This document shows, one piece after another, positions 1 through 64,000 of a stretch of DNA of 64,000 nt. The stretch is taken from positions 1 through 64,000 of the IMG/VR virus record IMGVR_UViG_3300008117_000010; one strand, written 5' to 3'. The notes under the pieces were generated by a model. That model saw nothing but the letters and a program-made list of their open reading frames with translations, searched no databases and had not been told where the DNA came from. The DNA comes from a virus. The translations under genes were made by a program, and so were the position numbers. Numbering within the stretch: the stretch's first letter is position 1; each line of letters opens with the position of its first letter.

Positions 1-218
1 CATTTAGCACCTTCAATAAAACCATCTCTATCACCAACATAATAATCATGTGCATCTCTTGGGACATAAGGTGCTGCCATCTCTATCTCTTCATCACTTG
101 GTAGTTCTATTGGTGTTACATATTCATCTATGTATTTCATAATATGTTTAGCATCTATCATTGATACCTCACATTTTTCTGCTGCTGTTAAAAACATTTC
201 TTTAGTGTATAGTTTCAT
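1..218 (-). CDS. Hypothetical phage protein (3' end outside window)
   Basis: Reading frame MKLYTKEMFLTAAEKCEVS...LPSDEEIE...GFIEGAK runs from ATG at 218 off the window start; not in the supplied ORF track. Confidence 0.6.
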   Translation of the reverse strand, partial: MKLYTKEMFLTAAEKCEVSMIDAKHIMKYIDEYVTPIELPSDEEIEMAAPYVPRDAHDYYVGDRDGFIEGAK

Positions 219-224
219 ATTCTA

Positions 225-767
225 TTAGATTACATTTCTTAATACATTAACATATTCTTCATAACATCTAGGTTCATATGCTTCAGTACCACCAACTTGA
301 ATCTCCGATGATTTATCGGTAGTTGCCATAGTGTAGTAAGCATCTTTCCCTGTTATAGGACACACTGCAGGACACACTTCTATCTTAGTAGCATAAGGAA
401 ACATTATCATTGGTTCTTCAAATGCTTTACCTTCAGAAGATAACTGTATGGTACTTACATATATATCATACCCCTGACTAAACAAGTTAATTAAAACTTT
501 AGCACAACCAGGTATCATAAATGCTTCATCTACAGCTATGATTTCAGCACCTTTTGATGCCTCAATCATTTCTTGACCAGTAGATACATTTATAGCATCC
601 CATGCTGCACCACAGTGTGTTTTAACTTCAGCATCAGCATATCTAGTATCTAATAAAGGTTTAAACAAGACTATCTTTTTCTTCTGATATCTTGCTCTTT
701 CTAATGCGGCTAACATTCTAGATGTCTTGCCACCAAACATAGGACCGGTGTAAATAGTAAAGGTCAT
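225..767 (-). CDS. tdk: Thymidine kinase
   Basis: GPMFGGKT Walker A, FKPxxDTRY, VDEAF Walker B and QVGGTEAYEPRC C-terminal motif of type II thymidine kinases. Confidence 0.95.
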   Translation of the reverse strand: MTFTIYTGPMFGGKTSRMLAALERARYQKKKIVLFKPLLDTRYADAEVKTHCGAAWDAINVSTGQEMIEASKGAEIIAVDEAFMIPGCAKVLINLFSQGYDIYVSTIQLSSEGKAFEEPMIMFPYATKIEVCPAVCPITGKDAYYTMATTDKSSEIQVGGTEAYEPRCYEEYVNVLRNVI

Positions 768-770
768 AAG

Positions 771-831
771 AACTACATTATAGACTCGAACTATATTCCA
801 AAGGCTTCATCCATACAAAGCTTATGTAGTT
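771..831 (-). ncRNA. tRNA-like RNA lacking the anticodon arm
   Basis: Minus strand: acceptor (A)ACTACAT/ATGTAGT(T), D-arm GCTT-TGTATGGATG-AAGC, 8-nt linker CTTTGGAA, T-arm TATAG-TTCGAGT-CTATA. Confidence 0.6.
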
Positions 832-864
832 ACAAAACACACAAAACAAAACTAAAAAAAATTG

Positions 865-948
865 TACCACTGACTGGAGTCGAACCAGCACGAACATTCT
901 GTTCAAAGGATTTTAAGTCCTTCGTGTCTACCATTCCACCACAGTGGC
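865..948 (-). tRNA. tRNA-Leu (anticodon UAA), CCA not encoded
   Basis: GCCACTG/CAGTGGT acceptor, D-loop TGGTA, AAGGA-CTTAAAA-TCCTT anticodon arm, long variable arm, GCTGG-TTCGACT-CCAGT T-arm. Confidence 0.95.
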
Positions 949-954
949 GCCTAT

Positions 955-2061
955 TTAGCTTACTACATTAATAAATTCATTGATCTGAACATACTTAATT
1001 TTAGAAGGATCAAAAGGCTCTAAAGAGTTCTTAACCCATTCTTCATCAATAGTATTCTCATAACAAAGAATATGTGCAGTAGCTTGGTCATTTGGATTTA
1101 ATCTTAATAATCTACCCAATCTTTGTGCAAACTTACGTTCATTACCATAAGCATGCATAATGATTCCATGTTTTAAATTTGGAATGTTTACACCTTCATT
1201 TAGTTGTAACACACATGAAAGTTTATCTATCCTTCCAGATTTAAACATATCTAAGTTACTTTCTGAATGTTCATTACCACTATGATAACTATATTCACAT
1301 AACTTGTCAGCTTGTTCTTGAGTATTACAAAATAAAATACATTTATCTTGAATCTTATTTAGTAATCTCATTGCATACCTTTCTTTACTTGGAAAAACTT
1401 GCATTGCTTTCATTCTCATAACTCTAGTAGTCATTGACTCTTTACGAGAATATGCTCCATCAATTCGATTTGTCCAATACTCATAAGACTTCATCTCTGT
1501 TGTCTTAAAGTTTTTATTTTTTGAATTAACCACAAATAGGGTCTGATTATCCAAAGGTAACATATGAACAAAGATGCGATAGTCATTGAGGATATTATCA
1601 CTAATAGCAGTATCAGTAATATACTGATAGTGAATTGGACAATATTTAGAAACCATCTCATATTTTTCACTTTTCTTTTTAATTGGTGGTGTACCAGTCA
1701 ATCCAAGTATTCTACCACTGAATTTACTTAACCAATTATCATGTGAATATAAGAGATTATGACATTCATCCAAATAAACTATGTTATAATTAGTATCTTT
1801 TTTCTTTAAAGAAAGATACGTAGTAAAGGTTATCTTGTTTAAGATATGAGAATACCCATGTTTAGCAGCATCCTCTTCCCAAGATTTAATAATTGATTTC
1901 TTTGGAACAACAACTAAATATTGAGAATTACTTGTATCAAAATAATCCGCATGCTTTAATGCAAGTAATGTCTTACCAACACCCATAGAAATACCAACAC
2001 CACATCTATAGTGCTGGATAATTTCTTTTAAGGCTTCGTCTTGTATGGCACTTCTATCCAT
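955..2061 (-). CDS. Superfamily 2 (DExH) helicase
   Basis: GVGKT, DECH, LTGT, LNEGVNIP and QRLGRLLR helicase motifs I, II, III, V and VI. Confidence 0.9.
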   Translation of the reverse strand: MDRSAIQDEALKEIIQHYRCGVGISMGVGKTLLALKHADYFDTSNSQYLVVVPKKSIIKSWEEDAAKHGYSHILNKITFTTYLSLKKKDTNYNIVYLDECHNLLYSHDNWLSKFSGRILGLTGTPPIKKKSEKYEMVSKYCPIHYQYITDTAISDNILNDYRIFVHMLPLDNQTLFVVNSKNKNFKTTEMKSYEYWTNRIDGAYSRKESMTTRVMRMKAMQVFPSKERYAMRLLNKIQDKCILFCNTQEQADKLCEYSYHSGNEHSESNLDMFKSGRIDKLSCVLQLNEGVNIPNLKHGIIMHAYGNERKFAQRLGRLLRLNPNDQATAHILCYENTIDEEWVKNSLEPFDPSKIKYVQINEFINVVS

Positions 2062-2357
2062 AAATTTTTACAGTCTTCTTTACTTAATGATACAGTATGA
2101 TATAGAGGCTTATATTCCATATTATCAACTTTATAATATTTATAAATGGAAAGATTAGCTTCTTCAGGAACTCTGTTATGTCCTAGTGCTTTAATTTTTG
2201 TAACTATATTTTCTACGTATTCAAAATCTAAAGTACCATGTAAAATTATATCATTAATTTTATGTTTAATAATAATATTTTCTGGTTGTTTATAAATTAA
2301 TTCAGCCTCAACTAAATAACCAATTTGATGACCAATAAATTGTTTCATTTTTCCCAT
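2028..2357 (-). CDS. Hypothetical protein
   Basis: ORF tightly packed in the minus-strand operon. Confidence 0.7.
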   Translation of the reverse strand: MGKMKQFIGHQIGYLVEAELIYKQPENIIIKHKINDIILHGTLDFEYVENIVTKIKALGHNRVPEEANLSIYKYYKVDNMEYKPLYHTVSLSKEDCKNLWIEVPYKTKP

Positions 2358-2638
2358 TACATTTTAGATTTTCTAAGTCCTAATTCTGTTGCTGCAATTG
2401 GATATGTCTCAATCCAATTATGACAAGATCTACATACACCAATCCAATCAGATACATCATTTAAATCATCACCCATTCTTCCTTTAATGTGGTGAATATC
2501 TGTTGCAATTATTGTACACTTAAACACTTTAGCCTTACAATAAGGATGATCTTGAAGATAAAGAAGGCGGAGTTTATTATACTCCGCCTCTTGTTTACTT
2601 CTTTTCTTCGACCGTTTTTTCAAAGGCGTTCGTTTCAT
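2357..2638 (-). CDS. Small HNH-type nuclease-like protein
   Basis: C-x6-C, DIHH, and CRSCH Zn-binding HNH signature after a basic N-terminus. Confidence 0.75.
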   Translation of the reverse strand: MKRTPLKKRSKKRSKQEAEYNKLRLLYLQDHPYCKAKVFKCTIIATDIHHIKGRMGDDLNDVSDWIGVCRSCHNWIETYPIAATELGLRKSKM

Positions 2639-2979
2639 ACAGAAAAGTCATTGTCATTTGGATCTATAGATGTTTGAAATAATTCTTCAACATCATTATA
2701 GAGTTTAGGAAAACTGTCTTTAATAAGTCCAGTTACCTCATCCAATTTCTTATTGATCTCTTTTATGTACTTGAACCTTATTGAATCTTCAATCTCTTTA
2801 ACTTCTTCTTCAGTTAAAGATTTAAATGATTCAATATAACTGTTATCAGGTAACGCCAATCGATTTGAAACACCTTGATTTTCAATCACTTGTTGGTAAG
2901 TTTTTAAAACATCTTTCATTATAAATGAAATAAAAACCAATTCCGTATTTTTTAGTTTTGCAAAGTTTGATTTACTCAT
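2635..2979 (-). CDS. Hypothetical protein
   Basis: 4-nt overlaps with both neighbours. Confidence 0.7.
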   Translation of the reverse strand: MSKSNFAKLKNTELVFISFIMKDVLKTYQQVIENQGVSNRLALPDNSYIESFKSLTEEEVKEIEDSIRFKYIKEINKKLDEVTGLIKDSFPKLYNDVEELFQTSIDPNDNDFSV

Positions 2980-3416
2980 AAGGCATAAAAGTTTTTTGGT
3001 AACATATTCTTCTCTATAAACAAAGATACAATATCTTGTTTACTTATATTTAATTCAGAGAAAGACAATGTACAAAAAAACTTTTTATCAGGCTCAAAAT
3101 TATTAAGCTCTTTTATAAACGGACTTCTAGGAAATAGTTGTGATAAAAATCCACCAACATATTGCGTTAGCTTTTCCTGTTTATAAATATTAATAATCCT
3201 TTGAGCTTTAGCATACTTTGTTTTAATATCAACTAGTTCTTTTTGAGTCATCTTCTGAAGCTCTTCGGAACTATATGCTTTATATCCAAACACTAATTGC
3301 TTATACAATAAGTTTTGGTAGGGAGTAAAGACATCCTGCTCATACTCCATAACATCTTGTCCAAAATAAAGTTGTTTTTGGGCAAGCTTTCCTTGGTAAT
3401 TTACATTTTGATACAT
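2976..3416 (-). CDS. Hypothetical protein
   Basis: Operon-packed ORF downstream of a terminator. Confidence 0.7.
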   Translation of the reverse strand: MYQNVNYQGKLAQKQLYFGQDVMEYEQDVFTPYQNLLYKQLVFGYKAYSSEELQKMTQKELVDIKTKYAKAQRIINIYKQEKLTQYVGGFLSQLFPRSPFIKELNNFEPDKKFFCTLSFSELNISKQDIVSLFIEKNMLPKNFYAL

Positions 3417-3428
3417 AAGATTAAATTA

Positions 3429-3453
3429 AAAAGGGGGAATAAATCCCCCTTTT
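3429..3453 (-). terminator. Intrinsic terminator (possibly bidirectional)
   Basis: AAAAGGGGGA-ATAAA-TCCCCCTTTT hairpin with flanking A/T tracts. Confidence 0.7.
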
Positions 3454-3471
3454 GTTAGACATACATAATGA

Positions 3472-3924
3472 TCATAGATCAAAACTCTCTTCTTCAATAC
3501 GCGCTTTCGGTAGTGGAGATTGAGCATTACGAATTTGTTCAGTATTAGTATGCTGAACATAAACGTCTTGATCTTCAACAGTATTATATACTGTTATACG
3601 ATAAATAGGTTGGTTGTCCTTCATACATATAACACCTGTGTCACCTGCATACTTAAGGTCACGCTCGGCATTATCATTACGAAATGGTACAACGGATTCT
3701 TTAACATAAATGTTACCTGGTAATTCCATACCATTAACAAATCCTAAAGAACGCAGTTCTTCAGTTGAACCCTGGATCAAAGCAGAAACATTCTTCTTTT
3801 TAATCCAATTATCTACAAACATTACACGTGTTTGTTCTACCCGAATAGATGCAAATTCTGGGTTGTTCTCACTTGGCACAACAACTTGCCCGTTGCGTGC
3901 GGCTACTTTAACTTTTGTGTTCAT
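3472..3924 (-). CDS. Putative single-stranded DNA-binding protein
   Basis: Beta-rich core with acidic-aromatic tail EEESFDL, own terminator, replication-region context; family inferred. Confidence 0.45.
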   Translation of the reverse strand: MNTKVKVAARNGQVVVPSENNPEFASIRVEQTRVMFVDNWIKKKNVSALIQGSTEELRSLGFVNGMELPGNIYVKESVVPFRNDNAERDLKYAGDTGVICMKDNQPIYRITVYNTVEDQDVYVQHTNTEQIRNAQSPLPKARIEEESFDL

Positions 3925-3929
3925 AAAAT

Positions 3930-4190
3930 TTAAATTATATCTGTATTTAATTCAATGGGATCATCATCATCCCCATATTCTTCAGGAAAATAAGTCCTAA
4001 AAAATTCCTCTGGATCATATTCAGAATTTTCAAGTTGATCCAGTAACTCTATATTAGATAAATAAAAAGGAGAATTAACATACATACCAATATCATATGA
4101 CAATAATAACTGTATAGACTCTTGATCCATATTTAATATATCATCAAGGTCTATATCTATTACTTTGCCATTTGGAAGTTGATATAACAT
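3930..4190 (-). CDS. Acidic hypothetical protein
   Basis: MLYQLPNGKVI start; D/E-rich; promoter-like element just upstream. Confidence 0.7.
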   Translation of the reverse strand: MLYQLPNGKVIDIDLDDILNMDQESIQLLLSYDIGMYVNSPFYLSNIELLDQLENSEYDPEEFFRTYFPEEYGDDDDPIELNTDII

Positions 4191-4194
4191 TAAT

Positions 4195-4202
4195 CAAATA
4201 TA
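4195..4202 (-). promoter_or_regulatory. Bacteroidota-type -7 promoter element TATATTTG (probably leaderless mRNA)
   Basis: Matches TAnnTTTG; ATG at 4190 follows after only 4 nt. Confidence 0.45.
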
Positions 4203-4220
4203 CAGGAATGCCTTAATAAA

Positions 4221-4427
4221 TTAAGACGAGTAAGTAATTAAATATAAGATTATAGCTATCAATGAAATTATACCTAATACAGATACTGTCATAAGTATTT
4301 CAGTATATTTTTTGTTCTTTTTTTGAATTGCCATTATCTCATGATCTATTTCACTTTTCATACGATCAATTCGTTTTTGAAAAGTACTCATATACACAGG
4401 TCGTTTATCTCTAGAATCTTCCATCAC
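4221..4427 (-). CDS. Small membrane-anchored protein
   Basis: C-terminal hydrophobic helix ILMTVSVLGIISLIAIILYLI. Confidence 0.6.
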   Translation of the reverse strand: MMEDSRDKRPVYMSTFQKRIDRMKSEIDHEIMAIQKKNKKYTEILMTVSVLGIISLIAIILYLITYSS

Positions 4428-4585
4428 ATAAATAGTTGTTTATAAAACCAAATCAACATTCCTAAAGCTATAAACCCTAATACTATATCACCTGCTACAA
4501 TTACTAAACCTATTATAACATTTTTATGATCATCCTTGTTTTGATCTTTCATATTTATTACTTTCGTTTAATTAAAGATAATAAA

Positions 4586-5605
4586 ATGCTTAATAGAAAA
4601 ACAAATCGTTACAGATTAAAACCAGAAGAAGTAGAACTTATTGATCATTATAGAGGAATTAAAGACGCTTGTGATACCGCTGATGTTGATATTAAAAATG
4701 TATCCCACGGTTGGTTAAAAACTAAAGACGCCAGTTTATTTTTTAGAAATCCCTCGGTTGATCTTAATCAATTAAAGAAAGAATTAATTGAAGAATTAAA
4801 GAACTATTCCCCTGCCTATCCAAATATTAAACGTAAACAATTAACTAATTCCCACTTATTAGTTGTTGATCCTGCGGATGTACACATAGGAAAGCTATCC
4901 TCTTCATTTGAAACAGGAGAATCATATGATTCACAAATAGCAGTTAAGCGTGTACTCGAAGGTGTTCAAGGTTTAATAAATCAATCTGCTGGTTTTAACA
5001 TTAACCAAATTGTTTTTGTAATTGGTAATGATATACTACATGTTGATACTCCAAAGTCAAGTACTACAGCAGGAACTATACAAGACACACATGGAATGTG
5101 GTATGATAATTTCCTGATTGGTAAAAAACTATATGTAGATATTATAGAAATGCTAATGCAAATCGCTAATGTTCATGTAGTTTTTTGTCCATCTAATCAT
5201 GACTTTATGAGTGGATTCTTTTTAGCAGATACACTTGGAGCATGGTTTAGAAAATCAAAGAATGTAACCTTTGATATATCTATGCAACATCGTAAGTATT
5301 ATAGCTATGGAAATAATTGTATTGGTTTTACTCACGGTGACGGTGCAAAAACCCAGGACTTACCATTATTAATGGCTCAAGAAACCCATTACTGGTCTAA
5401 TCCCAAAAGGTATATATACACACACCACGTACATCATAAAACTTCAAAGGACTATGGTTCTGTATGTGTAGAATCACTTCGATCACCTTCTGCTGCAGAT
5501 AGTTGGCACCATAGAAATGGATATCAACATGCACCAAAGGCAATCGAAGCTTTTCTACATCATCCATTACACGGACAAACAGTAAGACTTACTCATTACT
5601 TTTGA
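4586..5605 (+). CDS. Calcineurin-like metallophosphoesterase (start probably MLNRK at 4586)
   Basis: DVHIG, GNDILH, SNHD, THGD and HHVHH metallophosphoesterase motifs; only long plus-strand gene in the left arm. Confidence 0.85.
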   Translation: MLNRKTNRYRLKPEEVELIDHYRGIKDACDTADVDIKNVSHGWLKTKDASLFFRNPSVDLNQLKKELIEELKNYSPAYPNIKRKQLTNSHLLVVDPADVHIGKLSSSFETGESYDSQIAVKRVLEGVQGLINQSAGFNINQIVFVIGNDILHVDTPKSSTTAGTIQDTHGMWYDNFLIGKKLYVDIIEMLMQIANVHVVFCPSNHDFMSGFFLADTLGAWFRKSKNVTFDISMQHRKYYSYGNNCIGFTHGDGAKTQDLPLLMAQETHYWSNPKRYIYTHHVHHKTSKDYGSVCVESLRSPSAADSWHHRNGYQHAPKAIEAFLHHPLHGQTVRLTHYF

Positions 5606-5889
5606 AAACTGATAACAATATTCACGTTTCCAACTTTAAATGAGATAGAATCTGCGTCTTGATTTACCTGATTAAAGACTCTTTGAACTTTAAAGTCATC
5701 AGTTAAAGACACAGCATTCTCCATTTGTTTTTTAAATTGTCTTTGCTTTTGGTAGATAGCACCATCAGTTCTACTCGGTAACAAGTTACGCAGAGTAGAA
5801 ATCTTTTTGTTAATGTTCTTTCGAAGGATTTCGTTCTCTCGTTCAGTCCAATAAACGATTCCTCGGTTTACATAATAAGAAGTTTCCAT
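5596..5889 (-). CDS. Myb/SANT-like HTH DNA-binding protein
   Basis: WTERENEILR...LPSRTDGAIYQK resembles the Myb repeat pattern WTxEExxxL...RTxxAI. Confidence 0.6.
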   Translation of the reverse strand: METSYYVNRGIVYWTERENEILRKNINKKISTLRNLLPSRTDGAIYQKQRQFKKQMENAVSLTDDFKVQRVFNQVNQDADSISFKVGNVNIVISFQK

Positions 5890-5937
5890 AATTAGAGTAT
5901 TATACTTTATATAAAAAGACTTTGTACTTCCTAAAAA

Positions 5938-6177
5938 TTACCATGAACTAACATTGGTTATGCAAAAATCTTCTCCTGCATTTGCATCCCACCATTTGTC
6001 TTGGTCAATACAAAAGGTTTTCCTATTACCAGAACAATCGTTTTCGATTTCAATCCAGTAACAATTAGTGGCAATATCCACTCCATCATTTGTAATTCTA
6101 CCACAATTACAATTCTCTTCCTCTTTTTTACAGGATACTAAAAAGAGGACGGTACAAAAAATAATAAACTTATTCAT
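5938..6177 (-). CDS. Cys-rich lipoprotein (start MNKFII at 6177)
   Basis: Signal peptide with lipobox LVS-C followed by KKEEE. Confidence 0.7.
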   Translation of the reverse strand: MNKFIIFCTVLFLVSCKKEEENCNCGRITNDGVDIATNCYWIEIENDCSGNRKTFCIDQDKWWDANAGEDFCITNVSSW

Positions 6178-6217
6178 TCTTATTGGTTTTAATTTAAAAG
6201 ATAAAATCTGATAGTCT

Positions 6218-6451
6218 TTATAGACTATCAGATTCAAAATCGAAGAACTCAATATCATCCGAATACGAATTATAATTACCCGGATCGATAGTATATAATA
6301 AGTCATCCAAATAGTCTTCATCAAACATAACTGAATCACTTAAAATAATGTGAGCCAATACATTATACATCTCGGCTGTTGACCACAAGTCAAGGTTATG
6401 ATCTTTTTTTACTAGATACTCTAGTGCTAACTGTTTACTGTAAGATTTCAT
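6218..6451 (-). CDS. Acidic hypothetical protein
   Basis: ORF with acidic-aromatic C-terminus. Confidence 0.6.
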   Translation of the reverse strand: MKSYSKQLALEYLVKKDHNLDLWSTAEMYNVLAHIILSDSVMFDEDYLDDLLYTIDPGNYNSYSDDIEFFDFESDSL

Positions 6452-6477
6452 AGACTTTATTATTACTTATTAATTGA

Positions 6478-6954
6478 TTACTTGTTACGAAAGACAATAG
6501 ATATTCTAAAGTTTTTAGAATCTAATCGGTGTTGCCATTTAAGACGGTGTTCTTCAGTCATACACATTAAAGAGTATTGAGGTAATAAAACATTCATTAC
6601 CTCTTGCTCTAATTTCATTTGTAAAACTTCAGAAGACATCAGACTAATGATAGTAATCTGCGGACCTAAACGGGGACTATCTATATGCCAGCCAATATAT
6701 TGCCCAGGCTTATAGACATTAATAGATACTTGATTAAAATCGAGAATTATATTATCCTCTAATTTAATTCCTTGAAAGGGTAAAAATAATTCAGGTATTT
6801 CAAAAGATACATGGTTATCAGATAAGCCATCTTGAGAACCATATCTTAATATCATACCTCTTGTTGATCCATTTTTAATACTCTCAAAAGGTATTAAATT
6901 TAGAACAGCATCTTCAAAACTTTTATCAACAAAGTTTTCAATTACTTTTATCAT
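6478..6954 (-). CDS. AlkB-like 2OG-Fe(II) oxygenase
   Basis: NxY...IGWHID (HxD), distal H (WQH) and RISIVFR 2-oxoglutarate-binding motif. Confidence 0.85.
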   Translation of the reverse strand: MIKVIENFVDKSFEDAVLNLIPFESIKNGSTRGMILRYGSQDGLSDNHVSFEIPELFLPFQGIKLEDNIILDFNQVSINVYKPGQYIGWHIDSPRLGPQITIISLMSSEVLQMKLEQEVMNVLLPQYSLMCMTEEHRLKWQHRLDSKNFRISIVFRNK

Positions 6955-7057
6955 AAAGTTTTTTAAGTACCTCTACATTCGATTGCTTAATTGCGTTTCT
7001 TTTCAACCAATTAATTCGATTCGGTTTCGGTCCTAACTCTTTTCTCTTACGGCCCAT
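6938..7057 (-). CDS. Small basic protein (39 aa)
   Basis: MGRKRKELGPKPNRINWLKRNAIKQSNVEVLKKLYDKSN; overlaps the AlkB-like start. Confidence 0.45.
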   Translation of the reverse strand: MGRKRKELGPKPNRINWLKRNAIKQSNVEVLKKLYDKSN

Positions 7058-7132
7058 GTTATTATCTTTCTATTAAGATAACGATTACCATTTAGAGAAC
7101 AAAACAAAATAGAAAAAATGTAAATAGATTTT

Positions 7133-7231
7133 ATCCCTCTGCACTCAGTTGTACCTGTAAGTTTGATACCTCATGGGTATTACATGGTTAGTTCCTACAA
7201 CTGCTCACCCTTGGGAAGTGAGAATGGTGCA
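7133..7231 (-). ncRNA. Three-way-junction RNA element, copy A (42-nt core)
   Basis: TGCAC-CATT-CTCAC..GTGAG-CAGTTGTA-[core]-TACAACTG-AGTGCAGAGG on the minus strand. Confidence 0.65.
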
Positions 7232-7431
7232 TTAATCCGGTCCTTAAGGCATATGGACCAAAGCCTGCATTGACTACTGAGCTATGCTAACGCCAGCAAC
7301 TTACTGGATATTTACCTGGTTAAAGGAAAGGTAACAATACTATATTAATTCCTTTGGATTTAGTTGTAATAATTACCACATTGTCCTTTTTGATTAGACC
7401 GTTGTATTCGTTTCGGGATTATTACAACTAC

Positions 7432-7677
7432 TTATCCAAAGTTCAGTTCATCAAATCTGTCATCGTCTTCATCAGACATGAAAGACTCATTAAATTCATT
7501 AGCCATATCACCATTAAGTTGAAATTCAACTTTAGGTTTAGCTTGTAATTGTTGCAATACTTTTTCGCGATTACTAATAATCATTTTAAGAGTATTGCGG
7601 AGATGATTAATATCCATATCATCAACGGATATTAACTTACCATTACGCATTTTCCAATAAACAATATTATCTTCCAT
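7432..7677 (-). CDS. Hypothetical phage protein
   Basis: WKMRNGKLISVDDMDINHLRN; lies between RNA elements A and B. Confidence 0.75.
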   Translation of the reverse strand: MEDNIVYWKMRNGKLISVDDMDINHLRNTLKMIISNREKVLQQLQAKPKVEFQLNGDMANEFNESFMSDEDDDRFDELNFG

Positions 7678-7704
7678 AAGAGTATCATTTTAATAATATA
7701 AATT

Positions 7705-7913
7705 ATTTCTCTGCACACAGTTGTAATAGTATATTAGTGACGCTCTTGTCCTTAATACCTTGCTCTCAAAACACAACTATGTTGATTAACATACAACCTC
7801 AAGCCCAATATGGCATAGTCAGGTTTACATAGTACTTAATGTGGAGGCTTACTAGTAAGATAAGTCTAATCTTACTATTACAACTGCTCACCCGAAGGTT
7901 AGTGCAAAGAAAT
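7705..7913 (-). ncRNA. Three-way-junction RNA element, copy B (143-nt core)
   Basis: 12-bp outer stem with a G.U pair, ACC-TTCG-GGT side hairpin, 13-bp CAGTTGTAATAGT/ACTATTACAACTG stem. Confidence 0.7.
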
Positions 7914-7919
7914 ACGCTA

Positions 7920-8235
7920 ATATCAAGTGGATAATCACTATCAATCAACTAATCTGTGGTTGCTGAACAGACTTAAACAGCAGTAGATTTTACAGTTCTA
8001 CTCAACTGACCACACTAGGCATCATAAATTTAATAATGAATTATCTCATTATTGACCAAGATTTATTTAGCCTAAACACCTTTCGGTGTTAAATGTGTGG
8101 TGATTTCTTACATTTTTACCCATAAGACGGTCAAATCTTATGAGTGTAAGTCATCAATAAAGATACATAAAATTGGATGTGTTAAAACTCAAAACATCGT
8201 GTTTTAAGTTACCTTGGATTACCTAGGTTATTGTT
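7920..8235 (-). ncRNA. Multi-hairpin non-coding RNA candidate
   Basis: No ORF of 60 aa or more; nested inverted repeats (CACAC/GTGTG, TAGGC/GCCTA, AATAATGA/TCATTATT, AACACC-GAAA-GGTGTT on minus, CATAAGA/TCTTATG). Confidence 0.5.
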
Positions 8236-8241
8236 AGAATA

Positions 8242-8376
8242 ATCCCTCTGCACTCAGTTGTAATAGTACCATAATATTCAATGCTTATTAGGCAATTCTA
8301 GCTTTATGGATTTAGTCTTGTTTATACTCATAAACTATTACAACTGCTCACGATTGTGAGAATAGTGCAGAGGAAT
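8242..8376 (-). ncRNA. Three-way-junction RNA element, copy C (66-nt core)
   Basis: 13-bp outer stem, CTCAC-AATC-GTGAG side hairpin, same 13-bp inner stem as copy B. Confidence 0.7.
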
Positions 8377-8466
8377 AATTAATTCATTACAAAAACTTCG
8401 TTATCAGTTCTTGAATGTGCAAATTCCAAAGAAGGAGTCACATAAGTAACTCCGTTCCTTGTGTAC

Positions 8467-8742
8467 TCATAGATAATCGTCTTCGTTTCTAACATAACTT
8501 TCTGTATTGCGATATACATGATTCCAATATTCATCTTCTTGATACGGAGTCATGACATCATATTCGGTATGAACAATAAAACTTTTAATATCAATCCATT
8601 TAGCCTCACCTGTGTTCTCTAATTCAGACTTATACTTTTCAGCATGTTCTTCATTCAGAAAAACTCGGTGATACGTATAACCACGATCATTGTCCTGGTG
8701 AATGACCATAAATATCTTTTTCATAGGTTTGAAGATTTTCAT
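8467..8742 (-). CDS. Hypothetical protein
   Basis: HRVFLNEEHAEKY pattern typical of small phage early proteins. Confidence 0.65.
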   Translation of the reverse strand: MKIFKPMKKIFMVIHQDNDRGYTYHRVFLNEEHAEKYKSELENTGEAKWIDIKSFIVHTEYDVMTPYQEDEYWNHVYRNTESYVRNEDDYL

Positions 8743-9103
8743 AGGTTTGTAATTGTTTTGGGTCTATGGTATTATATATATTATAGGGATAAGAATAGAT
8801 TTCCCTATCACATGATATATAATAACATAAGTCATAAGGTTCTTGTGATACTTGAACGGGAATATATACTATAGAATTCCCGGATATTAAATTAAACTGC
8901 TCTTCACTTATCGCGGTCCCATGATATTTCTTATAATCACTATAACCATAAACACAAATATACTTTGTCTCATATAAACGAGGAAGATTATCAAAGTGTT
9001 TATTGATAATTGAATTCATTGCTGTGGTAATGATTTCTTTACAAGTAGAATTATACTTGGAGTTATCGAGTACCACACGGTAGATTGCATCCCTAATGTC
9101 CAT
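8687..9103 (-). CDS. Hypothetical protein
   Basis: ORF co-oriented with neighbours. Confidence 0.6.
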   Translation of the reverse strand: MDIRDAIYRVVLDNSKYNSTCKEIITTAMNSIINKHFDNLPRLYETKYICVYGYSDYKKYHGTAISEEQFNLISGNSIVYIPVQVSQEPYDLCYYISCDREIYSYPYNIYNTIDPKQLQTYENLQTYEKDIYGHSPGQ

Positions 9104-9153
9104 TGCTATAATATTTAATATGAAGAGGATTTGTTGGTGTAAAAAATAAAAAG

Positions 9154-9190
9154 AAAAGAAAGTGGGTATGGTTTATACCCACTCTCTTTC
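9154..9190 (-). terminator. Intrinsic terminator
   Basis: AGTGGGTAT-GGTT-TATACCCACT-type hairpin followed by a U-tract on the minus strand. Confidence 0.65.
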
Positions 9191-9208
9191 TCTCTGATAA
9201 TCAACTGT

Positions 9209-9607
9209 TTAACCATTATTTAAATCAGTTGGTGTCTCATTTTTTACTTGAGAACCTTGCGAACTACCTCTCATATTATTTATTATCTTATCACTAAACC
9301 TTCTCGCCATCTCATCTTTAAGAAATGGGTTGGTATCTACGATACTTTGTACTTTATCGAACTCTGAAGTATCGACAATGACGTTATCGTTAGTAGTAAT
9401 AGTGAGTTGTATATTATCTCCGTAATATACACTCTGAAAGAATAGTGGTGTACCATCGGTATCTTCTACAAGATAACCTTCATCTTCACGAAGTGTACGG
9501 TACTGTTCCACTTCTTCTTTTGTACCGCTTACACGGTATACAAATACGGTCTTAACACCGTTAACTCCTGCCTTTTTGTAGCTGTTCTTAAATTGTCCTT
9601 TTAGCAT
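9209..9607 (-). CDS. Early protein, paralogue of 10306..10683
   Basis: LKGQFKNSYKK...EQYRTLREDEGY...PLF aligns with LKAEFRNPFKK...EQYLRDKRDEGY...PLY. Confidence 0.8.
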   Translation of the reverse strand: MLKGQFKNSYKKAGVNGVKTVFVYRVSGTKEEVEQYRTLREDEGYLVEDTDGTPLFFQSVYYGDNIQLTITTNDNVIVDTSEFDKVQSIVDTNPFLKDEMARRFSDKIINNMRGSSQGSQVKNETPTDLNNG

Positions 9608-9656
9608 TTTACTTTAGATTTATATGATTTATTATTTACTTTGTGCTACAGTGCAC

Positions 9657-9800
9657 AAGTAAATAGAGAACGCGCGAAGCGCGTAGGCGGAGCGAAGCGA
9701 CGCGTAGAGAGAGAGGAGAGGGAGCGAAGCACTGGAGCGAGGGCACGCCGGTAGGCGTGCAATCGCGAAGTGCGAAGCGAGTCAAGAGAGAGGAAAGGAT
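9657..9800 (-). promoter_or_regulatory. GC-rich GCGAAGC/GCGGAGC hairpin cluster 1
   Basis: Four GCGAAGC, one GCGGAGC and a GCACGCC/GGCGTGC hairpin on the plus (template) strand upstream of the 9607 start. Confidence 0.55.
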
Positions 9801-10035
9801 AGAGTAAAGAGAACTAGGTAAAAATCATTCGTCGAAAAAAAGTATCGTAAAACACGGGGGTTTATCATAAAACTATTCGATTCATCGAGGATTATTCCAC
9901 GTTCGTCGAAATAGAGGATCGAGTATTATTCTATATTATATAATAACAAACCCTTTTCTTTGTGAGCCATGGTTTGCAGTGCCAATGCCATGTTGCAATT
10001 AGAAAAAAAAAGACAAGGCCTTTAGGCCCTGTCTT

Positions 10036-10257
10036 TTAAGATTTAGGAATTAAATCTATAGGGAGAGGATAATCAGTCCATTCCCATTCTTTTTCACCAT
10101 ATTGTTCCGTAGAAAATGGAACCTTAATGGTGTTGGAATACAGACTAATGACAATGACATCATTGCCATCATTCAAAAGCGGAAGCAAATGGTGGTCTGG
10201 CCAGTTACCTTTATACCTTTTTGTGGTATTCAAGGTCTTGTTGATTACTATGTACAT
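10036..10257 (-). CDS. Hypothetical early protein
   Basis: Bounded by hairpins at about 10011-10035 and 10282-10299. Confidence 0.7.
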   Translation of the reverse strand: MYIVINKTLNTTKRYKGNWPDHHLLPLLNDGNDVIVISLYSNTIKVPFSTEQYGEKEWEWTDYPLPIDLIPKS

Positions 10258-10305
10258 AGGTTTAATATTTAAATAAAAAAGAAACCCCCCGAAGGGGGCT
10301 TACTT

Positions 10306-10683
10306 TCATGAACCAAACAGGTCATCACTTGGATTATGCTGTGGTTCAGGTGCATGTGCCTTTGGTGGCGCAATCATTGCAAGCAATGTCTCGTCGCTCA
10401 AGTTTGGAAATTGCGCTTTCATGCTATTGAGCGCCTCCAATATGAACAAGTCAGGCCACCACTTGCCATCTTTGTTACGCACAACACTAACGCCAATAGG
10501 AATGACGGTTTTACTGATATACAATGGAATCTCGTTTCCACTATCATCAGTAGCGGGATAACCCTCGTCACGCTTATCGCGCAAATATTGCTCGATTGCA
10601 ATTTGGTTGCCTTTAAGAATGTAGGCGAACCTAATTTCACCGTCCTTTTTGAACGGGTTGCGGAATTCTGCTTTTAATTCCAT
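10306..10683 (-). CDS. Early protein, paralogue of 9209..9607
   Basis: See the paralogue alignment; acidic tail PSDDLFGS. Confidence 0.8.
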   Translation of the reverse strand: MELKAEFRNPFKKDGEIRFAYILKGNQIAIEQYLRDKRDEGYPATDDSGNEIPLYISKTVIPIGVSVVRNKDGKWWPDLFILEALNSMKAQFPNLSDETLLAMIAPPKAHAPEPQHNPSDDLFGS

Positions 10684-10712
10684 AATGATAAAGATTTTAA
10701 ATGGTTAAACAA

Positions 10713-10787
10713 TAAGTAAAGAGAGTAGACGCGAAGCGTCAAGGGAGTGCGAAGCGTAGCGAGCACGAGTCAAGAAAGAGGAAGACT
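10713..10787 (-). promoter_or_regulatory. GC-rich GCGAAGC hairpin cluster 2
   Basis: GACGC-GAA-GCGTC, GCGAAGCGTAGC; shares AAGTAAA-x-AGAG and CGAGTCAAGA-x-AGAGGAA with cluster 1. Confidence 0.55.
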
Positions 10788-10874
10788 TGTATTTAAAGGG
10801 ACTGGGTAATTCCTCCGGTGTTTGGTGTAACTAAAACACGGGGGATTTCTCCCCCGTGTTTATAGATGAAACAA

Positions 10875-11027
10875 CTACCGTACTATTTTGATTTGAGTAC
10901 GGCTAACATCCTGTCCCAATCTTTGGAATTGGGAATACACTTTGTCCATTGCATGCCACTTGGAGCATGCAAGCACCGTTATAATGCCTAACTTGGCAAC
11001 GGCGACTTTATAAGTTTGTGTGTCCAT
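10875..11027 (-). CDS. Small early protein (50 aa)
   Basis: MDTQTYKVAVAKLGIITVLACSKWHAMDKVY...; ATG directly follows the hairpin/U-tract. Confidence 0.6.
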   Translation of the reverse strand: MDTQTYKVAVAKLGIITVLACSKWHAMDKVYSQFQRLGQDVSRTQIKIVR

Positions 11028-11252
11028 AAAAAAAAAGAGAAAGAGGCGAAGCCCCTTCTTTGTGAGTGTGCAAAGAAAAATAACCCCCTATGAAGTTCAG
11101 GGGTTACGGTGGAAGGGCATATCTATAAGATACATTAACAGGGCATGTACATTGCAAGGACTCCCCCTTGGATGTACTTAAGTTCATATTGAAACATTGC
11201 ACCTGCATTTTATCCCCTAACTCAAGAAAAAAAAGAAGGGGCGAAGCCCCCT

Positions 11253-11399
11253 TTAGTTTAGTTTCGAGAGCACGCGCATGACGCACTCGTGTCCAACATG
11301 TTCGCCAAACGCGTCGGACATTTCACAATACAGGTTGTTTAACATGTTAATTGGAAAGCACCTGTCAAGCATTTCCAATTTAAAGTTCAAGTTGTCCAT
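11253..11399 (-). CDS. Small early protein (start MDNLNF)
   Basis: ATG follows one repeat and the stop abuts the next. Confidence 0.6.
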   Translation of the reverse strand: MDNLNFKLEMLDRCFPINMLNNLYCEMSDAFGEHVGHECVMRVLSKLN

Positions 11400-11433
11400 A
11401 GATAAAAAAAGAAGGGGGCGAAGCCCCTCCTTT

Positions 11434-11784
11434 CTACAAGCAGTCAATGTCCTCTATGCAAGCATCGTTGTTTTGCATAGCAGGCTTAAACAACCAACTT
11501 GTCTTGGGACGCATTTTCGTTTGCTCCCAAATGTTAATTGCCTCAACCTGTTGGTTAATTAAACCCTGATTGAATGCACTGTGAAATTGGTCAATTTCTT
11601 CCCGATTCGTAGTGCTAAATTCAATCGTCATTTTCCCGGATTTCCCTTGCCAAATTTTGCAATTAAAATTTGCAAAGTTCATCCATGAAAATGTCGCTAC
11701 ATTCATGCACAACTTTGCGCAGTAAATGTTGGTGGTTCCCAACTCATGAGTTGAGAAGCCAAAGGGTAATTTATGTCGTATCAT
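11434..11784 (-). CDS. Hypothetical early protein
   Basis: Bounded by a C-GAA-G hairpin upstream and a GCGAAGC hairpin downstream. Confidence 0.65.
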   Translation of the reverse strand: MIRHKLPFGFSTHELGTTNIYCAKLCMNVATFSWMNFANFNCKIWQGKSGKMTIEFSTTNREEIDQFHSAFNQGLINQQVEAINIWEQTKMRPKTSWLFKPAMQNNDACIEDIDCL

Positions 11785-11902
11785 AAGGAAAGATAGTAGT
11801 CACGAAGTGACAAGCTCGTCAAAAAAGAGGAGCGCATTGGAGTACGGGTGGGTGGGTGGGGACTAGGTAATAACCCATCCACCTTTTTAAAAAGAAAGCG
11901 GA

Positions 11903-12121
11903 TTACTCCGCTTTCTCTTGTAGGTAACACACAGCACCAATCATTCCGATTAGTGCAATTATTATCATTGGTATCGCGTAAGCTGGATGGCTTACGGCAC
12001 CAAAGTAATTTGAAATACTTACGGTTATTATACCGTAACACAATGCGGGCAACACGTATATAAGTGTTGCTATGCTCGCCATTGCTACAATGCCGAGCAT
12101 AATGTTTTTTGTTTGTCTCAT
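11903..12121 (-). CDS. Small membrane protein (start MRQTK)
   Basis: Two long hydrophobic stretches; ATG follows the repeat. Confidence 0.65.
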   Translation of the reverse strand: MRQTKNIMLGIVAMASIATLIYVLPALCYGIITVSISNYFGAVSHPAYAIPMIIIALIGMIGAVCYLQEKAE

Positions 12122-12204
12122 AAAGAAAAAAAGAAAAGGGCGAAGCCCTATTGTTTCTGTTGCCAAGGCAATGCCTCCGAGTCTTACTCATGAACTTGTT
12201 CGAG

Positions 12205-12396
12205 TCATTTCTCTCTTCTCCAACAATGGAGGTGAGAATTCTCTAAATCGATTGGAGTGACAACGATATCACGCAAGTGATACTTATGTCTCCATTGATT
12301 TAGAGCTTTCTGAATTTCCACGTTCTTGGAGGCGATAACAATCGCTTCCCACGTGGATTCAGAAACAACTCGAACAACGCGTTGTACGTTGTCCAT
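12205..12396 (-). CDS. Small early protein (start MDNVQR)
   Basis: ATG follows the repeat U-tract. Confidence 0.6.
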   Translation of the reverse strand: MDNVQRVVRVVSESTWEAIVIASKNVEIQKALNQWRHKYHLRDIVVTPIDLENSHLHCWRREK

Positions 12397-12433
12397 AAAG
12401 AAAAAAAGAAACCCCAAAGGGGTGATGATCTCC

Positions 12434-12664
12434 CTAAAATGGGAGATCATCATCTTGTTGAGTGTATGGAGGTTGCTTTGGTTCCTCCATTACCTCCATT
12501 ACCTCTATACCCCAACCCTCGCAAGAACGATTGGTACATAGAGTGACTTGTTCGATGATTACATCGAACGAGTCAACGGATCCCCCGTCATCATAACAGG
12601 GGACCATGAACTCACGATTACCAATCGTGAGTTCAGTGCCGCAGCACTTGCATTTTTTTTCCAT
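12434..12664 (-). CDS. Zn-ribbon-like protein with SSB-type C-terminal tail (start MEKKC)
   Basis: CKCC and CTNRSC cysteine pairs; ends QQDDDLPF. Confidence 0.7.
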   Translation of the reverse strand: MEKKCKCCGTELTIGNREFMVPCYDDGGSVDSFDVIIEQVTLCTNRSCEGWGIEVMEVMEEPKQPPYTQQDDDLPF

Positions 12665-12689
12665 GGTCTTTATATTTATATAAAGACAG

Positions 12690-12900
12690 GAGCCACGCAG
12701 TGGCAAAGCTTGTCATCGAAGATGCACTTGGAGGTGTCACTCGAGGCACGAGAGTGCACACCGGAGAGTGCAAGCTTGTCTGCGCCATGGTGAGTGGGGG
12801 GGGTGTGCGCAAGCGAGCGTGGTGGGCTTTGCGTGGGCAAGTGTGGGGGGTAGCCCCCGCGCGGCGCGAGGCCTGGGGTTCTTTCTATAGCGACCCCTCA
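12690..12900. other. GC/G-tract-rich strand-switch region (candidate genome terminus or origin)
   Basis: G8, GGG, GGG, G6 and G4 tracts and a GGGGG-TAG-CCCCC hairpin between the divergent arms. Confidence 0.45.
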
Positions 12901-12940
12901 CATTCTCTACCACACTATTTTTTTATTTAAGGATCTTTCA

Positions 12941-12948
12941 TATATTTG
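12941..12948 (+). promoter_or_regulatory. Bacteroidota-type -7 element TATATTTG
   Basis: TAnnTTTG 12 nt upstream of the GroES-like ATG. Confidence 0.5.
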
Positions 12949-12960
12949 AAAAAAAAACAT

Positions 12961-13242
12961 ATGCAAGTACTTGGAAATCGAATCATGGTTTTAAAACCAA
13001 AAGCACCAGAATCTACTATTCAGCTTACTGATGAATCTAAAGCAGAAATGGAAAAAGAGATGATGAAAAGATGGAGTAAGTTAGAGGTTACTCATATTGG
13101 GGATGAGGTGACTAAAGTTAGGGTGGGCGACCGCGTTTATATTGGTAGCGCTGCTTTACAAAACGCCGAAGTCATTCAACATGAAGATGATTTTTATTTT
13201 CTTATAAATGAACAATCCGTGTTGATATCGTATCGAAACTGA
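12961..13242 (+). CDS. groES: GroES-like co-chaperonin
   Basis: LGNRIMV, IGDEVTKVRVGDRVY and FLINEQSVL match the cpn10 pattern. Confidence 0.75.
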   Translation: MQVLGNRIMVLKPKAPESTIQLTDESKAEMEKEMMKRWSKLEVTHIGDEVTKVRVGDRVYIGSAALQNAEVIQHEDDFYFLINEQSVLISYRN

Positions 13243-13243
13243 C

Positions 13244-13264
13244 AAGGGGGCTGATGCCCCCTTT
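13244..13264 (+). terminator. Intrinsic terminator
   Basis: AAGGGGG-CTGATG-CCCCCTT hairpin right after the GroES stop. Confidence 0.6.
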
Positions 13265-13276
13265 AACTTTACTATT

Positions 13277-13423
13277 ATGGTAATTGAAATAGGATTTAAT
13301 ACTTTAACTAATTGGACGATTGGTTTAGCATATGTTCCTGGCGAAGATCTTGAAGGTGACGAATTTCAAGAATTTGAAATAGGCCTAGGATTTTTTTATA
13401 TTTCTTTTAAAGTCTATGTATAA
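13277..13423 (+). CDS. Small hypothetical protein (48 aa)
   Basis: MVIEIGFNTLTNWTIGLAY...EIGLGFFYISFKVYV. Confidence 0.5.
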   Translation: MVIEIGFNTLTNWTIGLAYVPGEDLEGDEFQEFEIGLGFFYISFKVYV

Positions 13424-13455
13424 TTTGTATATTATATATATAAATTGTATGTAAT

Positions 13456-13566
13456 ATGGGGTTAGGTAATAATAACTATAAAAATGGTAGTAAGCGATCC
13501 AACTTTAGGTATCAGCTAACTTTCCTTAGACTTTTACAAAGGATATTAGATAATTTAACTCCTTAA
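13456..13566 (+). CDS. 36-aa peptide homologous to the N-terminus of the next gene
   Basis: MGLGNNNYKNGSKRSNFRYQLTFLRLLQRI versus MSLGNGNPNEGNKGSNYDFERRSLKLLEAI. Confidence 0.6.
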   Translation: MGLGNNNYKNGSKRSNFRYQLTFLRLLQRILDNLTP

Positions 13567-13576
13567 TTTTTAGTAT

Positions 13577-14482
13577 ATGAGTTTAGGTAACGGTAATCCC
13601 AATGAAGGGAATAAAGGTTCAAATTATGATTTTGAACGTAGAAGTCTAAAATTATTAGAGGCAATTGCTAATGCAACGAGCGGAGGTTTAGGTGGTGTCA
13701 CATCTGTTGGCTTATCTATGCCTTCTGAATTTTCTGTAGCTAATAGTCCTATAATAACAAATGGAACACTTACAGTAACAAAAGCAAGTCAAAATCAGAA
13801 TTTAGTTTATGCTTCACCTGATGGTATAGCTGGTGTTCCAACATTTAGACAATTGGTTGCAGCAGATATTCCTGCTTTACCTTATGCTACATCTGTTGGT
13901 TTATCTTTACCAAGTGCTGATTGGACAATTACAAATAGTCCTGTTACTGGTAGTGGAACATTAACTGGAACTTATAAAACTCAAAGTGCTAATAGAGTAT
14001 TTGCAGGTCCAACTACTGGTGCTGCTGCTACTCCTTCTTTTAGAGCATTGGTAAGTGATGATATTCCAGGAATATTTAACCAAGACTTTTTAATGCTTGG
14101 TACAAGAGGTCTTAACGTTGCAAATAATACTACAGTGTTCGCTCCATTAGTTGGAGATATTGCATCAGCAACTGGATTTGCTGCCAGTGAAGTAAACGTA
14201 TATAATGTTTTGCCGTATAACATTACTGCAACGGGCATCAAAGTTTATATTGCTAACTCTATGCCCGCAACACAAACACTTACTGTTAGATTAAGAGATG
14301 ATGCTGCTAATACAGCATTACTCTTAACAATTAACCCAAGTTCAGTTGCAGGAGTTTATAGTGCAACAGGTAGTGTCAATGTTGATGCCGATTCACTTGT
14401 TAACTGGCAATTAATAAATAGTGCTGGAGGTTCAGCAACTGCTAACATAGTTTCCATTGTTTTATTATTTAAATATAGGTAA
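13577..14482 (+). CDS. Virion fibre-like protein
   Basis: Two TSVGLSxPS...NSPxxxxGTLT...PxFRxLVxxDIP repeats and a beta-rich C-terminal domain. Confidence 0.65.
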   Translation: MSLGNGNPNEGNKGSNYDFERRSLKLLEAIANATSGGLGGVTSVGLSMPSEFSVANSPIITNGTLTVTKASQNQNLVYASPDGIAGVPTFRQLVAADIPALPYATSVGLSLPSADWTITNSPVTGSGTLTGTYKTQSANRVFAGPTTGAAATPSFRALVSDDIPGIFNQDFLMLGTRGLNVANNTTVFAPLVGDIASATGFAASEVNVYNVLPYNITATGIKVYIANSMPATQTLTVRLRDDAANTALLLTINPSSVAGVYSATGSVNVDADSLVNWQLINSAGGSATANIVSIVLLFKYR

Positions 14483-14484
14483 TA

Positions 14485-14697
14485 ATGCAGGATACTACTT
14501 TTATATATCAGATTATAACTATTTCCGCAGCTTTGATTGGAACATATGTTAAGATGATAATGGAAATAACTAAAATGAAATCAAGAATCTTTGTGTTAGA
14601 ACAAAGTAGTAGTGAAGTAACTACAATGCTTAAGAAATTACACGATGATTTAAATGAAATTAAACTTCTACTAGCTAGAAAACAAATAGATAAATAA
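14485..14697 (+). CDS. Holin-like membrane protein
   Basis: N-terminal TM helix plus coiled coil, in the lysis cassette. Confidence 0.5.
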   Translation: MQDTTFIYQIITISAALIGTYVKMIMEITKMKSRIFVLEQSSSEVTTMLKKLHDDLNEIKLLLARKQIDK

Positions 14698-14698
14698 T

Positions 14699-15004
14699 AT
14701 GGTATCATTAATATTTTTAATCGGTATACTACTAACCCTAATAATTATACTAGTATTTCTTCATAAAGAAGTTATAAAGGATAAAAACAAAAACTTTATA
14801 CCTGATACTGTTGAAGAAAAAATAGAAGAGGTTAGTGAAAAAATTGAAGAGACTGTTGAGGTTATTAAACACAGAACCAAGAGAGTTAAGCAAGAAGCTG
14901 ATGACGTTGTAAAAGCATTTTGTAAAGCAATTGATGGAATAGACGATCTTGGTGAGGCTGCAAAAGGAGCCAAAAGAAAAGGTCGTAAGAAAAAGGTATC
15001 ATGA
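14699..15004 (+). CDS. Membrane-anchored protein
   Basis: N-terminal TM helix, charged body, basic tail. Confidence 0.6.
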   Translation: MVSLIFLIGILLTLIIILVFLHKEVIKDKNKNFIPDTVEEKIEEVSEKIEETVEVIKHRTKRVKQEADDVVKAFCKAIDGIDDLGEAAKGAKRKGRKKKVS

Positions 15005-15369
15005 AACCCATACTCCGTTTCTTTAAAATGTGGGACTTTATATGGAGTGTTCCACTAGCCTTTATTGCATTTTATGGATATGGTTGGATTCAAGAAAATA
15101 TTTTTGGAGATCCAATGTATTCAACAGAATGGTTTCATCGAGCTATTCTAGCATCATTAATTATGATTTTATTTAATGGTGTAATACTTACAGGAACATA
15201 TTTCAACTTTAAAGGAATATTTAAATACTTCTATTCTAAGGATTCTTCAATAAGAAATGATTTTAATAACGCACCAGTATGGTTAAAACTATTATACTTT
15301 CCATTTGTATTTTTCTTATACCTATTTGCACTTATCCTCGTATTCAGATATATAGTTCCGATAATATAA
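15001..15369 (+). CDS. Multi-pass membrane protein (holin candidate)
   Basis: Three hydrophobic segments; directly upstream of the endolysin. Confidence 0.55.
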   Translation: MKPILRFFKMWDFIWSVPLAFIAFYGYGWIQENIFGDPMYSTEWFHRAILASLIMILFNGVILTGTYFNFKGIFKYFYSKDSSIRNDFNNAPVWLKLLYFPFVFFLYLFALILVFRYIVPII

Positions 15370-15863
15370 CATATGAACTAAAAGCTGAATTTGCAGTTGA
15401 AATAGCAGATAGTTTTGTAGGTATTAAAGAGAAAGGTAGCAATTCAGGTTTTAATCATCCCACTTTTGAGATGATGATGAAGAATGTAGGATGGTATAAA
15501 GGTGCTCCCTGGTGTGCATATATATTAAAACTTATTTATAGTATAGCAGAAATAGAAAATACTATAACCGGTTGGAGCCCAAGTGCGTACAATAAAAAGA
15601 ATATTGTTTATACAAACGGTAAACTTTATAAACCTATTGAACCAGGAGATGCAGGAACCTTATCTTATAATAAATTTAAAGGAAATAAAAGTAGATATAA
15701 AGGTATAGGTCATGCATTTATTGTTAAACAACATAGAGGAAATGCAGTTGTAACAATAGAAGGAAATACTGATTCTGATTCTGGTAGAGAAGGAGATGGT
15801 GTATACGAAAAAATAAGACCCTTAAATTCAAACTTACATATTACACGATGGAACACAAAATAA
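15279..15863 (+). CDS. CHAP-domain endolysin with N-terminal signal/anchor
   Basis: APWCA catalytic Cys, GHAFIV catalytic His, TIEGNT motif. Confidence 0.85.
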   Translation: MVKTIILSICIFLIPICTYPRIQIYSSDNITYELKAEFAVEIADSFVGIKEKGSNSGFNHPTFEMMMKNVGWYKGAPWCAYILKLIYSIAEIENTITGWSPSAYNKKNIVYTNGKLYKPIEPGDAGTLSYNKFKGNKSRYKGIGHAFIVKQHRGNAVVTIEGNTDSDSGREGDGVYEKIRPLNSNLHITRWNTK

Positions 15864-16243
15864 ATTGGGATAAAATTGCCCTGTATGTTGTAGTAATGAT
15901 TGCTTTTATATACCTAATAAGTGTATTAAAAGAACTTAAACCACAAACTGATGTATTAAATACTACATTAGATACATCAGAAATTGAAAAATTAATTAAG
16001 GAAAAAGATAGTCTAGTTAATGCGATGGATAAATTGCAATTAGACTATGAATATGAGACTAATGATAGGATAAACAATATAACTAACTCTAATAATAATA
16101 AACAAAATGAAATTAATAATATTCCTAACCTCCGTAATGTTGAGCGTGACAGTATTTGGTCAATACTTCTCACCTCAAAGGATAGTCTTCCGCAGAGATA
16201 CTGGGATCTTCTTGAACAAACAACAAGAAGAAAAGGTACTTGA
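15848..16243 (+). CDS. Spanin-like inner-membrane coiled-coil protein
   Basis: N-terminal TM plus coiled coil, follows the endolysin. Confidence 0.5.
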   Translation: MEHKINWDKIALYVVVMIAFIYLISVLKELKPQTDVLNTTLDTSEIEKLIKEKDSLVNAMDKLQLDYEYETNDRINNITNSNNNKQNEINNIPNLRNVERDSIWSILLTSKDSLPQRYWDLLEQTTRRKGT

Positions 16244-16553
16244 AACCTTTAAATGGAAGTTAGTATATCAAGAAAACTTAGATAGTATGTTTCTTCAAGC
16301 ATATGATTGCGCATTATATGTAGAAGAATTACAAAATAACTACTTTAGCCTTAGTAATAAATTTGATGGTCTTGAACAAGAATGTATAATGCTAGAAAAG
16401 GATTGTATAAATAAGCTATCAGATCAACAAAAATTAATCATAGAAAAAGAAAATCAGCTTATATCTGAACAAGAAAAGAAAAGAACTTGGAGAGGTATTG
16501 CAATTGGTGAAGGAATATTTATTACTTTAGTAATCGCTTTAATAGCGCTTTAA
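16107..16553 (+). CDS. Spanin-like partner protein
   Basis: Overlaps the previous gene by 137 nt; signal peptide, coiled coil, C-terminal hydrophobic segment. Confidence 0.45.
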   Translation: MKLIIFLTSVMLSVTVFGQYFSPQRIVFRRDTGIFLNKQQEEKVLETFKWKLVYQENLDSMFLQAYDCALYVEELQNNYFSLSNKFDGLEQECIMLEKDCINKLSDQQKLIIEKENQLISEQEKKRTWRGIAIGEGIFITLVIALIAL

Positions 16554-16578
16554 CCAAATATAACTTGTAACAATAATG

Positions 16579-16603
16579 AGGCCTGCTATATGCAGGCTTT
16601 ATT
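16579..16603 (+). terminator. Intrinsic terminator
   Basis: GCCTGC-TATAT-GCAGGC followed by TTTT. Confidence 0.65.
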
Positions 16604-16617
16604 ATTTATAAGAAAAC

Positions 16618-16649
16618 TTTGGAAGTTTAAATCATATATAATATATTTG
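16618..16649 (+). promoter_or_regulatory. Bacteroidota sigma70-type promoter
   Basis: TTTG (16618-21), 20-nt spacer, TATATTTG (16642-49): full -33/-7 consensus. Confidence 0.7.
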
Positions 16650-16671
16650 TTTAAACTTAAAAAATTCAAAC

Positions 16672-16911
16672 ATGTCTGAAAACCAACAATTATCTCCAGA
16701 AGAACTGGAAGCAAAGCGTCAAGAACTCATTGATTTTTACTCAAATCAAATTCCCATATTAAAAATGCGAAAAGAATATGAGGAATTACAAACTGAAATC
16801 CAGGAATTACAAACGCGTAAAGTATACGCTCAAGTAAAGATGGCTCAAATGATGTATAACTCAAATAACGAAGACAATGGCACTAGTGAATCAAGTGAAC
16901 AAAATAGTTAA
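16672..16911 (+). CDS. Coiled-coil hypothetical protein
   Basis: First gene after the promoter. Confidence 0.7.
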   Translation: MSENQQLSPEELEAKRQELIDFYSNQIPILKMRKEYEELQTEIQELQTRKVYAQVKMAQMMYNSNNEDNGTSESSEQNS

Positions 16912-17251
16912 AATGGACTTATGGAATATTGTTAAGTATCAGATTGCTACGCACTGTTATTTAAAAGATATTTCATTATCACAAACAGATCTTAATTGTT
17001 TGACACTGTTAGCTTTATCTGGTGAAAAAGAATTACCAGAATTCTGTGAATTAGCTGCAGAACAAAAGATATTTAAAAGCGTTCAAACTGTTCGTAATGC
17101 ATTAGCTAAAGCAGAGAAAAAGAAGCTTATTTCAAAAGACGGTAAAAACAAAAAGAAAATTAAAATATCAAATGAGATAAATGTTCAAACAGATGGCAAC
17201 ATCCTTTTAGTTCACAAACTTGTTTACGTAGCCAATGAAAAAGTCGCGTGA
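16877..17251 (+). CDS. Putative winged-HTH DNA-binding protein
   Basis: FKSVQTVRNALAKAEKKKLISK resembles a recognition helix plus wing. Confidence 0.5.
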   Translation: MALVNQVNKIVKMDLWNIVKYQIATHCYLKDISLSQTDLNCLTLLALSGEKELPEFCELAAEQKIFKSVQTVRNALAKAEKKKLISKDGKNKKKIKISNEINVQTDGNILLVHKLVYVANEKVA

Positions 17252-17591
17252 TATTAAGAATATAATAGCTGAAAGGTTATCATATGATAAAGATATAATT
17301 GATGCAGTAATTGACTTTTATTGGTCAACAGTAAGAAAAAAATTAAGCTCTTTAGATTTTCATAGAGTTTATATTGAATCTCTTGGAGACTTTTATATAA
17401 GACAAAAGCCATTAAATATCTTTATTGAAAAGCAGATTTACTATATAGCTAAACTTGATAGAACAAATTTTCAAAGTTTTCCAAGATATCAAGAAGCTCA
17501 AGAAAAACTTTTAAAGCTAAAAAATATTCAACAAGTCATTGATCTAGAAACACTTAGAAAAAACCAAATAAAAAATGAACGTGTTAAATAA
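17235..17591 (+). CDS. HU/IHF-like protein
   Basis: IAERLSYDKDIIDAVID...RVYIESLGDFYI matches the HU-fold pattern. Confidence 0.6.
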   Translation: MKKSRDIKNIIAERLSYDKDIIDAVIDFYWSTVRKKLSSLDFHRVYIESLGDFYIRQKPLNIFIEKQIYYIAKLDRTNFQSFPRYQEAQEKLLKLKNIQQVIDLETLRKNQIKNERVK

Positions 17592-17817
17592 AGTAAAACA
17601 AATATTACAAGGATGGTGGTATCGATGGTTTCCAAATCCTGAAATAGAAAAGATTGCTGCTGAAAGAATGCGTATATGTGCAAATTGTCCATTCATTGAT
17701 TTTACTGGAAAGCATTGTGCAGTTCCTAAAACTGAACCATGTTGTTCAGATTGTGGATGTAGTCTCGCAGCGGCAACAAGATCTCCCGAATATTCATGTC
17801 CTAAAAACAAATGGTGA
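17575..17817 (+). CDS. Small Cys-rich Zn-binding protein
   Basis: RMRICANCP...CSDCGC...CPKNKW. Confidence 0.7.
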   Translation: MNVLNKVKQILQGWWYRWFPNPEIEKIAAERMRICANCPFIDFTGKHCAVPKTEPCCSDCGCSLAAATRSPEYSCPKNKW

Positions 17818-18635
17818 TGTCAGTAATATTTGAACCAAAAGAACATAAATATATAAGCAGTAATCCTGATGAAAAAATTAATTGGGTAAGTGTAACTGGT
17901 TGTATATCAATGCTTAAAGAAAAATTTGATGCAGATAATGCAGCTGAGAAAGCATCTAAAAATAAAAAGTCCAAGTGGTATAACATGGCACCAGAAGAAA
18001 TAAAACTAAGATGGACACAAGAAAATGAAAAATCTGTAAAGCTTGGTAGATGGTATCATGATCAAAGAGAACGTGATATCTTAAATCTAAATAGTATTAC
18101 AAGAGAAGGTTTACCATTACCAGTATTTCAAGTAAATGAAGTTGATGGTATTAAATATGCTCCAGATCAAAAGCTTGCTGATGGTATTTATCCTGAACAT
18201 TTAGTTTATTTAAAATCAGCAGGTATATGTGGTCAAGCAGATAGAGTTGAAGTAGTTAACGGCGTTGTAAACGTATATGACTATAAAACCAATAAAGAAA
18301 TAAAAGAATCATCGTACGTAAATTGGGAAGGTATAAGTCAAAAAATGATTGGGCCTGTAGCACATCTTGACGATTGTAATTTAAATCATTATAATCTTCA
18401 GTTGAGTATATATATGTATATCATTATAAAACATAATCCTAGACTTAAACCAGGTAAGCTTATTGTTGATCATATCAAATTTGCTGGTGAAGTTGATGAA
18501 TACGGTAGCAGAATTTTAAAATATGACGCTAATAATGATCCAATTGTAGAGGAGATTAAAAGATATGATTTACCATATCTTAAAAAAGAAGTAATAGATA
18601 TTATTCAATACCTTAAAGATTATGGCACAACTTAA
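17811..18635 (+). CDS. PD-(D/E)xK exonuclease
   Basis: SVT, PEH, GQADR, DYKT and YNLQLSIY motifs. Confidence 0.85.
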   Translation: MVMSVIFEPKEHKYISSNPDEKINWVSVTGCISMLKEKFDADNAAEKASKNKKSKWYNMAPEEIKLRWTQENEKSVKLGRWYHDQRERDILNLNSITREGLPLPVFQVNEVDGIKYAPDQKLADGIYPEHLVYLKSAGICGQADRVEVVNGVVNVYDYKTNKEIKESSYVNWEGISQKMIGPVAHLDDCNLNHYNLQLSIYMYIIIKHNPRLKPGKLIVDHIKFAGEVDEYGSRILKYDANNDPIVEEIKRYDLPYLKKEVIDIIQYLKDYGTT

Positions 18636-19272
18636 TGCAAACTTTCCTTATATAGAATGTTATATAAGAAATGAATTTATATTAGATACTTGGGGTGTAA
18701 CACCAGGATATATTTTTGGAGTTAAGTCTATGATTAATAGACCATTACACTTTCATTTTCAATCTAATTTTGGAGCTATATTTTGGAATATGCCAATATC
18801 TGCATTTGTTCATCATGAAAATTATGATAAGTTAGATAATGATGAAGAAGTTAGATTGTCTTTATTACAATCGTGGGATTGTCAAAGTAATAATATTGCA
18901 GTTACAACATTTGCTTTCTTACAAAATAAGATGGTAGATGTTTTTTGTAGAGATCGTGTATGGAGATCCGGTTACTATATAACTACTATAGATGATTACG
19001 AAGGAGATCTAAATGAATTAAATGTTGGATACTCCAATGATCAAGATAGTAAGTGTTATCACTTTATAATGTTAAGTGATGGTAACTTCTGTGCCCAACC
19101 AAATAATTTATTAAGATGGCATAATCCAGATTTTATCGTACCTTATAATAAGGATAGTCCTCCAAAAATTCAAATTTTTAAAGATCCTCTTTCATCGGAA
19201 AGAATTGATAGGACATATGGTAACAGTCCATATTATTTTTATGGTGCTGGAGAAAAAAAAGATAATGTATGA
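18622..19272 (+). CDS. Conserved hypothetical phage protein
   Basis: LNANFPYIECYIR, WDC and GNFCAQPNN motifs. Confidence 0.7.
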   Translation: MAQLNANFPYIECYIRNEFILDTWGVTPGYIFGVKSMINRPLHFHFQSNFGAIFWNMPISAFVHHENYDKLDNDEEVRLSLLQSWDCQSNNIAVTTFAFLQNKMVDVFCRDRVWRSGYYITTIDDYEGDLNELNVGYSNDQDSKCYHFIMLSDGNFCAQPNNLLRWHNPDFIVPYNKDSPPKIQIFKDPLSSERIDRTYGNSPYYFYGAGEKKDNV

Positions 19273-19787
19273 TAATAAAGTTATTTGATATTCAGAATGG
19301 TAAAGTGATTCCAATGGAACATTGTTATACTTTACAGACACTTAAAAATATTATGGATAACTATCCTGAAGATTATTTAAAAATCTTTCAGTATATCTTT
19401 TATATGACGTGTCCTAATCCAGATTTAAATCCATTCTTTCATACTCTAGAAGATGAAAAAGAAGAAATAATTCTCTATGAATTAGATGCAAACTTTAATG
19501 TAGAAGATGATTTAATTATTGAAGCATTAAACTTCTGTAAGAAAATGTATGAAACTCCTACAAGTAGAGCATACGAGGGTATTAAAAAAGCATTAGATCG
19601 TATTGGACGATATATGTCAAACACTGCTATTACAGATGGTAAGGATGGTAACATTAATCAAATACGAGCTATGGCTAAAGATTTTGATGCAATAAGACAA
19701 TCATTTAAAGGTGCATATAAAGATTTACAAGATGAACAAAAGAGCCATGTCCGCGGTGGACAAGGTCTTGCATACGATCAAATGTAA
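19269..19787 (+). CDS. Putative terminase small subunit
   Basis: Helical protein upstream of the large terminase ending in VRGGQ; inferred from position. Confidence 0.45.
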   Translation: MIIKLFDIQNGKVIPMEHCYTLQTLKNIMDNYPEDYLKIFQYIFYMTCPNPDLNPFFHTLEDEKEEIILYELDANFNVEDDLIIEALNFCKKMYETPTSRAYEGIKKALDRIGRYMSNTAITDGKDGNINQIRAMAKDFDAIRQSFKGAYKDLQDEQKSHVRGGQGLAYDQM

Positions 19788-19791
19788 TATT

Positions 19792-20454
19792 ATGTCTAAA
19801 ACAAACATTGAAAAAAATGCTCCTAAAGGAGATGTTAAGTTTTCTTTATCTCTTACAGAGGAACAGAAAGCTGCAAAATCTAAAATTTTAGAAACTCCAA
19901 TTAACTTTTTAATTGGTCAAGCAGGAACAGGAAAGACTTTGGTTGCTGTTCAAATTGCTTTAGACATGTTTTTTAAAAGACTGATTAACAAAATTATTAT
20001 AACAAGACCTACTATTTCTACTGAAGAAAATGGTTTTTTACCAGGCTCTCTATCAGAGAAGATGGAACCTTGGTTAGTTCCTATTAGATCTAATATGCAA
20101 AAGGTATATGCTAAACCTGAAATATTAGAAAAGATGGAACAAAGTCATGATATTGAATTAGTTTCATTAAGTCATTTTCGTGGTAGGACTTTTGATAATG
20201 CTGTGTGTATAGTAGATGAATTTCAGAATCTTACTAAATCACAATTACAGATGTGTCTAGGTCGTCTAGGTAAAGACTCTAAAATTATCTTTACTGGAGA
20301 TAGTCAACAAATAGACCTTAGACCAAGAGACTTTTCTGCTGTTCATGACATATTTAAGATTGAGAATTCACAGTATGTAAGCAAGATTATTCTTAAAGAG
20401 AATCACAGACATGAAGCTCTTGAGGAAATATTTAAACTATTAAATGAATATTAA
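19792..20454 (+). CDS. phoH: PhoH-family ATPase
   Basis: GQAGTGKT, GFLPG, RGRTF, DEFQN and TGDxxQID PhoH motifs; ATG at 19792. Confidence 0.92.
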   Translation: MSKTNIEKNAPKGDVKFSLSLTEEQKAAKSKILETPINFLIGQAGTGKTLVAVQIALDMFFKRLINKIIITRPTISTEENGFLPGSLSEKMEPWLVPIRSNMQKVYAKPEILEKMEQSHDIELVSLSHFRGRTFDNAVCIVDEFQNLTKSQLQMCLGRLGKDSKIIFTGDSQQIDLRPRDFSAVHDIFKIENSQYVSKIILKENHRHEALEEIFKLLNEY

Positions 20455-22660
20455 TATGTCATTTATATCAGTTCCTACATATAATGGTGAGTGGTCATAT
20501 ACTGAATTTGAAACACGAGAATCTTTTAGAGACTATTTAGTATCTATTTTTAAAGAACCCGGTGAATATGGTTTTGATGAAATGTCGAAACTATTTAATG
20601 AGCAAGCACAAAACTTTAATAAAAGTGGATTCTACTGTTCATTCCCAGAAGGAACTAAAGACTTTAGAAAGTATTGGGATAATGAAAAAGAAAAATGTCG
20701 TAAGGGAGTAATCTTTATATCTGATGACAAGCATTGGTATATCACTAGAGATTACTATATGTGGCTTAACTTTCTACCAATCTTTAATAAAGAGATACAG
20801 AAGTTTGGTTTTGCGGATGTACGTGATGCTCAATACCATATGGCATTATATGAGGTTATTGCAGAACTTAGTTATAAACATGCAGCGATTCTTAAAAAAC
20901 GACAGATTGCATCATCATATTTACATGCTGGTAAATTAATTAATCAGTTATGGTTTGAAGAAGGGGTTACTCTTAAAATGGGAGCTAGCCTAAAAGATTA
21001 TATAAATGAAAAGGGAACATGGAAGTTTTTAAATGAATATGAAACCTTTTTAAATAAACATACTGCATGGTATAGACCAATGAATCCACATAAGGCTTTA
21101 TTCTGGCAACAAAAAATTGAAACAGAAACTCATGTAGGAAATAAAAAGCGTAAATCAGAAATTGGTCTTAAGGGTGTAATACAAGGTATGTCTTTTGAAA
21201 AAGATCCTACAAGTGGCGTAGGTGGACCTTGTAAATACTTCTTTCATGAAGAAGCAGGTATTGCTCCTAAGATGGATGAAACATTTGGTTATATAAAACC
21301 TGCACTTAAATCAGGTATGATAACTACAGGTATGTTTATTGCCGCTGGTTCTGTGGGTGATTTGGATCAATGTGAACCATTAAAGGATATGATACTTGAT
21401 CCTGATGCTCATGATATTTATCCAGTTAAATCAAACTTAATTGATAAACATAATACTATTGGTTTTAGTGGATTATTTATTCCGGAACAATGGTCTATGC
21501 CCCCATACATTGATGAATATGGAAATTCATTAGTAGAAGAAGCTTTAGTTGCATTAGATGAATACTTTATAGAATGTAAAAGAAAGATGTCTCCTCAAGC
21601 TTATCAACTTGAAATTTCACAGCATCCAAGAAATATTGAGGAAGCATTTGCATTTAGAAAAGAATCAGTTTTTCCACTAGAATTAGTTGGAGCTCAACTT
21701 CGAAGAATAGAAGATAAAGTATATCCATATGAACATCTTGAGATATATAGAAATGCAGAAGGTTATCCTGCTGTAAAAGAGACAAATAAATTACCAATAC
21801 TAGAATTTCCAATATCTAAAAAAACAGAAGATAAAACAGGTTGCTTAGTTGTATATGAAAGACCAAGAAGCAATACAGATTTTGGAACTTATTATGCATC
21901 TATTGACCCTGTTTCAGAAGGTAAAACAACTACATCTGAATCTCTTTGTTCAATTATAGTTTATCGTAATCCAACAGAGGTTACAAAAATTAATGGTGAA
22001 GAGACAGAAACATATATTGAACATGATATGATTGTTGCTACATGGTGTGGACGATATGATGATTTAAAGAAAACACATGAACAACTTGAACTTATTATTG
22101 AATGGTATAATGCTTGGACTATTGTTGAAAACAACGTAAGTCTATTTATTCAATATATGATAAGTAGAAAAAAACAAAAATATTTAGTACCGAGAAGTCA
22201 AATATTATTTCTAAAAGAATTAGGCGCTAATGCTAATGTATATCAAGAATATGGTTGGAAAAATACAGGAACAATTTTTAAGAGTCATATGCTCAGTTAT
22301 GGTATCCAGTTTTTACAAGAAGAGTTGGATGTTATTACAAAAGATAATGGAGAAATTGTCAAAACTATTTATGGTGTTGAACGCATTCCTGATCTAATGC
22401 TCTTAAAAGAAATGGTAAGTTATTATGATGGTTTAAACGTTGACCGACTAGTAACTTATTGTGCATTAGTCGCATTTGCAAAAGTGCAACAAGCTAATAG
22501 AGGTTTTAAAAAACGCATTGATATAATTGAAAGACCCAAATCATTGCAAAAAGGTAATAAATTTAGTAAATTAAATATGAGCCCATTCCGTCATTTAGGC
22601 GGAAACCAGCAATTTACAAACATGAAAATGCCAAAAAAAGCATTTAGAAATTTAAAATAA
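20444..22660 (+). CDS. terL: Terminase large subunit
   Basis: KKRQIASS Walker A variant, FFHEEAG Walker B, IDP...ENN...D nuclease motifs; precedes the portal. Confidence 0.9.
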   Translation: MNINMSFISVPTYNGEWSYTEFETRESFRDYLVSIFKEPGEYGFDEMSKLFNEQAQNFNKSGFYCSFPEGTKDFRKYWDNEKEKCRKGVIFISDDKHWYITRDYYMWLNFLPIFNKEIQKFGFADVRDAQYHMALYEVIAELSYKHAAILKKRQIASSYLHAGKLINQLWFEEGVTLKMGASLKDYINEKGTWKFLNEYETFLNKHTAWYRPMNPHKALFWQQKIETETHVGNKKRKSEIGLKGVIQGMSFEKDPTSGVGGPCKYFFHEEAGIAPKMDETFGYIKPALKSGMITTGMFIAAGSVGDLDQCEPLKDMILDPDAHDIYPVKSNLIDKHNTIGFSGLFIPEQWSMPPYIDEYGNSLVEEALVALDEYFIECKRKMSPQAYQLEISQHPRNIEEAFAFRKESVFPLELVGAQLRRIEDKVYPYEHLEIYRNAEGYPAVKETNKLPILEFPISKKTEDKTGCLVVYERPRSNTDFGTYYASIDPVSEGKTTTSESLCSIIVYRNPTEVTKINGEETETYIEHDMIVATWCGRYDDLKKTHEQLELIIEWYNAWTIVENNVSLFIQYMISRKKQKYLVPRSQILFLKELGANANVYQEYGWKNTGTIFKSHMLSYGIQFLQEELDVITKDNGEIVKTIYGVERIPDLMLLKEMVSYYDGLNVDRLVTYCALVAFAKVQQANRGFKKRIDIIERPKSLQKGNKFSKLNMSPFRHLGGNQQFTNMKMPKKAFRNLK

Positions 22661-22661
22661 T

Positions 22662-25427
22662 ATGCAAATATATAATGCCTTACAATTAAAAAATGGTGCA
22701 AAAGCGGAATACAACCGCATGGGTACTCTTAATCAACCTATTCAATTTATTCCTAAAAAGAAAAAAGATCAAGAGTGGGCAGCATGGAATATGGACTGGT
22801 TAGAGTTTGAAGGTACACGTCAAGTAAGGCGTAATGCACGAAGACTTTTAAAGAACTATAAGCTTGCAAAAGGTATAATTGATAAAACTGATTATATAGT
22901 TGAAGAAGATAATGAGTATGCTGATTTAATTGAAGTGCTTACTAAAGAAGATCAATCAGCATTAGAATTAAAATTTTATCCAATAATACCTAACGTTATA
23001 AATGTTTTAGCTAACGAATTTGCTAAAAGATCTACACGTGTTACATATCGTGCTGTTGATGAGAATTCATATAACGACATGATTGAAATAAAAAGACAGC
23101 AAATTGAAGATTATCTTATATACAATGCAACGCAAGAGTTAATGCTCAAACTTTCTGATGCAGGAATGGATTTAGCTACTGAACAAGCTCAACAACAACT
23201 TGCACCGGATAATATTAAATCATTACCAGAAATACAATCTTATTTTGATAAGACTTATAGATCTAATGTTGAGCAATGGGCAGAACATCAACATAAAGAA
23301 GATAGTGAAAGATATGGTTTAGATGAATTAGAAGAGCGTGGATTCCGCGATATGTTAATTACAGATCGTGAGTTTTGGCACTTTAGAATGATGGATGATG
23401 ATTATAGTATAGAGCTATGGAACCCTGTACTAACCTTTTATAATAAATCACCAGAAGCTAGATATATATCTGAGGGTAATTGGGTTGGTAAATTTGATAT
23501 GTTCACTGTAGCAGATGTTATTGATCGCTATGGTTGGATGATGACTGAAGAACAACTTGAATCATTAGAAGCTATATATCCAGTTAGATCTGCAGGTTAT
23601 CCAATTCAAGGATATCAAAATGATGGTTCATATTATGATGCAACTAAATCTCATGCATGGAATACAAATAGACCATCATTAGGTTATCGTCAGTTTACTT
23701 CTTATTTTGACAATAGATTTCCTGGAGGCGATGTGATAGATCACATTATGTCTGAGAGTGAAGACTACTTTGATTTAGGTAATAGTAATCTTTTACGAGT
23801 TACAACTGCATATTGGAAATCTCAAGTTAAGGTTGGACACTTAACCAAGATTGATGAATCAGGCGAAGTAACTACAGAAATAGTAAGTGAAGATTATAAA
23901 ATAGTAGATAAACCACTTTATAATACAAACCTTAAATTAAATAAGACAAAAGATAATCTTATTTTTGGTGAGCATATTGATTGGATTTGGATTAATGAAG
24001 TTTGGGGTGGAATTAAAATAGGACCTCATCGTCCATCTTATTGGGGTACAGGTGATCCCGGTGGTATAACGCCTATCTATTTAGGTATTTCTCAAAACTT
24101 AATTAAGCCTTTGAAGTTCCAATTTAAAGGTGAGAATAATCTATATGGTTGTAAATTACCAGTAGAAGGTTCTATATTCTCTGATAGGAATACTAATTCA
24201 GTTTCATTAGTTGATTTAATGAAACCATTCCAAATAGCTTATAATATTGTTAATAATCAGATTGCTGATATTCTTGTTGACGAGTTAGGTACCGTTATTT
24301 TATTGGATCAAAACGCCTTACCACGTCATTCTCTTGGTGAAGACTGGGGCAAGAATAATTTAGCTAAAGCATATGTGGCAATGAAGAACTTCCAAATGTT
24401 GCCATTAGATACAACTATTACAAATACTGAAAATGCTTTAGCCTTTCAACACTACCAACCGCTGGATCTTTCTCAAACAAATAGACTACTTGGTAGAATT
24501 CAATTAGCTAACTATTTTAAAATGCAAGCCTTTGAAACAATAGGAATTACTCCTCAAAGACTTGGACAACAAATAGGTGCTGAAACAGCAACAGGAATAC
24601 AGCAATCTATTAATGCCTCATATGCTCAAACTGAAAGTTATTTTATTCAACACGCAGATTATTTAATGCCACGTGTACATAGAATGCGTACAGATTTAGC
24701 ACAATACTATCAATCAGAAAATCCATCAGTTAGATTACAGTATATTACTTCAACTGAAGAAAGAGCATTTTTTGAAATTGAAGGAACAGATCTTTTAATG
24801 CGTGATTTAAATATTCATTGTACAACTAAATCAAATCATAGAGCAATACTAGAGCAACTAAAGCAATTAGCTTTAAGTAATAATACAACTGGTGCTTCAA
24901 TTTTTGATTTAGGTAATATTGTTAAAGCAGAATCTATTTCTGAAATAAATGAAATATTAAAAGACACAGAGCAAAAATCTGAAATGCGTAGACAACAAGA
25001 AATGCAACAGCAGCAACAAATGCAGGAGCAAATGATTCAAGCTAAGCAAGAAGAAGAAAGACTTAAGCGTGAATATGAAGCTATGGAATCAGATAAAAAT
25101 CGTCAAAAGGATTTATTAATTGCTCAAATAAGAGCTGCAGGATATGGAGCTATGCAAGATATTAATCAAAACTTACAATCTGATTATATGGATGCAATAG
25201 AATCAATTCAAAAATCTGAGCAATATCAGGAACAAATGAATTTGCAATCTAATGCTCAATCACTTAGTAGTCAGCAACATAGAGATAAAATGAATATTGA
25301 ACAACAGAAATTAGCTATTGCTCAACAAAAGTTAATGACTGAATTAGAAATTGCAAAAACTAATAAAAATCAATATGACTTAATGACAAAAAGTAAGCAA
25401 GAAAAAACAAATAAAAAGAAGAAATAA
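22662..25427 (+). CDS. Portal protein
   Basis: 921 aa after terL, with GITPQRLG and a Q-rich coiled-coil C-terminus as in crAss-like portals. Confidence 0.85.
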   Translation: MQIYNALQLKNGAKAEYNRMGTLNQPIQFIPKKKKDQEWAAWNMDWLEFEGTRQVRRNARRLLKNYKLAKGIIDKTDYIVEEDNEYADLIEVLTKEDQSALELKFYPIIPNVINVLANEFAKRSTRVTYRAVDENSYNDMIEIKRQQIEDYLIYNATQELMLKLSDAGMDLATEQAQQQLAPDNIKSLPEIQSYFDKTYRSNVEQWAEHQHKEDSERYGLDELEERGFRDMLITDREFWHFRMMDDDYSIELWNPVLTFYNKSPEARYISEGNWVGKFDMFTVADVIDRYGWMMTEEQLESLEAIYPVRSAGYPIQGYQNDGSYYDATKSHAWNTNRPSLGYRQFTSYFDNRFPGGDVIDHIMSESEDYFDLGNSNLLRVTTAYWKSQVKVGHLTKIDESGEVTTEIVSEDYKIVDKPLYNTNLKLNKTKDNLIFGEHIDWIWINEVWGGIKIGPHRPSYWGTGDPGGITPIYLGISQNLIKPLKFQFKGENNLYGCKLPVEGSIFSDRNTNSVSLVDLMKPFQIAYNIVNNQIADILVDELGTVILLDQNALPRHSLGEDWGKNNLAKAYVAMKNFQMLPLDTTITNTENALAFQHYQPLDLSQTNRLLGRIQLANYFKMQAFETIGITPQRLGQQIGAETATGIQQSINASYAQTESYFIQHADYLMPRVHRMRTDLAQYYQSENPSVRLQYITSTEERAFFEIEGTDLLMRDLNIHCTTKSNHRAILEQLKQLALSNNTTGASIFDLGNIVKAESISEINEILKDTEQKSEMRRQQEMQQQQQMQEQMIQAKQEEERLKREYEAMESDKNRQKDLLIAQIRAAGYGAMQDINQNLQSDYMDAIESIQKSEQYQEQMNLQSNAQSLSSQQHRDKMNIEQQKLAIAQQKLMTELEIAKTNKNQYDLMTKSKQEKTNKKKK

Positions 25428-25533
25428 ATATCTATTGCCATATAATTAAGTTTTATTTTTTTAAGTACTTAATTTATAAAGTTTAAATTTAGATTTTTAC
25501 ATAAATTATTATTGAACATTAAACCAACAAAAT

Positions 25534-26739
25534 ATGTCGACCAATAAAGAAACCACAACAGTAGAACAAGTTGATGTTAACTTGGATGAACTGTTAGGAA
25601 CACCAGGAGCAGAAAATGTAATGCTTCCTGAAGAACCAAAGAAACCTAGCATCTTTTCTAAAGATGAATTGGATATGTCGTTCATTGACAAGCCTGATGA
25701 CGAAGATGAGAGTGATGAAGAAAAAACTGTCTCAAAGTCTACTATAAAAGCTTTAGAAAATCTAAATAGCTTAATTCAAGAAAGCGATGAAGATATAAAT
25801 AAAGGCGGTAGACCTAAAATTGAGAAGAGTGGCATTGCAGAAGTATTAACAAAACTTGTTGAGAAAGGTGAGATATTTCCTTTTGATGATGACAAGAATT
25901 TTGATGATTACACAATGCAAGACTTTGAAGATTTAATTCAAGCCAATATTGCGGAGCGTGAAAAAAATATTCGTCGTAATACACCAAAAGAATTTTTTGA
26001 AGCATTACCAGAAGAACTTCAATATGCTGCTAAATATGTAGCAGATGGAGGTAATGATTTAAAAGGTTTGTTCCGCGTGTTAGCACAAACCGAAGAAGTT
26101 TTTGATTTAGATCCTGAAACAGAACATGGTCAAAAACAAATAGTAAGAGAATACTTAAGTGCTACTAATTTTGGTGAACCCGATGAAATTGAAGAAGAAA
26201 TTGAAAGTTGGTTAGATAGGGGTGAACTCGAAGCTAAAGCTATGAAGTTCAAACCAAAGTTGGATAAAATGCAAGAAGAAATTTTACAAGTAAAACTTGC
26301 AGAACAAGAACGTATTAAACAACAGCAACAAGCTGCTGCTCAAAACTACATGAAGAATGTATATGATACTCTTGCAACTGGACAACTTGGTGGAGTTAAG
26401 CTTGATAAAAAAACTCAAGGTTTACTTTATTCTGGTTTAGTTCAACCACAATATCCATCTATGTCAGGAAGACCTACTAATCTTTTGGGTCATTTGCTAG
26501 AGAAGTATCAATACGTAGAACCAAGGCATGATTTAATTGCTGAAGCTCTATGGTTACTAGCAGATCCAGATGGTTATAAAAGTAAAATTATGTCTCAAGG
26601 TTCAAAACAAGCTGTTGAAAAAACTGTGAGACAATTAAAAACTGCACAAGCAAGAATGACAACTTCTGCTCCTGTAGTTGAAAAAGAAGAAACTAAAACA
26701 AGGAGAATTCCTCGGAGTTCAAACTTTTTTAAACGTTAA
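25534..26739 (+). CDS. Putative capsid scaffolding protein
   Basis: Acidic N-terminus, helical, between portal and MCP. Confidence 0.6.
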   Translation: MSTNKETTTVEQVDVNLDELLGTPGAENVMLPEEPKKPSIFSKDELDMSFIDKPDDEDESDEEKTVSKSTIKALENLNSLIQESDEDINKGGRPKIEKSGIAEVLTKLVEKGEIFPFDDDKNFDDYTMQDFEDLIQANIAEREKNIRRNTPKEFFEALPEELQYAAKYVADGGNDLKGLFRVLAQTEEVFDLDPETEHGQKQIVREYLSATNFGEPDEIEEEIESWLDRGELEAKAMKFKPKLDKMQEEILQVKLAEQERIKQQQQAAAQNYMKNVYDTLATGQLGGVKLDKKTQGLLYSGLVQPQYPSMSGRPTNLLGHLLEKYQYVEPRHDLIAEALWLLADPDGYKSKIMSQGSKQAVEKTVRQLKTAQARMTTSAPVVEKEETKTRRIPRSSNFFKR

Positions 26740-26773
26740 CTATAAATTATTAAACAATTAAAACTTTAAAACA

Positions 26774-27028
26774 ATGAAAAAAAAATCTATGCCTAAAGCT
26801 CAAGTCGGTAAAGGAATACAAAAAGTCGGCAAAAAGGTTGAGCAAGTAGAAAAAAAAGTTGGTAGTACAGCACGTGGTCTTAAACAAGATTTAAAAAAAG
26901 CTGATGACTATCTTGAAAAAAGATATCCAAATGCAATTGGCAAAAACCCTTACTATCAGGGTGCAAAGAAAGTTGTAAAAACCGCTCTTGGTATGAAAAA
27001 GAAAGGCGGATCTACAAAGAAAAAATAA
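26774..27028 (+). CDS. Small Lys-rich internal protein
   Basis: PKAQVG and MKKKGG motifs shared with the cargo proteins. Confidence 0.65.
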   Translation: MKKKSMPKAQVGKGIQKVGKKVEQVEKKVGSTARGLKQDLKKADDYLEKRYPNAIGKNPYYQGAKKVVKTALGMKKKGGSTKKK

Positions 27029-27057
27029 TTTTTAACCCTTAATTATAATAAATAAAA

Positions 27058-28677
27058 ATGGCAACACCAGTTCTAAACAATGGTATATTTCTACGGGATA
27101 CCAGCTACGACGTTAGCTCGCACGTAGATTCTTACCACTTAACTAACATGCTGCGTGATGCAGATCCTCTTGATTTAGGTCCCGTTGATTTATGGGCAAT
27201 GACTCAAAAAGTGGAGATGCCTCTCTATCAAATGTCTAGCTTCGGTGGTCAGAACGTTATTTTAGTTGACAATGCACGCGGTGAGTACAAGTGGCAAACC
27301 CCACACGTACTTGATTTACCTTACATTGTTGATACAGTTGAAACCGGAAACTTACCCGTAGGTGCGGATGGTATTCCTTTCAAAATTAAAATTTCTCGCA
27401 GAGAATTCGGTCATGGTGATATCATCACTTATGATAAATTCAATGGTCTTGAAATGTACATTACTGCTGATGATATTCTTCCCCTTGGTGAAGGATTTTT
27501 GTACACTGTACAATTAGTAAATAATGACAATACTCAGACTCTTGATCCTACCGTTTTCTTAAGGCCTGGAACTAAAATCTTCCGCAAAGGTTCTGCACGT
27601 GGAGAATATGGAGAGCGTTTCTCTGATATCACCACTTCAGCAGGATTCCGTGAATTCTACAATTTCGTAGGTGGTGCTGAAGCTCACGTTCACTATTCTA
27701 TTTCATCTCGTGCAGACTTGATGATTAAAGGTGGTCTTAACGCTGATGGTACTGTACCCGTTACTGAAATTTGGAGATCATTTGATAAAACTGTTGATCC
27801 TTCAGTTTCTAACTTAGAGGATATGGTTAAGAAAATGGGTCCTGATTATGTTAAATCAGCTATGAAAAATGGCTCACTTTCTCGCACGTTTATGACCGCA
27901 ATGGAAGCTGCTCACCTTACTAAAATTGCCAATGACATTGAGCAATATCTTATGTGGGGACAGGGTGGTCGCGTTCGCCAAGATGGTCCCGATGATATTC
28001 GTTTATCTGTGGGTCTTTGGAAGCAGCTCGATAACTCTTTCAAGCGTATTTATAACAAAGCTAACTTTAACTTAGATTTATTCCGTTCTGAAATTTACAA
28101 TTTCTACGCAGGTAAAGTAGACTTCCAAGGTCCAGATCCTAAGCGTCAATTGATTGTACAAACTGGAATGGGTGGAATGCGTATGGTTAATGAAGCTATT
28201 AGGCGTGAAGCTGTTAACTCAGGACTCGTTATTCAAGCTGCTGACATTGGTGCTATTACCAGCAAAGGTATGGATCTTGGATTTGGATTTGCATATACTA
28301 GCTATATCATTCCTTTCCTTGCTAATGTTAAGTTTGTTCTGAACCCTGCATTTGACAACTTACATACCAACGATGTTGAAAACCCAATCATTGATGGTTT
28401 CCCATTGTCTTCATATAGCTTTATTATTTTCGATATTACCGATAATACCAACGATAATATCTTCTTGCTCAAACTTTCTTGGGACAATCAATTGAAGTGG
28501 TTCTATCAAAATGGTACCATGGACTATATGGGACGTTCACAAGGTTTTGCTTCAAGCGGACAATTTAACGGATATCGTGTATATATGACTCAAACGATGC
28601 CAGCTATTTGGGTAAAAGACCCAACTAAAGTGTTGAAGATCGTTATGAGAAACCCTGTAACCGGAGGTTCACTCTAA
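27058..28677 (+). CDS. Major capsid protein
   Basis: 539 aa, biased codon usage (TTC, AAC, CGT), followed by a strong terminator; crAss-like gene order. Confidence 0.88.
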   Translation: MATPVLNNGIFLRDTSYDVSSHVDSYHLTNMLRDADPLDLGPVDLWAMTQKVEMPLYQMSSFGGQNVILVDNARGEYKWQTPHVLDLPYIVDTVETGNLPVGADGIPFKIKISRREFGHGDIITYDKFNGLEMYITADDILPLGEGFLYTVQLVNNDNTQTLDPTVFLRPGTKIFRKGSARGEYGERFSDITTSAGFREFYNFVGGAEAHVHYSISSRADLMIKGGLNADGTVPVTEIWRSFDKTVDPSVSNLEDMVKKMGPDYVKSAMKNGSLSRTFMTAMEAAHLTKIANDIEQYLMWGQGGRVRQDGPDDIRLSVGLWKQLDNSFKRIYNKANFNLDLFRSEIYNFYAGKVDFQGPDPKRQLIVQTGMGGMRMVNEAIRREAVNSGLVIQAADIGAITSKGMDLGFGFAYTSYIIPFLANVKFVLNPAFDNLHTNDVENPIIDGFPLSSYSFIIFDITDNTNDNIFLLKLSWDNQLKWFYQNGTMDYMGRSQGFASSGQFNGYRVYMTQTMPAIWVKDPTKVLKIVMRNPVTGGSL

Positions 28678-28690
28678 TAATAGGATTTCA

Positions 28691-28720
28691 AAATAGGGGG
28701 AGCTTTAAACTCCCCCTATT
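28691..28720 (+). terminator. Intrinsic terminator after MCP
   Basis: AAATAGGGGGAG-CTTTAAA-CTCCCCCTATTT. Confidence 0.8.
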
Positions 28721-28756
28721 TAAATTAAATAAATTTAAATCTTAATATATATAACG

Positions 28757-29203
28757 ATGGCTATTTACGCTCTTAAAAATAAATCTTGGGCATACCAGTA
28801 TTTAAACTCTAAACTAACTGATTTACGTCATAACCTTTTAGGTTATCGTACATATAAAGTAATGCTTACGCAAAGTCTAACCGATGCCCCCGTTGCTACG
28901 GTTATAGATAATTCTTTAGGTTTGGATGTTACATATTCATATGTAGGTCCTGGAACTTACGTATTAACTACAAGCAATGCTTTATTTGCAACTCCTACTG
29001 AAACGGTTCAAGGTAAAAAATTAGAAGTAACAATTACTCCTAGTTCATCTATTCTTGTTGCAGATACTATTGCATTTACAGCATATCCTGTATTTTTTAA
29101 TACAGTAGGAATTCAATCAGTAAATTTAACAACCGCAGTAAATGACGATGATTTAATTGGAAATTTCTGTTCAGTTGTTTTAGAAATTAAAGTTTATAAC
29201 TAA
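28757..29203 (+). CDS. Putative head fibre/decoration protein
   Basis: YKVMLTQSxTDAPVATVIDNSLG beta-domain; follows MCP. Confidence 0.5.
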   Translation: MAIYALKNKSWAYQYLNSKLTDLRHNLLGYRTYKVMLTQSLTDAPVATVIDNSLGLDVTYSYVGPGTYVLTTSNALFATPTETVQGKKLEVTITPSSSILVADTIAFTAYPVFFNTVGIQSVNLTTAVNDDDLIGNFCSVVLEIKVYN

Positions 29204-29217
29204 TTAAATATAAAAAT

Positions 29218-29334
29218 ATGAACCGATTTACTCAACAATCATTTGAACAGTGGCTTGATCATGTATGCACGCCACTTGACGATAACGGTGCAAAAGCAGC
29301 AGAAATACTTGCTTTAGTACTTAGTAAACTATAA
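29218..29334 (+). CDS. Small hypothetical protein (38 aa)
   Basis: MNRFTQQSFEQWLDHVC...; fills the intergenic gap with an A-rich leader. Confidence 0.45.
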   Translation: MNRFTQQSFEQWLDHVCTPLDDNGAKAAEILALVLSKL

Positions 29335-29362
29335 TAAATAATTAATAATTAAAACCAACATC

Positions 29363-30364
29363 ATGTCATTTACATTTTTAGAAACTACAACAGCACCCAT
29401 TCAGATTAAACCTTATTTCAGTCAAAAGATTGATAATATGGGTTTAGAGAAGTATGGCTTGTCATTATTTGATGGCGTATTTCATGAAGAACAATTAGCT
29501 TGTGTTGAAAATAACGGTGTTCGCCGTTATATTACTGGACTTAATGAGTTTGCTCCTTCAGTAAAACAAATTAAAGATCCAGAAAAACGTGAAGCAAAGA
29601 TTAATGAAATTCGTAAAATCGTAGCTCAATTAGAAATGGAACTTGCTTCTAATTCTATTAGACACGATGATCCAGAATTCTGGAACAAAGTAAAATTGCT
29701 ACGTCCTGATAATGATGCCTTTTGGGGCAAGATAAGTATTCGTTGTGGAAATCATCCTGTTTATTTAAATCCGCAGGATCCACATGATTTAATTAAAATA
29801 TTAGCAATTGAAGAAGGTGGTTTTTCAATTATAGCTAAAAGCTATGAAGATGCAAAAACGAAACCAGGTGGTTGTAAATTTTATTTAGATCGTTACGAAG
29901 AAACTATTAGCACTAAAACTTCAACTAAGAAAATTAAAAATAAAGCTCTTGCTAAACTGCAGAAACTTTATGATAGTAATCCTAGTAAGTTATTTTACGT
30001 TGCTAAAATTCTTGACTCAACAGGTGCCAATTATAAGAAGTCAACTCCAAATGATTTGTTGTATGATAATATGGATGTATATATAAATGGTAATGGTGTT
30101 GAATCAAGTATCATTAAAGCTTCTGAACTTTTTATTGAAGCCGAAGAAGCATCAATGGAAGATTTAAAAATTCGTGCATTAGTACGTGATGCAATTTACT
30201 ATAAGTTTATTGTGTCAAAAGCTGATGGATACATTTATGAAAAGACAACTAATACAATGCTTGGTCGTAATTCCGCAGATGTAGCTGAGTTTTTAAAGAA
30301 TCCAATGAATGATGATCTTACTAATCAATTATTAGAGAGTGTTGAACATTATTGGAATCGCTAA
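29363..30364 (+). CDS. Conserved crAss-like morphogenesis protein
   Basis: Position after MCP; FW...LNPQDPHDLIK motif. Confidence 0.6.
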   Translation: MSFTFLETTTAPIQIKPYFSQKIDNMGLEKYGLSLFDGVFHEEQLACVENNGVRRYITGLNEFAPSVKQIKDPEKREAKINEIRKIVAQLEMELASNSIRHDDPEFWNKVKLLRPDNDAFWGKISIRCGNHPVYLNPQDPHDLIKILAIEEGGFSIIAKSYEDAKTKPGGCKFYLDRYEETISTKTSTKKIKNKALAKLQKLYDSNPSKLFYVAKILDSTGANYKKSTPNDLLYDNMDVYINGNGVESSIIKASELFIEAEEASMEDLKIRALVRDAIYYKFIVSKADGYIYEKTTNTMLGRNSADVAEFLKNPMNDDLTNQLLESVEHYWNR

Positions 30365-30468
30365 TGAAACCTAATAAAAATGAAGAGGGTCCTAAAAAAG
30401 AATCTATGAATCCTAATAAATTAAAGGGTCCTAGAAAAATGAAGACTCCAAAGCTTTATAAAAAATAG
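30364..30468 (+). CDS. Basic peptide with internal repeat (34 aa)
   Basis: MKPNKNEEGPKK / MNPNKLKGPRK tandem. Confidence 0.45.
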   Translation: MKPNKNEEGPKKESMNPNKLKGPRKMKTPKLYKK

Positions 30469-30493
30469 GAGAAGGGAATTGTCCCTTCTCCTT
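30468..30493 (+). terminator. Hairpin/terminator
   Basis: GGAGAAGGGA-ATTG-TCCCTTCTCC. Confidence 0.6.
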
Positions 30494-30514
30494 CACTAAT
30501 TAATATTTTAGACT

Positions 30515-30712
30515 ATGGCAAAAGATAAAAAACCCTCATCAGGTTTAACAGAAAAACAAAAATCTGCAGTTGCTAAAAAAGCAAGAGCAGGTAAAGATAT
30601 TGGTAAAAAAGGTAAATCTTTTGACAAAGTTGCTGCTGCTGCAGGTGGTGGTGAAAAAGGAAAAAGAATTGCTGCTGCAGCTATGTGGAAAAGTATCAAA
30701 CGTAAAGGATAA
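30515..30712 (+). CDS. Small basic protein
   Basis: KKARAGKDIGKKGKSFDKVA...AAAAMWK; K/A/G-rich. Confidence 0.7.
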   Translation: MAKDKKPSSGLTEKQKSAVAKKARAGKDIGKKGKSFDKVAAAAGGGEKGKRIAAAAMWKSIKRKG

Positions 30713-31416
30713 TGAATAATACAACCCTACAACTCAAAATAAAACAAAGGCTTAATAAGCTTGCTAGCAATGATTATGATAATCTTGAATGCTGGCAGAT
30801 TATTGAAGCTTTTAATAAAGCACAAATACAATGGGTTCGTAGACAAATTATGGGAGCTAACCAATTACGTGAAGCTGCAGAACAATCAACTTTAAAGATT
30901 GGAGACTTACAAATACTTTTAACTGAAGTTAATTTAAACTTAACTCAGAATCAAATTTATGCAGAGTCTCAAGAATTACCAAGTGACTTTTTACATCATA
31001 ATAGAATTGAAGCATTTGTTAAAAAAGATTGTTGTCCTGATGAGCAAATGATATATGTGTATTTAGCTCAAGAAGCTAATATACCTGCTCTACTTGAAAA
31101 TGATTTTACTAAACCTAGTTTTCAATGGGGTGAAACATTTGGAACATATGCAGGAAATAGATTTAGAATCTATAATAATAATGAGTTTAATATAGTAAAT
31201 GCTAAACTTATGTATTATAGATCTCCAACTAAAATTCAAATTGCAGGATGTGTGGATCCATATTCATTACAACAATCCAATACAAATGTAATTTGTGAAT
31301 TTAAAGATGATATAGCAGAAATACTTGCAGATGAAACTGCAAAAATACTATCTGGTGATATTGAATCATTTAACCAATATTCAATTCAATCAGGATCAGT
31401 AACTACAAATACGTAA
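30712..31416 (+). CDS. Putative head-tail ring/adaptor protein
   Basis: FNKAQ and YYRxP motifs; crAss-like position. Confidence 0.55.
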   Translation: MNNTTLQLKIKQRLNKLASNDYDNLECWQIIEAFNKAQIQWVRRQIMGANQLREAAEQSTLKIGDLQILLTEVNLNLTQNQIYAESQELPSDFLHHNRIEAFVKKDCCPDEQMIYVYLAQEANIPALLENDFTKPSFQWGETFGTYAGNRFRIYNNNEFNIVNAKLMYYRSPTKIQIAGCVDPYSLQQSNTNVICEFKDDIAEILADETAKILSGDIESFNQYSIQSGSVTTNT

Positions 31417-31512
31417 CCTAATAAGAAGTTTTCTTAAATAATATTGCATATTCTTTAAAGACTTCTTATATTATATATATAAATTGTTTGTTTAACTTTT
31501 AAAAATTAAATT

Positions 31513-33039
31513 ATGTCTTATTTTAATCATGCTTTCCAAAAAGCTTTTGTAGGCACAGGTGGCTACAATGGTAATACGGTTGGTTCTACTACAGCAGGAT
31601 TAACTCCAAGCAGCACCCCACAGTTTGCGTTTTACGACCAAAACTATAATGGTGTTAACCTTGGAAACATTGTTGCTGGTGAATCTAACTGTTGTCCTCT
31701 TATTCTTGCTTCCGCTTCTTTCCGTACTTCGGATATGATAGGACCCTATCATGGTGGATACCAAGAATCTAACAAATCAAAGGTTATTAACCCGAAGTAT
31801 GTTACTAAATTCTATCGTGTTGATAACTGTGATGTTCAGCAAGCTCAAGTATTGGTTGGTCAAACCAACTTATCTTTTGAAAACCCTGCTTGTTGTAAAG
31901 AATTTTTGTGTGATGAAACTTACTATCTACGTGTAGATATTAAAGGTTCACCCGCACTTGAATTTTTAACTCGTAATGCTTATCTCACAGCAGATGCATA
32001 CACGGGTTGTTGTGCTGACCCAGCAGCAGCACCTACTGCAGTAAATCCATTAATCGTTTATGTTCAATGGGCATATAACTTATTAAGGAACCAAACCATT
32101 AATCCATTTATCAGTGTTACTCCTACGTATACAACTGACAATGGTGTTAACTGGACTGCAATTGGTGATGGAACTAGCTCTGCAGCTAACTTACAAACTC
32201 TTTTAGATTTTATCACTGGAGTTACTCCTTATCCTGCGGTAAGTGACTGTGTTACAGATCCTACGCATGGTGCAGGTCTTATTATAGATGGTGCTTATGT
32301 AGACACCCGCTTCGCAGATTGTACTTTCTATCCTACCGATGGAACTAAAGCTTTCTTAGAGCCTGTTGTTGTTCTTGCATCTGAAGTTGATTTTAACGGA
32401 GATCCTTGTGCATTTACTGGTATCTGCGTTGTTGATCAGTGTGATCCTATTCAATTAAAAGGAAGTGGTGAAAAAGTAATTCGTGAAGTAATGCTTACCG
32501 AAGCTTATCGTCAACAACCTACTCATACTGGTAAAGATCTTCGCATTCGCGAAATTACTGGTGGTACTGATATTTTCACTGCTATTCCACGTAATGCATT
32601 CTATACCCGTTATTTTATCGAGCACGTAGTTCCACGTTTCAACAATCCTTCTGGAGTATTTGATAACGATCGTTACTTACTCGAAATTGTTGCTAACCCA
32701 AGCGTTACAACTTTTGCAACCGGCGTATCTATTGATACTACTCCTCCTGTAGCAGATGAAACTGGTATTGGTATCGGTGATGTTGTTTACTTGAATGGTG
32801 TTGATACGACCTTAACTGTTGCTAGTGTTGGACCTCTTACATTAAGTGGTAACATAGTTGTTGCAGCAGGTGATGTATTAACCTTCCTTGAAGCCAACCT
32901 TCATGAATTTGAAGTTGACGTAAATGGATGGTTAGCATGTGCTAATGGTGGTCAAGAGTGTGTACAGTTAGAAATTATTAACTGTAATGGAATTTGTACT
33001 CCTGCTGATCCTGAAGTGATAGTAGAAGGTATAGGTTAA
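31513..33039 (+). CDS. Abundant structural protein (auxiliary capsid candidate)
   Basis: MCP-like codon bias, own upstream gap and terminator. Confidence 0.55.
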   Translation: MSYFNHAFQKAFVGTGGYNGNTVGSTTAGLTPSSTPQFAFYDQNYNGVNLGNIVAGESNCCPLILASASFRTSDMIGPYHGGYQESNKSKVINPKYVTKFYRVDNCDVQQAQVLVGQTNLSFENPACCKEFLCDETYYLRVDIKGSPALEFLTRNAYLTADAYTGCCADPAAAPTAVNPLIVYVQWAYNLLRNQTINPFISVTPTYTTDNGVNWTAIGDGTSSAANLQTLLDFITGVTPYPAVSDCVTDPTHGAGLIIDGAYVDTRFADCTFYPTDGTKAFLEPVVVLASEVDFNGDPCAFTGICVVDQCDPIQLKGSGEKVIREVMLTEAYRQQPTHTGKDLRIREITGGTDIFTAIPRNAFYTRYFIEHVVPRFNNPSGVFDNDRYLLEIVANPSVTTFATGVSIDTTPPVADETGIGIGDVVYLNGVDTTLTVASVGPLTLSGNIVVAAGDVLTFLEANLHEFEVDVNGWLACANGGQECVQLEIINCNGICTPADPEVIVEGIG

Positions 33040-33061
33040 TTTTCATTTACTAACTAATAAA

Positions 33062-33098
33062 AAAAGGGAGAGTGAGATCTGTATCTCCTCTCCCTTTT
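33062..33098 (+). terminator. Intrinsic terminator
   Basis: AAAAGGGAGAG..GAGAT-CTGT-ATCTC-CTCTCCCTTTT. Confidence 0.7.
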
Positions 33099-33111
33099 AA
33101 TCTTTAAAATT

Positions 33112-33672
33112 ATGGCTCAACATAAATTATCATTAGAAGTACCAGATACATTAAATAAATGTATATTCAGAATAATTGATACAAGTATCTATTCTGATCT
33201 TGTACCTTTGGAATGTGGTCTATTACAAATTACTCCTCCAGGATTTACTGAGTCATATTCTCTTGAGTTAGATCCTGGGTTTATTGAAAATATTACACTT
33301 TGTCAATTAGGTGTACAAACTACTAATTGTAGTAATTATAATAATGACTTTTCTGATGGTGTATATGTTATAAAATATAGCGTTGCACCAAATGAAACTG
33401 TATATGTTGAATATAATCATTTACGAATTACTTCAACATTAAATTTATTAAATGACTTATTATGCTGTATTGATGTGCCAAATTGTGCGCCTCAAGGTAA
33501 AATAAAAGAAGTTTTAAAAGAAATACATATATTAGATGCAATGTTAAAGGCTGCAAAAGCCCAAGTAGAATATTGTCAAAAACCAAATAATGGCACTAAC
33601 ATTCTTAACTACGTACATAATAGATTAAAGAAATTATACGGAGAAGCAGGATGTGGATGCTTAACATGTTAA
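33112..33672 (+). CDS. Structural protein
   Basis: DGVYVIKYSV motif; Cys-rich; tail module. Confidence 0.6.
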   Translation: MAQHKLSLEVPDTLNKCIFRIIDTSIYSDLVPLECGLLQITPPGFTESYSLELDPGFIENITLCQLGVQTTNCSNYNNDFSDGVYVIKYSVAPNETVYVEYNHLRITSTLNLLNDLLCCIDVPNCAPQGKIKEVLKEIHILDAMLKAAKAQVEYCQKPNNGTNILNYVHNRLKKLYGEAGCGCLTC

Positions 33673-33692
33673 ACTTTTAAAAACCAACAACA

Positions 33693-33827
33693 ATGGCTTC
33701 AAAATGCGGAAACTGTGGAAATCGTTTAGGATGCGGATGTCAAAAAAGAACAACTGCTGATGGTAGAACGGGATGTGTTAAATGCATTAATAAATTACAG
33801 CAAGAAAAACCCAAAGAAAAGGAATGA
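33693..33827 (+). CDS. Small Cys-rich protein (44 aa)
   Basis: MASKCGNCGNRLGCGCQKR...CVKC; ATGA overlap with the next gene. Confidence 0.6.
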   Translation: MASKCGNCGNRLGCGCQKRTTADGRTGCVKCINKLQQEKPKEKE

Positions 33828-35887
33828 GTTTAATACAAACATATGCTCAGTTTGCTAGTGTAGCAGGAGATACAAGTTCAATATACAGTAGTCCTGATAA
33901 TGGTGTTACTTGGAATCCTATAAATAGTTTTAATCCACACATTTTTGTGGATGGATCATTTATTCGTGGATCTCTTCACACTCATAAGTATAATCATAAT
34001 AAAGTATTTTTTGCTGGTTGTAGTTCTCTTGGAACTACACGAATTGTTAGATCCTTTAACCAAGGAATATCTGCTTTTATTGCAGGTGGAAACTGGAGTA
34101 TCGTAGCTACAAATGATTTTACAAATGGGTCATTTTTAAATGGAAGATTTTCATCTGCTAGTATAGATGATATATACTTAATAGGAGATCAATATTTATA
34201 TAAATCATCTAATAAGGGATTTACATTTAATTATGTTGGTCTTTTAAATAATATTTTAAATACTACTATAACTCTAGGTACATATAGAGATGTCTTCTTT
34301 GCAAACCAAAATGTAGGTATAATTTCAGTATACGATGAAGTTTATACAACAATTGACGGTGGAACAACATGGAATATTTTACCAGTAATACCTTCAGTTA
34401 TTATTCGTAGTGCAATTATTGATTCAACTGGTCTTAATATTAATTTATTAGAAGAATCAGGATTAAACTTTACTGTATATAATAGTATAGATGGTGGTGT
34501 TACTTGGACATCTTTTACAGCTGTAGGAAGTGCAAGAAGATTTTTACCGTGTCTTGATGATCCAAATACACTCTATATAGAAAAAAGAACACCACAAACT
34601 TCAATATATAAATCTGTTAACTTTGGAATAAATTGGGTACAAATAGTTGGAAGTGCCTCAACTACAGTTAATTTTTTTAATAATGATTGTGCTTCAACAG
34701 GTACTGGTCTTGCAGATTTTTCTACGTATAGAACAATAAATGGTGGTGTAACATATACTCAACAACTTGCAGGACTTTCGAGATTATATGCTGCTACAGC
34801 TACGTCATATGAATGTGGTTGTCCACCTGATAGTATTACAATAGATAATGAATGTATTTGGGGAGAACCATCGTGTTATACAACAACTCCTCCATATTTA
34901 GAGGGAACTGAATGTTATTCAGAAGCTCCTATACCTTGTTGTTATTCATTAATTCCATGTATTCTTAATGGAGGACCAATACAAACTAATGAAGTATTAA
35001 CACCAGGAATTGGTCAATACGTTGGTCAAGTTGTTAAAATAGAAAGTTCAAATAGTTGTTATCAGGTAACAGTTACTGATTCTATTTGTGATGAAGGTAT
35101 TGCAGTAGTTGTTGAATCTGTATATGAAGATTGTTATGGTTGTAATCCCGTTTATATGTTAACTGCATGTAACGATGTTGAACCACCAATTATTTCACCA
35201 TTATATACAACACAAGTTGAATTTGCTGATTACTTAGGTCAAGTCGTTTGGATTGATAGTAGTAGTACTCCAGCATTTAGAACATGTTATTTTGTAGGTA
35301 TTGGACCTTATGATGCAACAGTTGGTACATTACCATCAGTAACTCAAAGTTTTGATTCATGTGAACTTTGTGGATACTATAGACTTATTAACTGTCTTGA
35401 TCAAAATGATATATTATATAGTCTAGATACTACGCTAAATACATATTTAGATAAGGTAGGTAAATATAATGACGCTTGTTATCAAGTAGAGTTTGTAAAT
35501 GGATATATTGATGAGGAATTTATTAATAATCCGTTTACTGAAAATCCATATGAAGATTGCGCATGTTGTACATATACGCCTCCTGAACCAGAATTTAAAA
35601 AATATACCCGTGTAATTCCAGAACCAGTACGTGAGTTTTATAGAATCGCACAAAGTAAATGTCATATTGAAACATATGTAAAATACGGAGTAGCATGGTA
35701 TTCAGAATACATGAAAATTGCTCAAGGTATAAATACTTGTGTTGATGTTGACGTTGATAAAATCTGGTTAAAAATGAAATTACAAGAGCTTAGTTTATTA
35801 AATGATGAGACAGCTTGTACAACAACATCAATAATTCCACCAGAAGAATGTGATGAACCAACTGGATGGCAACCGACATTTCAATAA
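33824..35887 (+). CDS. Tail protein with Asp-box/BNR beta-propeller and Cys-rich repeats
   Basis: SPDNGVTW, TIDGGTTW, SIDGGVTW, SVNFGINW Asp-boxes; repeated YxLxxC...YxGxV...CYxV...xxCxxC modules. Confidence 0.75.
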   Translation: MSLIQTYAQFASVAGDTSSIYSSPDNGVTWNPINSFNPHIFVDGSFIRGSLHTHKYNHNKVFFAGCSSLGTTRIVRSFNQGISAFIAGGNWSIVATNDFTNGSFLNGRFSSASIDDIYLIGDQYLYKSSNKGFTFNYVGLLNNILNTTITLGTYRDVFFANQNVGIISVYDEVYTTIDGGTTWNILPVIPSVIIRSAIIDSTGLNINLLEESGLNFTVYNSIDGGVTWTSFTAVGSARRFLPCLDDPNTLYIEKRTPQTSIYKSVNFGINWVQIVGSASTTVNFFNNDCASTGTGLADFSTYRTINGGVTYTQQLAGLSRLYAATATSYECGCPPDSITIDNECIWGEPSCYTTTPPYLEGTECYSEAPIPCCYSLIPCILNGGPIQTNEVLTPGIGQYVGQVVKIESSNSCYQVTVTDSICDEGIAVVVESVYEDCYGCNPVYMLTACNDVEPPIISPLYTTQVEFADYLGQVVWIDSSSTPAFRTCYFVGIGPYDATVGTLPSVTQSFDSCELCGYYRLINCLDQNDILYSLDTTLNTYLDKVGKYNDACYQVEFVNGYIDEEFINNPFTENPYEDCACCTYTPPEPEFKKYTRVIPEPVREFYRIAQSKCHIETYVKYGVAWYSEYMKIAQGINTCVDVDVDKIWLKMKLQELSLLNDETACTTTSIIPPEECDEPTGWQPTFQ

Positions 35888-35912
35888 AATTTATTAAATT
35901 ATAATAGAAGAT

Positions 35913-37376
35913 ATGTTACCAATTAAAAATACAAATGATCAATCAGGATGTAATCCTGTATCATCCAACTGCGTAATATGGCAAGGACCAGATATTCCTT
36001 GTATTCAATTATGTCATGGAGATTCTATAAGTGATGTTACGGCAAAACTAGCGACAGAGTTATGTGAAGTATTAAATCTTCTTGATTTAACACAATATGA
36101 TATTTCATGTTTTAGTCCTGTTTGTCCAGCATTTACAGATTTTAGCGATCTAGTTCAATTCATAATAAATAAATTATGTGAATTAGAAGCATGCTGTAAT
36201 CAACAACCAGCAACTCCTCCAGGATGTCCTGATTGCATTTTAAATATTGCAACATGTTTTCAATATATAAATGAATTGGGTGATAAAATCACCACAATGC
36301 AACTTGATGATTATGTTACTGCTATTGGTAATAAAGTATGTACATTAGAAGCAGCTTTAACTGCATTACAAGCAACTGTTGCAAATCATGAAGCGCGTAT
36401 TACATATATTGAAAATAACTGTTGTGATAATGGAGGTGGAGGAGTATCTCTTACTATTCCAGACAGTTGTTTAGATCCTACGCTTTCAAATATTCCAATA
36501 GATGATTTTGTTGAAGATTTAGAATTTGCATTTTGTCAATTACAGAATGCAACAGGAACTCCTTCTGTAATACAGTCAAATATAACTCCCGATTGTTTTC
36601 CACCTTCACAAGGACAATTACCACCTGCACTAGATCCAGCAAATGCTGGTAATCCAGTAGATGGATTTGCTTTTGCAAATTTTGCTACTATGGCAGGATC
36701 ACTTGGAAATGCTTGGGCAATGATATGTGATTTATATTTAGCAGTTCAAGATATTAAAAATAATTGCTGTAGTGTTGGTTGTAATGATATTGATTTTACA
36801 TATCAATCAGTTACATTCAATGATCCAAACATATTAGTATCAACAATTGGTAATATACCAAGTGGATTTAACCAATGTGGTACTGGTTCACAAGTTACAA
36901 TAATTGATGCATACGGAACAACTGCAAATGCAACTTGGACATATGATATAACTGGAAATCCAGTATCTATACCATTACCATTAACTCTTTCAAATAGTAT
37001 TAAATATAACTTATCATTTAATGCTTGTATAACAAATGGTACTGAGACATGCTATCAGAATCATTTTCAAGTAGTTAATGGAAATATAACTTGTGCATCA
37101 TTAGCTCTTGCTATAGGTGATAACACAGATGGAACAGCTACAATTTCATTTACTATGCCTATTGCAGCAAATAATATTAATTATAATTTAACGGCAACAG
37201 CAGGTAATGGTGTTGTATTTACAACCAGTGGTTCTACACAAGGTGTTCCTATTATTTGGAATACAGGTGCTTTCTTAGGTGCTCCTGGAAATACATCCGT
37301 AACTGTAGTTTTACAGTTGGATCAAAATGGTTATGCTTTATCATGTAGTACTAATGGATTAATAACAAGAATATAA
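35913..37376 (+). CDS. Cys-rich tail fibre protein
   Basis: CNPVSSNCVIWQGPDIPC head, coiled coil LEAALTALQATVANHEARI, beta-rich end. Confidence 0.65.
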   Translation: MLPIKNTNDQSGCNPVSSNCVIWQGPDIPCIQLCHGDSISDVTAKLATELCEVLNLLDLTQYDISCFSPVCPAFTDFSDLVQFIINKLCELEACCNQQPATPPGCPDCILNIATCFQYINELGDKITTMQLDDYVTAIGNKVCTLEAALTALQATVANHEARITYIENNCCDNGGGGVSLTIPDSCLDPTLSNIPIDDFVEDLEFAFCQLQNATGTPSVIQSNITPDCFPPSQGQLPPALDPANAGNPVDGFAFANFATMAGSLGNAWAMICDLYLAVQDIKNNCCSVGCNDIDFTYQSVTFNDPNILVSTIGNIPSGFNQCGTGSQVTIIDAYGTTANATWTYDITGNPVSIPLPLTLSNSIKYNLSFNACITNGTETCYQNHFQVVNGNITCASLALAIGDNTDGTATISFTMPIAANNINYNLTATAGNGVVFTTSGSTQGVPIIWNTGAFLGAPGNTSVTVVLQLDQNGYALSCSTNGLITRI

Positions 37377-37385
37377 ATATAAATA

Positions 37386-38171
37386 ATGGCAACTTGCTCT
37401 AACTGCGGAAATACAACAATAAAATGTGGATGTAAAGATACACCGCTAACAACTCCACCATCATATACTTGTCCACCAAGTGATTCATGTCCTGATCCAA
37501 CACCGTGTTTTGAAACTATTCAAGATACTTGTGTTGTTCATAGCTTAAATTATGGATTACCATGTTTAGGTGTAGAACCAGGAATGACACTTGAAGAAAT
37601 AATTCAATTACTTAACATTGAATTAAATTCAATAAACAATACTATTCCAACTATTACTACATATGGTTTATTTGCTCAAACAGCAAATAGCACACCAGTT
37701 ACAAATACTGCTGTAGAAACTACATTAATAAATGGCGGTGTAGGAACATTAACTATTCCAGCTAATGGATTTGATGTAGGACATAGTTTTAGAGCAGTAA
37801 TGGGAGGTGTTATGAACGCAGCAAATAATCAAACTATAAGAATAAAAGTTAAAGCTGGTTCTATTATACTATTGGATAGCGGTATTCAATCTTTAACAAA
37901 CTCAATAATAAGTGATATTTGGAGTTTAAATATAGACTTTACCATAAGACAATTAGGAGCAGCGGGTGTTGCTTCACTAGTAACATTAGCAACTTTTCAT
38001 TATACAAAAACAAATAATGCTACAGTTGAAGGATTTGCTTTTAATAATGTTAATAATACCACATTTGATACAACAATTAGCAATACATTAAATATTACTG
38101 TTCAATGGGGAGCCGCTAATCCAAGTAATAGTATATATAGTGATATATTCGTTTTAAATAAAGTTTATTAA
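37386..38171 (+). CDS. Tail fibre/receptor-binding-like protein
   Basis: Cys-rich N-terminus plus beta-sandwich C-terminal domain. Confidence 0.6.
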   Translation: MATCSNCGNTTIKCGCKDTPLTTPPSYTCPPSDSCPDPTPCFETIQDTCVVHSLNYGLPCLGVEPGMTLEEIIQLLNIELNSINNTIPTITTYGLFAQTANSTPVTNTAVETTLINGGVGTLTIPANGFDVGHSFRAVMGGVMNAANNQTIRIKVKAGSIILLDSGIQSLTNSIISDIWSLNIDFTIRQLGAAGVASLVTLATFHYTKTNNATVEGFAFNNVNNTTFDTTISNTLNITVQWGAANPSNSIYSDIFVLNKVY

Positions 38172-38182
38172 AATAAAATACA

Positions 38183-38521
38183 ATGTCAGGATTATCAATA
38201 GATATATGTAGTGAAATTCCATTATATAATGAGAATTGTCTACCACCGTATGATGTTCACCCTTCTTATATAGGGACATCATCAATTATAATAACATGGA
38301 GCAATACAGGTGCTGATTCATATACTTTATATATAAGTAATGATGGCTCTACATGGACAACAACAGCTGTAACTGCTCCTTCTAGTACATTAATAAATCC
38401 AAGTCAAACAATTAGTGGATTAAGTCCAAATACTACTTACTATTTTAAAGTTAGAACTAATTGTGAAGGACCAATTAATTCAGAAAGTGCAATTATATCT
38501 ATATTAACAAAAACTAGTTAG
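38183..38521 (+). CDS. Fibronectin type III domain protein
   Basis: ITW...Y...ISGLSPNTTYYFKVRT FN3 signature. Confidence 0.8.
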   Translation: MSGLSIDICSEIPLYNENCLPPYDVHPSYIGTSSIIITWSNTGADSYTLYISNDGSTWTTTAVTAPSSTLINPSQTISGLSPNTTYYFKVRTNCEGPINSESAIISILTKTS

Positions 38522-38591
38522 TCGAGATGTTTGTTGGTTTTTTACCTTGACTACAACAAGAGAAAGCTCTGGATAAACCAGAGCTTTCTTT
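38519..38591 (+). ncRNA. Hairpin with U/G-rich loop followed by a terminator (candidate sRNA/3' UTR element)
   Basis: TAGTCGAG-[ATGTTTGTTGGTTTTTTAC]-CTTGACTA, then AGAAAGCTCTGG-ATAAA-CCAGAGCTTTCT. Confidence 0.5.
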
Positions 38592-38660
38592 GTAATTAGA
38601 AACATTTGTATTAGTTTTATTACAATAAAAAATTCCGTATCTTATAATATAAATACAATT

Positions 38661-39170
38661 ATGATCAAGTTCAAAAAACCAGATTTAAATGCACCTAGAT
38701 TTAAAAAGAAAAGAGAAAGTATTTTAAAAGATGATTTTTACAAAGAATTAAAATTAAAATATTCTAAATGTAAAGATCTAACAAAAGAAGATATAAGAAC
38801 AATAATAGAAGCATTTAATAATGAAATAGTTAATACTATTATTGAAGATCCAAATGGTTTTGAATTACCTGAAGGACTAGGATATATATTTATTGCAACA
38901 ACAAAAGTTAAAAAAAAGAAAGTTGTTGACTATAAAAACTCACATGCTTATGGTGTATTAGTTACTCATAAAAATTGGGAGACAGATGGATATGTAGGTA
39001 AAATAGTTTATACAAACTATAAAGCTAAATATAGATTTAGAAATGCACCTATATGGGGATTTACAGCTTCTAGAACATTTAGTAGAAAAATGTCTAAAGC
39101 CTTTAAAGAAAAATGGAATACATATAGAACCTTAATACCAGGAATAAAACCCTCGGTATACAAAAATTAA
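38661..39170 (+). CDS. IHF/HU-like protein of crAss-like tail modules
   Basis: GFELPEGLGYIFI and FTASRTFSR; position before the ring genes. Confidence 0.65.
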   Translation: MIKFKKPDLNAPRFKKKRESILKDDFYKELKLKYSKCKDLTKEDIRTIIEAFNNEIVNTIIEDPNGFELPEGLGYIFIATTKVKKKKVVDYKNSHAYGVLVTHKNWETDGYVGKIVYTNYKAKYRFRNAPIWGFTASRTFSRKMSKAFKEKWNTYRTLIPGIKPSVYKN

Positions 39171-39174
39171 AGTT

Positions 39175-39843
39175 ATGAATAGTATTGGTGAAATTATTTC
39201 AAGAGTAAGAGGTAGTATAAGAGCCATTGATATGGACTCTTTTATTACGGATAGATACATATATAGTCTAATAACTAAATATGCAAAACTCTATATAAAA
39301 CAAAATAGTGGACAAGGATTTAATACCAAGTTTAATAGTTTGTTTACTCGTATTCCTTGTATGAATCTAATTGAAGTAGATAAGATAGAAGCATGTTGTG
39401 ATGTTCAATCTGGTTGTAAATTAAAAAGAACTAAAGAAAAATTACCAGGAGTAATGGAAGGACCTGAGGGTCCACTATTACGTGCTGTAACATCATTAGA
39501 TGGGAGTTCTATTATATATAGAACAACTCCTCAGCTTTATAATTCAATGTCTCAAACAAGTGGATTTAAGTATAATAAAAACAAATACTATTGGATTATC
39601 AATAACTATATCTATTTAGGTAATGTGCCCTGGGATGGAATCTCTATTGAAGGAATATTTGATGGTAATCTAAATAACTTTTTATGTGATAATGAATGTG
39701 CATTTGCACAAGATCAAACATTTAATATTCCGCCAGAATTATTTTCTCAAGTTGAGCAACAAGTTGTACGTGAAATAGCTTTATCTCAACAGATAAATAT
39801 TGATATGGCACCTGCTGACAATCAAAGCCCTGTAAGACCATGA
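39175..39843 (+). CDS. Tail ring protein candidate
   Basis: YYWIINNYIY motif; crAss-like order. Confidence 0.55.
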   Translation: MNSIGEIISRVRGSIRAIDMDSFITDRYIYSLITKYAKLYIKQNSGQGFNTKFNSLFTRIPCMNLIEVDKIEACCDVQSGCKLKRTKEKLPGVMEGPEGPLLRAVTSLDGSSIIYRTTPQLYNSMSQTSGFKYNKNKYYWIINNYIYLGNVPWDGISIEGIFDGNLNNFLCDNECAFAQDQTFNIPPELFSQVEQQVVREIALSQQINIDMAPADNQSPVRP

Positions 39844-40742
39844 ATTATAATTATACACTTAAGTATAGATCTTTTGATTCTTTATTAGAAGATGTCAAAA
39901 CAGATTTAAGATCAATATCAACTGAAGGTAATATAGAACCTGCACAACTAATTAAAGTTGCAATGCGGGTTAACTATGATTTAGGACTTCGTATTTATAA
40001 GACTAAAGAAAAAATGCTTTGTGTTGAAGATGGCAGAGTACGATTACCAGATGACTTTTATGTAATGAATTATGCATTAGTCTGTGGTGAATATGAATAT
40101 TCTGTACAATTACCACAAGGTACTAATATACAAGAAGTAGTTCCTGAATATAGACCTTGGATTGATCAATTAAATTGCACTGATGAAATTAACATGGGTG
40201 AATTAACATGCTTACAAAAGTGTGGAAATAACTATGGTATAATTCAAGTAATTAATACAGAGCATAGATTTTTTAAAACCTTAATGCCTGTTCGCTTTAA
40301 AAATTCTGAGTATATAGATTGCGATTGTCCTAATCTTAGAACACATGGATTAGATGAGGCATATATAAAAGACGGATTTATTTGGACATCTTTTAAAGAT
40401 GCTAACTTATATATAAACTATCAAGGATCACTTGAAGATGATAATGGTAATCTATTAGTACCAGATCATCCTTTTCTTAATGAGTATTATGAATACGCAC
40501 TTAAAAAACGTATTCTAGAAAATGCAGTCATGGATGGTGCAAATGTAGTTCCCCAATTACAATTAGTAATGCAAGAATATAGAGGTGCTAGAAATAATGC
40601 ATTATCTGTAGTTAATACTCCCAATTTTTCTGAAATGCAAAAACTTTGGGCAGCAAATCGTAAAGCAATGTACAGTAAATATTATGATATGTTTAAGTCG
40701 TATTTCAGACCTATTGATTATAGAATTAATAACGCTGTATAA
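39840..40742 (+). CDS. Tail tubular/ring protein
   Basis: LPDDF and DDNGNLLVPD motifs; directly upstream of the muzzle gene. Confidence 0.6.
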   Translation: MNYNYTLKYRSFDSLLEDVKTDLRSISTEGNIEPAQLIKVAMRVNYDLGLRIYKTKEKMLCVEDGRVRLPDDFYVMNYALVCGEYEYSVQLPQGTNIQEVVPEYRPWIDQLNCTDEINMGELTCLQKCGNNYGIIQVINTEHRFFKTLMPVRFKNSEYIDCDCPNLRTHGLDEAYIKDGFIWTSFKDANLYINYQGSLEDDNGNLLVPDHPFLNEYYEYALKKRILENAVMDGANVVPQLQLVMQEYRGARNNALSVVNTPNFSEMQKLWAANRKAMYSKYYDMFKSYFRPIDYRINNAV

Positions 40743-40744
40743 AA

Positions 40745-43700
40745 ATGTCAGAAATAAATTCAAATACATCATCATTAGAAGCAAGAACCTTTAGTAAGGG
40801 ACTTGTTAAAGATATAAGCGATCTCTATACTCCAGATGGAGTATGGAGTCATGCAAGAAATTTAAATAATGTTAATGAAGTTAATGGTGATATTGGTACA
40901 GTAAGTAGTGAGCCCGCCAATGAATTTTGTAATCAAGCACCTTATACAATTATAGGTGCTATTAATATATATCAAGATTATTGGGTAATCTATTCTACTG
41001 ATGATGTTAATTCTGAAATAGGTTTATTTGATGAGTCAGCTTGTCAATATTATAAAATTGTTAATGATCCTTGTTTAGGTTTTAATCGTAATAATCTTAT
41101 TATTGGTCGATCAAGAGAAAATTTTGATTGTTCATATCAAGTATATTGGGCAGATGGTTTAAATCCAGATAGAACGTTAAATATTGGTGATATACGTAAT
41201 GCACCATTTGCTCAACCATGGCCTGGTGTACCATACGTATGTGTTGATCAACAAGCTGGATTAAATGAAGAATGTCAAGTATGTGAACCAATATATCCAT
41301 TACAATTAGATTGTGAAAAAATTAGATTAGCTAAACTAACTAAAACACCTTGTGTTAAAGTAGAGTTAGGTTTAGCAGGTGGTAACTTAAGAAATGGTTC
41401 TTACTTTGCTGTAATTGCTTATGCAGAAAATGGATTAAAAGCAACAAACTGGTTTGCACCTGGTAATATCCAATCGATTTTTAATCATAGTGATAATGGC
41501 GGTTCTATTCAAATTCAATTTTCTAATCTAGAAACATCTAATTATGATGAATTTATATTAGCAGTTGTTCGAGTAGTAAACAACCAACTTGAGGCAAAAC
41601 AAATTGGTATTTATAGTACAGATACATCTGTAGTTAATATAGATTATTTAGATCCTGAATTACCTACAATCAATGCGGGTGAGATTTTAATCTTACCAAT
41701 TTATTATGAAAAGTCAAACGGTATATATCAAGTCAATAATTATTTATTACGTGTAGGACCAACAAGTAGATTCGATTTTAATTACCAACCGCTTGCAAAT
41801 CAGATTGATACAGAGTGGGTAATGATTGAACAACCTGTAGATTACTATCGTAAAGGTGGTAATATGACAGGATACATGCGTGACGAACAATATGCTTTTT
41901 TCATAAGATGGGTTTATAATACAGGTGATAAGTCATCATCATATCATATTCCAGGTAGAGGTAAAGAATTAAATAGAGAAATTGATAGTAATGGAAATGA
42001 TATTCTTTATAATGCTGCTAATGGATTTAATGAATCCTCTCCTGATAATTTTGAATTAGCAGCTTCACAAGCAGTTCAAGGTTCATATCAAACACCAGCA
42101 ATATATGATGTTATAAATACAGCATATGTATTATCAAGTAATTTACCTGCAGCAAATGATCCTGTAATACCTGGTAACGTTATTGCTCGTGGTAAAATGG
42201 GTTATTGGGAATCAACAGAAATTTATCCAGATAATAAACCTGAAGTGTGGAATGCAAGTTACTGGCCTTGGTCTCAAACAAGTAGTAGCAATCATGATCT
42301 ATGTGGAAAACCTATTAGACATCATAAATTTCCAGCAGATATTTTAGATACTAGTCCTAATAGTAATGGTGCTAATGGATATTCAAGAGTTCGTATTGGA
42401 ACAACTAGTTGTAACAATAAAGAAAATCCAAAAGCTATAAGAATACTTGGTGTAAGTTTTAAAAATATTAAAGCTCCTGTTGATAATAATGGTGTTCCAA
42501 TTCCAGGTATTGTTGGTTATGAAATATTACGTAGTTCGAGAGAAGGTAACAAAACTGTTATTGCAAAAGGAATAATTAATAATGTTCGACAATATGTAAG
42601 TGCAGACGGACAAAATATTTATTTTCAAAACTATCCTTATAATGATCTTACTCCAGATCCATTTATACAAGGAACTAATAATACGCATAAAGACAAAGTT
42701 ACATTTCACTCTCCAGATACAAACTTTACCGATCCATTTTTAAATCAAAGTGAATTAAAGTTATATGGTGAACTTGGTCAATCAGATAATACATTCATGC
42801 AATTAACTGAAGTACCAGGTCACCCAAAACATAAATTAATTACTAATCTTGCTTTCTTAGTTGCTACCTTTCTTGGATATGCAATTGCTGCAAGAAACTT
42901 AAGAGGTAAAAAAGTTTATCAATTCCAAGGATATCAACCATTTAATATAGGTATTCTTGGAACACCTCCTACTAGTAGTACAACAGAACCAGCTCAAAGT
43001 ATTAATATTACTACAAGAAATACAATATATAATACTGCAAATAATATTACAAATAGTGCACTTGGAGGTAGACTTGAAAATAAAGTTCCCGTATTTTTTG
43101 CATCATTATTTAGTCCATTAGGTACTAACCAAGGTGAGAAAGCAGATGAGACAAATTTAAGTCAGGGTGGATCAGGTATTATGCAAAAAGTTCGTTCATG
43201 GACTAATGAATATTCTGATATAGATTATTTAGGTGGAACATATAGAGCAATAAGTTCTGCAATTACATTTGGTTACTATTTAACTGAAGGTGCAGATTCA
43301 ATGTTAGAACTTATAAAAAGTTTAAGTCCTTATCGTCAATATGCTTATAGATACTTATCAGTTGCACATTTACATAATCATAACTTAGGTAATGCAAAAT
43401 TCTTAAATTCTAATTCACGTAGATATATAACTGGATCAGAGTATTTAGATAGTTCATATCAGAATGTTGAAGGTCTTAGATATAATAATTTATTAAGACC
43501 AAGGACAGTTTCTTTACATTTAAATAGTGCTATACAAGATCCTAGCTTAGTTGATAATACTCGAGTTTTAATATCAAATCAATATAATAATTGGAAAGAT
43601 AGAAGTAAACCCTTTTGTAAAACAGCTAGTTGTTATTATGCAGGAATTAAAATAAGAAATAGAAATCAATATGGACAGTTACAAAATATAAAACAAATAT

Positions 43701-45805
43701 TTACAAACTGTTCTATTAATGTTCCAAATAACTTTGGAGTTAATAATCCTATAGTTCAGTCTCCAGATATATTTGGCGGTGATGTATATGTTACAAGATA
43801 TACTGAAAAGAATACATTCTTTTATTTCTATGATTGGTTATATGATCAACCTGATGGATATGAGTTTGATTATACATTAAGATATATGATTAATGAGCCA
43901 AGATTCTGGGCAAACTTTAATGCATTTGCTACAGAAGATTTTGTTCGAGGAATGATTGGAAGTATTTTATCACTTAATTTTGGTCAAATATTAAATGCTG
44001 CACCAAGTTCATTATATAAACTTGATGATTTTGATGCAATAGATTTTAGTGATTTAGCTAATCTTAATATTGGTAACTTTGTTAATTCATTAGTCAGTAA
44101 ACTAAAGTTTCTAAAGCAAAATGCATTATTCTATTTATTTAATTCAGGAGTTAGAGAATTTTTTGTTGAATCAGAATATAACTTAGATAGTCGTGATTGG
44201 GGTGAGTTAGATCAAGAACGTCATTACGATCCTTATAGATTTAGAGATCTTAATACATTATTTGATACTCCAATAATTAAGTTTGGAAACTTCTATAAAT
44301 ATGATAGGTCATTAAGTGTTGCTTACTTACCATCAAATAAATCACCATGGGGAGTTATTCAACCTAGATCATATGATCCATTAACTGCGGAAACATGCTT
44401 TACAAATTTTCCAGATAGAATTATTTATTCATTACCACAAGATCAAGAAGGTAAAAAAGATTATTGGAAAATCTTCTTAGTTAACAACTATAAAGACTTT
44501 GGAGATGTAGTTACTTCTGTTAAACCAATAAGTAAATCGGGATCAATAATATTATTCCAGTCTCAAGCACCAATAATGTTTATGGGTGTTGATGAATTAG
44601 AAACCACAGGTGGAGTAAAATTAACTATTGGAGATGGAGGATTATTTAGTCAACCATTACAGAATTTAAGTAATGCGGATCCTGCTTATCAACATGGAGC
44701 ATGTCAAAGTAGATTAAGTGTAATTAATACTCCTCTTGGATTATATTACATGAATCAAGCTCAAGGTAAAATATTCCATGTACTATCTTCAGGAATAGAT
44801 GAGATATCAGCTAGATATATGCGGTGGTGGTTTTCAACATACTTACCGTTTAAGATACTAGAAGATTTTCCAAATTTTGAATTAATAGATAATCCTGTTG
44901 TAGGTGTTGGATGTCAATCAATATATGACAATAAAGCAATTATACTTTATTTCTGTAAGAAGGATTATAAGTTAAAACCAGAATTTAAGAATAGAATTAC
45001 ATATATAACTGGTAATGACTTTTTATTAGATAACCTAAATAAAATTAAATTAGGTGATTCTAATTATTTTGACGATGCTTCTTGGACAATAAGTTTTGAT
45101 CCAAAAGAAAAGATGTGGTTATCATTCCACGATTGGCATCCCGAGTTAACATTAATTGCACGTAATAATTTATTAACTACAATTACTGCACCAACCGGTG
45201 GACAAATTTGGAGACATAATGATAGAAATGATTTATTCTGTAACTATTATGGAAAAGATTATCCGTTTGAAATAGAACAAACGTTTTCAACAGGACAAAC
45301 AGTTAATACAATAAGAAGCATTGAATATGTTCTAGAAGGTTATATCTATAATCAAGAAACAGAAGATAAGTATCATGTGCTTGATGCAAATTTTGATAGA
45401 GCAGTCGTTCATAATTCAGAACAAGTATCTGGTGTATTACGTTTAAATCTCACACCTAAAAATAATAGTGTTGATATTATTAACTATCCAGTTATTAATC
45501 CAAGTAACATAGATATATTATATTCAAAAGAAGAACAAAAATATAGATTTAATCAGTTCTGGGATATTACTGCAGATCGTGGTGAGTTTACATTTCCAAA
45601 CGTTCAAAGACCAATTTGGACAACTGCTTATAATGGTTATGTAAGAATATTAAATCCAAATAATTTGAATTATAATAAATCGCCATTTGAAAGAAAGAAG
45701 TTTCGACATTATACAAATCGCATTTTATTATATAAACAGATCTCTGGAAATGTTCAATTGATTTATAAAATTCAAAATACAAAACTTTTATATTCTCCGC
45801 GATGA
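40745..45805 (+). CDS. Tail stabilization/muzzle protein (P22 gp10-like)
   Basis: 1686 aa; FSKGLVKD start, GYMRDEQYAF and WLSFHDWHP motifs of crAss-like muzzle proteins. Confidence 0.8.
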   Translation: MSEINSNTSSLEARTFSKGLVKDISDLYTPDGVWSHARNLNNVNEVNGDIGTVSSEPANEFCNQAPYTIIGAINIYQDYWVIYSTDDVNSEIGLFDESACQYYKIVNDPCLGFNRNNLIIGRSRENFDCSYQVYWADGLNPDRTLNIGDIRNAPFAQPWPGVPYVCVDQQAGLNEECQVCEPIYPLQLDCEKIRLAKLTKTPCVKVELGLAGGNLRNGSYFAVIAYAENGLKATNWFAPGNIQSIFNHSDNGGSIQIQFSNLETSNYDEFILAVVRVVNNQLEAKQIGIYSTDTSVVNIDYLDPELPTINAGEILILPIYYEKSNGIYQVNNYLLRVGPTSRFDFNYQPLANQIDTEWVMIEQPVDYYRKGGNMTGYMRDEQYAFFIRWVYNTGDKSSSYHIPGRGKELNREIDSNGNDILYNAANGFNESSPDNFELAASQAVQGSYQTPAIYDVINTAYVLSSNLPAANDPVIPGNVIARGKMGYWESTEIYPDNKPEVWNASYWPWSQTSSSNHDLCGKPIRHHKFPADILDTSPNSNGANGYSRVRIGTTSCNNKENPKAIRILGVSFKNIKAPVDNNGVPIPGIVGYEILRSSREGNKTVIAKGIINNVRQYVSADGQNIYFQNYPYNDLTPDPFIQGTNNTHKDKVTFHSPDTNFTDPFLNQSELKLYGELGQSDNTFMQLTEVPGHPKHKLITNLAFLVATFLGYAIAARNLRGKKVYQFQGYQPFNIGILGTPPTSSTTEPAQSINITTRNTIYNTANNITNSALGGRLENKVPVFFASLFSPLGTNQGEKADETNLSQGGSGIMQKVRSWTNEYSDIDYLGGTYRAISSAITFGYYLTEGADSMLELIKSLSPYRQYAYRYLSVAHLHNHNLGNAKFLNSNSRRYITGSEYLDSSYQNVEGLRYNNLLRPRTVSLHLNSAIQDPSLVDNTRVLISNQYNNWKDRSKPFCKTASCYYAGIKIRNRNQYGQLQNIKQIFTNCSINVPNNFGVNNPIVQSPDIFGGDVYVTRYTEKNTFFYFYDWLYDQPDGYEFDYTLRYMINEPRFWANFNAFATEDFVRGMIGSILSLNFGQILNAAPSSLYKLDDFDAIDFSDLANLNIGNFVNSLVSKLKFLKQNALFYLFNSGVREFFVESEYNLDSRDWGELDQERHYDPYRFRDLNTLFDTPIIKFGNFYKYDRSLSVAYLPSNKSPWGVIQPRSYDPLTAETCFTNFPDRIIYSLPQDQEGKKDYWKIFLVNNYKDFGDVVTSVKPISKSGSIILFQSQAPIMFMGVDELETTGGVKLTIGDGGLFSQPLQNLSNADPAYQHGACQSRLSVINTPLGLYYMNQAQGKIFHVLSSGIDEISARYMRWWFSTYLPFKILEDFPNFELIDNPVVGVGCQSIYDNKAIILYFCKKDYKLKPEFKNRITYITGNDFLLDNLNKIKLGDSNYFDDASWTISFDPKEKMWLSFHDWHPELTLIARNNLLTTITAPTGGQIWRHNDRNDLFCNYYGKDYPFEIEQTFSTGQTVNTIRSIEYVLEGYIYNQETEDKYHVLDANFDRAVVHNSEQVSGVLRLNLTPKNNSVDIINYPVINPSNIDILYSKEEQKYRFNQFWDITADRGEFTFPNVQRPIWTTAYNGYVRILNPNNLNYNKSPFERKKFRHYTNRILLYKQISGNVQLIYKIQNTKLLYSPR

Positions 45806-48800
45806 AAAAGTATATAGGCAAATTTAAAAAGGAAGGATTACCCGGTGGACCTAATGAAGTGCAAACAACTATGCATGGATTTATATTTACTGAAGATGGT
45901 CAATATGATTTTCCAGGAATGAAAACAGTAGTACCTGGAGATACTATGACAATGGAAAATGTACTGCATAATCTATTAGGTATTAGTGATAATGGTATTA
46001 TGCAATTCATGGAACGTGATGGTGGAGAATATTATTTTCCTGGTGCAAACATGGTATATGAAATACCTCTTGCACAATTTGGTTTATCATATGGATTAGA
46101 AGGGACAGAAGATATGAATGGAAGTCTTGTTCCCTCATTAAACTTTGATACTAACGGTCTAAGTCTTAATGCTTCATCAAGTTTACCTATAGAAAGTTTA
46201 AAAGATTATTATAAAAATTTAAGTGTTAATGCAGCCTATAGAAAAAATTTAGGAAGACTAGGAAATTTAGAACTAACAGGTAGTGGTTATTATAATAAAG
46301 GTAGTAAACCAGATTATAATGTTGGTTTTAATTATAATAACAGATTTAAAGATCGATTAGGTGTAAATGTTTCTGCTAATTCTCCATTACAAAATATTAA
46401 AGATAATACTAATGTAAATGTTGGTTTAACTTATAATTTTCAAGATGGTGGAATTAGAGGACCAAGAATAGTTAATGACCCTGAATCAGATAGATCATAC
46501 TATGATCCAATTTCAGAAACAATAACTATGAGTGCTTTACCATTTGGTGTAGATCCAAAATATGTTAAGGAGCATGAAATGTTTCACCATCTGCAAAACA
46601 TGACGGGTAACTTACATTATGGTACACCTGTAAAAAGAGCTACTATTCCATCAACCGATGAATTTGCGGCAGACTATTATAACAGAAAAGGATTAGAAGT
46701 AGGAGATCTTACTGATGAATTTAGATATTATAATCCTGAATTTGGTTTTGTACCAGATGATGTTATATATAACACGTATATTGACTACGAACAATATAAT
46801 AGACCGTATACTGTAGAGGGTGAAGCTCAAGATTATGAAAACTATATACGTTCTGGTGGCAACTCTATATTTAGAAAAAATGGTGGATCATTAGATAAGT
46901 ATCAATTTGGTAGACAATATAAAAAATTCAAAGAAAGCTTACCAGAAAACTTAAGAAATACAAATGAAAAAGATTATAATTTAAAGTATTTATGGAAAAA
47001 AGCTGGTAGACCTAGTGATATATTTGAAGCACAACAATGGGATAGAAATAAATCATTTGAAGAAAATTATAATCAAGATATAGCAAACTTAAAAGCTGGA
47101 ACATATGATTATACAAAAGGTCTTTTTCCTTTAGTAGAGGATGTAGAACAAGACGGTAGTATTAGTTATAATTATCATGGTTCAAGTATTGAACCAACAA
47201 CATTAAAGTTTTTAAAATCAAAAGATCATCCATCTTTAATAAAGGAATTAGAGTGGTATTATTCTAATGACCCAACTGCTGTTGATTTTAGAAATCAATA
47301 TGATTTAGATAAAAGTGGTAAATTTTATCAGTATATACCAAAAAAACAAAATATAAAAAAGAAAGGTGGTACAACTCTAAAAAAATATCAAACCGGAAAA
47401 ACAGTTTCACAAGAGTGGACTGAAATTACAGGAACACCTTGGGCACAAGCCAAAAAACTTGGACTAACTAAAGGAAGTGAAAAAGAAAATCTTAAACTTT
47501 TAAATGAAATTAAAAAAGATCCTGAAAAATATAGAACACTTGCAAGAGGTAATTCTAATTTGCAACCAATAGAAAGGATAGAAGTTCAACCAGAAGCTAT
47601 AATAACAGAAGATGTAAAACCTGTTACTACAGCTAAAAGTGTAACACAACCATTTGATCAAACATATAGAGAGTTATACGGAGAAGAAAAACAAGCACCA
47701 CAAGATGTAATGAGGGTACCTTTAATAGATGCTCCAAAATATACTATAACAAATCCTGATTTATTAAGTGTTCCTTTTGTATATGAAACGGGAGTTCAAC
47801 CAGACTATTCATATGAAGATAGAGCATTTGGTGAATCTGAGTGGAATAAACTTGCGGCTGTTGCATTACCTTCTCCAACTGGAGAATTTGCTCAAGAAAT
47901 GTTTAATCCATTAAGTCAAGAAGCGATAGGAGAATATATTCCTATGGTACAATCAACGCAATTAACAACTCCAGGACCAAATGCATATAAACCAGATTTA
48001 TCTAATTGTGATCAAGAGCAATGTTCTGCAGGATTACAATATAACCTAGCATCACAATTAAAAGGTGGTTTTAACGAAGCTCATAATAAATTAGGACTTC
48101 AAGGTAATGCTTGGACAATGGGTGAAAATATTATAAAACATGGTGGACAAAGAATATATGGTCTTGGTTCTGAAATGAATATAAATAGAAGTAAAAATTA
48201 TGATACTAAAGATATAAGGAAAAAATTATATGAGGCAAGAAAATCATATGACTTAGATAAAATATACGAAACCTCACAGGTAGGTGATATTGTTGAAATG
48301 TATTATCCCGGTAGTGACTATCAAACCGAAGCAATACGTGATGGTAAAGATAATACTGTTACAACACATATAGGACATATTACTGAGAAAGATGGCGTTA
48401 AATATGTTACACATAATGTCCATGGTACATGGCATACAGATAAATTAGAAACATTATTATCTAGATCAGGAAATAATAAAGGTACAAAAGGAACAGTAAT
48501 TTCAGGTATTGTAAGACCAGATTATGGTTGGAGAGATAAGCAAGATGAAAATAGAGCTGTATCTATATCTCCAAATCCTGTACAAGCAATATCTGCTAGT
48601 GGTGATAGAAACTATTATCAATTTGGACCTGCTGATACAGATAATGATGGTAAAGAAGATGTAGTATCTAGATGGCAAAACAAAGCTATTAATCCGACAT
48701 CTCAACAATTTGTTAAAGGAATAGAAGCTGTAGCACCAACTATTGCTAAAGACTTTGGATTATCAAATGATCAACTTGAATTAGTAATGAGAACATCATT

Positions 48801-50022
48801 TGGTGCATTAGGTAAAGAAAGTTCATTCGGTGTAGGAGAAGGATATCTTAAAAAAGCTCGAGCAAGAAAACCTTTAAGAGAATATAAAAAGACTGCTCCA
48901 GATTGGTTTCTTGAAGGTGATCCATTAAGTGAGGGTCTTTCCCAAATAAAATATGATGAGATTTTTAAAGATCCAAAAACAAAATCTCTTCTAAATAAAT
49001 ATGGAATTAAATCAGAAGATCAATTATATGATCCAATGTATGCATCTATTGCAACTATGATATTAGGAGCAATGAATTATAAACAATTTGAATTAGCAAC
49101 AGGATTAAAAGCAGAAGATGTTGATCCAATAACATTACAAAATATAATGTTACTTGGTCATAATAAAGGAATGCAAAATGTAATAAATAAAGATTTTACA
49201 AATGAAGGTGAATTAAAAACTTTTAGTTTCTTAAATAGAAAAGGTAATAAATATAAAGAGGGTAAGGAACCAACAATATCAGATGCATCAATTATAAGAG
49301 GACTCGAAACGTACTCCAATGCGCATATGAATCGAAAATCATATACTAATGAAGGTGGAGATTTTGCAGCCTCTTTAAATATTGATATGGATAAATTAAT
49401 GGGTCCAAGCAATAATGAAAACTTAGTTGAATATACTCAACAAGAACTTCCTGAAGAATATGGTCTTGGTGAAGCTCTTCTTGCTGGTGCATATGATAAA
49501 GCTTCAGGTAGAGATTATCAAAAAGATAGAGATAAAATAAATGCTGAAATTGAAGCAGCTAAATTAAAAGCAATAAAAAATGCAGAAAAATTATATAAGG
49601 GAAGTAAAAGAAAATTAAGACAAGCCGTAAATAAAATTGAAAAAGAAGCTGCAATAGCCAAATCAACAATTTTAAATCAAGCAAGAAAAGTTAAAAGAAA
49701 AGTATCTTCTTTTGAAGAGGGTGGACAAATTGATAAAATATATATAGGTAAATATACAATGACACCAAAGATGGAAGATGGTGGTGGATTGAAGAGATGG
49801 TTTGCAGAAGAATGGACAGATATTAAAACAGGTAAAGAATGTGGTAGATCTGGAAAAGAAAAAGGTTCACGTCCATATCCTGCTTGTAGACCAAAAAATA
49901 GAATAACTTCTGAAACTCCTAAAACAGTAAGTGAATTATCTTCTGCTGAAAAAGCTAAATTTAAAAAAGCAAAAAGAGGAAAAGAAAGAATAAAATACAA
50001 TCATCAAAGGAAAAATAAATAA
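45802..50022 (+). CDS. Mosaic virion cargo protein (beta-barrel-like, HExxH zincin, CHAP/NlpC-like and lysozyme-like modules)
   Basis: HEMFH; CSAG...GNAW...VGDIV...THIG; KESSFG...GLSQIK...HNKG; modules separated by xxGG motifs. Confidence 0.7.
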   Translation: MKKYIGKFKKEGLPGGPNEVQTTMHGFIFTEDGQYDFPGMKTVVPGDTMTMENVLHNLLGISDNGIMQFMERDGGEYYFPGANMVYEIPLAQFGLSYGLEGTEDMNGSLVPSLNFDTNGLSLNASSSLPIESLKDYYKNLSVNAAYRKNLGRLGNLELTGSGYYNKGSKPDYNVGFNYNNRFKDRLGVNVSANSPLQNIKDNTNVNVGLTYNFQDGGIRGPRIVNDPESDRSYYDPISETITMSALPFGVDPKYVKEHEMFHHLQNMTGNLHYGTPVKRATIPSTDEFAADYYNRKGLEVGDLTDEFRYYNPEFGFVPDDVIYNTYIDYEQYNRPYTVEGEAQDYENYIRSGGNSIFRKNGGSLDKYQFGRQYKKFKESLPENLRNTNEKDYNLKYLWKKAGRPSDIFEAQQWDRNKSFEENYNQDIANLKAGTYDYTKGLFPLVEDVEQDGSISYNYHGSSIEPTTLKFLKSKDHPSLIKELEWYYSNDPTAVDFRNQYDLDKSGKFYQYIPKKQNIKKKGGTTLKKYQTGKTVSQEWTEITGTPWAQAKKLGLTKGSEKENLKLLNEIKKDPEKYRTLARGNSNLQPIERIEVQPEAIITEDVKPVTTAKSVTQPFDQTYRELYGEEKQAPQDVMRVPLIDAPKYTITNPDLLSVPFVYETGVQPDYSYEDRAFGESEWNKLAAVALPSPTGEFAQEMFNPLSQEAIGEYIPMVQSTQLTTPGPNAYKPDLSNCDQEQCSAGLQYNLASQLKGGFNEAHNKLGLQGNAWTMGENIIKHGGQRIYGLGSEMNINRSKNYDTKDIRKKLYEARKSYDLDKIYETSQVGDIVEMYYPGSDYQTEAIRDGKDNTVTTHIGHITEKDGVKYVTHNVHGTWHTDKLETLLSRSGNNKGTKGTVISGIVRPDYGWRDKQDENRAVSISPNPVQAISASGDRNYYQFGPADTDNDGKEDVVSRWQNKAINPTSQQFVKGIEAVAPTIAKDFGLSNDQLELVMRTSFGALGKESSFGVGEGYLKKARARKPLREYKKTAPDWFLEGDPLSEGLSQIKYDEIFKDPKTKSLLNKYGIKSEDQLYDPMYASIATMILGAMNYKQFELATGLKAEDVDPITLQNIMLLGHNKGMQNVINKDFTNEGELKTFSFLNRKGNKYKEGKEPTISDASIIRGLETYSNAHMNRKSYTNEGGDFAASLNIDMDKLMGPSNNENLVEYTQQELPEEYGLGEALLAGAYDKASGRDYQKDRDKINAEIEAAKLKAIKNAEKLYKGSKRKLRQAVNKIEKEAAIAKSTILNQARKVKRKVSSFEEGGQIDKIYIGKYTMTPKMEDGGGLKRWFAEEWTDIKTGKECGRSGKEKGSRPYPACRPKNRITSETPKTVSELSSAEKAKFKKAKRGKERIKYNHQRKNK

Positions 50023-50064
50023 TATTTATTATCTTGTAATATAATTCTAACTATAAATATAACT

Positions 50065-50433
50065 ATGGCAACTTTAAACGCAACCTTGGTATTAACTAGC
50101 ACCACAACTTCATCCGCTAGTTTAAATTTAAATGTATCAAAAGTACTTACTGTAGATGTTGATCTTGTAAATACTGGACGCATTTCTTGTCCAACAGTTA
50201 CGAATACAACTTTGATTCCTAATACTGTAACAGACAATAAATATGTTTATTTAAAAAATCTTGACCCTGTTAATTTTATTACTGTTAAAGATGATGACCC
50301 TATAGCAATTGGTGACTTTATGGAATTAAAAGCTGGGGAGTTTGCATTCTTTGTAGTAAAAGGTGGCATAGGATTAAACATTGAATCTGATACAGCTCCA
50401 TGTATCGTAGAGTATGGTTTTTGGAATGAATAA
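50065..50433 (+). CDS. Small beta-rich structural protein
   Basis: YVYLKN...LKAGEFAFF...VEYG. Confidence 0.65.
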   Translation: MATLNATLVLTSTTTSSASLNLNVSKVLTVDVDLVNTGRISCPTVTNTTLIPNTVTDNKYVYLKNLDPVNFITVKDDDPIAIGDFMELKAGEFAFFVVKGGIGLNIESDTAPCIVEYGFWNE

Positions 50434-50435
50434 TT

Positions 50436-53246
50436 ATGGCAAATGAACCAATAAATAAAGCTCTTTATAATAGAGTTAAAAGTGAAGCCAAACGAAAATT
50501 CGATAGATGGCCAAGTGCTTATGGCTCTGCGTGGCTAGTAAAAGAATATAAAAGACGCGGTGGCAAGTATAAGCAAGATGGTGGTGGTATGTCACAAGAC
50601 GCACTTAAATCAATGCAATCTTTCTATGAAGATTTTCAATCAAATAAATTTGATGCTGATGCATTTAAAAAGACTACAAATAATCTGTATGATTTAGGTT
50701 TAAAAAATGAAGGTACTAAAACCAGTTATTTAAAAAGTGTAAAAGGTCCTGGTCTTTTTGGAACAGGATTGTTTGGTAAAAACTATTATAAGAGACCTGG
50801 TCTTTTTTCTAAGGATACATACTATACAGATGTAAATGTTCAAAAAGGTTTAGATCAAAAAGGTAATCCTTATTATGTTCCTTTCGATGAATATAATAAT
50901 GAAAATCTTATTGAACCTATAAATGATTTACCTGAATTTCCAGAAATGGCACAAGGTGGCGGTATACCTGAAAGGTATCGTAATATGGGCTTTAATAAAG
51001 TTGGTGCTAAAAAACAATCCAATCGTCCAGGTAAAAAATGGATGGTACTCGCAAAGAAAGGTGATAAATATAAAGTTGTTCATGGTGGCTATAAAGGAAT
51101 GAAAGATTTTACTCAACATGGTAATCCTAAAAGACGTGAACGTTTTTGGGATAGAATGGGTGGTCGTGATTCCGCAAAAGCAAAGGATCCATTTTCACCA
51201 TTGTACTGGCACAAACGCTTTGGTACTTGGCAAGAAGGTGGTCAATATAATTATGATATAAATAATCCAATACCCCAATTTGAAATGGGAAATTCAATAT
51301 TATCTAAAATGCAAAATGAAGCTATGAGAAAAGGATATCTCAAACAAGGTGGAACTCCATGCTATGAATGTGGTGGTTCTTATGCTAAAGGTGGAACAAA
51401 TAATCCAGGTTTTAAAGCACTACCGCCTTACGTTCAACAAAAGATTAAATCAAATATGCAAACAGGAGGAATGACTCCTTTTAATGCAAATCCAGATTAT
51501 TATAATGAGCGTCTACGCAACTTTATTGATTTGGTTAATGGCACCGCTAGTGATAGTCTTTTCTCTGAAATGGAACAAGAAGGTATGATGCCACAAGCAC
51601 GTTACGGAATGTCATATCTTCCATTAGCACAAAACGGTAAAGAACAAAAAGTACCCTACGTTTATTACAAAGGTAAACTAATGCCCTATGATGAAGCTGA
51701 TAGAATGTTACCACAGTTTAACCGCTTTCCGAAAGGAACTAAAATATATAATGAATATGGTGATGAAATTGGAACTATAAGAGATTATGGTCAAACTGTA
51801 AAAGGTGGTAAACCAAAGTTTGAATTTAAAGCTGCTGATCCAAATCTTACTCAAGAAAAATTAGAAGAGTTTGCAAACTTATATGGACAAGAAGCGTTAG
51901 CTAACGCAATGGCTGAAGGATTAATAGACGAGTACACACCTGTTTCACGTTTTATAGATCAGACAATGGGAAGAGGAGTTACAGCGGCAACTAATCCTTT
52001 TGCTGAAGCATCTACAATAAATTATAATAACATTGCTGATGATAACATATTAACAGATCCAGATATAAAACGTGCATATGCAGATAATAAAGCTGCAAAT
52101 AATCAAAATAATAGTAGAACTGGTAGCGGTACAGGTAGTAATACTGGAAGTGGTGCAGCAACAAGTACAGGAGCAAGTGGTGCACGTGCAACTGTTAAAC
52201 AACAATTTGAAGAAATCAATGGTCCTGGTTCTTGGCAAAGAGCAAAAGATGCAGGATTAACAGATGGAAGTGCAGAAGCTAATTTAGCTCTTCTTGAACG
52301 CGCACAAAATAATGAAGATGTTTTCGCAGATGTAGATGAAATAGAAGAAACAACTGTTCCAGAAACAACTGATGAAACAGTAGAAGGAGAAGTAGAAACA
52401 AAAGCAGAAGGAGAAGCAGAAACTACACCAGGTACAAGTGGTACAACAGATCAAATTGGATTACAACAAGCACCCGAATTTGCTAATATTAGCTCCTGGA
52501 CAAATTTTGGAAATGAACCAGTAATGTATTCAGATCCAGAAACTGGAATGGTAATGAATGTTCCACAAGAAATGCTTAATCAAGGTGCTGGTCAAATGTA
52601 TGGTCAACAGTTTCCTGTTTATCTTAAGAAATTTCGTCAAGGACCTTTTGGTACTGTTGCTAAATTTAGACCATATCCAACAGCAGGTGGTTCAGGTAAT
52701 CTATTTGATAGAATAGCTAATGTATTTAGCCCTAATCAAGCAGGACCTCAAGTACCACCAAATATAATGGAAGGAGATGAAGATATAATATCTCAATTAC
52801 AAGAGCAAAAATTATTACGTCCAAGAGATGTTCGTAAAATGCGTCGTCAAGAATCAAGAGAAATGCGTAGAGATCAACGTGGAAATTTAAGAGAGATGCG
52901 TAATGCTGCAAATGATATTATCAAAGGTAGTAATATGCAAAAAAGAGGAGAGATGTTTGATGCCAGAATGGATATGCGTGATGAGCGTTTTAATGATAGA
53001 ATGGATAGAAGAGCAAATAGAATTAATGAAAGATTTGATAGAAGAATAGAAAGAAATCAAGATCAACTTGAACGATTCCAGGATAGAATGCAAAGAAAAG
53101 AAGAAAGAAGAAATAGAAAAGCAGAATATGGTGGTATGTCTAATCCATATCTTTATATGTATAAAGAAGGCGGTGAATATTATATGGATGAAAATACTAT
53201 TAATATGATACTTGCAATGGGTGGTAATATTGAATTTATAGATTAA
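50436..53246 (+). CDS. Mosaic virion cargo protein
   Basis: Many xxGG/PxAxxG motifs; basic, acidic and R/D/M-rich low-complexity segments. Confidence 0.65.
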   Translation: MANEPINKALYNRVKSEAKRKFDRWPSAYGSAWLVKEYKRRGGKYKQDGGGMSQDALKSMQSFYEDFQSNKFDADAFKKTTNNLYDLGLKNEGTKTSYLKSVKGPGLFGTGLFGKNYYKRPGLFSKDTYYTDVNVQKGLDQKGNPYYVPFDEYNNENLIEPINDLPEFPEMAQGGGIPERYRNMGFNKVGAKKQSNRPGKKWMVLAKKGDKYKVVHGGYKGMKDFTQHGNPKRRERFWDRMGGRDSAKAKDPFSPLYWHKRFGTWQEGGQYNYDINNPIPQFEMGNSILSKMQNEAMRKGYLKQGGTPCYECGGSYAKGGTNNPGFKALPPYVQQKIKSNMQTGGMTPFNANPDYYNERLRNFIDLVNGTASDSLFSEMEQEGMMPQARYGMSYLPLAQNGKEQKVPYVYYKGKLMPYDEADRMLPQFNRFPKGTKIYNEYGDEIGTIRDYGQTVKGGKPKFEFKAADPNLTQEKLEEFANLYGQEALANAMAEGLIDEYTPVSRFIDQTMGRGVTAATNPFAEASTINYNNIADDNILTDPDIKRAYADNKAANNQNNSRTGSGTGSNTGSGAATSTGASGARATVKQQFEEINGPGSWQRAKDAGLTDGSAEANLALLERAQNNEDVFADVDEIEETTVPETTDETVEGEVETKAEGEAETTPGTSGTTDQIGLQQAPEFANISSWTNFGNEPVMYSDPETGMVMNVPQEMLNQGAGQMYGQQFPVYLKKFRQGPFGTVAKFRPYPTAGGSGNLFDRIANVFSPNQAGPQVPPNIMEGDEDIISQLQEQKLLRPRDVRKMRRQESREMRRDQRGNLREMRNAANDIIKGSNMQKRGEMFDARMDMRDERFNDRMDRRANRINERFDRRIERNQDQLERFQDRMQRKEERRNRKAEYGGMSNPYLYMYKEGGEYYMDENTINMILAMGGNIEFID

Positions 53247-53250
53247 ACTA

Positions 53251-56073
53251 ATGAGAAAAGTAAGAATAAAAAAACTAGCATATGGGGGCAATACTATTGC
53301 CCCTCCATATATGCCAGATCAATATAGCGTACCCGAAACTAAATTTAATAATACATTAACTAAGGTACCAATACCTGAAGCAAATATAGAAGCTGAAGGT
53401 GGTGAAACTGCATTGTTGCCTGATGTTGGTGGAACTAGTGCATTATATAATATTCGTGGACCTCGACACAGCGAAGGTGGTGTAGCTTTAAATGTACCTG
53501 AAAATTCATTTATATATAGCGACACTGCTAAAATGAAAATTAAAAACGAGGAGATATTAAAAATGTTTGGATACTCTGATGGTGAAATTAAAAAGATTAG
53601 AAAATCAAAAGGAATTACACCAGCAGAAATTTCTAAGAAATATCAAATAAATAAATTTCGCGAAGTATTACAAGATCCTAATAGTAATAAAAGAGAAAGA
53701 AAAACTGCAGAGTTAAATATTAAAAATGCTAATATTAAATTAGCTATTCTTGCTCTTTATCAAGAATCAATGAAAGGTTTCCCTGATGGTATTCCTATTG
53801 TTGCTTTACCATTTATTGCTAAATTCGGAATAGATCCTTCAAGCTTTTTACCTGTTACACCAGAATCCATAAATCAAGCTCAACCTAATCAACCAATGAT
53901 GGAAGAAGAGGAGAATGAGGAAATGGAAAACTATGAAGAAGGTGAAGAAGAAGAATATGAAGAGGAGGGAATGGAAGAAGAATATAATGAAGAATATGAG
54001 GAGGGTGAAGGAATGCCAATGGCAGAAGATGGAATGGCTAATGCAGGTAATCTTTTAGATTTTTTAGCTAACTTTGATCCAACTGTAACACAACAAGAAC
54101 CTGATATTACTATACCCGATGCTAATTTTAATGTTAAATTAAAAGAAATAGGTAAGTATGATGCAGATATGATGTTAGCTGGTTTAGATCTAGCAAATAA
54201 TTTAGCACGACTACCAGAAGAAAAAAGAAGAGAGGAAGCATTTAGAAAAAAAACAGGAGCAGATGAATTATATGCGGATGCTGAAGGAAGTCAAGGATCA
54301 TATGATGTTAATACAGGAGAATTTATACCTACTACAGAAGAACAAACACCTGTACAATTTACAGGTGATGCAACATACGGTAAATATGGTGGAGGTTTAA
54401 GAAAGTTTGTTTATCAAGATGGAGGAGAATTTGACCCAGAACTAGGAGTTTATATGACATACCAAAACGGTAGAGAAGTTTATATGGATGCTAATGATGT
54501 ACCTGCACCTGCGGGTTGGAGTCCTGATGATTATAATAGAATTCTTGAAGATGAATATGAAATGCCTCAAGCTCGATATGGAATGCAAATAGCACAAAAT
54601 GGTGCAGAAAAAAAAGGAATGTATAATCGAGTAGAAGAAACTTTTAAAGGGAATGAAAAACTAAAACAACTATTGTATGAAAAAACTTTAGCTGCTTTAA
54701 AAAATGAATCATATATAAATAAAAATGCCCTTAAAAGAAAAGGAGTAGATATAGATAAAGCAATTAAAGAACTTACTCCCGAAAAAGCACTTGAAGCATT
54801 TTTAGCAATGCAGAAAAGAAACTATGGGGTAGTAGAAAATAAAGGAGCTGAATGGATACGTTCACAATCACAATCAAATAGTAAAGCATTTGATGATGCA
54901 TATGGTGAATTAGAACTTGGTTCTGCTGATCCATTAAATGTAGCACTTGGTCAAGCTTCTTATTTAGGATATCGTGACTTGTTAGAAGATCGTGATGCAG
55001 GAAAACTTGAAGAAGATGTTAATGCTGATCTTGCTCCTTTTATTGTAAGACAAGTAGGTAAACAAGATGAAAAATATGGATTTGATCCAGAACAAGATAT
55101 AAGTAAAATTGATGCAATTGGTACTAATACTACTGTAGGACAGTTAGCAGGGATTAAACAAGATGAGGATGTAGAAGAGACACCTGAAGCAACAACACCA
55201 AAAACTCCTGCTCCAGAATTAATGCCTCAAACTTTAGGTGAAGCAGCAGCTGCACCACCATCAGTAGGACCATATCCACAAGATGTTCTTAGCATGGGTG
55301 AAGCATTTGCTAATCGTATGGGATTGCGAAGAACTTTTCCATGGGCTCCTAAAATTGAACCTGTATTACCTCAAGCAACATTCTTTGATCCACGTAGAGC
55401 AGAAGCTAATACAATGGCAGCATATAATACTGCACTTAATGAATTAGGTGCATATGCAACACCACAGTTTTTAAGTTCACGTGCAGGTTCCGTTGCAGCA
55501 AATGCAATGAACTCTGCTGCAGATATCATTAGTCAAGTACAAAATAATAATGTACAAATAGCAAATTCATTTGAAACTCAAAAAGCTAGTATATTAAATA
55601 ATGCTAACTTAACAAATGCAGCACAAGCAAAACAATTGTATGATGACACAACAATGTTAAATCAACAATATGAAAATGCTAAAAGAGATACAAGAAATAA
55701 ACTTTTGAGTACTATTAAAAATAGTATAACCAATATGGCTACTACGGATGTAATAAACCAAATATATGGTGATAGGTTTATGATTGATCCGACAATAGGC
55801 GGTGGATTAAGATTTTATAATCCACCTGAATCTATTTCTCCTGCTGCTCAAACACAAAGCATGGGTGAACAATTTGCTCAATTTGCAAAACAGTTTGAGG
55901 GACTTGATATTGAAGATAAAACTTTATTAGAATTGTTTCTTAAGGGACAAACTGGTACAGCTTCTACAAATAAAGAAGTTGATGCTCTGGCAGCAATGAG
56001 TTCAATACCACAAGCAGCATACGGAGGTAGTAGAAAACTTAGAAAAGTTAGAATAAAAAAAGCACCTAGATAA
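53251..56073 (+). CDS. Virion cargo/ejection protein
   Basis: NIEAEGGE...GPRHSEGGV...IYSD N-terminal domain, poly-Glu tract, N/A/Q-rich helical C-terminus. Confidence 0.65.
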   Translation: MRKVRIKKLAYGGNTIAPPYMPDQYSVPETKFNNTLTKVPIPEANIEAEGGETALLPDVGGTSALYNIRGPRHSEGGVALNVPENSFIYSDTAKMKIKNEEILKMFGYSDGEIKKIRKSKGITPAEISKKYQINKFREVLQDPNSNKRERKTAELNIKNANIKLAILALYQESMKGFPDGIPIVALPFIAKFGIDPSSFLPVTPESINQAQPNQPMMEEEENEEMENYEEGEEEEYEEEGMEEEYNEEYEEGEGMPMAEDGMANAGNLLDFLANFDPTVTQQEPDITIPDANFNVKLKEIGKYDADMMLAGLDLANNLARLPEEKRREEAFRKKTGADELYADAEGSQGSYDVNTGEFIPTTEEQTPVQFTGDATYGKYGGGLRKFVYQDGGEFDPELGVYMTYQNGREVYMDANDVPAPAGWSPDDYNRILEDEYEMPQARYGMQIAQNGAEKKGMYNRVEETFKGNEKLKQLLYEKTLAALKNESYINKNALKRKGVDIDKAIKELTPEKALEAFLAMQKRNYGVVENKGAEWIRSQSQSNSKAFDDAYGELELGSADPLNVALGQASYLGYRDLLEDRDAGKLEEDVNADLAPFIVRQVGKQDEKYGFDPEQDISKIDAIGTNTTVGQLAGIKQDEDVEETPEATTPKTPAPELMPQTLGEAAAAPPSVGPYPQDVLSMGEAFANRMGLRRTFPWAPKIEPVLPQATFFDPRRAEANTMAAYNTALNELGAYATPQFLSSRAGSVAANAMNSAADIISQVQNNNVQIANSFETQKASILNNANLTNAAQAKQLYDDTTMLNQQYENAKRDTRNKLLSTIKNSITNMATTDVINQIYGDRFMIDPTIGGGLRFYNPPESISPAAQTQSMGEQFAQFAKQFEGLDIEDKTLLELFLKGQTGTASTNKEVDALAAMSSIPQAAYGGSRKLRKVRIKKAPR

Positions 56074-56087
56074 ATCTAGATTAAATT

Positions 56088-59000
56088 ATGGCAACTTATA
56101 TACAAGGAGTAACAGATTATATTCCTGAAATTCAACCGTTTCAACCTGACTATAATATTTTAGCACAGGCGCTTAGTACAAAAGAAGCGCAATATCAAGC
56201 AGGCTATGATAAAATAAGTGGAATATACGGTACACTTTTGAATTCAAATATGACGCACTCAGAGAATATTGAGAGGCGTAATAAATACTTTACTCAAATA
56301 GAAAATGAAATTCAAAAGATTGCAGGTCTAGATCTTAGTAGACAAGATAATGTTATAAGTGCTCAACAAGTTTTTAAACCATTAATAAATGATAAGTACA
56401 TTCATAAGGATATGTCCTTTACTAAATCATTTGAAGATAGTTTATTAGCTTCTGAAAATTATAAAAGATGTGTTGGAGAAAATTGTGGTGGTCAATGGTG
56501 GGAAACTGGAGATTTAGAATTAGCATATAAAAGGGAAGAGTTTGCAAATGCATCACTTGACCAAACCTTAGGTATGCAAAATTTAAATTACACTCCATTT
56601 CAGAATGCTTACAAAATGGGGATGGATTTTGCAAAAGAAATGAATTTTGAATCACAATCAGTAGAAATAACACCTGATGGTAGATATCAAATAACGAGGA
56701 CAAATGGTCAACAAATGGTTCCCGATCTATCTCAATATATGATGGCAACTGTAGGTAATGATCCTAAAGTAGCTGATACATATAAAACACAAGCATATGT
56801 AGATAGAAAAAATTATATAAAAGCAAATGCACAACAATACGGTAGTGAAGAAGCTGCTGAGCGTCAATACTTTACAGAAGTATTTACTGCAGTTGAAGAA
56901 TCAAATGCACGACGCCAAGCAGAATTAGAAAAACAAAATCAACAAATTGATAATAAGAAAAAACTTGTTGAAGAAAATAAAAAGACAGGAATTAATCCTG
57001 CATATGATACAGATCCAGAAGCTTTATTATTAGGTCTTGATACTCAAAAAGAAGTTGTTAGTATAAATAAAAAACAAGCAGATGATATAGCTGATTTATC
57101 AAATCCAAGTATTGTTCCAAATCTTCCAATAGATGTACTAAGAAGTAGAGTTGATGCTATTACTGCAAGTAATTCATTACAAGAAACTTTGATTACTGCA
57201 GCATCTAACTATGCTAACCTCACTCAAAAGGTTGAAATAAAAGCCGATGAGTATGGTAAAATGCAAGTACAGCATCAATATAATATGGCTGAAATTGCAT
57301 ATAAAGCACAGCTTGATGCAGAAAAAGAAAAAAAGGAAAGTGAAACAATGGCAGATGCTTTAGGCATTACTGATGGTGTTATTGTTCCTGGAGATGTGGG
57401 TCAAACAGATCCCAATTATAATGTTCAGGAAGAAATGATTAAAAGAGAAGAATCATTGCGTGGAGATGGAACTGCTAAAACTGAACATTTAAGCCAAGTA
57501 GTAGTAAGTCAATTACAATCAGTTGCTAATGATCCAAATGCAAGTCCAGAAAGAAGACAAGAAGCAAGAAGATTATTAGAAGATACATATGGTGTATTAG
57601 AAACCTCAACTACATATAAAGAAAAAACTTATTTAGATGAGTTTGTTGAGGAAATGAAACAAGATTGGGAATCTGATGATGAGTTTACATGGTATAATCC
57701 ACTAGATTTATTTGATATTGCTAAACAAGCTGCTGATGCCAGTTGGGATTATATGTTTGATGATGAAAAAAAGGAATCAGTAAAAGTTGAAAAAGAAGGA
57801 TACTTAAGAAAAGATGCAAGTGGTAATTTATCACTTGTAAAAGATTGGCAAAATAAAGCTAAAACACCTTTCATAAATGATATGAAAAGTGCTAATAATG
57901 TTTTAGAACTTCAGGGAAGAATTAAGAATTTAATAACAAGTGAAGATTTTAAACAAGTAATTAAAGGTCGTGAAGATGTTATTTTACCCGATCTTTATCA
58001 AGCTTATAATGATATACAAGGAACGGAAGCAGAATTACTTGCAGTGCAACAAGCACATTTAAATAATAATAAAGCTGTTTTAAGTTATATTCAATCAACA
58101 CCAACAGATGAATATGATCCATTTATAATGGAAGCACGCGAACAGTTTTTAGATGATAAAGGAAACATAAGATCATTAGAAGAATTTGCACAAGCAGTAA
58201 TGCCTGTTGTTGCTAATCATCCAGATAGAGAAGTATGGGATTGGTCTAGTGCAGCAAAAGGTGCTATGACTGCTAATCTAATACCAATTGTTGGACCAGT
58301 AGCAGGAGTAGTAAGTGGATATAGATCTGGAAAAGTTCCAATGGGTGAATTAGATCAAGAAGATATGATGGATGAAATCGAATCTATATATGATGAATTT
58401 AAAGAAGACTTTAGTGATGCATATGCAAACAAAGATATTCCAGGTATTACAACAGAGTTTAGTCCGTTAGGTGGACACACTGGAGCATTTTCACAAGGTG
58501 TAAGTTATCAAGTTGATTCAATGCTTGGTGGTATGGCTCCATCAAATAGAGCAGCTGGTGAATTATTATCAGCAATAAATCAAAGTGGTGCATTAGCTAA
58601 TCCTAAAGCAGCTGAAGCAACATGGATAATGGGAGATGGTTCTATGATTACTCCAGATGTAATTGATGATCAATATAGTGAAGATAAAGAAAATGCTATT
58701 AGAGCAATGATGCAACAAATGAGCATGGATTTTTTAAGTAGTAATCCAAAAAATACCACAGACGGTAGACCAAGATTTAAAATAACTAGTTATGGTACCG
58801 GAGCTCAAAATCGTAATAATGTTGCAATAACCTTTACACCGTCTCAAGCATATTTAAAAGGATTAATAGGTTCAGAAAATTTACCTGGGGTATATAGATC
58901 TGCCTTTGGTAAAAATATGGATCAAGCTACATTCACATTAATTATACCACGTGAAAAATTAGCCCAACATACTGGTTCTGATGGTAGACCTCGTGAAACA

Positions 59001-59303
59001 GCTATTATTTCTAGACATACTAATACGCGTGTTGAAAGAGTATTTAACTTAACAAATCAATATAACATTGATTATGGTAATTTAGGTGGTAGTTCTTCTA
59101 TAAGAAGAGATTCAAATGGTAATGTTTTCTTATATCAAACATCTGCAGAATATGATCCACAAACAGGAAGAATAATAAATACTCCGTTAGCACCTGTTTA
59201 TTTAAAAGATTTTGATATTAATCAAACTGTGGAAACGTTAAATCAAACCCATAAAGAAATCTTACAAGACAATAGTATTAACATAAAAAGAGATAGAAGA
59301 TAA
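56088..59303 (+). CDS. Virion cargo/ejection protein
   Basis: 1071 aa helical protein; hydrophobic LIPIVGPVAGVV segment; cargo-cluster position. Confidence 0.6.
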   Translation: MATYIQGVTDYIPEIQPFQPDYNILAQALSTKEAQYQAGYDKISGIYGTLLNSNMTHSENIERRNKYFTQIENEIQKIAGLDLSRQDNVISAQQVFKPLINDKYIHKDMSFTKSFEDSLLASENYKRCVGENCGGQWWETGDLELAYKREEFANASLDQTLGMQNLNYTPFQNAYKMGMDFAKEMNFESQSVEITPDGRYQITRTNGQQMVPDLSQYMMATVGNDPKVADTYKTQAYVDRKNYIKANAQQYGSEEAAERQYFTEVFTAVEESNARRQAELEKQNQQIDNKKKLVEENKKTGINPAYDTDPEALLLGLDTQKEVVSINKKQADDIADLSNPSIVPNLPIDVLRSRVDAITASNSLQETLITAASNYANLTQKVEIKADEYGKMQVQHQYNMAEIAYKAQLDAEKEKKESETMADALGITDGVIVPGDVGQTDPNYNVQEEMIKREESLRGDGTAKTEHLSQVVVSQLQSVANDPNASPERRQEARRLLEDTYGVLETSTTYKEKTYLDEFVEEMKQDWESDDEFTWYNPLDLFDIAKQAADASWDYMFDDEKKESVKVEKEGYLRKDASGNLSLVKDWQNKAKTPFINDMKSANNVLELQGRIKNLITSEDFKQVIKGREDVILPDLYQAYNDIQGTEAELLAVQQAHLNNNKAVLSYIQSTPTDEYDPFIMEAREQFLDDKGNIRSLEEFAQAVMPVVANHPDREVWDWSSAAKGAMTANLIPIVGPVAGVVSGYRSGKVPMGELDQEDMMDEIESIYDEFKEDFSDAYANKDIPGITTEFSPLGGHTGAFSQGVSYQVDSMLGGMAPSNRAAGELLSAINQSGALANPKAAEATWIMGDGSMITPDVIDDQYSEDKENAIRAMMQQMSMDFLSSNPKNTTDGRPRFKITSYGTGAQNRNNVAITFTPSQAYLKGLIGSENLPGVYRSAFGKNMDQATFTLIIPREKLAQHTGSDGRPRETAIISRHTNTRVERVFNLTNQYNIDYGNLGGSSSIRRDSNGNVFLYQTSAEYDPQTGRIINTPLAPVYLKDFDINQTVETLNQTHKEILQDNSINIKRDRR

Positions 59304-62300
59304 TGGCTGAAGTAAATAGTACTCCAAATACTTTTGAAGTAAAAAGTGATTCAGGAAATACAATTAATGTTATTCCAAAAACACCAAGTACTTCATCCTC
59401 TAAATTATATGATGAACAAGCAACAGTTGGTAATAGTGTAAGTGGACCTAATCCTTCACCTACAGGTGTATCATCTACTGATCGTCTTAATAATGCGGTA
59501 TTAAAAATAAAAGATACTACCGATCCATATGCATATGCTAAACCATCAGCTTTTAATTCAACTCATACAGGATTAAACTTTGATAGATATTCAAATCATA
59601 GTCAATTTAGAAATTTAGGATTCAGTCCCTTTAGGGATAATGAAACTATTTATAATAATAATAGTTCATGGTTTGATGATTTTGGAAGAGCAGCGAGTCA
59701 ATATGGAACATTGTTTTCTGCAGGTGCAACATCCCTTTTTAAAAACTGGGGTTCATTAAGTAATACCACTCCAGACTTTGATTCTGCAAATACTATGGAA
59801 AAAGCCATGGCAATTGGTAGTTCTAGTAAATCAGGATTTGGAGCAAGCTTTACAAATTTCTTTTTAAATTCAGCATACACTGTTGGTGTAATTGCAGAAA
59901 TAGCTGCAGAAGAAATTGCACTTGGATTAGCAACGGGTGCATCTGGTGGTGGTGCTGCACCAGCAGCACTAACAAGAACAGGATTAAATATTGGTCGATT
60001 TACAAAAGCAATTGGTCAATTATTTAAAGGTGCAAATAATATTTCTACCGCTCGTAAAGTTTGGAATGTTGCAAAAAAGATAACACCCTTTGGTGATACT
60101 GCTGATTTAGCACGTGGATTAATAAAAGGAGAACGTGCAACATTAAGAGGAATTTATAAAGACTATAACTCTCTAGATAATTTTGCAAAATCAAAAGCAT
60201 TATTTGGTCAATTCTATCGTGATGTACGCGAAATAAATGCTGCCTCATCAGAATCTAAATTAGAAGCAGGAATGGTTAGTAATGAAGTTTCTGCTAAACT
60301 AATTGATGAATTCTACAGAGATAATGGTAGAATGCCTAACTTTAATGAATCACAAGTTATTCATAGTCAAGCACTTCAAGCTGGATCAGAAGCATATTTA
60401 TATAATATGCCTGCTATATACTTTAGTAATAAATTAGTTTTAGAAGGTGCTCTAAAAGGTATTAAACCTTTTAGATCAATAATGAATAAAGTACCTAATA
60501 ATCTTAGACCTGTTATTAAAACCGTGGATGGTAAAAAAACAGCAAAGGTTTATGATATGAATAATATCAAGAGTTATTTAAATCTTGATTCAATAAGAAT
60601 GTTAGGTAAAGCTTTACGTCCTAAAAATTTAGTTGGTACTGGTATCAGATATACTAGTGCAAATTTTGCAGAAGGTTTACAAGAAGTTTATCAAGAATCA
60701 TTATCTGCTGGACTTATAGATCACTATACAAATAAAAACTTTGGTCAAGAACGTCTTGGTCAAGCTGGATTATTAAATAGTTTAAGATTAGGTGCAGCAG
60801 AACTTGATAAGCAAAATATGGCTTTAGAAACATTTTTATCAGGTTTCTTTATGGCAGCTCCTATTGGAGGACTTCAAACAATTGCATTTAAGAAAGCTCC
60901 TAGATTATATCAAAAATATAGAAATCCAGAAAAGTATAAGCAATATATTGATGATAGAAAAAATGCAATTACAAAATTAGAAAATTCATTAAATGCAATT
61001 ATTAATGATCCAGCAAAATTTGCAAATGATTTTTATGCAAATGCAACTGAACAAAATAATTTAATTACAAGACAATTAGAATCAGAAGAAGCAGGAGATA
61101 TCGCCGGAGCAAAGAATATTAAAGAGCAATCTTTCTTTGAGCATGTTCACACTTTACTTAAACATAACATGCTTGATGAGTTTCAAACTCAAATGCGTGA
61201 TTTATTAAAGTTAGATGATACTTCATTAAAAGAAGCATTTGGTAATGGTCGTGAAAGCATAGAAGGGGATTCATTTAATGCTGGATTACGTGATCGTATA
61301 AATAAAGCTATATCACGTGCAGATCGTCTTAAAGAAAGATATGAAGAATCAAATGAAAAGTTTGTTAATGATTATAATCCAGATACTGAACGTGATTTAT
61401 ATGAGGCATTTGAAGAAGGAAAGAAAGCCTATTTATTTAATGAGTTTATGTTTGAACGAGTTGGCTCTAGAATACAATCAATGACTGGTTCATTAGCTAG
61501 TAATCCAAAACTATCACAAGTATTAGGTGGTGATATTGCAATATTATTTGATACAACTGCAGGAGGAGCATTACAAAGCAAAATAAAAAACTTAGAATCT
61601 GAAATTAAAATATACGAACAAGCAACTACAGCCGAAGACAAAGAAATTTTAAAACAAAAACAAGAAGAATACGAAGGGTTAAATACTTGGTATTCAGCTA
61701 TAACTGCATTTGAAAGAACATATGATGAAAGTGTTAAGTTAGAAAACTTTGATCCAAGCAAAGCAGAAAAATTTGTATTACAATTTCCAAAGGGATCTCC
61801 TATTGAATATACAAATACTAAAGGTGAAAAGGTTGAAGGTAAATTTGTAGGTGTATTAGGTAAAAATATATTAATTGAAATAGTAAATAAGAAAGGTAAA
61901 AAACAAAGAGTTGCAGTAGATAGATCAAAAACTGCATTTATGGGTGAGCAAGATATTGATTTATCAGCTCAAGAAATACAGTTTGGTGATCAAACTACTT
62001 TAGTAGATTCAATGGTTTATATGCTTGAAGCTTTATTTGGGCAAGTAGATAGCAGTTTTCAAATTAAAGGTATTGAACCATTAAAAGGATATCTTAATAC
62101 TCTTGCTGGACCCAATGGTCTTAATATGACCAAAGATGAAATGGGTGAGATATTTGCTAATGTTTTAGACATTGTGCGTTTAAGAAAAGATTCAGCACGA
62201 CACATTAATGCATTAAATATATTAACTGATCCTGATTACTTTAATTCAAATGTTGAAAAAATTGGCCAATTAATTAGTACAGCAAATCGCTTAGCTAAAA

Positions 62301-64000
62301 TAAAAGTAAAAGCTATGCTGGATGATTATGAAAGAATGATGGATAATCATCACTTACTACAAGAACTTTATGAGATTGGAATATTTTTAGATCCAAATAA
62401 CGTTGATGCTCTTGTTAATAAAAATAAAATACCATCAAGTTTTTATGCAGCAACAAATCTACCAAACATTCCTGAACTAACACAAATTGATCCTAGTAAT
62501 CCTCAGCACAAAGATATATATAATAAAATCTTAGAAGTTCTAGAATCATATGAGGCTTTAAAAGGAATTGAGTTTGTAGGTAAAGTTGATCCTACAGCAA
62601 TTAGTCAAACAATTCCTTTAGGACAACAGTTTCAAAAACAAAAAGGTGATGAAAGAACTATTCTTGATTTAGCTACTGAATATGGATTTAATAAAGATAA
62701 TCCTACAGATATAAGTGCAAAGGAGTTATTACAAAAAATAATAGACAGTCAATTTGGTTATTTACCTGATAAACAATTAGCACGTAGATTATTATCTGTT
62801 ATAAAAGATGATATTAATATTAGCTTTAATAGAAACCATCCTGTCGCAGTATCATATGATACTACTAACGGTATAGTAATCAATCCTAATTTCAGTGCTG
62901 CTAATTACAGAACTGGAATATTAAATATTGAAAAAGTTATTCTTAATGGATTGATGCAAAAGTTAGTTAATGATAATTTAACTAATGCAAAATTTAAAGC
63001 AGATATTGAAAATATTAAAACCAAGGTTCAAGAAGCTATTGTTAGTGGTAAATTAAATGCTATTATTGAACAGCTTGAACAACAATGGAATGTTGTATTT
63101 CCAAAAAATGAAAAAGGAGATATTATTATTGATGATGTAGTTGGATTAAAAAGCATTGAACAGTTTGTTGCAATGGCAATGACTGATCTCTCATTTCAAT
63201 CTATACTAGCTAATACAATTACTGAAGAAACAAATAAAAGTGTATGGCAAGAATTTTTGGAGTCACTCAGAAACTTGCTTGAACAAATAACTGGATTATA
63301 TAAAGGTGGTAATGCATTAGAAGAAACATTAAGAATTACTTCTACTGCAATACTTGGTGAACAAATAACTGAAACTCAAACAACTGCTGAAGAAATAAAT
63401 GTCGCTACACCTTTACAACAACTACCAGAAGATTTAACAGATGCACTTAATGTTGCATGGAATGAATTATCACCTGAAGATAAACAAAGTTACGGTAGCA
63501 TTGATTCATGGATTCAAGGTTCATCTGCAGCAGCAACCATAATTAATAATTATAAAAAGAAGAAAGAAAAGAAAGAAGTTGGAGATGATAAAAAAGGATT
63601 GATACAAAATACATTAACAGTTGCACAGTTAAGTTATCTTAGAAATAAGTCGGGATTAGAAGAGAGTGACATATTTTCTATGGAACTTCCCGAGTTAATT
63701 GAAATTGTTAATGGTAAATTTAGAGTTCTTGCTCCAAATGAAAATCAAAATTTAACTAGTGCCCAATTACAAGAAGGAAGAATAATCAAAACCTTCAATG
63801 GAATTACAATGACTAATGTTCCTATTGGAACGCAAAATGTTGTAAATCCTGCAGTTCAACAACAACTCGTACAAATTGGTTCAAAGCTAGAAGCAATCTT
63901 TTCTAATGTATTAGGTAGAGGAGATGCTTCAAAAGTTGCACTTCTAAAAAATCAAGCAAAAGCGGTTGGTGATAATATTATAAATCAAATTAAACAGATC
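59303..64000 (+). CDS. Giant cargo protein, truncated (candidate virion RNA polymerase-associated polyprotein)
   Basis: ATG overlaps the upstream TAA; frame checked at the start and at 62.9-63.3 kb; over 1500 aa; G/A-rich hydrophobic segments and a degenerate zincin domain; no RNAP motif seen inside the window. Confidence 0.7.
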   Translation, partial: MAEVNSTPNTFEVKSDSGNTINVIPKTPSTSSSKLYDEQATVGNSVSGPNPSPTGVSSTDRLNNAVLKIKDTTDPYAYAKPSAFNSTHTGLNFDRYSNHSQFRNLGFSPFRDNETIYNNNSSWFDDFGRAASQYGTLFSAGATSLFKNWGSLSNTTPDFDSANTMEKAMAIGSSSKSGFGASFTNFFLNSAYTVGVIAEIAAEEIALGLATGASGGGAAPAALTRTGLNIGRFTKAIGQLFKGANNISTARKVWNVAKKITPFGDTADLARGLIKGERATLRGIYKDYNSLDNFAKSKALFGQFYRDVREINAASSESKLEAGMVSNEVSAKLIDEFYRDNGRMPNFNESQVIHSQALQAGSEAYLYNMPAIYFSNKLVLEGALKGIKPFRSIMNKVPNNLRPVIKTVDGKKTAKVYDMNNIKSYLNLDSIRMLGKALRPKNLVGTGIRYTSANFAEGLQEVYQESLSAGLIDHYTNKNFGQERLGQAGLLNSLRLGAAELDKQNMALETFLSGFFMAAPIGGLQTIAFKKAPRLYQKYRNPEKYKQYIDDRKNAITKLENSLNAIINDPAKFANDFYANATEQNNLITRQLESEEAGDIAGAKNIKEQSFFEHVHTLLKHNMLDEFQTQMRDLLKLDDTSLKEAFGNGRESIEGDSFNAGLRDRINKAISRADRLKERYEESNEKFVNDYNPDTERDLYEAFEEGKKAYLFNEFMFERVGSRIQSMTGSLASNPKLSQVLGGDIAILFDTTAGGALQSKIKNLESEIKIYEQATTAEDKEILKQKQEEYEGLNTWYSAITAFERTYDESVKLENFDPSKAEKFVLQFPKGSPIEYTNTKGEKVEGKFVGVLGKNILIEIVNKKGKKQRVAVDRSKTAFMGEQDIDLSAQEIQFGDQTTLVDSMVYMLEALFGQVDSSFQIKGIEPLKGYLNTLAGPNGLNMTKDEMGEIFANVLDIVRLRKDSARHINALNILTDPDYFNSNVEKIGQLISTANRLAKIKVKAMLDDYERMMDNHHLLQELYEIGIFLDPNNVDALVNKNKIPSSFYAATNLPNIPELTQIDPSNPQHKDIYNKILEVLESYEALKGIEFVGKVDPTAISQTIPLGQQFQKQKGDERTILDLATEYGFNKDNPTDISAKELLQKIIDSQFGYLPDKQLARRLLSVIKDDINISFNRNHPVAVSYDTTNGIVINPNFSAANYRTGILNIEKVILNGLMQKLVNDNLTNAKFKADIENIKTKVQEAIVSGKLNAIIEQLEQQWNVVFPKNEKGDIIIDDVVGLKSIEQFVAMAMTDLSFQSILANTITEETNKSVWQEFLESLRNLLEQITGLYKGGNALEETLRITSTAILGEQITETQTTAEEINVATPLQQLPEDLTDALNVAWNELSPEDKQSYGSIDSWIQGSSAAATIINNYKKKKEKKEVGDDKKGLIQNTLTVAQLSYLRNKSGLEESDIFSMELPELIEIVNGKFRVLAPNENQNLTSAQLQEGRIIKTFNGITMTNVPIGTQNVVNPAVQQQLVQIGSKLEAIFSNVLGRGDASKVALLKNQAKAVGDNIINQIKQI

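Follow-up and report, generated by a model that had tools for sequence, protein, structure and literature searches.

A probable twister-type ribozyme and its relatives in a putative non-coding RNA island of a freshwater crAss-like phage

Layout of the locus

The window analysed in this study comprises the first 64 kb of a phage genome of 110,526 bp from IMG/VR, which possesses direct terminal repeats. The terminase of this phage is about 26% identical to terminases of crAss-like phages of Bacteroides, Flavobacterium and Cellulophaga, its portal and capsid match PHROG families, and DNA near-identical to the phage is present in freshwater/lake metagenomes of several studies. Minus-strand genes, including those for a helicase, an exonuclease and a 2OG-Fe(II) oxygenase, occupy 1-10 kb of the window, and ARAGORN found a tRNA-Leu (864-948) as the sole tRNA. 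In the 1.3-kb stretch from 8376 to 7133 (minus strand), an ORF of 81 amino acids (7677-7432) is the single plausible small gene. A blastn search of this region against 50,697 phage records gave no match, and a scan for sigma-70 promoters and terminators near the elements described below yielded nothing exceeding shuffle expectation.

An earlier note on this DNA had described three minus-strand copies of one RNA scaffold in this stretch, and they are indeed located there (Table 1). The sequence TACAACTG-N-GTGCAGAG occurs exactly three times (7153-7137, 7725-7709 and 8262-8246), on the minus strand only, compared with 0.25 expected occurrences; three were reached in none of 100 shuffles. Also GTGAGCAGTTGTA occurs exactly three times at the matching upstream places and only on this strand. 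The spacing between CAGTTGTA and TACAACTG amounts to 42, 153 and 76 nt, and, with the extra ATAGT/ACTAT pairs taken into account, this agrees with the core lengths given by the earlier note (42, 143 and 66 nt). The outer stem, side hairpin and inner stem claimed there recur in the predicted folds of all three copies, and the cores, for which no mutual similarity had been seen, have merely chance matches of 7-8 nt in common. Its view of a structure at the RNA level that is co-oriented with the genes is supported too, as a U.G pair in the outer stem of copy B and a UUCG loop exist on the minus strand only. The copies differ from one another: copy C has the 9-nt loop UUCCCAAGG and a TGCAC/GTGCA stem of only 5 bp, whereas A and B exhibit tetraloops and outer stems of 12-13 bp, a form which is called zipped below. 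The simplest relative, element D, begins at the stop codon of the 81-aa ORF and consists of an outer stem (CUUUGGAU/AUCCAAAG) and a P5-like inner stem (UAGUUGUAAUAAU/AUUAUUACAACUA) without a side hairpin; its 3′ half is also seen in another contig (L072). All four elements belong to one RNA family. The covariance model R1, which was built from relatives and misses copy B owing to its 153-nt insert, yielded no copies beyond the known elements on the whole 110.5-kb genome.

Table 1. Positions of the RNA elements on the minus strand of the window and parts of copy C
Feature	Position	Strand	Basis
Copy A, zipped (putatively disarmed) derivative	8242..8376	-	sequence, fold; covariance model R1, 58.1 bits
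ncRNA#1, 328-nt structured non-coding RNA between A and B	7914..8241	-	homologue L134, compensatory pairs
Copy B, zipped derivative	7705..7913	-	sequence, fold; UAA-CC-tetraloop-GG-UGAG form also in 14 IMG/VR contigs
Element D, simplest relative	7370..7440	-	sequence; covariance model R1, 31 bits, E 3e-6
ncRNA#2, conserved structured RNA ending at P1 of C	7237..7345	-	93% identity to L124; alignments
Copy C, probable full-form twister-type ribozyme	7133..7236	-	sequence; covariance model R1, 95.3 bits; family covariation; L4 comparison
Copy C, P1 (only 2 bp)	A7236-U7235 with A7134-U7133	-	hand mapping
Copy C, predicted scissile bond	U7234|A7233	-	hand mapping
Copy C, P2	7231-7227 with 7144-7140	-	family covariation
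Copy C, L2 (CAUU)		-	sequence
Copy C, P4	7222-7218 with 7208-7204	-	family covariation
Copy C, L4 (UUCCCAAGG)	7217-7209	-	comparison with canonical P4-L4 CCGGUCCCAAGCCCGG
Copy C, P5 around the 42-nt core	7203-7196 with 7153-7146	-	family covariation
Copy C, A and GA	A7145, GA 7139-7138	-	sequence
Copy C, GGG (pseudoknot T1 partner of C7215-C7213)	7137-7135	-	family covariation

Two further structured RNAs lie next to these elements. For ncRNA#1, only one other contig in the IMG/VR scans (L134) contains a homologue, which is 80% identical. Among 93 predicted pairs, 80 are unchanged between the two, seven show compensatory and six one-sided changes, and none is broken. A variant in a metatranscriptome contig adds six further compensatory pairs, and one-sided changes therein pair on the minus strand only. 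No Rfam hit was obtained for ncRNA#1, and the sequences that separate paired zipped elements in L015 and in L006 are not homologous to it.

The second RNA, ncRNA#2, is 93% identical to its counterpart in L124, yet the flanking genes are without any DNA match. It contains the hairpins H1, H2 (CCAG-UAAGUUG-CUGG) and H3, the last of which is variable, and terminates in a pseudoknot of the H type (S1, 7266-7263 with 7250-7247; S2, 7259-7255 with 7243-7239), in which both free pairs covary (C-G/U-A/U.G and G-C/A-U/G.U). In IMG/VR, the sequence of this pseudoknot is followed 3-5 nt downstream by a full-form element of the type of copy C in 14 of 14 hits. A tRNA reading of the RNA upstream of C was rejected: ARAGORN finds no tRNA there, and neither an acceptor nor a T arm could be drawn by hand.

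Metatranscriptome assemblies from three studies contain pieces of the island, in contigs which show neither ends nor strand and are possibly DNA-derived. These contigs cover the conserved RNA parts only (7130-7233, 7876-8175 and 8234-8351) and then continue into unlike sequence; they therefore derive from relatives of this phage.

Architecture of copy C and its relatives

Work by Roth et al. from 2014 is said to cover the twister ribozyme, including type P1 with an optional P5. Read from 5′ to 3′, the full form represented by copy C comprises P1, U-A-A, UGCAC, CAUU, CUCAC, UUCCCAAGG, GUGAG, the inner stem, A, GUGCA, GA, GGG and P1′. A review of twister crystal structures describes a sheared A.G pair extending P2, a pseudoknot T1 formed by four L4 nucleotides with L1, and a pseudoknot T2 in which a conserved GC pairs with two nucleotides bulged out of L4 (PMC5408937). 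The canonical P4-L4 consensus is CCGG-UCCCAAGC-CCGG, and P5 is optional, without consensus and of unknown role (bioRxiv 10.1101/2024.07.11.603121).

Copy C and the full-form family resemble twister (RF03160) in the helix order P1-P2-P4-(P5), in an internal loop whose 5′ strand has U|A-A and whose 3′ strand has GA-GGG (as described in PMC5408937), in a P4 loop with an identical UCCCAAG (one L4 position differs, G for C), in the pseudoknot between loop CCC and tail GGG, and in that P1 can be very short and P5 is variable. They differ in that P2 has five covarying pairs instead of four, that the 3′ strand of L2 is a single A where the canonical one is A-rich, and that the base of P5 is usually CAGUUGUA/UACAACUG and carries 24-168 nt; moreover, expanded forms carry large inserts inside the P4 loop, and copies A, B and D are altogether without the catalytic loops. 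Copy C is thus probably a complete variant twister of type P1, without P3 and with P5. The earlier note, which had recognised no known ribozyme core, was mistaken with regard to this copy, whose architecture is that of a type-P1 twister.

The Rfam models do not detect this phage family. RF03160 gave nothing at E≤10 on the whole genome, the twister P3/P5 and twister-sister models produced no hit at this threshold either, and Rfam models, applied at gathering thresholds and at E≤10 to the window, sub-slices of it, copy C and natural members with a short P5, returned noise only (mir-2807, snoRNAs and CRISPR-DR33 at E 8.8). Such a search had been suggested before, and the region matches no known Rfam family. 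As the Rfam twister models are silent, the assignment to the twister class, which we consider very likely to be correct, rests on hand mapping together with covariation. For T2, a CC:GG pairing would be possible instead of the canonical GC:GC; the bases involved are invariant apart from one U.G, and C20 also covaries within a fifth P2 pair. With the Rfam models blind to the family and T2 not demonstrable, the elements are filed here as a variant of the twister class and not as a catalogued member.

A scan of IMG/VR for the 3′ motif TACAACTGNGTGCAGAG yielded at least 120 contigs. Nearly all of the contigs listed contain the upstream half UAAUGCACCA-yww-CUCAC-UUCCCAAGG-GUGAG-CAGUUGUA (yww being 3-5 nt), which is followed by a variable stretch of 24-168 nt among the contigs listed. 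In an alignment of 28 members, 90.4% of the cells are paired, a value reached by none of 500 shuffles (83.3% in shuffles), and pairing falls to 32-47% when the partners are slid. P4 is paired in 99.3% of the cells and exhibits double changes in all five pairs, with the variants CUCAC/GUGAG, UCUAC/GUAGA, CCUGA/UCAGG, UCAGC/GCUGA and CUAUC/GAUAG. A short helix also links the bases just before UAA with those just after GGG: the two loop-adjacent P1 pairs are formed in 25 and 23 of the 28 sequences, respectively, by several pair types. T1 is paired in 100% of the cells, and little or no variation is seen in U-A-A before P2, GA-GGG after P2 and the UCCCAAG of L4.

As a search with a fixed 3′ half is biased, a covariance model was run on 0.96 Mb of fetched loci, which gave 118 hits including copies without the search word. 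In these unbiased hits, P2 shows compensatory changes (UGCGU/ACGCA and UGUAC/GUACA), and so does T1 (CAC:GUG in L081, L083, L099 and L095:613; CCA:UGG in L095:2528). Complementarity between the CCC of the loop and the GGG of the tail is kept throughout, and the two change together in independent lineages, which is direct evidence for T1. P5 covaries as well (CAAUUGUA/UACAAUUG, CAGAUGUAC/GUACAUCUG, CAGUAUG/CAUACUG and CUACU.../...AGUAG), so that the inner stem, which the earlier note had taken for constant, is not constant in relatives found without fixing its sequence. In two of the unbiased hits it is a mere short hairpin; that of L095:2528-2611 is a bare 7-bp hairpin with a 3-4-nt loop. The many copies, covarying stems and hypervariable cores which the earlier note had hoped for from a covariance model and viral metagenomes are thus all present. 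Of 109 elements, 99 have the orientation of the ORF that follows, many of them standing 23-55 nt upstream of its ATG, and other near-complete genomes of this phage group have one or two copies only.

Hammerhead, HDV-like, pistol, hairpin and group I ribozymes as well as integron attC sites were dropped as candidates, their junction sequences and helix order being unfitting. A CRISPR-repeat mimic was considered on account of a short resemblance to Cas13b or Cas12a repeats; the conserved bases were then explained by the twister mapping.

Zipped copies and variable arms

In copy A, an uninterrupted outer helix of 12 bp (8376-8365 with 8253-8242) absorbs the GAGGG; it is followed by the junction UAUU, P4 (CUCAC-AAUC-GUGAG) and P5 (CAGUUGUAAUAGU/ACUAUUACAACUG). 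The outer helix of copy B (UUUCUUUGCAC/GUGCAGAGAAA, extended) measures 13 bp and includes one U.G pair. UAA-CC-UUCG-GG-UGAG comes next, and then the P5 base of 13 bp shared with copy A, here with a distal part of 143 nt; 28 nt lie between the end of copy B and the start codon (ATG) of the 81-aa ORF. In both copies, the GAGGG (GAGAAA in B) is paired to the pyrimidine-rich 5′ flank and leaves no internal loop. By sequence and fold, copy A has neither an L1 loop nor a CCC in its hairpin loop. Both features, which make up the active site of twister, are absent from B as well, the hairpin loops being AAUC and UUCG, respectively, and the T1 pseudoknot is missing in A, B and D. With both catalytic loops lost (a tetraloop in place of L4 and the GAGGG paired), A and B should not be able to cleave as twisters, and they are best described as putatively disarmed, inactive twister derivatives.

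The zipped form is not confined to this phage, although it is rarer than the full form. Among the fetched loci, 12 members are of the A/B type, of which seven are zipped and five have an AA/GA loop with a CCC/GGG or CUCU/GAGA helix. A scan in which only the 5′ half was fixed found 14 contigs with, again, GUGCAGAGGG or a compensated variant as the 3′ strand. The pairing in these contigs involves many U.G pairs, which exist in the sense strand only; this indicates that it is selected at the RNA level. A and B are probably stable hairpins with a processing or stabilising role. The RNase III-like processing that had been considered in the earlier note would be a live option for these two and for these two only.

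A twister-sister reading of A and B was rejected. Twister-sister (RF02681) needs an L1 internal loop and a 9-nt SL4 loop with 11 conserved nucleotides, and cleaves at a C-A step in L1 (PMC5660989). Its P1-L1-P2 and multi-helix junction without pseudoknots superficially resemble the zipped forms. A and B, however, have tetraloops, contain neither an L1 loop nor the conserved SL4 loop, and gave no Rfam hit.

It appears fairly unlikely that none of the elements is catalytic, in which case all four, C included, would be hairpins processed by proteins (T7-type sites of host RNase III or sites of a phage protein) and the twister resemblance of C would be convergent or vestigial. Such a reading would fit the lack of a Rfam twister hit, members with a short P5 included. 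Copies A, B and D keep the base of P5 and the P2/P4/P5 junction despite the lost catalytic loops, which suggests that this junction has a value of its own. RNase III sites of T7-like phages are simple hairpins with an internal loop between early genes and a duplex of about 20 bp. A and B are likewise conserved hairpins which separate RNAs between early genes, and their outer helix and P5 could stack to a duplex of about 25 bp, a compatible length; they are, however, three-way junctions clearly homologous to the ribozyme. A simple hairpin site would furthermore have no need of a CCC:GGG pairing that covaries at two positions in independent lineages. The UCCCAAG of L4 is common with twister, U-AA and GA-GGG stand exactly at twister positions, and the base of P5 is not constant in unbiased hits.

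We regard it as unlikely that the zipped forms, which comprise about 20 relatives besides A and B, are a distinct RNA class which evolved from twister and not decayed copies. In one version of this idea, they may be a pseudoknot-free scaffold whose P2/P4/P5 junction is bound by a host or phage protein and by which the bracketed RNAs are excised or protected; in another, the members with an AA/GA loop may be a pseudoknot-less twister that still cleaves. If it were true, ribozymes and pseudo-ribozymes would form a punctuation system that releases ncRNA#1 and ncRNA#2 as phage small RNAs.

The earlier note had regarded the scaffold as a constant handle with a variable payload. The supposed handle corresponds to the conserved twister core and the base of an optional P5 arm, and the supposed payload to the distal end of that arm. 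A small-RNA cassette system, in which payloads such as guides, decoys or antitoxin mimics are excised, circularised or loaded onto a protein, is very unlikely. The hypervariability of the cores, their span of 24-168 nt and a weak GUGA/GUAA...AUAG pattern recurring inside them would agree with cargo, as would the unrelated cores which orthologous sites of close relatives hold (copy C of the window versus L093, where the upstream RNA is 93% identical). This abrupt replacement is, however, most simply explained by a lack of constraint and by recombination between copies sharing the P5 flanks. As P5 can be a bare 7-bp hairpin, which offers no room for a payload, none is needed and the core is dispensable. 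The antisense targets proposed for the cores came down, in the phage genome, to chance matches of ≤13 nt, and the cores fold no better than shuffled sequences (z -0.95 to -1.6). The payload idea fails on these grounds, with the handle being accounted for by the ribozyme core; the one or two copies in other near-complete genomes also speak against a cassette system.

Mobile or recombinogenic inverted-repeat modules at the DNA level (MITE-like or hot spots), which spread among phages and shuffle neighbouring cassettes, are very unlikely. In their favour, near-identical 17-30-nt blocks are present in many otherwise unrelated contigs, flanks change abruptly where an element ends (as downstream of ncRNA#1 when L134 is compared with the window), and RNA contigs continue into unlike sequence at 7913/7911 and 7130. 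Against them, the compensatory changes and G.U pairs function in the sense strand only, the pseudoknot covaries and the gene downstream shares the orientation of the element in 99 of 109 cases. Modular shuffling by recombination at conserved RNA genes would be compatible with the ribozyme reading too.

Proposed processing of the island and its meaning

The reading we prefer, to which we assign a probability of about 0.6 as a whole, is that this region of the early or replication arm forms an island of non-coding RNAs in a freshwater crAss-like phage, that A, B, C and D all belong to a single RNA family which descends from the twister ribozyme, and that the variable cores are unconstrained distal ends of the P5 arm and not cargo. 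The island would be transcribed together with the minus-strand genes. With the help of its CCC:GGG pseudoknot, copy C would then fold and cleave itself at the bond U7234|A7233; actual self-cleavage appears likely. This cut would set the 3′ end of ncRNA#2 and leave a 2′,3′-cyclic phosphate, and the downstream mRNA (with a 39-aa ORF, the 2OG-Fe(II) oxygenase and others) would begin with a 5′-OH and the compact fold of the ribozyme. A, B and D would punctuate the surroundings of ncRNA#1 and the 81-aa ORF by their structure, without catalysis. Of these, A and B would delimit ncRNA#1 and the 5′ UTR of this ORF, for which they would either be cut by a host double-strand RNase or protect ends. We infer the self-cleavage of C, the inactivity of A and B and these processing roles from the structures described above. 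The processing of polycistronic transcripts is among the roles that have been discussed for bacterial and phage ribozymes (PMC6765202).

A functional parallel may be seen in the theta ribozymes, minimal HDV-like ribozymes adjoining phage tRNAs (Kienbeck et al. 2024, PMC10879173). In both cases, small ribozymes of uncultured phages are placed such that the cleavage site, which is a predicted one here, immediately adjoins a structured small RNA at its 3′ end, and this position suggests that the ribozyme makes the 3′ end. In contrast to the HDV-like theta ribozymes, the elements described here are twister-like, and the RNA upstream of copy C is no tRNA according to ARAGORN and Rfam.

What this study adds is the zipped form together with ncRNA#1 and with ncRNA#2, the latter ending at a probable ribozyme. 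The purpose of genomically encoded small ribozymes is a long-standing question (PMC6765202). The elements described here would represent a widespread phage variant of twister which is absent from the standard catalogue. For the annotation of phage genomes, they are a warning that intergenic repeats with the appearance of a handle plus a variable core can be arms of ribozymes. From the putatively disarmed copies, which lie beside an intact one, it would be seen what the fold retains once catalysis has gone; they also give a hint of a second use of the twister scaffold, one without catalysis. The fixed pairing of a probable ribozyme with the 3′ end of a conserved pseudoknotted small RNA would provide a directly testable function, namely the production of RNA 3′ ends by a ribozyme, in parallel to theta ribozymes and tRNAs.

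Expanded forms and variable regions of the probable ribozyme family

Several members of the variant twister-type ribozyme family, among them L049, L123, L016, L044 and L116 plus others, exhibit an expanded form. In these, the 5′ strand of P4 is separated from the UCCCAAGG loop by a large insert that includes two extra conserved helices, GUGGAUAUAAAGACUUCUUAG...CUAAGAUGUGAAACCAC and CUGAUUAA...UUAAUCAG. As each of the two helices encloses a variable region of its own, an expanded element offers up to three variable "slots".

A weak pattern is common to many of the "cores", the variable distal parts of the P5 arm (columns 62-75 and about 95-125 of the family alignment A1). GUGA, GUAA or GUAG occurs soon past the 5′ strand, and AUAG or AAUAG ahead of the 3′ strand. 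This pattern may represent a small structural motif within P5, such as a GNRA-like turn or an internal loop.

Pieces of tRNA or tRNA-like sequence also occur. In L086 a tRNA 3′ end (GGTTCGAATCCTG T-arm and acceptor strand) lies immediately 5′ of a zipped element, i.e., a ribozyme derivative, of the loop-retaining type, and tRNA-like T-arm sequences are found within variable regions of L051 and L109, too.

A sequence that follows ncRNA#1 and some elements in relatives

In relatives, the same sequence, AAAAAACUCAAUAACUU(U/C)CCAAGAUGU, is found 3′ of both the structured RNA ncRNA#1 and some elements. It could form a hairpin CUCAA...UUGAG, the loop of which contains UUUCCAAG, and may be one more variant element.

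Small ORFs and a terminator-like hairpin

The terminator-like hairpin is situated right past the stop of a 91-aa ORF, within an overlapping 51-aa ORF which is probably spurious. The 81-aa ORF could not be assigned to any family by a family search, which yielded weak IcmQ noise only. As it is kept in contig L127 at 68% DNA identity, it is probably a genuine small gene, with the zipped element B probably serving as its 5′ UTR.

Positions of the described features (window coordinates unless a contig is named)
Feature	Position	Strand	Remark
81-aa ORF	7677-7432	minus	between element B and element D, the simplest relative
91-aa ORF	8742-8467		
51-aa ORF	8534-8379		
Terminator-like hairpin	8453-8434	minus	GGAGUUAC-UUAU-GUGACUCC, then UUCUUUGG
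Shared sequence	L134:2640-2680; L015:12653-12680		
Shared sequence	7130; 7913		loose ends of RNA contigs, from where they depart from the window sequence
tRNA 3′ end	L086:13040-13100

What the first reader, a model, noticed from the sequence alone, without database searches (positions are those of the whole stretch)
10000..12430. Early genes as cassettes bounded by N4-like template-strand hairpins: candidate promoters of a crAss-like virion RNA polymerase
Seen: almost every small gene is bounded by stop codon - GC hairpin - T-tract - ATG with little or no room for a conventional promoter. On the template (plus) strand the element reads ..TCCAT-A(n)-GAAG/GAAA..-GGC-GAA-GCC (loops at about 11046, 11241, 11418, 12140), CCCCC-GAA-GGGGG (10286), GTCAC-GAA-GTGAC (11799) and ACCCC-AAA-GGGGT (12411). 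Established: N4 virion RNAP promoters are template-strand hairpins with a purine triloop followed by an A run and CC, and phi14:2-type crAss-like phages package an RNAP that prefers ssDNA. In RNA most copies give GC-UUC-GC rather than the stable cUUCGg, so the loop looks selected as DNA. Inference: these are vRNAP promoters, possibly doubling as host-RNAP terminators, giving near-leaderless early transcripts.
Basis: partly seen in the sequence, partly recalled or inferred. Interest (0 to 1): 0.88.

Follow-up and report, generated by a model that had tools for sequence, protein, structure and literature searches.

The report
Template-strand mini-hairpins in phage early genes
The first 3.3 kb of early genes of an uncultured crAss-like phage hold 16 tiny hairpins whose loops are extra-stable only as DNA on the transcribed strand. 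They are the same kind of signal that the unrelated phage N4 uses as promoters for its injected RNA polymerase, but six of them also look like ordinary terminators, and no transcript data could be obtained.

Summary
Observation confirmed and extended. The window is part of a 110.5-kb crAss-like phage that encodes a 4181-aa homologue of the phi14:2 virion RNA polymerase (DFDVD motif). A GC-rich island (9.6-12.9 kb, 41-49% GC against 31%) at the head of the leftward early genes holds 16 C-GNA-G mini-hairpins on the template strand and 1 on the other; shuffles give 2.2. Ten are exact GCGAAGC.

The elements fall into two classes:
- Six T-type copies have an A-tract, a GC stem and a U-tract, directly after a stop codon. 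They score as intrinsic terminators, and relatives have ordinary terminators at the same junctions.
- Four P-type copies, plus six 2-bp mini-hairpins, have no U-tract. They lie in the long spacers that head four transcription units and are the better promoter candidates.

All ten larger copies share covarying stems, an invariant C:G closure, a pyrimidine tract and a T-purine step 15-16 nt after the stem, which is often the ATG.

The N4-like promoter reading is partly supported and unproven. No RNA data could be reached. This scan has noted similar hairpins in several other genomes; I did not check those notes.

The parts
9600..12950 (.). GC-rich immediate-early island at the head of the leftward gene block; it contains every element below
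   Evidence: GC 0.41-0.49 against 0.28-0.34 in the flanks. The divergent strand switch lies at 12664/12961.
12692..12704 (+). P-type hairpin R4, GCCAC-GCA-GTGGC on the template strand, 27 nt upstream of the gene A ATG. A second hairpin, CATC-GAA-GATG, lies at 12714-12724.
   Evidence: no U-tract; RNA fold -6.8 kcal/mol
11799..11811 (+). P-type hairpin R3, GTCAC-GAA-GTGAC. In sense it is followed by TACTATCTTTCCTT and then the ATG of gene D. It lies inside a TTGACG-N18-TACTAT sigma-70-like match.
10728..10740 (+). P-type hairpin R2, GACGC-GAA-GCGTC, followed in sense by TACTCTCTTTACTT, 50 nt upstream of the gene G ATG. Mini-hairpins GCGAAGC (10749-10755) and GCGTAGC (10754-10760) lie beside it.
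   Evidence: z = -3.9 (RNA) and -4.05 (DNA) against shuffles
9670..9684 (+). P-type hairpin R1, ACGCGC-GAA-GCGCGT, 68 nt upstream of the gene I ATG
9687..9778 (+). Four 2-bp mini-hairpins in spacer R1: GCGGAGC 9687-9693 and GCGAAGC 9692-9698, 9724-9730, 9772-9778
   Evidence: Stems of 2 bp are stable only as d(GCGNAGC) DNA, Tm about 76 C (PMC13037366).
12411..12423 (+). T-type hairpin ACCCC-AAA-GGGGT. In sense it lies 10 nt after the gene A stop and is followed by TTCTTTTTTTCTTT and the ATG of gene B.
   Evidence: This is the only copy whose loop is not GNA.
12137..12149 (+). T-type hairpin AGGGC-GAA-GCCCT, followed in sense by TTTCTTTTTTTCTTT and the ATG of gene C
11415..11427 (+). T-type hairpin GGGGC-GAA-GCCCC, 6 nt after the gene D stop and 15 nt before the ATG of gene E
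   Evidence: As RNA it extends to 11-12 pairs, -14.9 kcal/mol.
11238..11250 (+). T-type hairpin GGGGC-GAA-GCCCC, 2 nt after the gene E stop, followed by T8
11040..11058 (+). T-type hairpin. The core is GGC-GAA-GCC (11045-11053). As RNA it has 8 pairs including one G.U. It lies 17 nt before the ATG of gene F.
10286..10298 (+). T-type hairpin CCCCC-GAA-GGGGG, 7 nt after the gene G stop. This is the only copy that gives a cUUCGg tetraloop as RNA.
   Evidence: -14.7 kcal/mol
11893..11916 (-). Ordinary unit-end terminator with a GUAA-type loop and the stop codon in the loop. Two further ordinary terminators lie at 10834-10861 and 10008-10037.
   Evidence: Their loops are RNA-type, not GNA on the template.
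9781..9793 (+). Conserved spacer box GTCAARARAGAGG (sense CCTCTYTYTTGAC), also at 10769-10781 and 11818-11830. A second box, RACTRGGTAAW, lies at 9812-9822, 10800-10810 and 11861-11871.
9209..12664 (-). Nine small early genes: A 12434-12664, B 12205-12396, C 11903-12121, D 11434-11784, E 11253-11399, F 10875-11027, G 10306-10683, H 10036-10257, I 9209-9607
   Evidence: None has a PHROG family. G and I are paralogues. F has a homologue in L151 and I has one in G002; I also aligns at 29% identity with an ORF of G003.

Best explanation
The island carries one lineage-specific family of early-transcription signals built on a DNA mini-hairpin, C-GNA-G, that folds on the template strand. The family has two functional classes.

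Four P-type copies, with their satellite 2-bp mini-hairpins, lie in the long pyrimidine-rich spacers that head four transcription units. They are the most likely start signals for the injected two-barrel virion RNA polymerase.

The proposed mechanism is inferred by analogy with N4:
1. Negative supercoiling extrudes the inverted repeat.
2. The GNA loop keeps the template arm folded, while the TTC arm of the other strand can be melted.
3. A polymerase that prefers single-stranded DNA gets an entry point.
4. It starts at the conserved T-purine step 15-16 nt beyond the stem.

Six T-type copies have the same hairpin but add an upstream A-tract and a U-tract and sit directly after stop codons. They most likely act first as intrinsic terminators or attenuators between early genes. 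Whether they also restart transcription at the adjacent ATG, giving leaderless mRNAs, is open.

Shown: the elements, their strand bias, the covariation, the presence of the RNAP gene and the terminator hallmarks. Inferred: which enzyme reads them, hairpin extrusion and the start site.
For: - Strand-exclusive C-GNA-G: 16 against 1, shuffles 2.2; ten exact GCGAAGC copies, confined to the island on the + strand.
- The middle loop base varies (A, G, C, T) while the G, the A and the C:G closure stay fixed. This is the d(GCGNAGC) rule (PMC13037366) and the N4 promoter rule (PMC4496689). N4 P1 and P2 read GTTGC-TTC-GCAAC and AAGAAGC-TCC-GCTTCTT in sense.
- The RNA complement fits a UNCG tetraloop in only one copy.
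- The stems covary: 100% of cells paired, 13 double-sided changes, 0 of 500 shuffles as high. The closing pair is C:G in 10 of 10.
- The P-type copies have no U-tract, lie 100-250 nt after strong ordinary terminators, and share the module hairpin plus TACTNTCTTTMC.
- All ten copies keep a T-purine step at a fixed distance from the stem.
- The five genes that start there have 96% pyrimidine at -14 to -1. The other 85 genes have 48% A, and only 1 of 85 is this pyrimidine-rich.
- The genome encodes a gp66-type RNAP. For that enzyme, ssDNA preference and rifampicin-resistant early transcription are published, and no promoter motif was found (10.1101/2020.03.07.982082).
- Relative G003 has a GC island at the same place, with two C-GAA-G template hairpins of different stem sequence upstream of its copy of gene I; that ORF aligns with gene I at 29% identity but gave no tblastn hit.
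- T-type copies as terminators: the scan finds 33 terminator-like sites against 4.1 in shuffles, RNA folds of -6.7 to -14.9 kcal/mol, and ordinary terminators at equivalent junctions in relatives.
Against: - No transcript 5' or 3' ends were available.
- The hairpin family is absent from the closest complete relatives G001 and G002 and from the phi14:2 early region. It is therefore not a general crAss-like signal.
- Relative G001 uses a linear 21-nt box (13 copies) after each terminator and has no hairpin.
- The ten copies are paralogues, so shared flanks may reflect descent.
- In R1-R3 a separate conserved box directly after the unit-end terminator could be the real promoter. The hairpins would then lie in transcribed leaders.
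- R3 also matches a sigma-70-type promoter.
- The physical genome ends are unknown. The 114-nt terminal repeat looks like an assembly overlap.
Confidence: 0.4

Rival explanations
1. All ten hairpins, including the six with A-tracts, are promoters of the virion RNAP. Each element ends the upstream transcript and restarts at the first purine after the pyrimidine tract, usually the A of the ATG, giving monocistronic leaderless early mRNAs.
For: - The stem-to-ATG distance is tight (14-17 nt in five genes), while the stop-to-stem distance varies from 2 to 55 nt.
- In three copies the template is pure purine from the stem to the T that encodes the A of the AUG.
- The conserved block runs on into ATGGAC.
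- TATGGAC also recurs five times in non-coding DNA of the G003 early island.
- The five coupled genes lack the genome's A-rich leader.
- In relative G001 every early gene has its own promoter-like box at the same position.
- The phiKZ two-barrel RNAP uses a start-site TATG motif that is read after strand opening (PMC12809450).
Against: - The terminator hallmarks (A-tract, U7-9, position just after a stop codon) need no promoter function.
- One stem needs a G.U pair, so it is weaker on the template strand.
- At the orthologous gene F junction, L151 has an ordinary tetraloop terminator 33 nt from the ATG.
- A single element that both stops and starts the same enzyme has not been shown.
Confidence: 0.22
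2. Everything works at the RNA level. T-type copies are intrinsic terminators or attenuators, or 3'-end stabilisers. P-type copies and the mini-hairpins are parts of transcribed 5' leaders or early non-coding RNAs. The GAA/UUC loop is inherited by duplication and has no DNA role.
For: - Strand bias is equally expected for RNA elements.
- The terminator scan and the RNA fold energies fit this reading.
- There is a G.U pair in the 11048 copy and a cUUCGg loop in the 10291 copy.
- phi14:2 makes abundant early non-coding RNAs from long intergenic regions.
- A conserved box sits upstream of the spacers and could be the real promoter.
Against: - Stems of 2 bp are not stable as RNA, yet six such copies keep the exact GC-GNA-GC form.
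- The loop and closure are invariant while the stems have turned over.
- C-UNC-G has no known RNA rationale.
- The ordinary terminators of the same island carry RNA-type loops instead.
- P-type copies placed after a strong terminator have no terminator logic.
Confidence: 0.2
3. The hairpins are single-strand initiation signals or part of a replication origin. In this reading, mini-hairpins on one strand are primase or helicase loading sites, as at the phage G4 origin and RSF1010 ssiA.
For: - GCGAAGC-type mini-hairpins are documented at priming sites (PMC13037366).
- Cumulative GC skew reaches its minimum near 9-9.5 kb, next to the island.
Against: - The copies are placed with gene-level regularity (stop codon, hairpin, tract, ATG).
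- They share a downstream box that includes the start codon.
- The skew change also follows the switch in gene direction.
Confidence: 0.06
4. The repeats are double-stranded operator sites for an early regulator protein that binds GC-N3-GC repeats, and hairpin formation is irrelevant.
For: The copies cluster in regulatory spacers and have fixed central bases.
Against: - The stems covary rather than being conserved in sequence.
- The strict orientation and the GNA rule are not needed for a duplex binding site.
Confidence: 0.05

Closest known systems
Early promoters P1-P3 of coliphage N4, and the nine early promoters of Pseudomonas phage LUZ7, read by the injected virion RNAP (Schitoviridae)
   Same: - A template-strand hairpin with a 4-7-bp stem and a 3-nt loop 5'-G-N-A-3' closed by C:G. 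N4 P1 has the same GAA loop (PMC4496689; PMC9163698).
- Multiple copies ahead of small early genes.
- The phage carries its own RNAP, by homology to a virion-packaged enzyme that prefers single-stranded templates.
   Different: - The enzyme here is a two-barrel gp66/QDE-1-type RNAP, not a T7-like single-subunit one.
- There is no conserved -17 to +1 block with +1C at 11-14 nt. The conserved T-purine step is about 21-22 nt from the loop centre.
- Six copies carry a U-tract and an A-tract that the two N4 promoters I read (P1, P2) lack.
- No biochemical evidence exists.
Intrinsic (rho-independent) terminators
   Same: The six T-type copies have a GC stem, 7-9 U directly after it, an A-tract before it and a position just downstream of a stop codon.
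   Different: - The loop is a strict triloop with a fixed sequence. All other terminator-like hairpins of this genome and its relatives have 4-8-nt loops.
- Four larger copies and six 2-bp copies lack the U-tract.
- The next ATG follows at a fixed 14-17 nt.
d(GCGNAGC) mini-hairpin DNA (Hirao and co-workers)
   Same: Ten exact GCGAAGC copies plus GCGGAGC and GCGTAGC. The motif has a sheared G.A pair, a Tm of about 76 C and binds SSB poorly (PMC13037366).
   Different: That work describes a structural motif, not a biological system. Its documented natural uses are priming sites and the N4 promoters.
Early transcription of Cellulophaga phage phi14:2 by virion RNAP gp66
   Same: - A homologous RNAP, with DFDID there and DFDVD here.
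- Small early genes next to long intergenic regions.
- Published ssDNA preference and rifampicin-resistant early transcription.
   Different: - No common motif was found upstream of phi14:2 early transcripts.
- Its first 9 kb has no GC-stem GNA hairpins and no GC island.
phiKZ non-virion RNAP late promoters (5'-TATG-3' at the start site)
   Same: - A phage two-barrel RNAP whose only sequence signal sits at the start site and is read after strand opening (PMC12809450).
- Five of the ten elements here have TATG at the conserved T-purine step.
   Different: - It is a multisubunit enzyme of a jumbo phage.
- No hairpin is involved.
- The resemblance is a 4-mer and may be chance.

Membership tests
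N4-type virion-RNAP hairpin promoter | Hairpin on the template strand with a 5-7-bp stem and a 3-nt loop | tested here: met
   Ten copies with 3-6-bp stems and triloops on the + strand, which is the template of the leftward genes.
N4-type virion-RNAP hairpin promoter | Loop 5'-G-R/N-A-3' closed by a C:G pair | tested here: met
   Of 16 copies, 13 have GAA and one each has GGA, GCA and GTA; all are closed by C:G. One further hairpin has AAA. N4 P1 has GAA and P2 has GGA.
N4-type virion-RNAP hairpin promoter | Conserved -17 to +1 block with +1C on the template 11 nt (N4) or 13-14 nt (LUZ7) from the loop centre, so that the RNA starts with G | tested here: not met
   At 11-14 nt from the loop centre the sense strand is T or C in nearly all copies. 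The first conserved purine lies about 21-22 nt away.
N4-type virion-RNAP hairpin promoter | Read by a T7-like single-subunit virion RNAP (gp50 family) | tested here: inconclusive
   PF00940 finds nothing in the genome, but the control genomes were also silent. The only recognisable RNAP is of the two-barrel gp66 type.
N4-type virion-RNAP hairpin promoter | Supercoil-driven extrusion, SSB dependence and rifampicin-resistant starts | not testable with these tools
Intrinsic terminator | GC-rich stem-loop followed within 0-2 nt by at least 5 T in 8, downstream of a stop codon | tested here: met
   Met by the six T-type copies; the stop codon lies 2-55 nt upstream. By my reading of the tracts, the four P-type copies and six mini-hairpins are not terminators: the loose scan also lists all four P-type copies, but their tracts are broken by C, A or G and have no run of U.
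Intrinsic terminator | Stable RNA hairpin | tested here: inconclusive
   Fold energies range from -6.7 to -14.9 kcal/mol. Two copies (12142 and 12416) are weak at about -6.8, and their z-scores are not significant.
d(GCGNAGC) mini-hairpin DNA | Sequence GC-GNA-GC on one strand | tested here: met
   Ten GCGAAGC, one GCGGAGC and one GCGTAGC, all on the + strand. Folding itself was not tested.
crAss-like virion RNAP (phi14:2 gp66 family) | DFDxD catalytic motif with I or V at the fourth position, in a giant protein of the virion gene block | tested here: met
   DFDVD at residue 2478 of the 4181-aa ORF at genome positions 69033-81578.
crAss-like virion RNAP (phi14:2 gp66 family) | Sequence similarity to gp66 and its orthologues | tested here: met
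   tblastn gives 8e-10 to phi14:2 g066 and 1e-13 to 3e-19 to RNAPs of crAss001-type and other crAss-like phages, 96 records in all. There is no direct phmmer hit in the PDB.
crAss-like virion RNAP (phi14:2 gp66 family) | Packaged in the virion and active early | not testable with these tools
   Inferred from homology only.

The most novel reading that the evidence does not exclude
A two-barrel (RNAi/crAss-type) virion RNA polymerase has converged on the N4 solution. It uses extruded template-strand GNA mini-hairpins as promoters. In this phage the same 35-nt element also terminates the upstream transcript and restarts exactly at the next AUG, so the immediate-early genes are expressed as a string of leaderless monocistronic mRNAs.
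Probability: 0.22. Interest if true: 0.85.

Novelty: new variant of a known kind. Interest (0 to 1): 0.6.

Why it matters
The promoter of the crAss-like virion RNA polymerase has been unknown since the enzyme was described. The phi14:2 study found no motif upstream of early transcripts and showed only that the enzyme prefers single-stranded DNA.

This island offers short, concrete and mutable candidates: four unit-head hairpins and six hairpin-plus-tract elements. The strand and loop prediction is clear. A GAA to TTC loop swap or a strand swap should abolish function while leaving RNA stem stability unchanged.

If the candidates hold, hairpin promoters would be a convergent solution in two unrelated polymerase families that enter the cell with the DNA. 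Terminator-promoter fusion with leaderless starts would be a new way of packing early genes.

If they fail, the island is still a clean example of an unusual, strand-specific terminator family.

Tried and rejected
- blastn of 9-14 kb against the phage collection found no match.
- Rfam found nothing relevant in 1-14 kb except a tRNA.
- PHROGs has no family for any of the nine island proteins.
- The search for related loci with gene 13577-14482, gene G and the G/I alignment found no relatives in viral contigs or in metagenome contigs.
- The search for homologous proteins for gene G returned only a 99%-identical copy.
No near-identical variants and no RNA reads could therefore be examined.
- Exact-pattern scans did not help. 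The T-type 20-mer hit two unrelated contigs with single copies, and the spacer box gave 110 single chance hits.
- Three complete relatives found through terminase (70-73% identity) have none (G001) or only scattered (G002, G003) GCGAAGC copies, and none has the hairpin-plus-tract family. The only clustered template-strand copies are four hairpins in the G003 island.
- The phi14:2 early region has no GNA hairpins.
- A T7-like RNAP was sought with PF00940 and not found, but the control was silent, so this says little.
- A UNCG-tetraloop reading of the RNA was considered and rejected. It fits only the 10291 copy.
- A sigma-70 promoter reading of the spacers was rejected as a general explanation. 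Only R3 has acceptable spacing, and the number of matches in the region equals the shuffle expectation.
- The 136-aa ORF 11781-12191 that overlaps gene C was judged spurious. It is low-complexity and reads through a hairpin and a terminator.


Full report
**What the DNA is**

The window is the first 64 kb of a 110,526-bp viral record with 31% GC. Its 114-nt terminal repeat looks like an assembly overlap, so the physical ends are unknown.

Terminase, portal and capsid match phage families. A 4181-aa ORF at genome positions 69033-81578, outside the window, carries DFDVD at residue 2478. It hits phi14:2 g066, annotated "catalytic RNA polymerase subunit", at 8e-10, and the RNAPs of crAss001-type phages at about 1e-13. 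The condition "no virion RNAP" is therefore not met.

Genes run leftward from 12664, across the record ends, to 87437. They run rightward from 12961. The finding thus lies in the first 3.3 kb of the leftward block. By analogy with phi14:2 this is the early block.

**The observation**

- C-GNA-G hairpins with a stem of 2 bp or more number 16 on the + strand and 1 on the - strand within 9600-12950. Dinucleotide-preserving shuffles give 2.2.
- With a stem of 4 bp or more there are 9, against 0.16 expected.
- GCGAAGC occurs ten times on the + strand, all in the island.
- No GC-stemmed C-GAA-G or C-TTC-G hairpin occurs anywhere else in the genome.
- The island is also a compositional island: 41-49% GC against about 30%.
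- Terminator-like hairpins elsewhere in the genome have loops of 4-8 nt.

**Anatomy**

Read in sense, on the minus strand, the island is four units. Each unit begins with a long pyrimidine-rich spacer: R4 12665-12900, R3 11785-11890, R2 10684-10830, R1 9608-9990. Each ends with an ordinary terminator whose loop is RNA-type: 11893-11916, 10834-10861, 10008-10037.

The spacers align. They share the boxes ATTACCYAGTC and CCTCTYTYTTGAC and a core module. The module is a 5-6-bp hairpin with a TTC loop (TGC in R4) followed at once by TACTNTCTTTMC. I call these four copies P-type. R1 and R2 add six 2-bp copies (GC-GAA-GC and similar).

Inside the units, genes are separated by six T-type copies. These have the same hairpin, preceded by an A-rich run and followed by TTCTTTTTTTCTTT.

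An anchored alignment of all ten larger copies gives these results.
- The stems covary. All cells are paired, 13 cells show changes on both sides, and none of 500 shuffles reaches this.
- The closing pair is C:G in 10 of 10 copies.
- The loop is TTC in 8 of 10.
- A T-purine step is conserved 15-16 nt after the stem in all ten.
- In five genes (B, C, D, E, F) that purine is the A of the ATG.

**DNA or RNA**

Four observations favour selection on the template DNA.
1. The loop variants (GAA, GGA, GCA, GTA) keep the G and the A and vary only the middle base. This is the rule for the sheared G.A pair of d(GCGNAGC) mini-hairpins, which have a Tm of about 76 C and bind SSB poorly (PMC13037366).
2. 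Six copies have only 2 bp, which is meaningless as RNA.
3. The RNA complement forms a UNCG tetraloop in only one copy.
4. The unit-end terminators of the same island have RNA-type loops instead.

The same loop class defines the N4 promoters. The review states that the C:G closing pair, the 5'G and the 3'A are required (PMC4496689). In the N4 sequence, P1 and P2 read GTTGC-TTC-GCAAC and AAGAAGC-TCC-GCTTCTT in sense.

- The T-type copies have an A-tract, a GC stem and 7-9 U.
- In four of five cases they lie 2-10 nt after a stop codon.
- They are called terminator-like by the scan: 33 sites against 4.1 in shuffles.
- As RNA several extend to 8-12 pairs through A-U and G.U pairs. The 11048 copy is weaker on the template, where the G.U becomes A.C.
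- Relatives have ordinary terminators at the same kind of junction. G002 has hairpins with 4-6-nt loops plus TTTTCTTTTTT, then 16-25 nt, then the ATG. L151 has a tetraloop terminator before the gene F orthologue. G001 has a hairpin, a pyrimidine tract and then a separate 21-nt box, AAAGTCCTTAAT..AAAT, in 13 copies.

**What still favours a start function**

- The stem-to-ATG distance is tight (14-17 nt), while the stop-to-stem distance varies from 2 to 55 nt.
- In three copies the template is pure purine from the stem to the base that encodes the A of the AUG.
- The five coupled genes have 96% pyrimidine at -14 to -1. The other 85 genes have 48% A there, and only one of them is this pyrimidine-rich. 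These genes therefore do not use the genome's normal leader.
- The conserved block runs into ATGGAC. TATGGAC also occurs five times in non-coding DNA of the G003 early island.
- In G001 each early gene has its own box at that position. In this genome no other repeated motif fills that role.

**Relatives**

Terminase finds several hundred relatives at 70-78% identity. Of three complete genomes, G001 and G002 have no clustered hairpin family of this kind. G003 has a GC island at its strand switch, and two template-strand C-GAA-G hairpins (stems GCGC and CGCC) lie upstream of its copy of gene I; that ORF aligns with gene I at 29% identity but gave no tblastn hit. The phi14:2 early region has none. 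The signal is therefore lineage-specific. That is what one would expect if promoters co-evolve with fast-evolving polymerases, but it removes comparative proof.

**Verdict**

The DNA-hairpin reading of the loop is well supported. No transcript data could be reached.

Earlier notes of this scan describe template-strand C-GNA-G hairpins at early cassettes in several other phages with two-barrel RNAPs. I did not check them and do not count them as evidence.

Noticed in passing
window 12434-12664 (-); L151:200-343 (-); G002 about 61226-61660 (-): The first early protein (76 aa, four-Cys Zn-ribbon-like) ends in DDDLPF, which is the bacterial SSB C-terminal tip. The first early genes of relatives end in ...ETGLPF (L151) and ...DEDDGLPF (G002). 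N4 virion RNAP needs host SSB at its hairpin promoters, so this protein may be an accessory factor or an SSB-tail mimic.
   Followed up: partly
G001 8639-13279, minus strand (locus L197): The box AAAGTCCTTAAT-N3-TNAAAT occurs 13 times, each after a hairpin plus pyrimidine tract and 17-26 nt before an ATG (36 nt in one copy). It is confined to the first 4.6 kb of that phage's early block. It is a clear candidate early promoter, with no hairpin.
   Followed up: partly
L214:12150-12410 (+), which is G003 92150-92410: Five copies of CTACTATGGAC lie within 250 nt of non-coding DNA in the G003 early island. The same TATGGAC forms the start of genes B, E and F here, and N4 promoter P1 reads ...GCAAC-TTATGGAC. 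This may be chance or a shared start-site box.
   Followed up: partly
G003 90-92.5 kb; G002 59-60 kb; G001 8-9 kb; window 9.6-12.9 kb: In G000 and G003 a GC-rich island sits at the head of the early gene block. G001 and G002 each have a single GC-rich 1-kb stretch a few kb inside their early block. The switch regions of G000 and G003 share TTCTATAGCGA.
   Followed up: partly
loci L218-L335 (IMG/VR contigs): At least 118 viral contigs hold three or more GCGAAGC on one strand within about 90 nt. Many are regular tandem arrays with a period of 14-20 nt in low-GC phages (for example L233, L238, L248, L306). This may be an unrecognised widespread use of DNA mini-hairpins. Their function was not examined.
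   Followed up: no
window 12396-12453 and 11781-12191 (-): Gene B has in-frame ATGs at 12453 and 12450 that would read through the 12411-12423 hairpin. A 136-aa low-complexity ORF overlaps gene C in another frame and reads through a hairpin and a terminator. Both look spurious, but the true start of gene B is not proven.
   Followed up: partly
window 11085-11103 and 11105-11208 (-): A possible 34-codon ORF follows the 11243 hairpin. It is followed by its own terminator-like hairpin (CCCCT...AGGGG plus a T-run) directly upstream of the 11048 element, so two hairpins stand in tandem before gene F.
   Followed up: no
window 865-948 (-): A tRNA gene (Rfam 57.7 bits) lies in the leftward block.
   Followed up: no

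Follow-up and report, generated by a model that had tools for sequence, protein, structure and literature searches.

Gene organisation of the cargo locus

The window, a stretch of 64,000 nucleotides, belongs to a complete crAss-like phage genome of 110.5 kb. The portal of this phage resembles crAss-like phage portals, and Pfam matches to CrAss_Ring_1 and CrAss_Ring_2 were found elsewhere in the genome. Three large ORFs (P0001, P0002 and P0003) sit downstream of the muzzle gene and are followed by the giant ORFs:

40745..45805, plus strand: muzzle-position ORF, 1686 aa, in the same place as the crAss001 muzzle protein, with the motif described below at background level
45802..50022, plus strand: cargo ORF 1 (P0001), 1406 aa, characterised by translation, Pfam and weak atlas leads
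50065..50433, plus strand: 122-aa ORF separating cargo ORF 1 from ORF 2, without the motif
50436..53246, plus strand: cargo ORF 2 (P0002), 936 aa, the motif-richest protein
53251..56073, plus strand: cargo ORF 3 (P0003), 940 aa, known from its translation
56088..59303, plus strand: 1071-aa ORF downstream of the cargo genes, syntenic in relatives and motif-poor

This is the position of the cargo genes in Bacteroides phage crAss001, whose cargo proteins C1 and C2 are gp45 and gp46 (Bayfield et al. 2023, PMC10172136) and whose cargo genes likewise follow the muzzle gene and precede the giant RNA-polymerase-associated proteins. The three ORFs of the window occupy the interval from the muzzle gene to the giant virion RNA-polymerase proteins, and together with the 1071-aa ORF they compare with only two cargo proteins in crAss001. 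The gene order (rings, muzzle homologue, P1, P2, P3, 1071-aa ORF) is preserved in related loci, the muzzle homologue (67 ORFs across 80 related loci) being invariably upstream of the cargo genes; a search for related loci with P0003 as query returned no locus. Synteny suggests that the products of the three ORFs reside inside the virion, and they are probably proteins injected into the host.

P0001 comprises OMP-like beta, HExxH, CHAP/NlpC-like and transglycosylase-like modules followed by a C-terminal DUF5872 C-half (Pfam match at residues 1277-1395). Atlas leads were limited to residues 217-365 and 690-900; the former, the HExxH module, gave a weak lead to SprT-like/M78 (score 0.85) without a Pfam match, and six sub-segments of P0001 searched against Pfam yielded no match. 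P0002 begins with a DUF5872 N-half and DUF5754, succeeded by mini-modules, each with a GG end. We collected 584 homologues of P0002, some of which carry YkuD, and 265 homologues of P0003. Sequence searches of the PDB with P0001, P0003 and a P0002 profile gave nothing useful.

A recurrent double-glycine motif

The original prediction held that the cargo proteins are strings of modules separated by Gly-Gly motifs with an upstream hydrophobic residue. Every motif string that it named was present in the translations of the three ORFs at the checked coordinates. The principal sites, which we refer to as joints, are as follows (plus strand throughout):

46012-46026, 46438-46452, 49711-49725 and 49771-49785: ERDGG, FQDGG, FEEGG and MEDGG, the best-scoring joints of ORF 1 by weight matrix
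46063..46083: IPLAQFG, a single-G variant in the sequence of ORF 1
50571..51470: joint cluster of ORF 2, at the edges of confident AlphaFold segments
50571-50585, 50946-50960 and 51228-51242: KQDGG, MAQGG and WQEGG of this cluster
51339-51353, 51381-51395 and 51456-51470: LKQGG, YAKGG and MQTGG of this cluster
51588..51638: MPQARYG and LPLAQNG, a double single-G motif in ORF 2
53121..53225: AEYGG, YKEGG and LAMGG, the C-terminal joints of ORF 2
53251-53289: MRKVRIKKLAYGG, the N-terminal basic tag of P0003
54013..54603: linker motifs of ORF 3, all in segments of pLDDT<50 between confident modules
54013-54033, 54379-54393 and 54412-54426: MPMAEDG, GKYGG and YQDGG of ORF 3
54562-54582 and 54589-54603: MPQARYG and IAQNG of ORF 3
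56014-56070: C-terminal AAYGG of P0003 followed by a basic tail, mirroring the N-terminal basic tag

The three cargo ORFs contained 39 GG pairs (25.0±4.4 in shuffles) and 13 matches to [FYWML]xxGG (5.0±2.3 in shuffles), a modest excess that came mostly from the middle ORF. All other classes were at expectation: the non-structural genes, head and tail proteins, the muzzle ORF (10 GG, 7.2±2.5 in shuffles), the three giant proteins and the 1071-aa protein, which has no [FYWML]xxGG and whose family carries 0.7 motifs per 1000 aa. A stricter motif pattern, composed post hoc with the data already seen, gave 11 matches in the three ORFs and none in approximately 95 other ORFs. We also scored GG sites with a weight matrix trained solely on outside homologues of P0002. 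P0002, itself related to the training set, scored +4.4, P0001 scored –2.2 (p = 0.004 versus other proteins) and P0003 –3.8 (p = 0.10, not significant alone), while other proteins scored –6.3. Because this signal was uneven among the ORFs, strings such as RKNGG and LAYGG are not individually above chance.

Analysis of the P0002 family, in which the motif reaches a density of 11.3 per 1000 aa, allowed us to refine the consensus. Among 607 unique GG sites, F/Y/W/M occupied position –3 in 67%, position –1 in 30% and position –2 in 8% of cases, against a background of 17%; the excess of M/Y/W at –3 was 4-5-fold, and position –2 was depleted. The motif is therefore best written as [M/Y/W/F]-x-[x/M/Y]-G-G, with P-x-A-x-x-G as a single-G relative. 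IPLAQFG of ORF 1 shares the latter signature with the N-terminus of the P0003 family, whose consensus starts with a basic run followed by LPKAQxG and ends with YGGG and a basic tail. Our literature searches found no description of the motif.

The motif also occurs in a small ORF of the head module:

26774..27028, plus strand: P0244, 84 aa, very basic, flanked by a scaffold-like ORF and the major capsid gene
26789-26809 and 26993-27010, plus strand: end motifs of P0244, MPKAQVG (N-terminal) and MKKKGG (C-terminal, followed by a basic tail)

Both end motifs are retained in the few relatives of P0244.

Joints coincide with module edges and with indel junctions

AlphaFold models of P0002 and P0003 had low overall confidence (mean pLDDT 60 and 63). 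In agreement with the proposed location of the motifs at module boundaries, 16 of the 18 listed motifs (9/11 in P0002, 7/7 in P0003) lay in or at low-confidence linkers with pLDDT<50. Some GG pairs were found within folded domains (HGG, RMGG, EAEGG, HSEGG). The P0002 helices 28-40, 331-343, 796-897 and 919-927 end 1-2 residues ahead of a GG; AEYGG comes after the long helix 796-897, and a conserved C-terminal mini-domain starts past YKEGG. Since only 4 of 9 GG motifs of P0002 follow a helix, helix capping cannot be the whole story. Fold searches with both whole multi-domain models (Foldseek, VIA) returned only generic long-helix matches.

Alignment A1 of P0002 homologues (40-60% identity) showed that the GG pairs and MPQARYGM are invariant, while adjoining linker residues vary. 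The modules between the joints of the cluster at 50571..51470 were inserted, deleted or permuted among relatives. Across the family, 137 clustered indels were analysed: GG bounded 22 of them on both sides, where the null gives 0.83±0.9, and 56 on one side, where the null gives 8.8±2.8. Recent indels, defined as those between genes with ≥88% nucleotide identity, had GG within 4 aa of both junctions in 9 of 13 cases (chance about 1% each; binomial 8e-16). Their junctions displayed microhomology of up to 30 nt, as motif-plus-header sequences are repeated. In 39 unique relatives, moreover, GG immediately precedes the DUF5872 C-half cassette, and the sequence upstream is unrelated. The motif coincides with both module edges and indel junctions, and the view of the cargo proteins as chains of interchangeable modules that break at the motifs when swapped among relatives is supported by these junctions.

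The first glycine codon of the GG pair was GGT at 28 of 35 sites, compared to 56% overall. A Chi-like GGTGG signal acting at the DNA level as a separate mechanism was considered and dropped; avoidance of GGAGG is the simpler account of the GGT bias.

Comparison with crAss001 gp45

Among crAss001 proteins, gp45 is the sole one enriched in the GG motif, and its grammar is alike: a basic N-terminal tag is followed by FDTGG, internal motifs comprise SAYGG, FAEGG, KAFGG, NAFGG, INEGG and FAYGG, and the C-terminus consists of GG and a basic tail. Neither BLASTP nor hhalign revealed significant homology between gp45 and P0002 or P0003, and gp45 was absent from the Foldseek and VIA matches of the two whole multi-domain models. 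Local likenesses (FQALP; FAYGG-DTNP versus YAKGG-TNNP) serve as leads only.

In the crAss001 structure, parts of gp45 were found in both tail barrel and capsid, about 420 Å apart, and its authors proposed that connecting residues bridge the two and that cargo partly unfolds on ejection; the paper mentions neither the motif nor cleavage (PMC10172136). As gp45 spans tail barrel and capsid, it offers a precedent for threading (PMC10172136). Residues 425-552 were resolved as one domain with clear density (PMC10172136); this segment starts with AFGG and runs through TQGG and NEGG, so that density is continuous across three GG motifs. When we re-matched the mass lists of crAss001 gel bands 1-9 (Shkoporov 2018), gp44, gp47/50, gp49, gp20, gp22, gp25, gp26 and gp23 were recovered. 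The portal was among the proteins recovered; in the structure, portal and gp45 are present in the same 12 copies. gp45 never rose above decoy level in bands 1-9 (70 to >300 kDa), a weak result given that bands 11-13 lay outside the comparison.

Possible functions of the joint

Adenain cuts at (M/I/L)xGG-x and ASFV pS273R at GG-x, and the original prediction had accordingly proposed a maturation-protease site. In both cases a hydrophobic residue precedes Gly-Gly in proteins destined for the capsid interior, the upstream hydrophobic residue and accessible location of such sites being matched by [FYWM]-x-x-G-G in the cargo linkers. Small basic core proteins have such sites on either side, an arrangement that P0244 resembles. 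A phage or host protease might cleave after Gly-Gly, either in the capsid or post-injection, and free the modules as effectors; the short basic tags that adjoin GG at the termini of P0003, P0244 and gp45 resemble propeptides, and the missing gp45 signal in the gel bands, weak as it is, may point the same way. However, the hydrophobic residue of the cargo motif is one position farther from GG than in adenain sites, and the cysteine protease whose presence was to be checked did not emerge: the complete genome gave no match to Peptidase_C5 (adenain) or Peptidase_C48 (Ulp1) at E≤1, in a clan-CE search made with these two Pfam models, nor to C39 (PF03412), and the HK97-type S78 peptidase was not found. 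Pfam analysis of 88 other ORFs listed only a DUF2201_N putative metallopeptidase, located on the replication arm. Zincin self-processing into units has been proposed for the polyvalent proteins found in phages and conjugative elements (Iyer et al. 2017, PMC5512222), and the HExxH module of ORF 1 would be a weak lead in this direction, but the HExxH and CHAP-like modules of P0001, both weak leads and the only peptidase-like modules in the vicinity, occurred in none of the 80 related loci, all of which retain the motif. The giant co-packaged proteins hold 8 [FYWML]xxGG against 5.2 expected and therefore do not avoid the motif, the gp45 density is clear through AFGG, TQGG and NEGG, cleavage at all sites would release conserved 6-8-residue peptides, and GG forms the terminus of just 3 of the 890 ORFs in related loci. 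We thus consider cleavage unlikely. The part of the original interpretation that concerned interchangeable modules and swaps at the motifs stands, while the maturation-protease site found no support.

Other systems share individual features with the cargo proteins. Double-glycine leader peptides are cut after a conserved GG by the C39 domains of ABC transporters; each such leader occurs once, at the N-terminus, and follows a consensus of its own, whereas the cargo sites recur within the proteins, and the genome gave no C39 match. Polyvalent proteins are also large, probably packaged and injected, and built from many unrelated domains that can be exchanged, zincin-like and cell-wall hydrolase-like modules among them (PMC5512222). 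The cargo ORFs likewise combine several unrelated domains per late or virion polypeptide, as seen in the modules of P0001, in DUF5872 and DUF5754 of P0002 and in module exchange. Their joints, however, are standardised, and many of their modules are tiny (6-40 aa) and lack an assigned function, while the polyvalent-protein paper defines no joint or cleavage motif and contains neither 'linker' nor 'glycine' in its text (PMC5512222).

Alternatively, the motif might be a docking or loading handle, an extended strand with a tight turn that binds the portal wing, the ring or muzzle proteins or a scaffold, and that would anchor every module within capsid or tail barrel and determine the order in which modules exit. 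With –3 and –1 hydrophobic and –2 not, the motif shows the i, i+2 pattern typical of strand-type binding. In crAss001, three GG motifs open the gp45 segment that is bound to the portal and interdigitates with its wing loops; another segment of gp45 binds ring proteins. The P0003 family's fixed N-terminal combination of basic tag and LPKAQxG would fit as well, as would the occurrence of the motif on P0244. Basic tags beside GG, observed at both ends of P0003, in its family and in gp45, keep alive the idea of a candidate capsid-targeting tag. The number of motifs per protein, though, ranges broadly, reaching about 11 per 1000 aa, and fits poorly with fixed binding sites, and neither detectable homology nor a fold match of the whole models links P0002 or P0003 to gp45; we regard docking as rather improbable. 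The motif might also have no specific function, with GG pairs arising from glycine-rich disordered linkers in which indels are merely tolerated. Glycine makes up 13.7% of the low-confidence parts of P0002, shuffling of which gave 7.8±2.4 GG versus the 11 seen; the corresponding parts of P0003, whose signal is not significant by itself, have 5 GG versus 2.8±1.5. This reading is already disfavoured by the family data, and we deem it very unlikely: the GG columns remain invariant where neighbouring linker residues vary, M/Y/W are enriched at –3 and depleted at –2, and the junctions fall on GG itself and not just on the linker.

The account that we tentatively prefer, with a little less than an even chance of being right, is that the motif constitutes a standard module end and hinge that doubles as a recombination joint. 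In an environmental crAss-like clade, it would be the standard joint with which ejection proteins of the 'beads on a string' type are built, each small module ending in it. The joint may often cap a helix or end a short extended stretch, with the two glycines acting as a hinge into the flexible linker. Modules would then fold, pack and unfold independently, from which we infer a role in hinging and threading: such a protein could be housed in capsid and tail barrel alike and thread the portal and tail module by module. As every module carries the same joint, recombination between joints adds, deletes and permutes modules without breaking folds, which renders the cargo repertoire highly exchangeable. 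Two invariant glycines and a hydrophobic residue in fixed register exceed the needs of a plain hinge, suggesting that something reads the motif. It is accordingly conceivable, albeit doubtful, that [M/Y/W/F]-x-x-G-G represents a code recognised by a factor, be it a protease of no recognisable family that cuts the cargo polyproteins inside capsid or host, or a loading and ordering site of the portal or tail barrel. The short basic tags by GG at protein ends, which look like signals or propeptides, are likewise at odds with a plain hinge.

Implications

CrAss-like phages are among the most abundant known viruses, and the joint bears on the storage and injection of the several megadaltons of protein that they carry. 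It provides a simple rule for dividing unannotated cargo proteins into units for structural and functional work, explains the fast turnover of the cargo repertoire and supplies precise sites for deciding between a threaded single chain, piecewise docking and cutting. If a protease or a loading site reads the joint, it could be usable for loading foreign proteins into phage particles, and if the motif is indeed a code, tailed phages would possess a portable 'plug-in' system of general use for effectors that are injected.

Putative cargo region of a crAss-like phage

Direct terminal repeats bound the complete 110.5 kb virus record, of which the window represents the first 64 kb. Terminase, portal and capsid genes matched phage families; the portal shared 35% identity with its counterpart in Leptolyngbya phage Lbo-JY46 and also matched portals of crAss-like phages. 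Pfam detected crAss ring proteins 1 and 2 of the tail. The genome is that of a distant crAss-like phage. In crAss001, a Bacteroides phage, the cargo genes gp45 and gp46 sit between the muzzle and the giant RNA-polymerase proteins (Bayfield et al. 2023, PMC10172136). Since three ORFs are found at the equivalent place here, the label "cargo" for their products, P0001 to P0003, appears reasonable by synteny. The gene order was kept across 80 related viral contigs. In the present genome it runs:

3′ of the ring genes: 1686-aa ORF located where crAss001 has its muzzle gene
45802–50022: P0001 (cargo ORF 1), 1406 aa
50436–53246: P0002 (cargo ORF 2), 936 aa
53251–56073: P0003 (cargo ORF 3), 940 aa
After P0003: 1071-aa ORF, followed by three giant ORFs (3239, 4181 and 1892 aa)

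The joint motif and its conservation

All motif strings of the original prediction were found in the translations of P0001–P0003. We refer to the motif, best written [M/Y/W/F]-x-[x/M/Y]-G-G, with P-x-A-x-x-G as single-G relative, as the joint. The three proteins contained 39 GG pairs (25.0±4.4 expected) and 13 copies of [FYWML]xxGG (5.0±2.3 expected), while all other protein classes of the genome were at expectation for both. Enrichment within the genome is thus real, though modest, and much of the raw GG count is explained by composition because the linkers are Gly-rich. The signal is unequal among the three proteins: a GG-site weight matrix trained on outside homologues gave mean scores of +4.4 for P0002, –2.2 for P0001 (p = 0.004) and –3.8 for P0003 (p = 0.10), compared to –6.3 for all other proteins. 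GGT was the first Gly codon in 28 of 35 GG pairs (45802–56073) versus 56% among all Gly codons, a preference likely caused by avoidance of GGAGG.

The case for the motif rests on comparative data (584 homologues of P0002 and 265 of P0003). In the P0002 family, with 607 unique GG sites, F/Y/W/M occupied position –3 in 67% of sites, –1 in 30% and –2 in 8% (background 17%), and an alignment of eight P0002 homologues (40–60% identity) revealed invariant GG pairs and MPQARYGM amid variable linkers. Across the 80 contigs, motifs per 1000 aa numbered 11.3 in P0002-like, 3.6 in P0001-like and 2.9 in P0003-like proteins. The muzzle homologue reached 1.5 and the 1071-aa family 0.7, and the value was about 0 for the three small conserved ORF families that immediately precede the muzzle gene and presumably encode tail proteins. 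Full-text literature searches yielded no description of the motif.

AlphaFold models of P0002 and P0003, built with family alignments, had low confidence overall (mean pLDDT 60 and 63) but exhibited confident modules with low-confidence stretches between them. Nine of 11 listed motifs of P0002 and 7/7 of P0003 fell in or at segments with pLDDT < 50, so that the predicted location at module boundaries is borne out. In four P0002 helices, GG followed one or two residues past the end. HGG, RMGG, EAEGG, HSEGG and TIGGG lay inside folded parts, not linkers, and are ordinary turns. The most confident segment of P0002 (residues 585–625, pLDDT about 95) was a helical mini-module, W-x-x-A-K-x-x-G-L-T-x-G-S then helix, common to ORF 1 (47430–47530) and ORF 2 (52190–52300). 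A low-confidence region of P0002 (50740–50810) carries GLFG-type repeats (GPGLFGTGLFG...PGLFS) reminiscent of cohesive FG repeats. In ORF 1, an OMP-like beta module (46084–46452; homologous sequence in 23/80 loci) ends in GLTYNF directly before QDGG, resembling a beta-barrel C-terminal signal.

The motif also recurs at protein ends:

53251–53289: P0003 N-terminal tag, MRKVRIKKLAYGG
56014–56070: P0003 C-terminal AAYGG, then basic tail
26774–27028, + strand: very basic 84-aa ORF, flanked by a scaffold-like 401-aa ORF and the gene for the major capsid protein

The P0003 termini are mirrored, with the same basic tag at either end, and the family consensus comprises an N-terminal basic run with LPKAQxG and a C-terminal YGGG with basic tail. 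Some gene calls among P0003 relatives start at MAYGG and lack the tag. The 84-aa ORF has an N-terminal basic run with MPKAQVG and a C-terminal MKKKGG with basic tail, both retained in its few relatives (8 matches, 50%-clustered library). Its product may bind DNA as an internal head protein and use the same joints.

Module exchange at the joints

Comparison of 120 P0002 homologues revealed 137 clustered indels (≥6 aa each). GG bounded 22 of them on both sides (null 0.83±0.9, never more than 5 in 500 trials) and 56 on one side (null 8.8±2.8). Cargo genes with ≥88% nucleotide identity yielded 13 non-redundant recent indels of 30 to 1252 nt. GG lay within 4 aa of both junctions in nine (chance about 1% each, binomial 8e-16) and of one junction in 12; most junctions without GG carried the single-G AQxG form. 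Junction microhomology reached up to 30 nt, since joint-plus-header sequences are repeated. Pfam DUF5872 was split, its C-half closing ORF 1 (49771–50022) and its N-half opening ORF 2 (50436–50580), with a 122-aa ORF between them and GG at both breaks. The C-half cassette occurred in 42/80 loci, and in 39 unique relatives GG directly preceded it while the upstream sequence was unrelated. The two halves might associate in trans and connect ORF 1 with ORF 2. Given the GG-bounded indels and the cassette edge at GG, the expectation that module swaps in relatives break at the motifs was confirmed: the joints serve as recombination sites for module exchange.

Candidate roles: protease site, docking signal or hinge

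A maturation-protease site, as originally proposed, found no support. The complete genome gave no Pfam match to peptidases C5, C48, C39 or S78. The lone peptidase-like match among 88 other ORFs was a putative DUF2201_N metallopeptidase with VWA-like domain in the replication arm (genome 96707–97897, – strand, outside the window). The HExxH and Cys/His modules of P0001 have only weak atlas leads, to SprT-like/M78 and CHAP/NlpC-P60, respectively; as neither is present in any of the 80 loci retaining the motif, neither is a conserved processing enzyme. Zincin self-processing has been proposed for polyvalent phage proteins, with no site defined (Iyer et al. 2017, PMC5512222). The motif was not avoided in co-packaged giant proteins (8 [FYWML]xxGG, 5.2 expected), only 3/890 ORFs in related loci terminated at GG, and cleavage at every site would release conserved 6–8-residue peptides.

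The nearest experimental system, crAss001 gp45, shares the motif grammar, has basic tags beside GG at its ends as in P0003, and is the only crAss001 protein enriched in the motif. Cryo-EM showed clear density for gp45 residues 425–552 as a single portal-bound domain (PMC10172136); this sequence starts with AFGG and passes through TQGG and NEGG. Because the density continues through GG motifs, the analogy argues against obligate cutting. Re-matching of published crAss001 gel-band MALDI peak lists (bands 1–9) recovered the expected proteins, and gp45 never exceeded decoy level there, a result compatible with both cut and uncut gp45. Local likenesses between gp45 (L006:11988–14516) and P0002 mini-modules (SFQALP then AEGGG, AYCGG, FAYGG-DTNP) were not significant.

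The strict GG preceded by hydrophobic residues in i, i+2 spacing, together with the basic tags that adjoin GG at protein ends, suggests that the motif may also be read by some factor; on the same grounds the joint may dock at portal, rings or muzzle, or be cut at a subset of sites. The best-supported and most likely interpretation is that of a standard module end combined with a hinge. We infer that such a hinge would allow cargo proteins to be packed and threaded one module after another. The same joint doubles as the recombination point at which modules are exchanged, as the indel junctions show.
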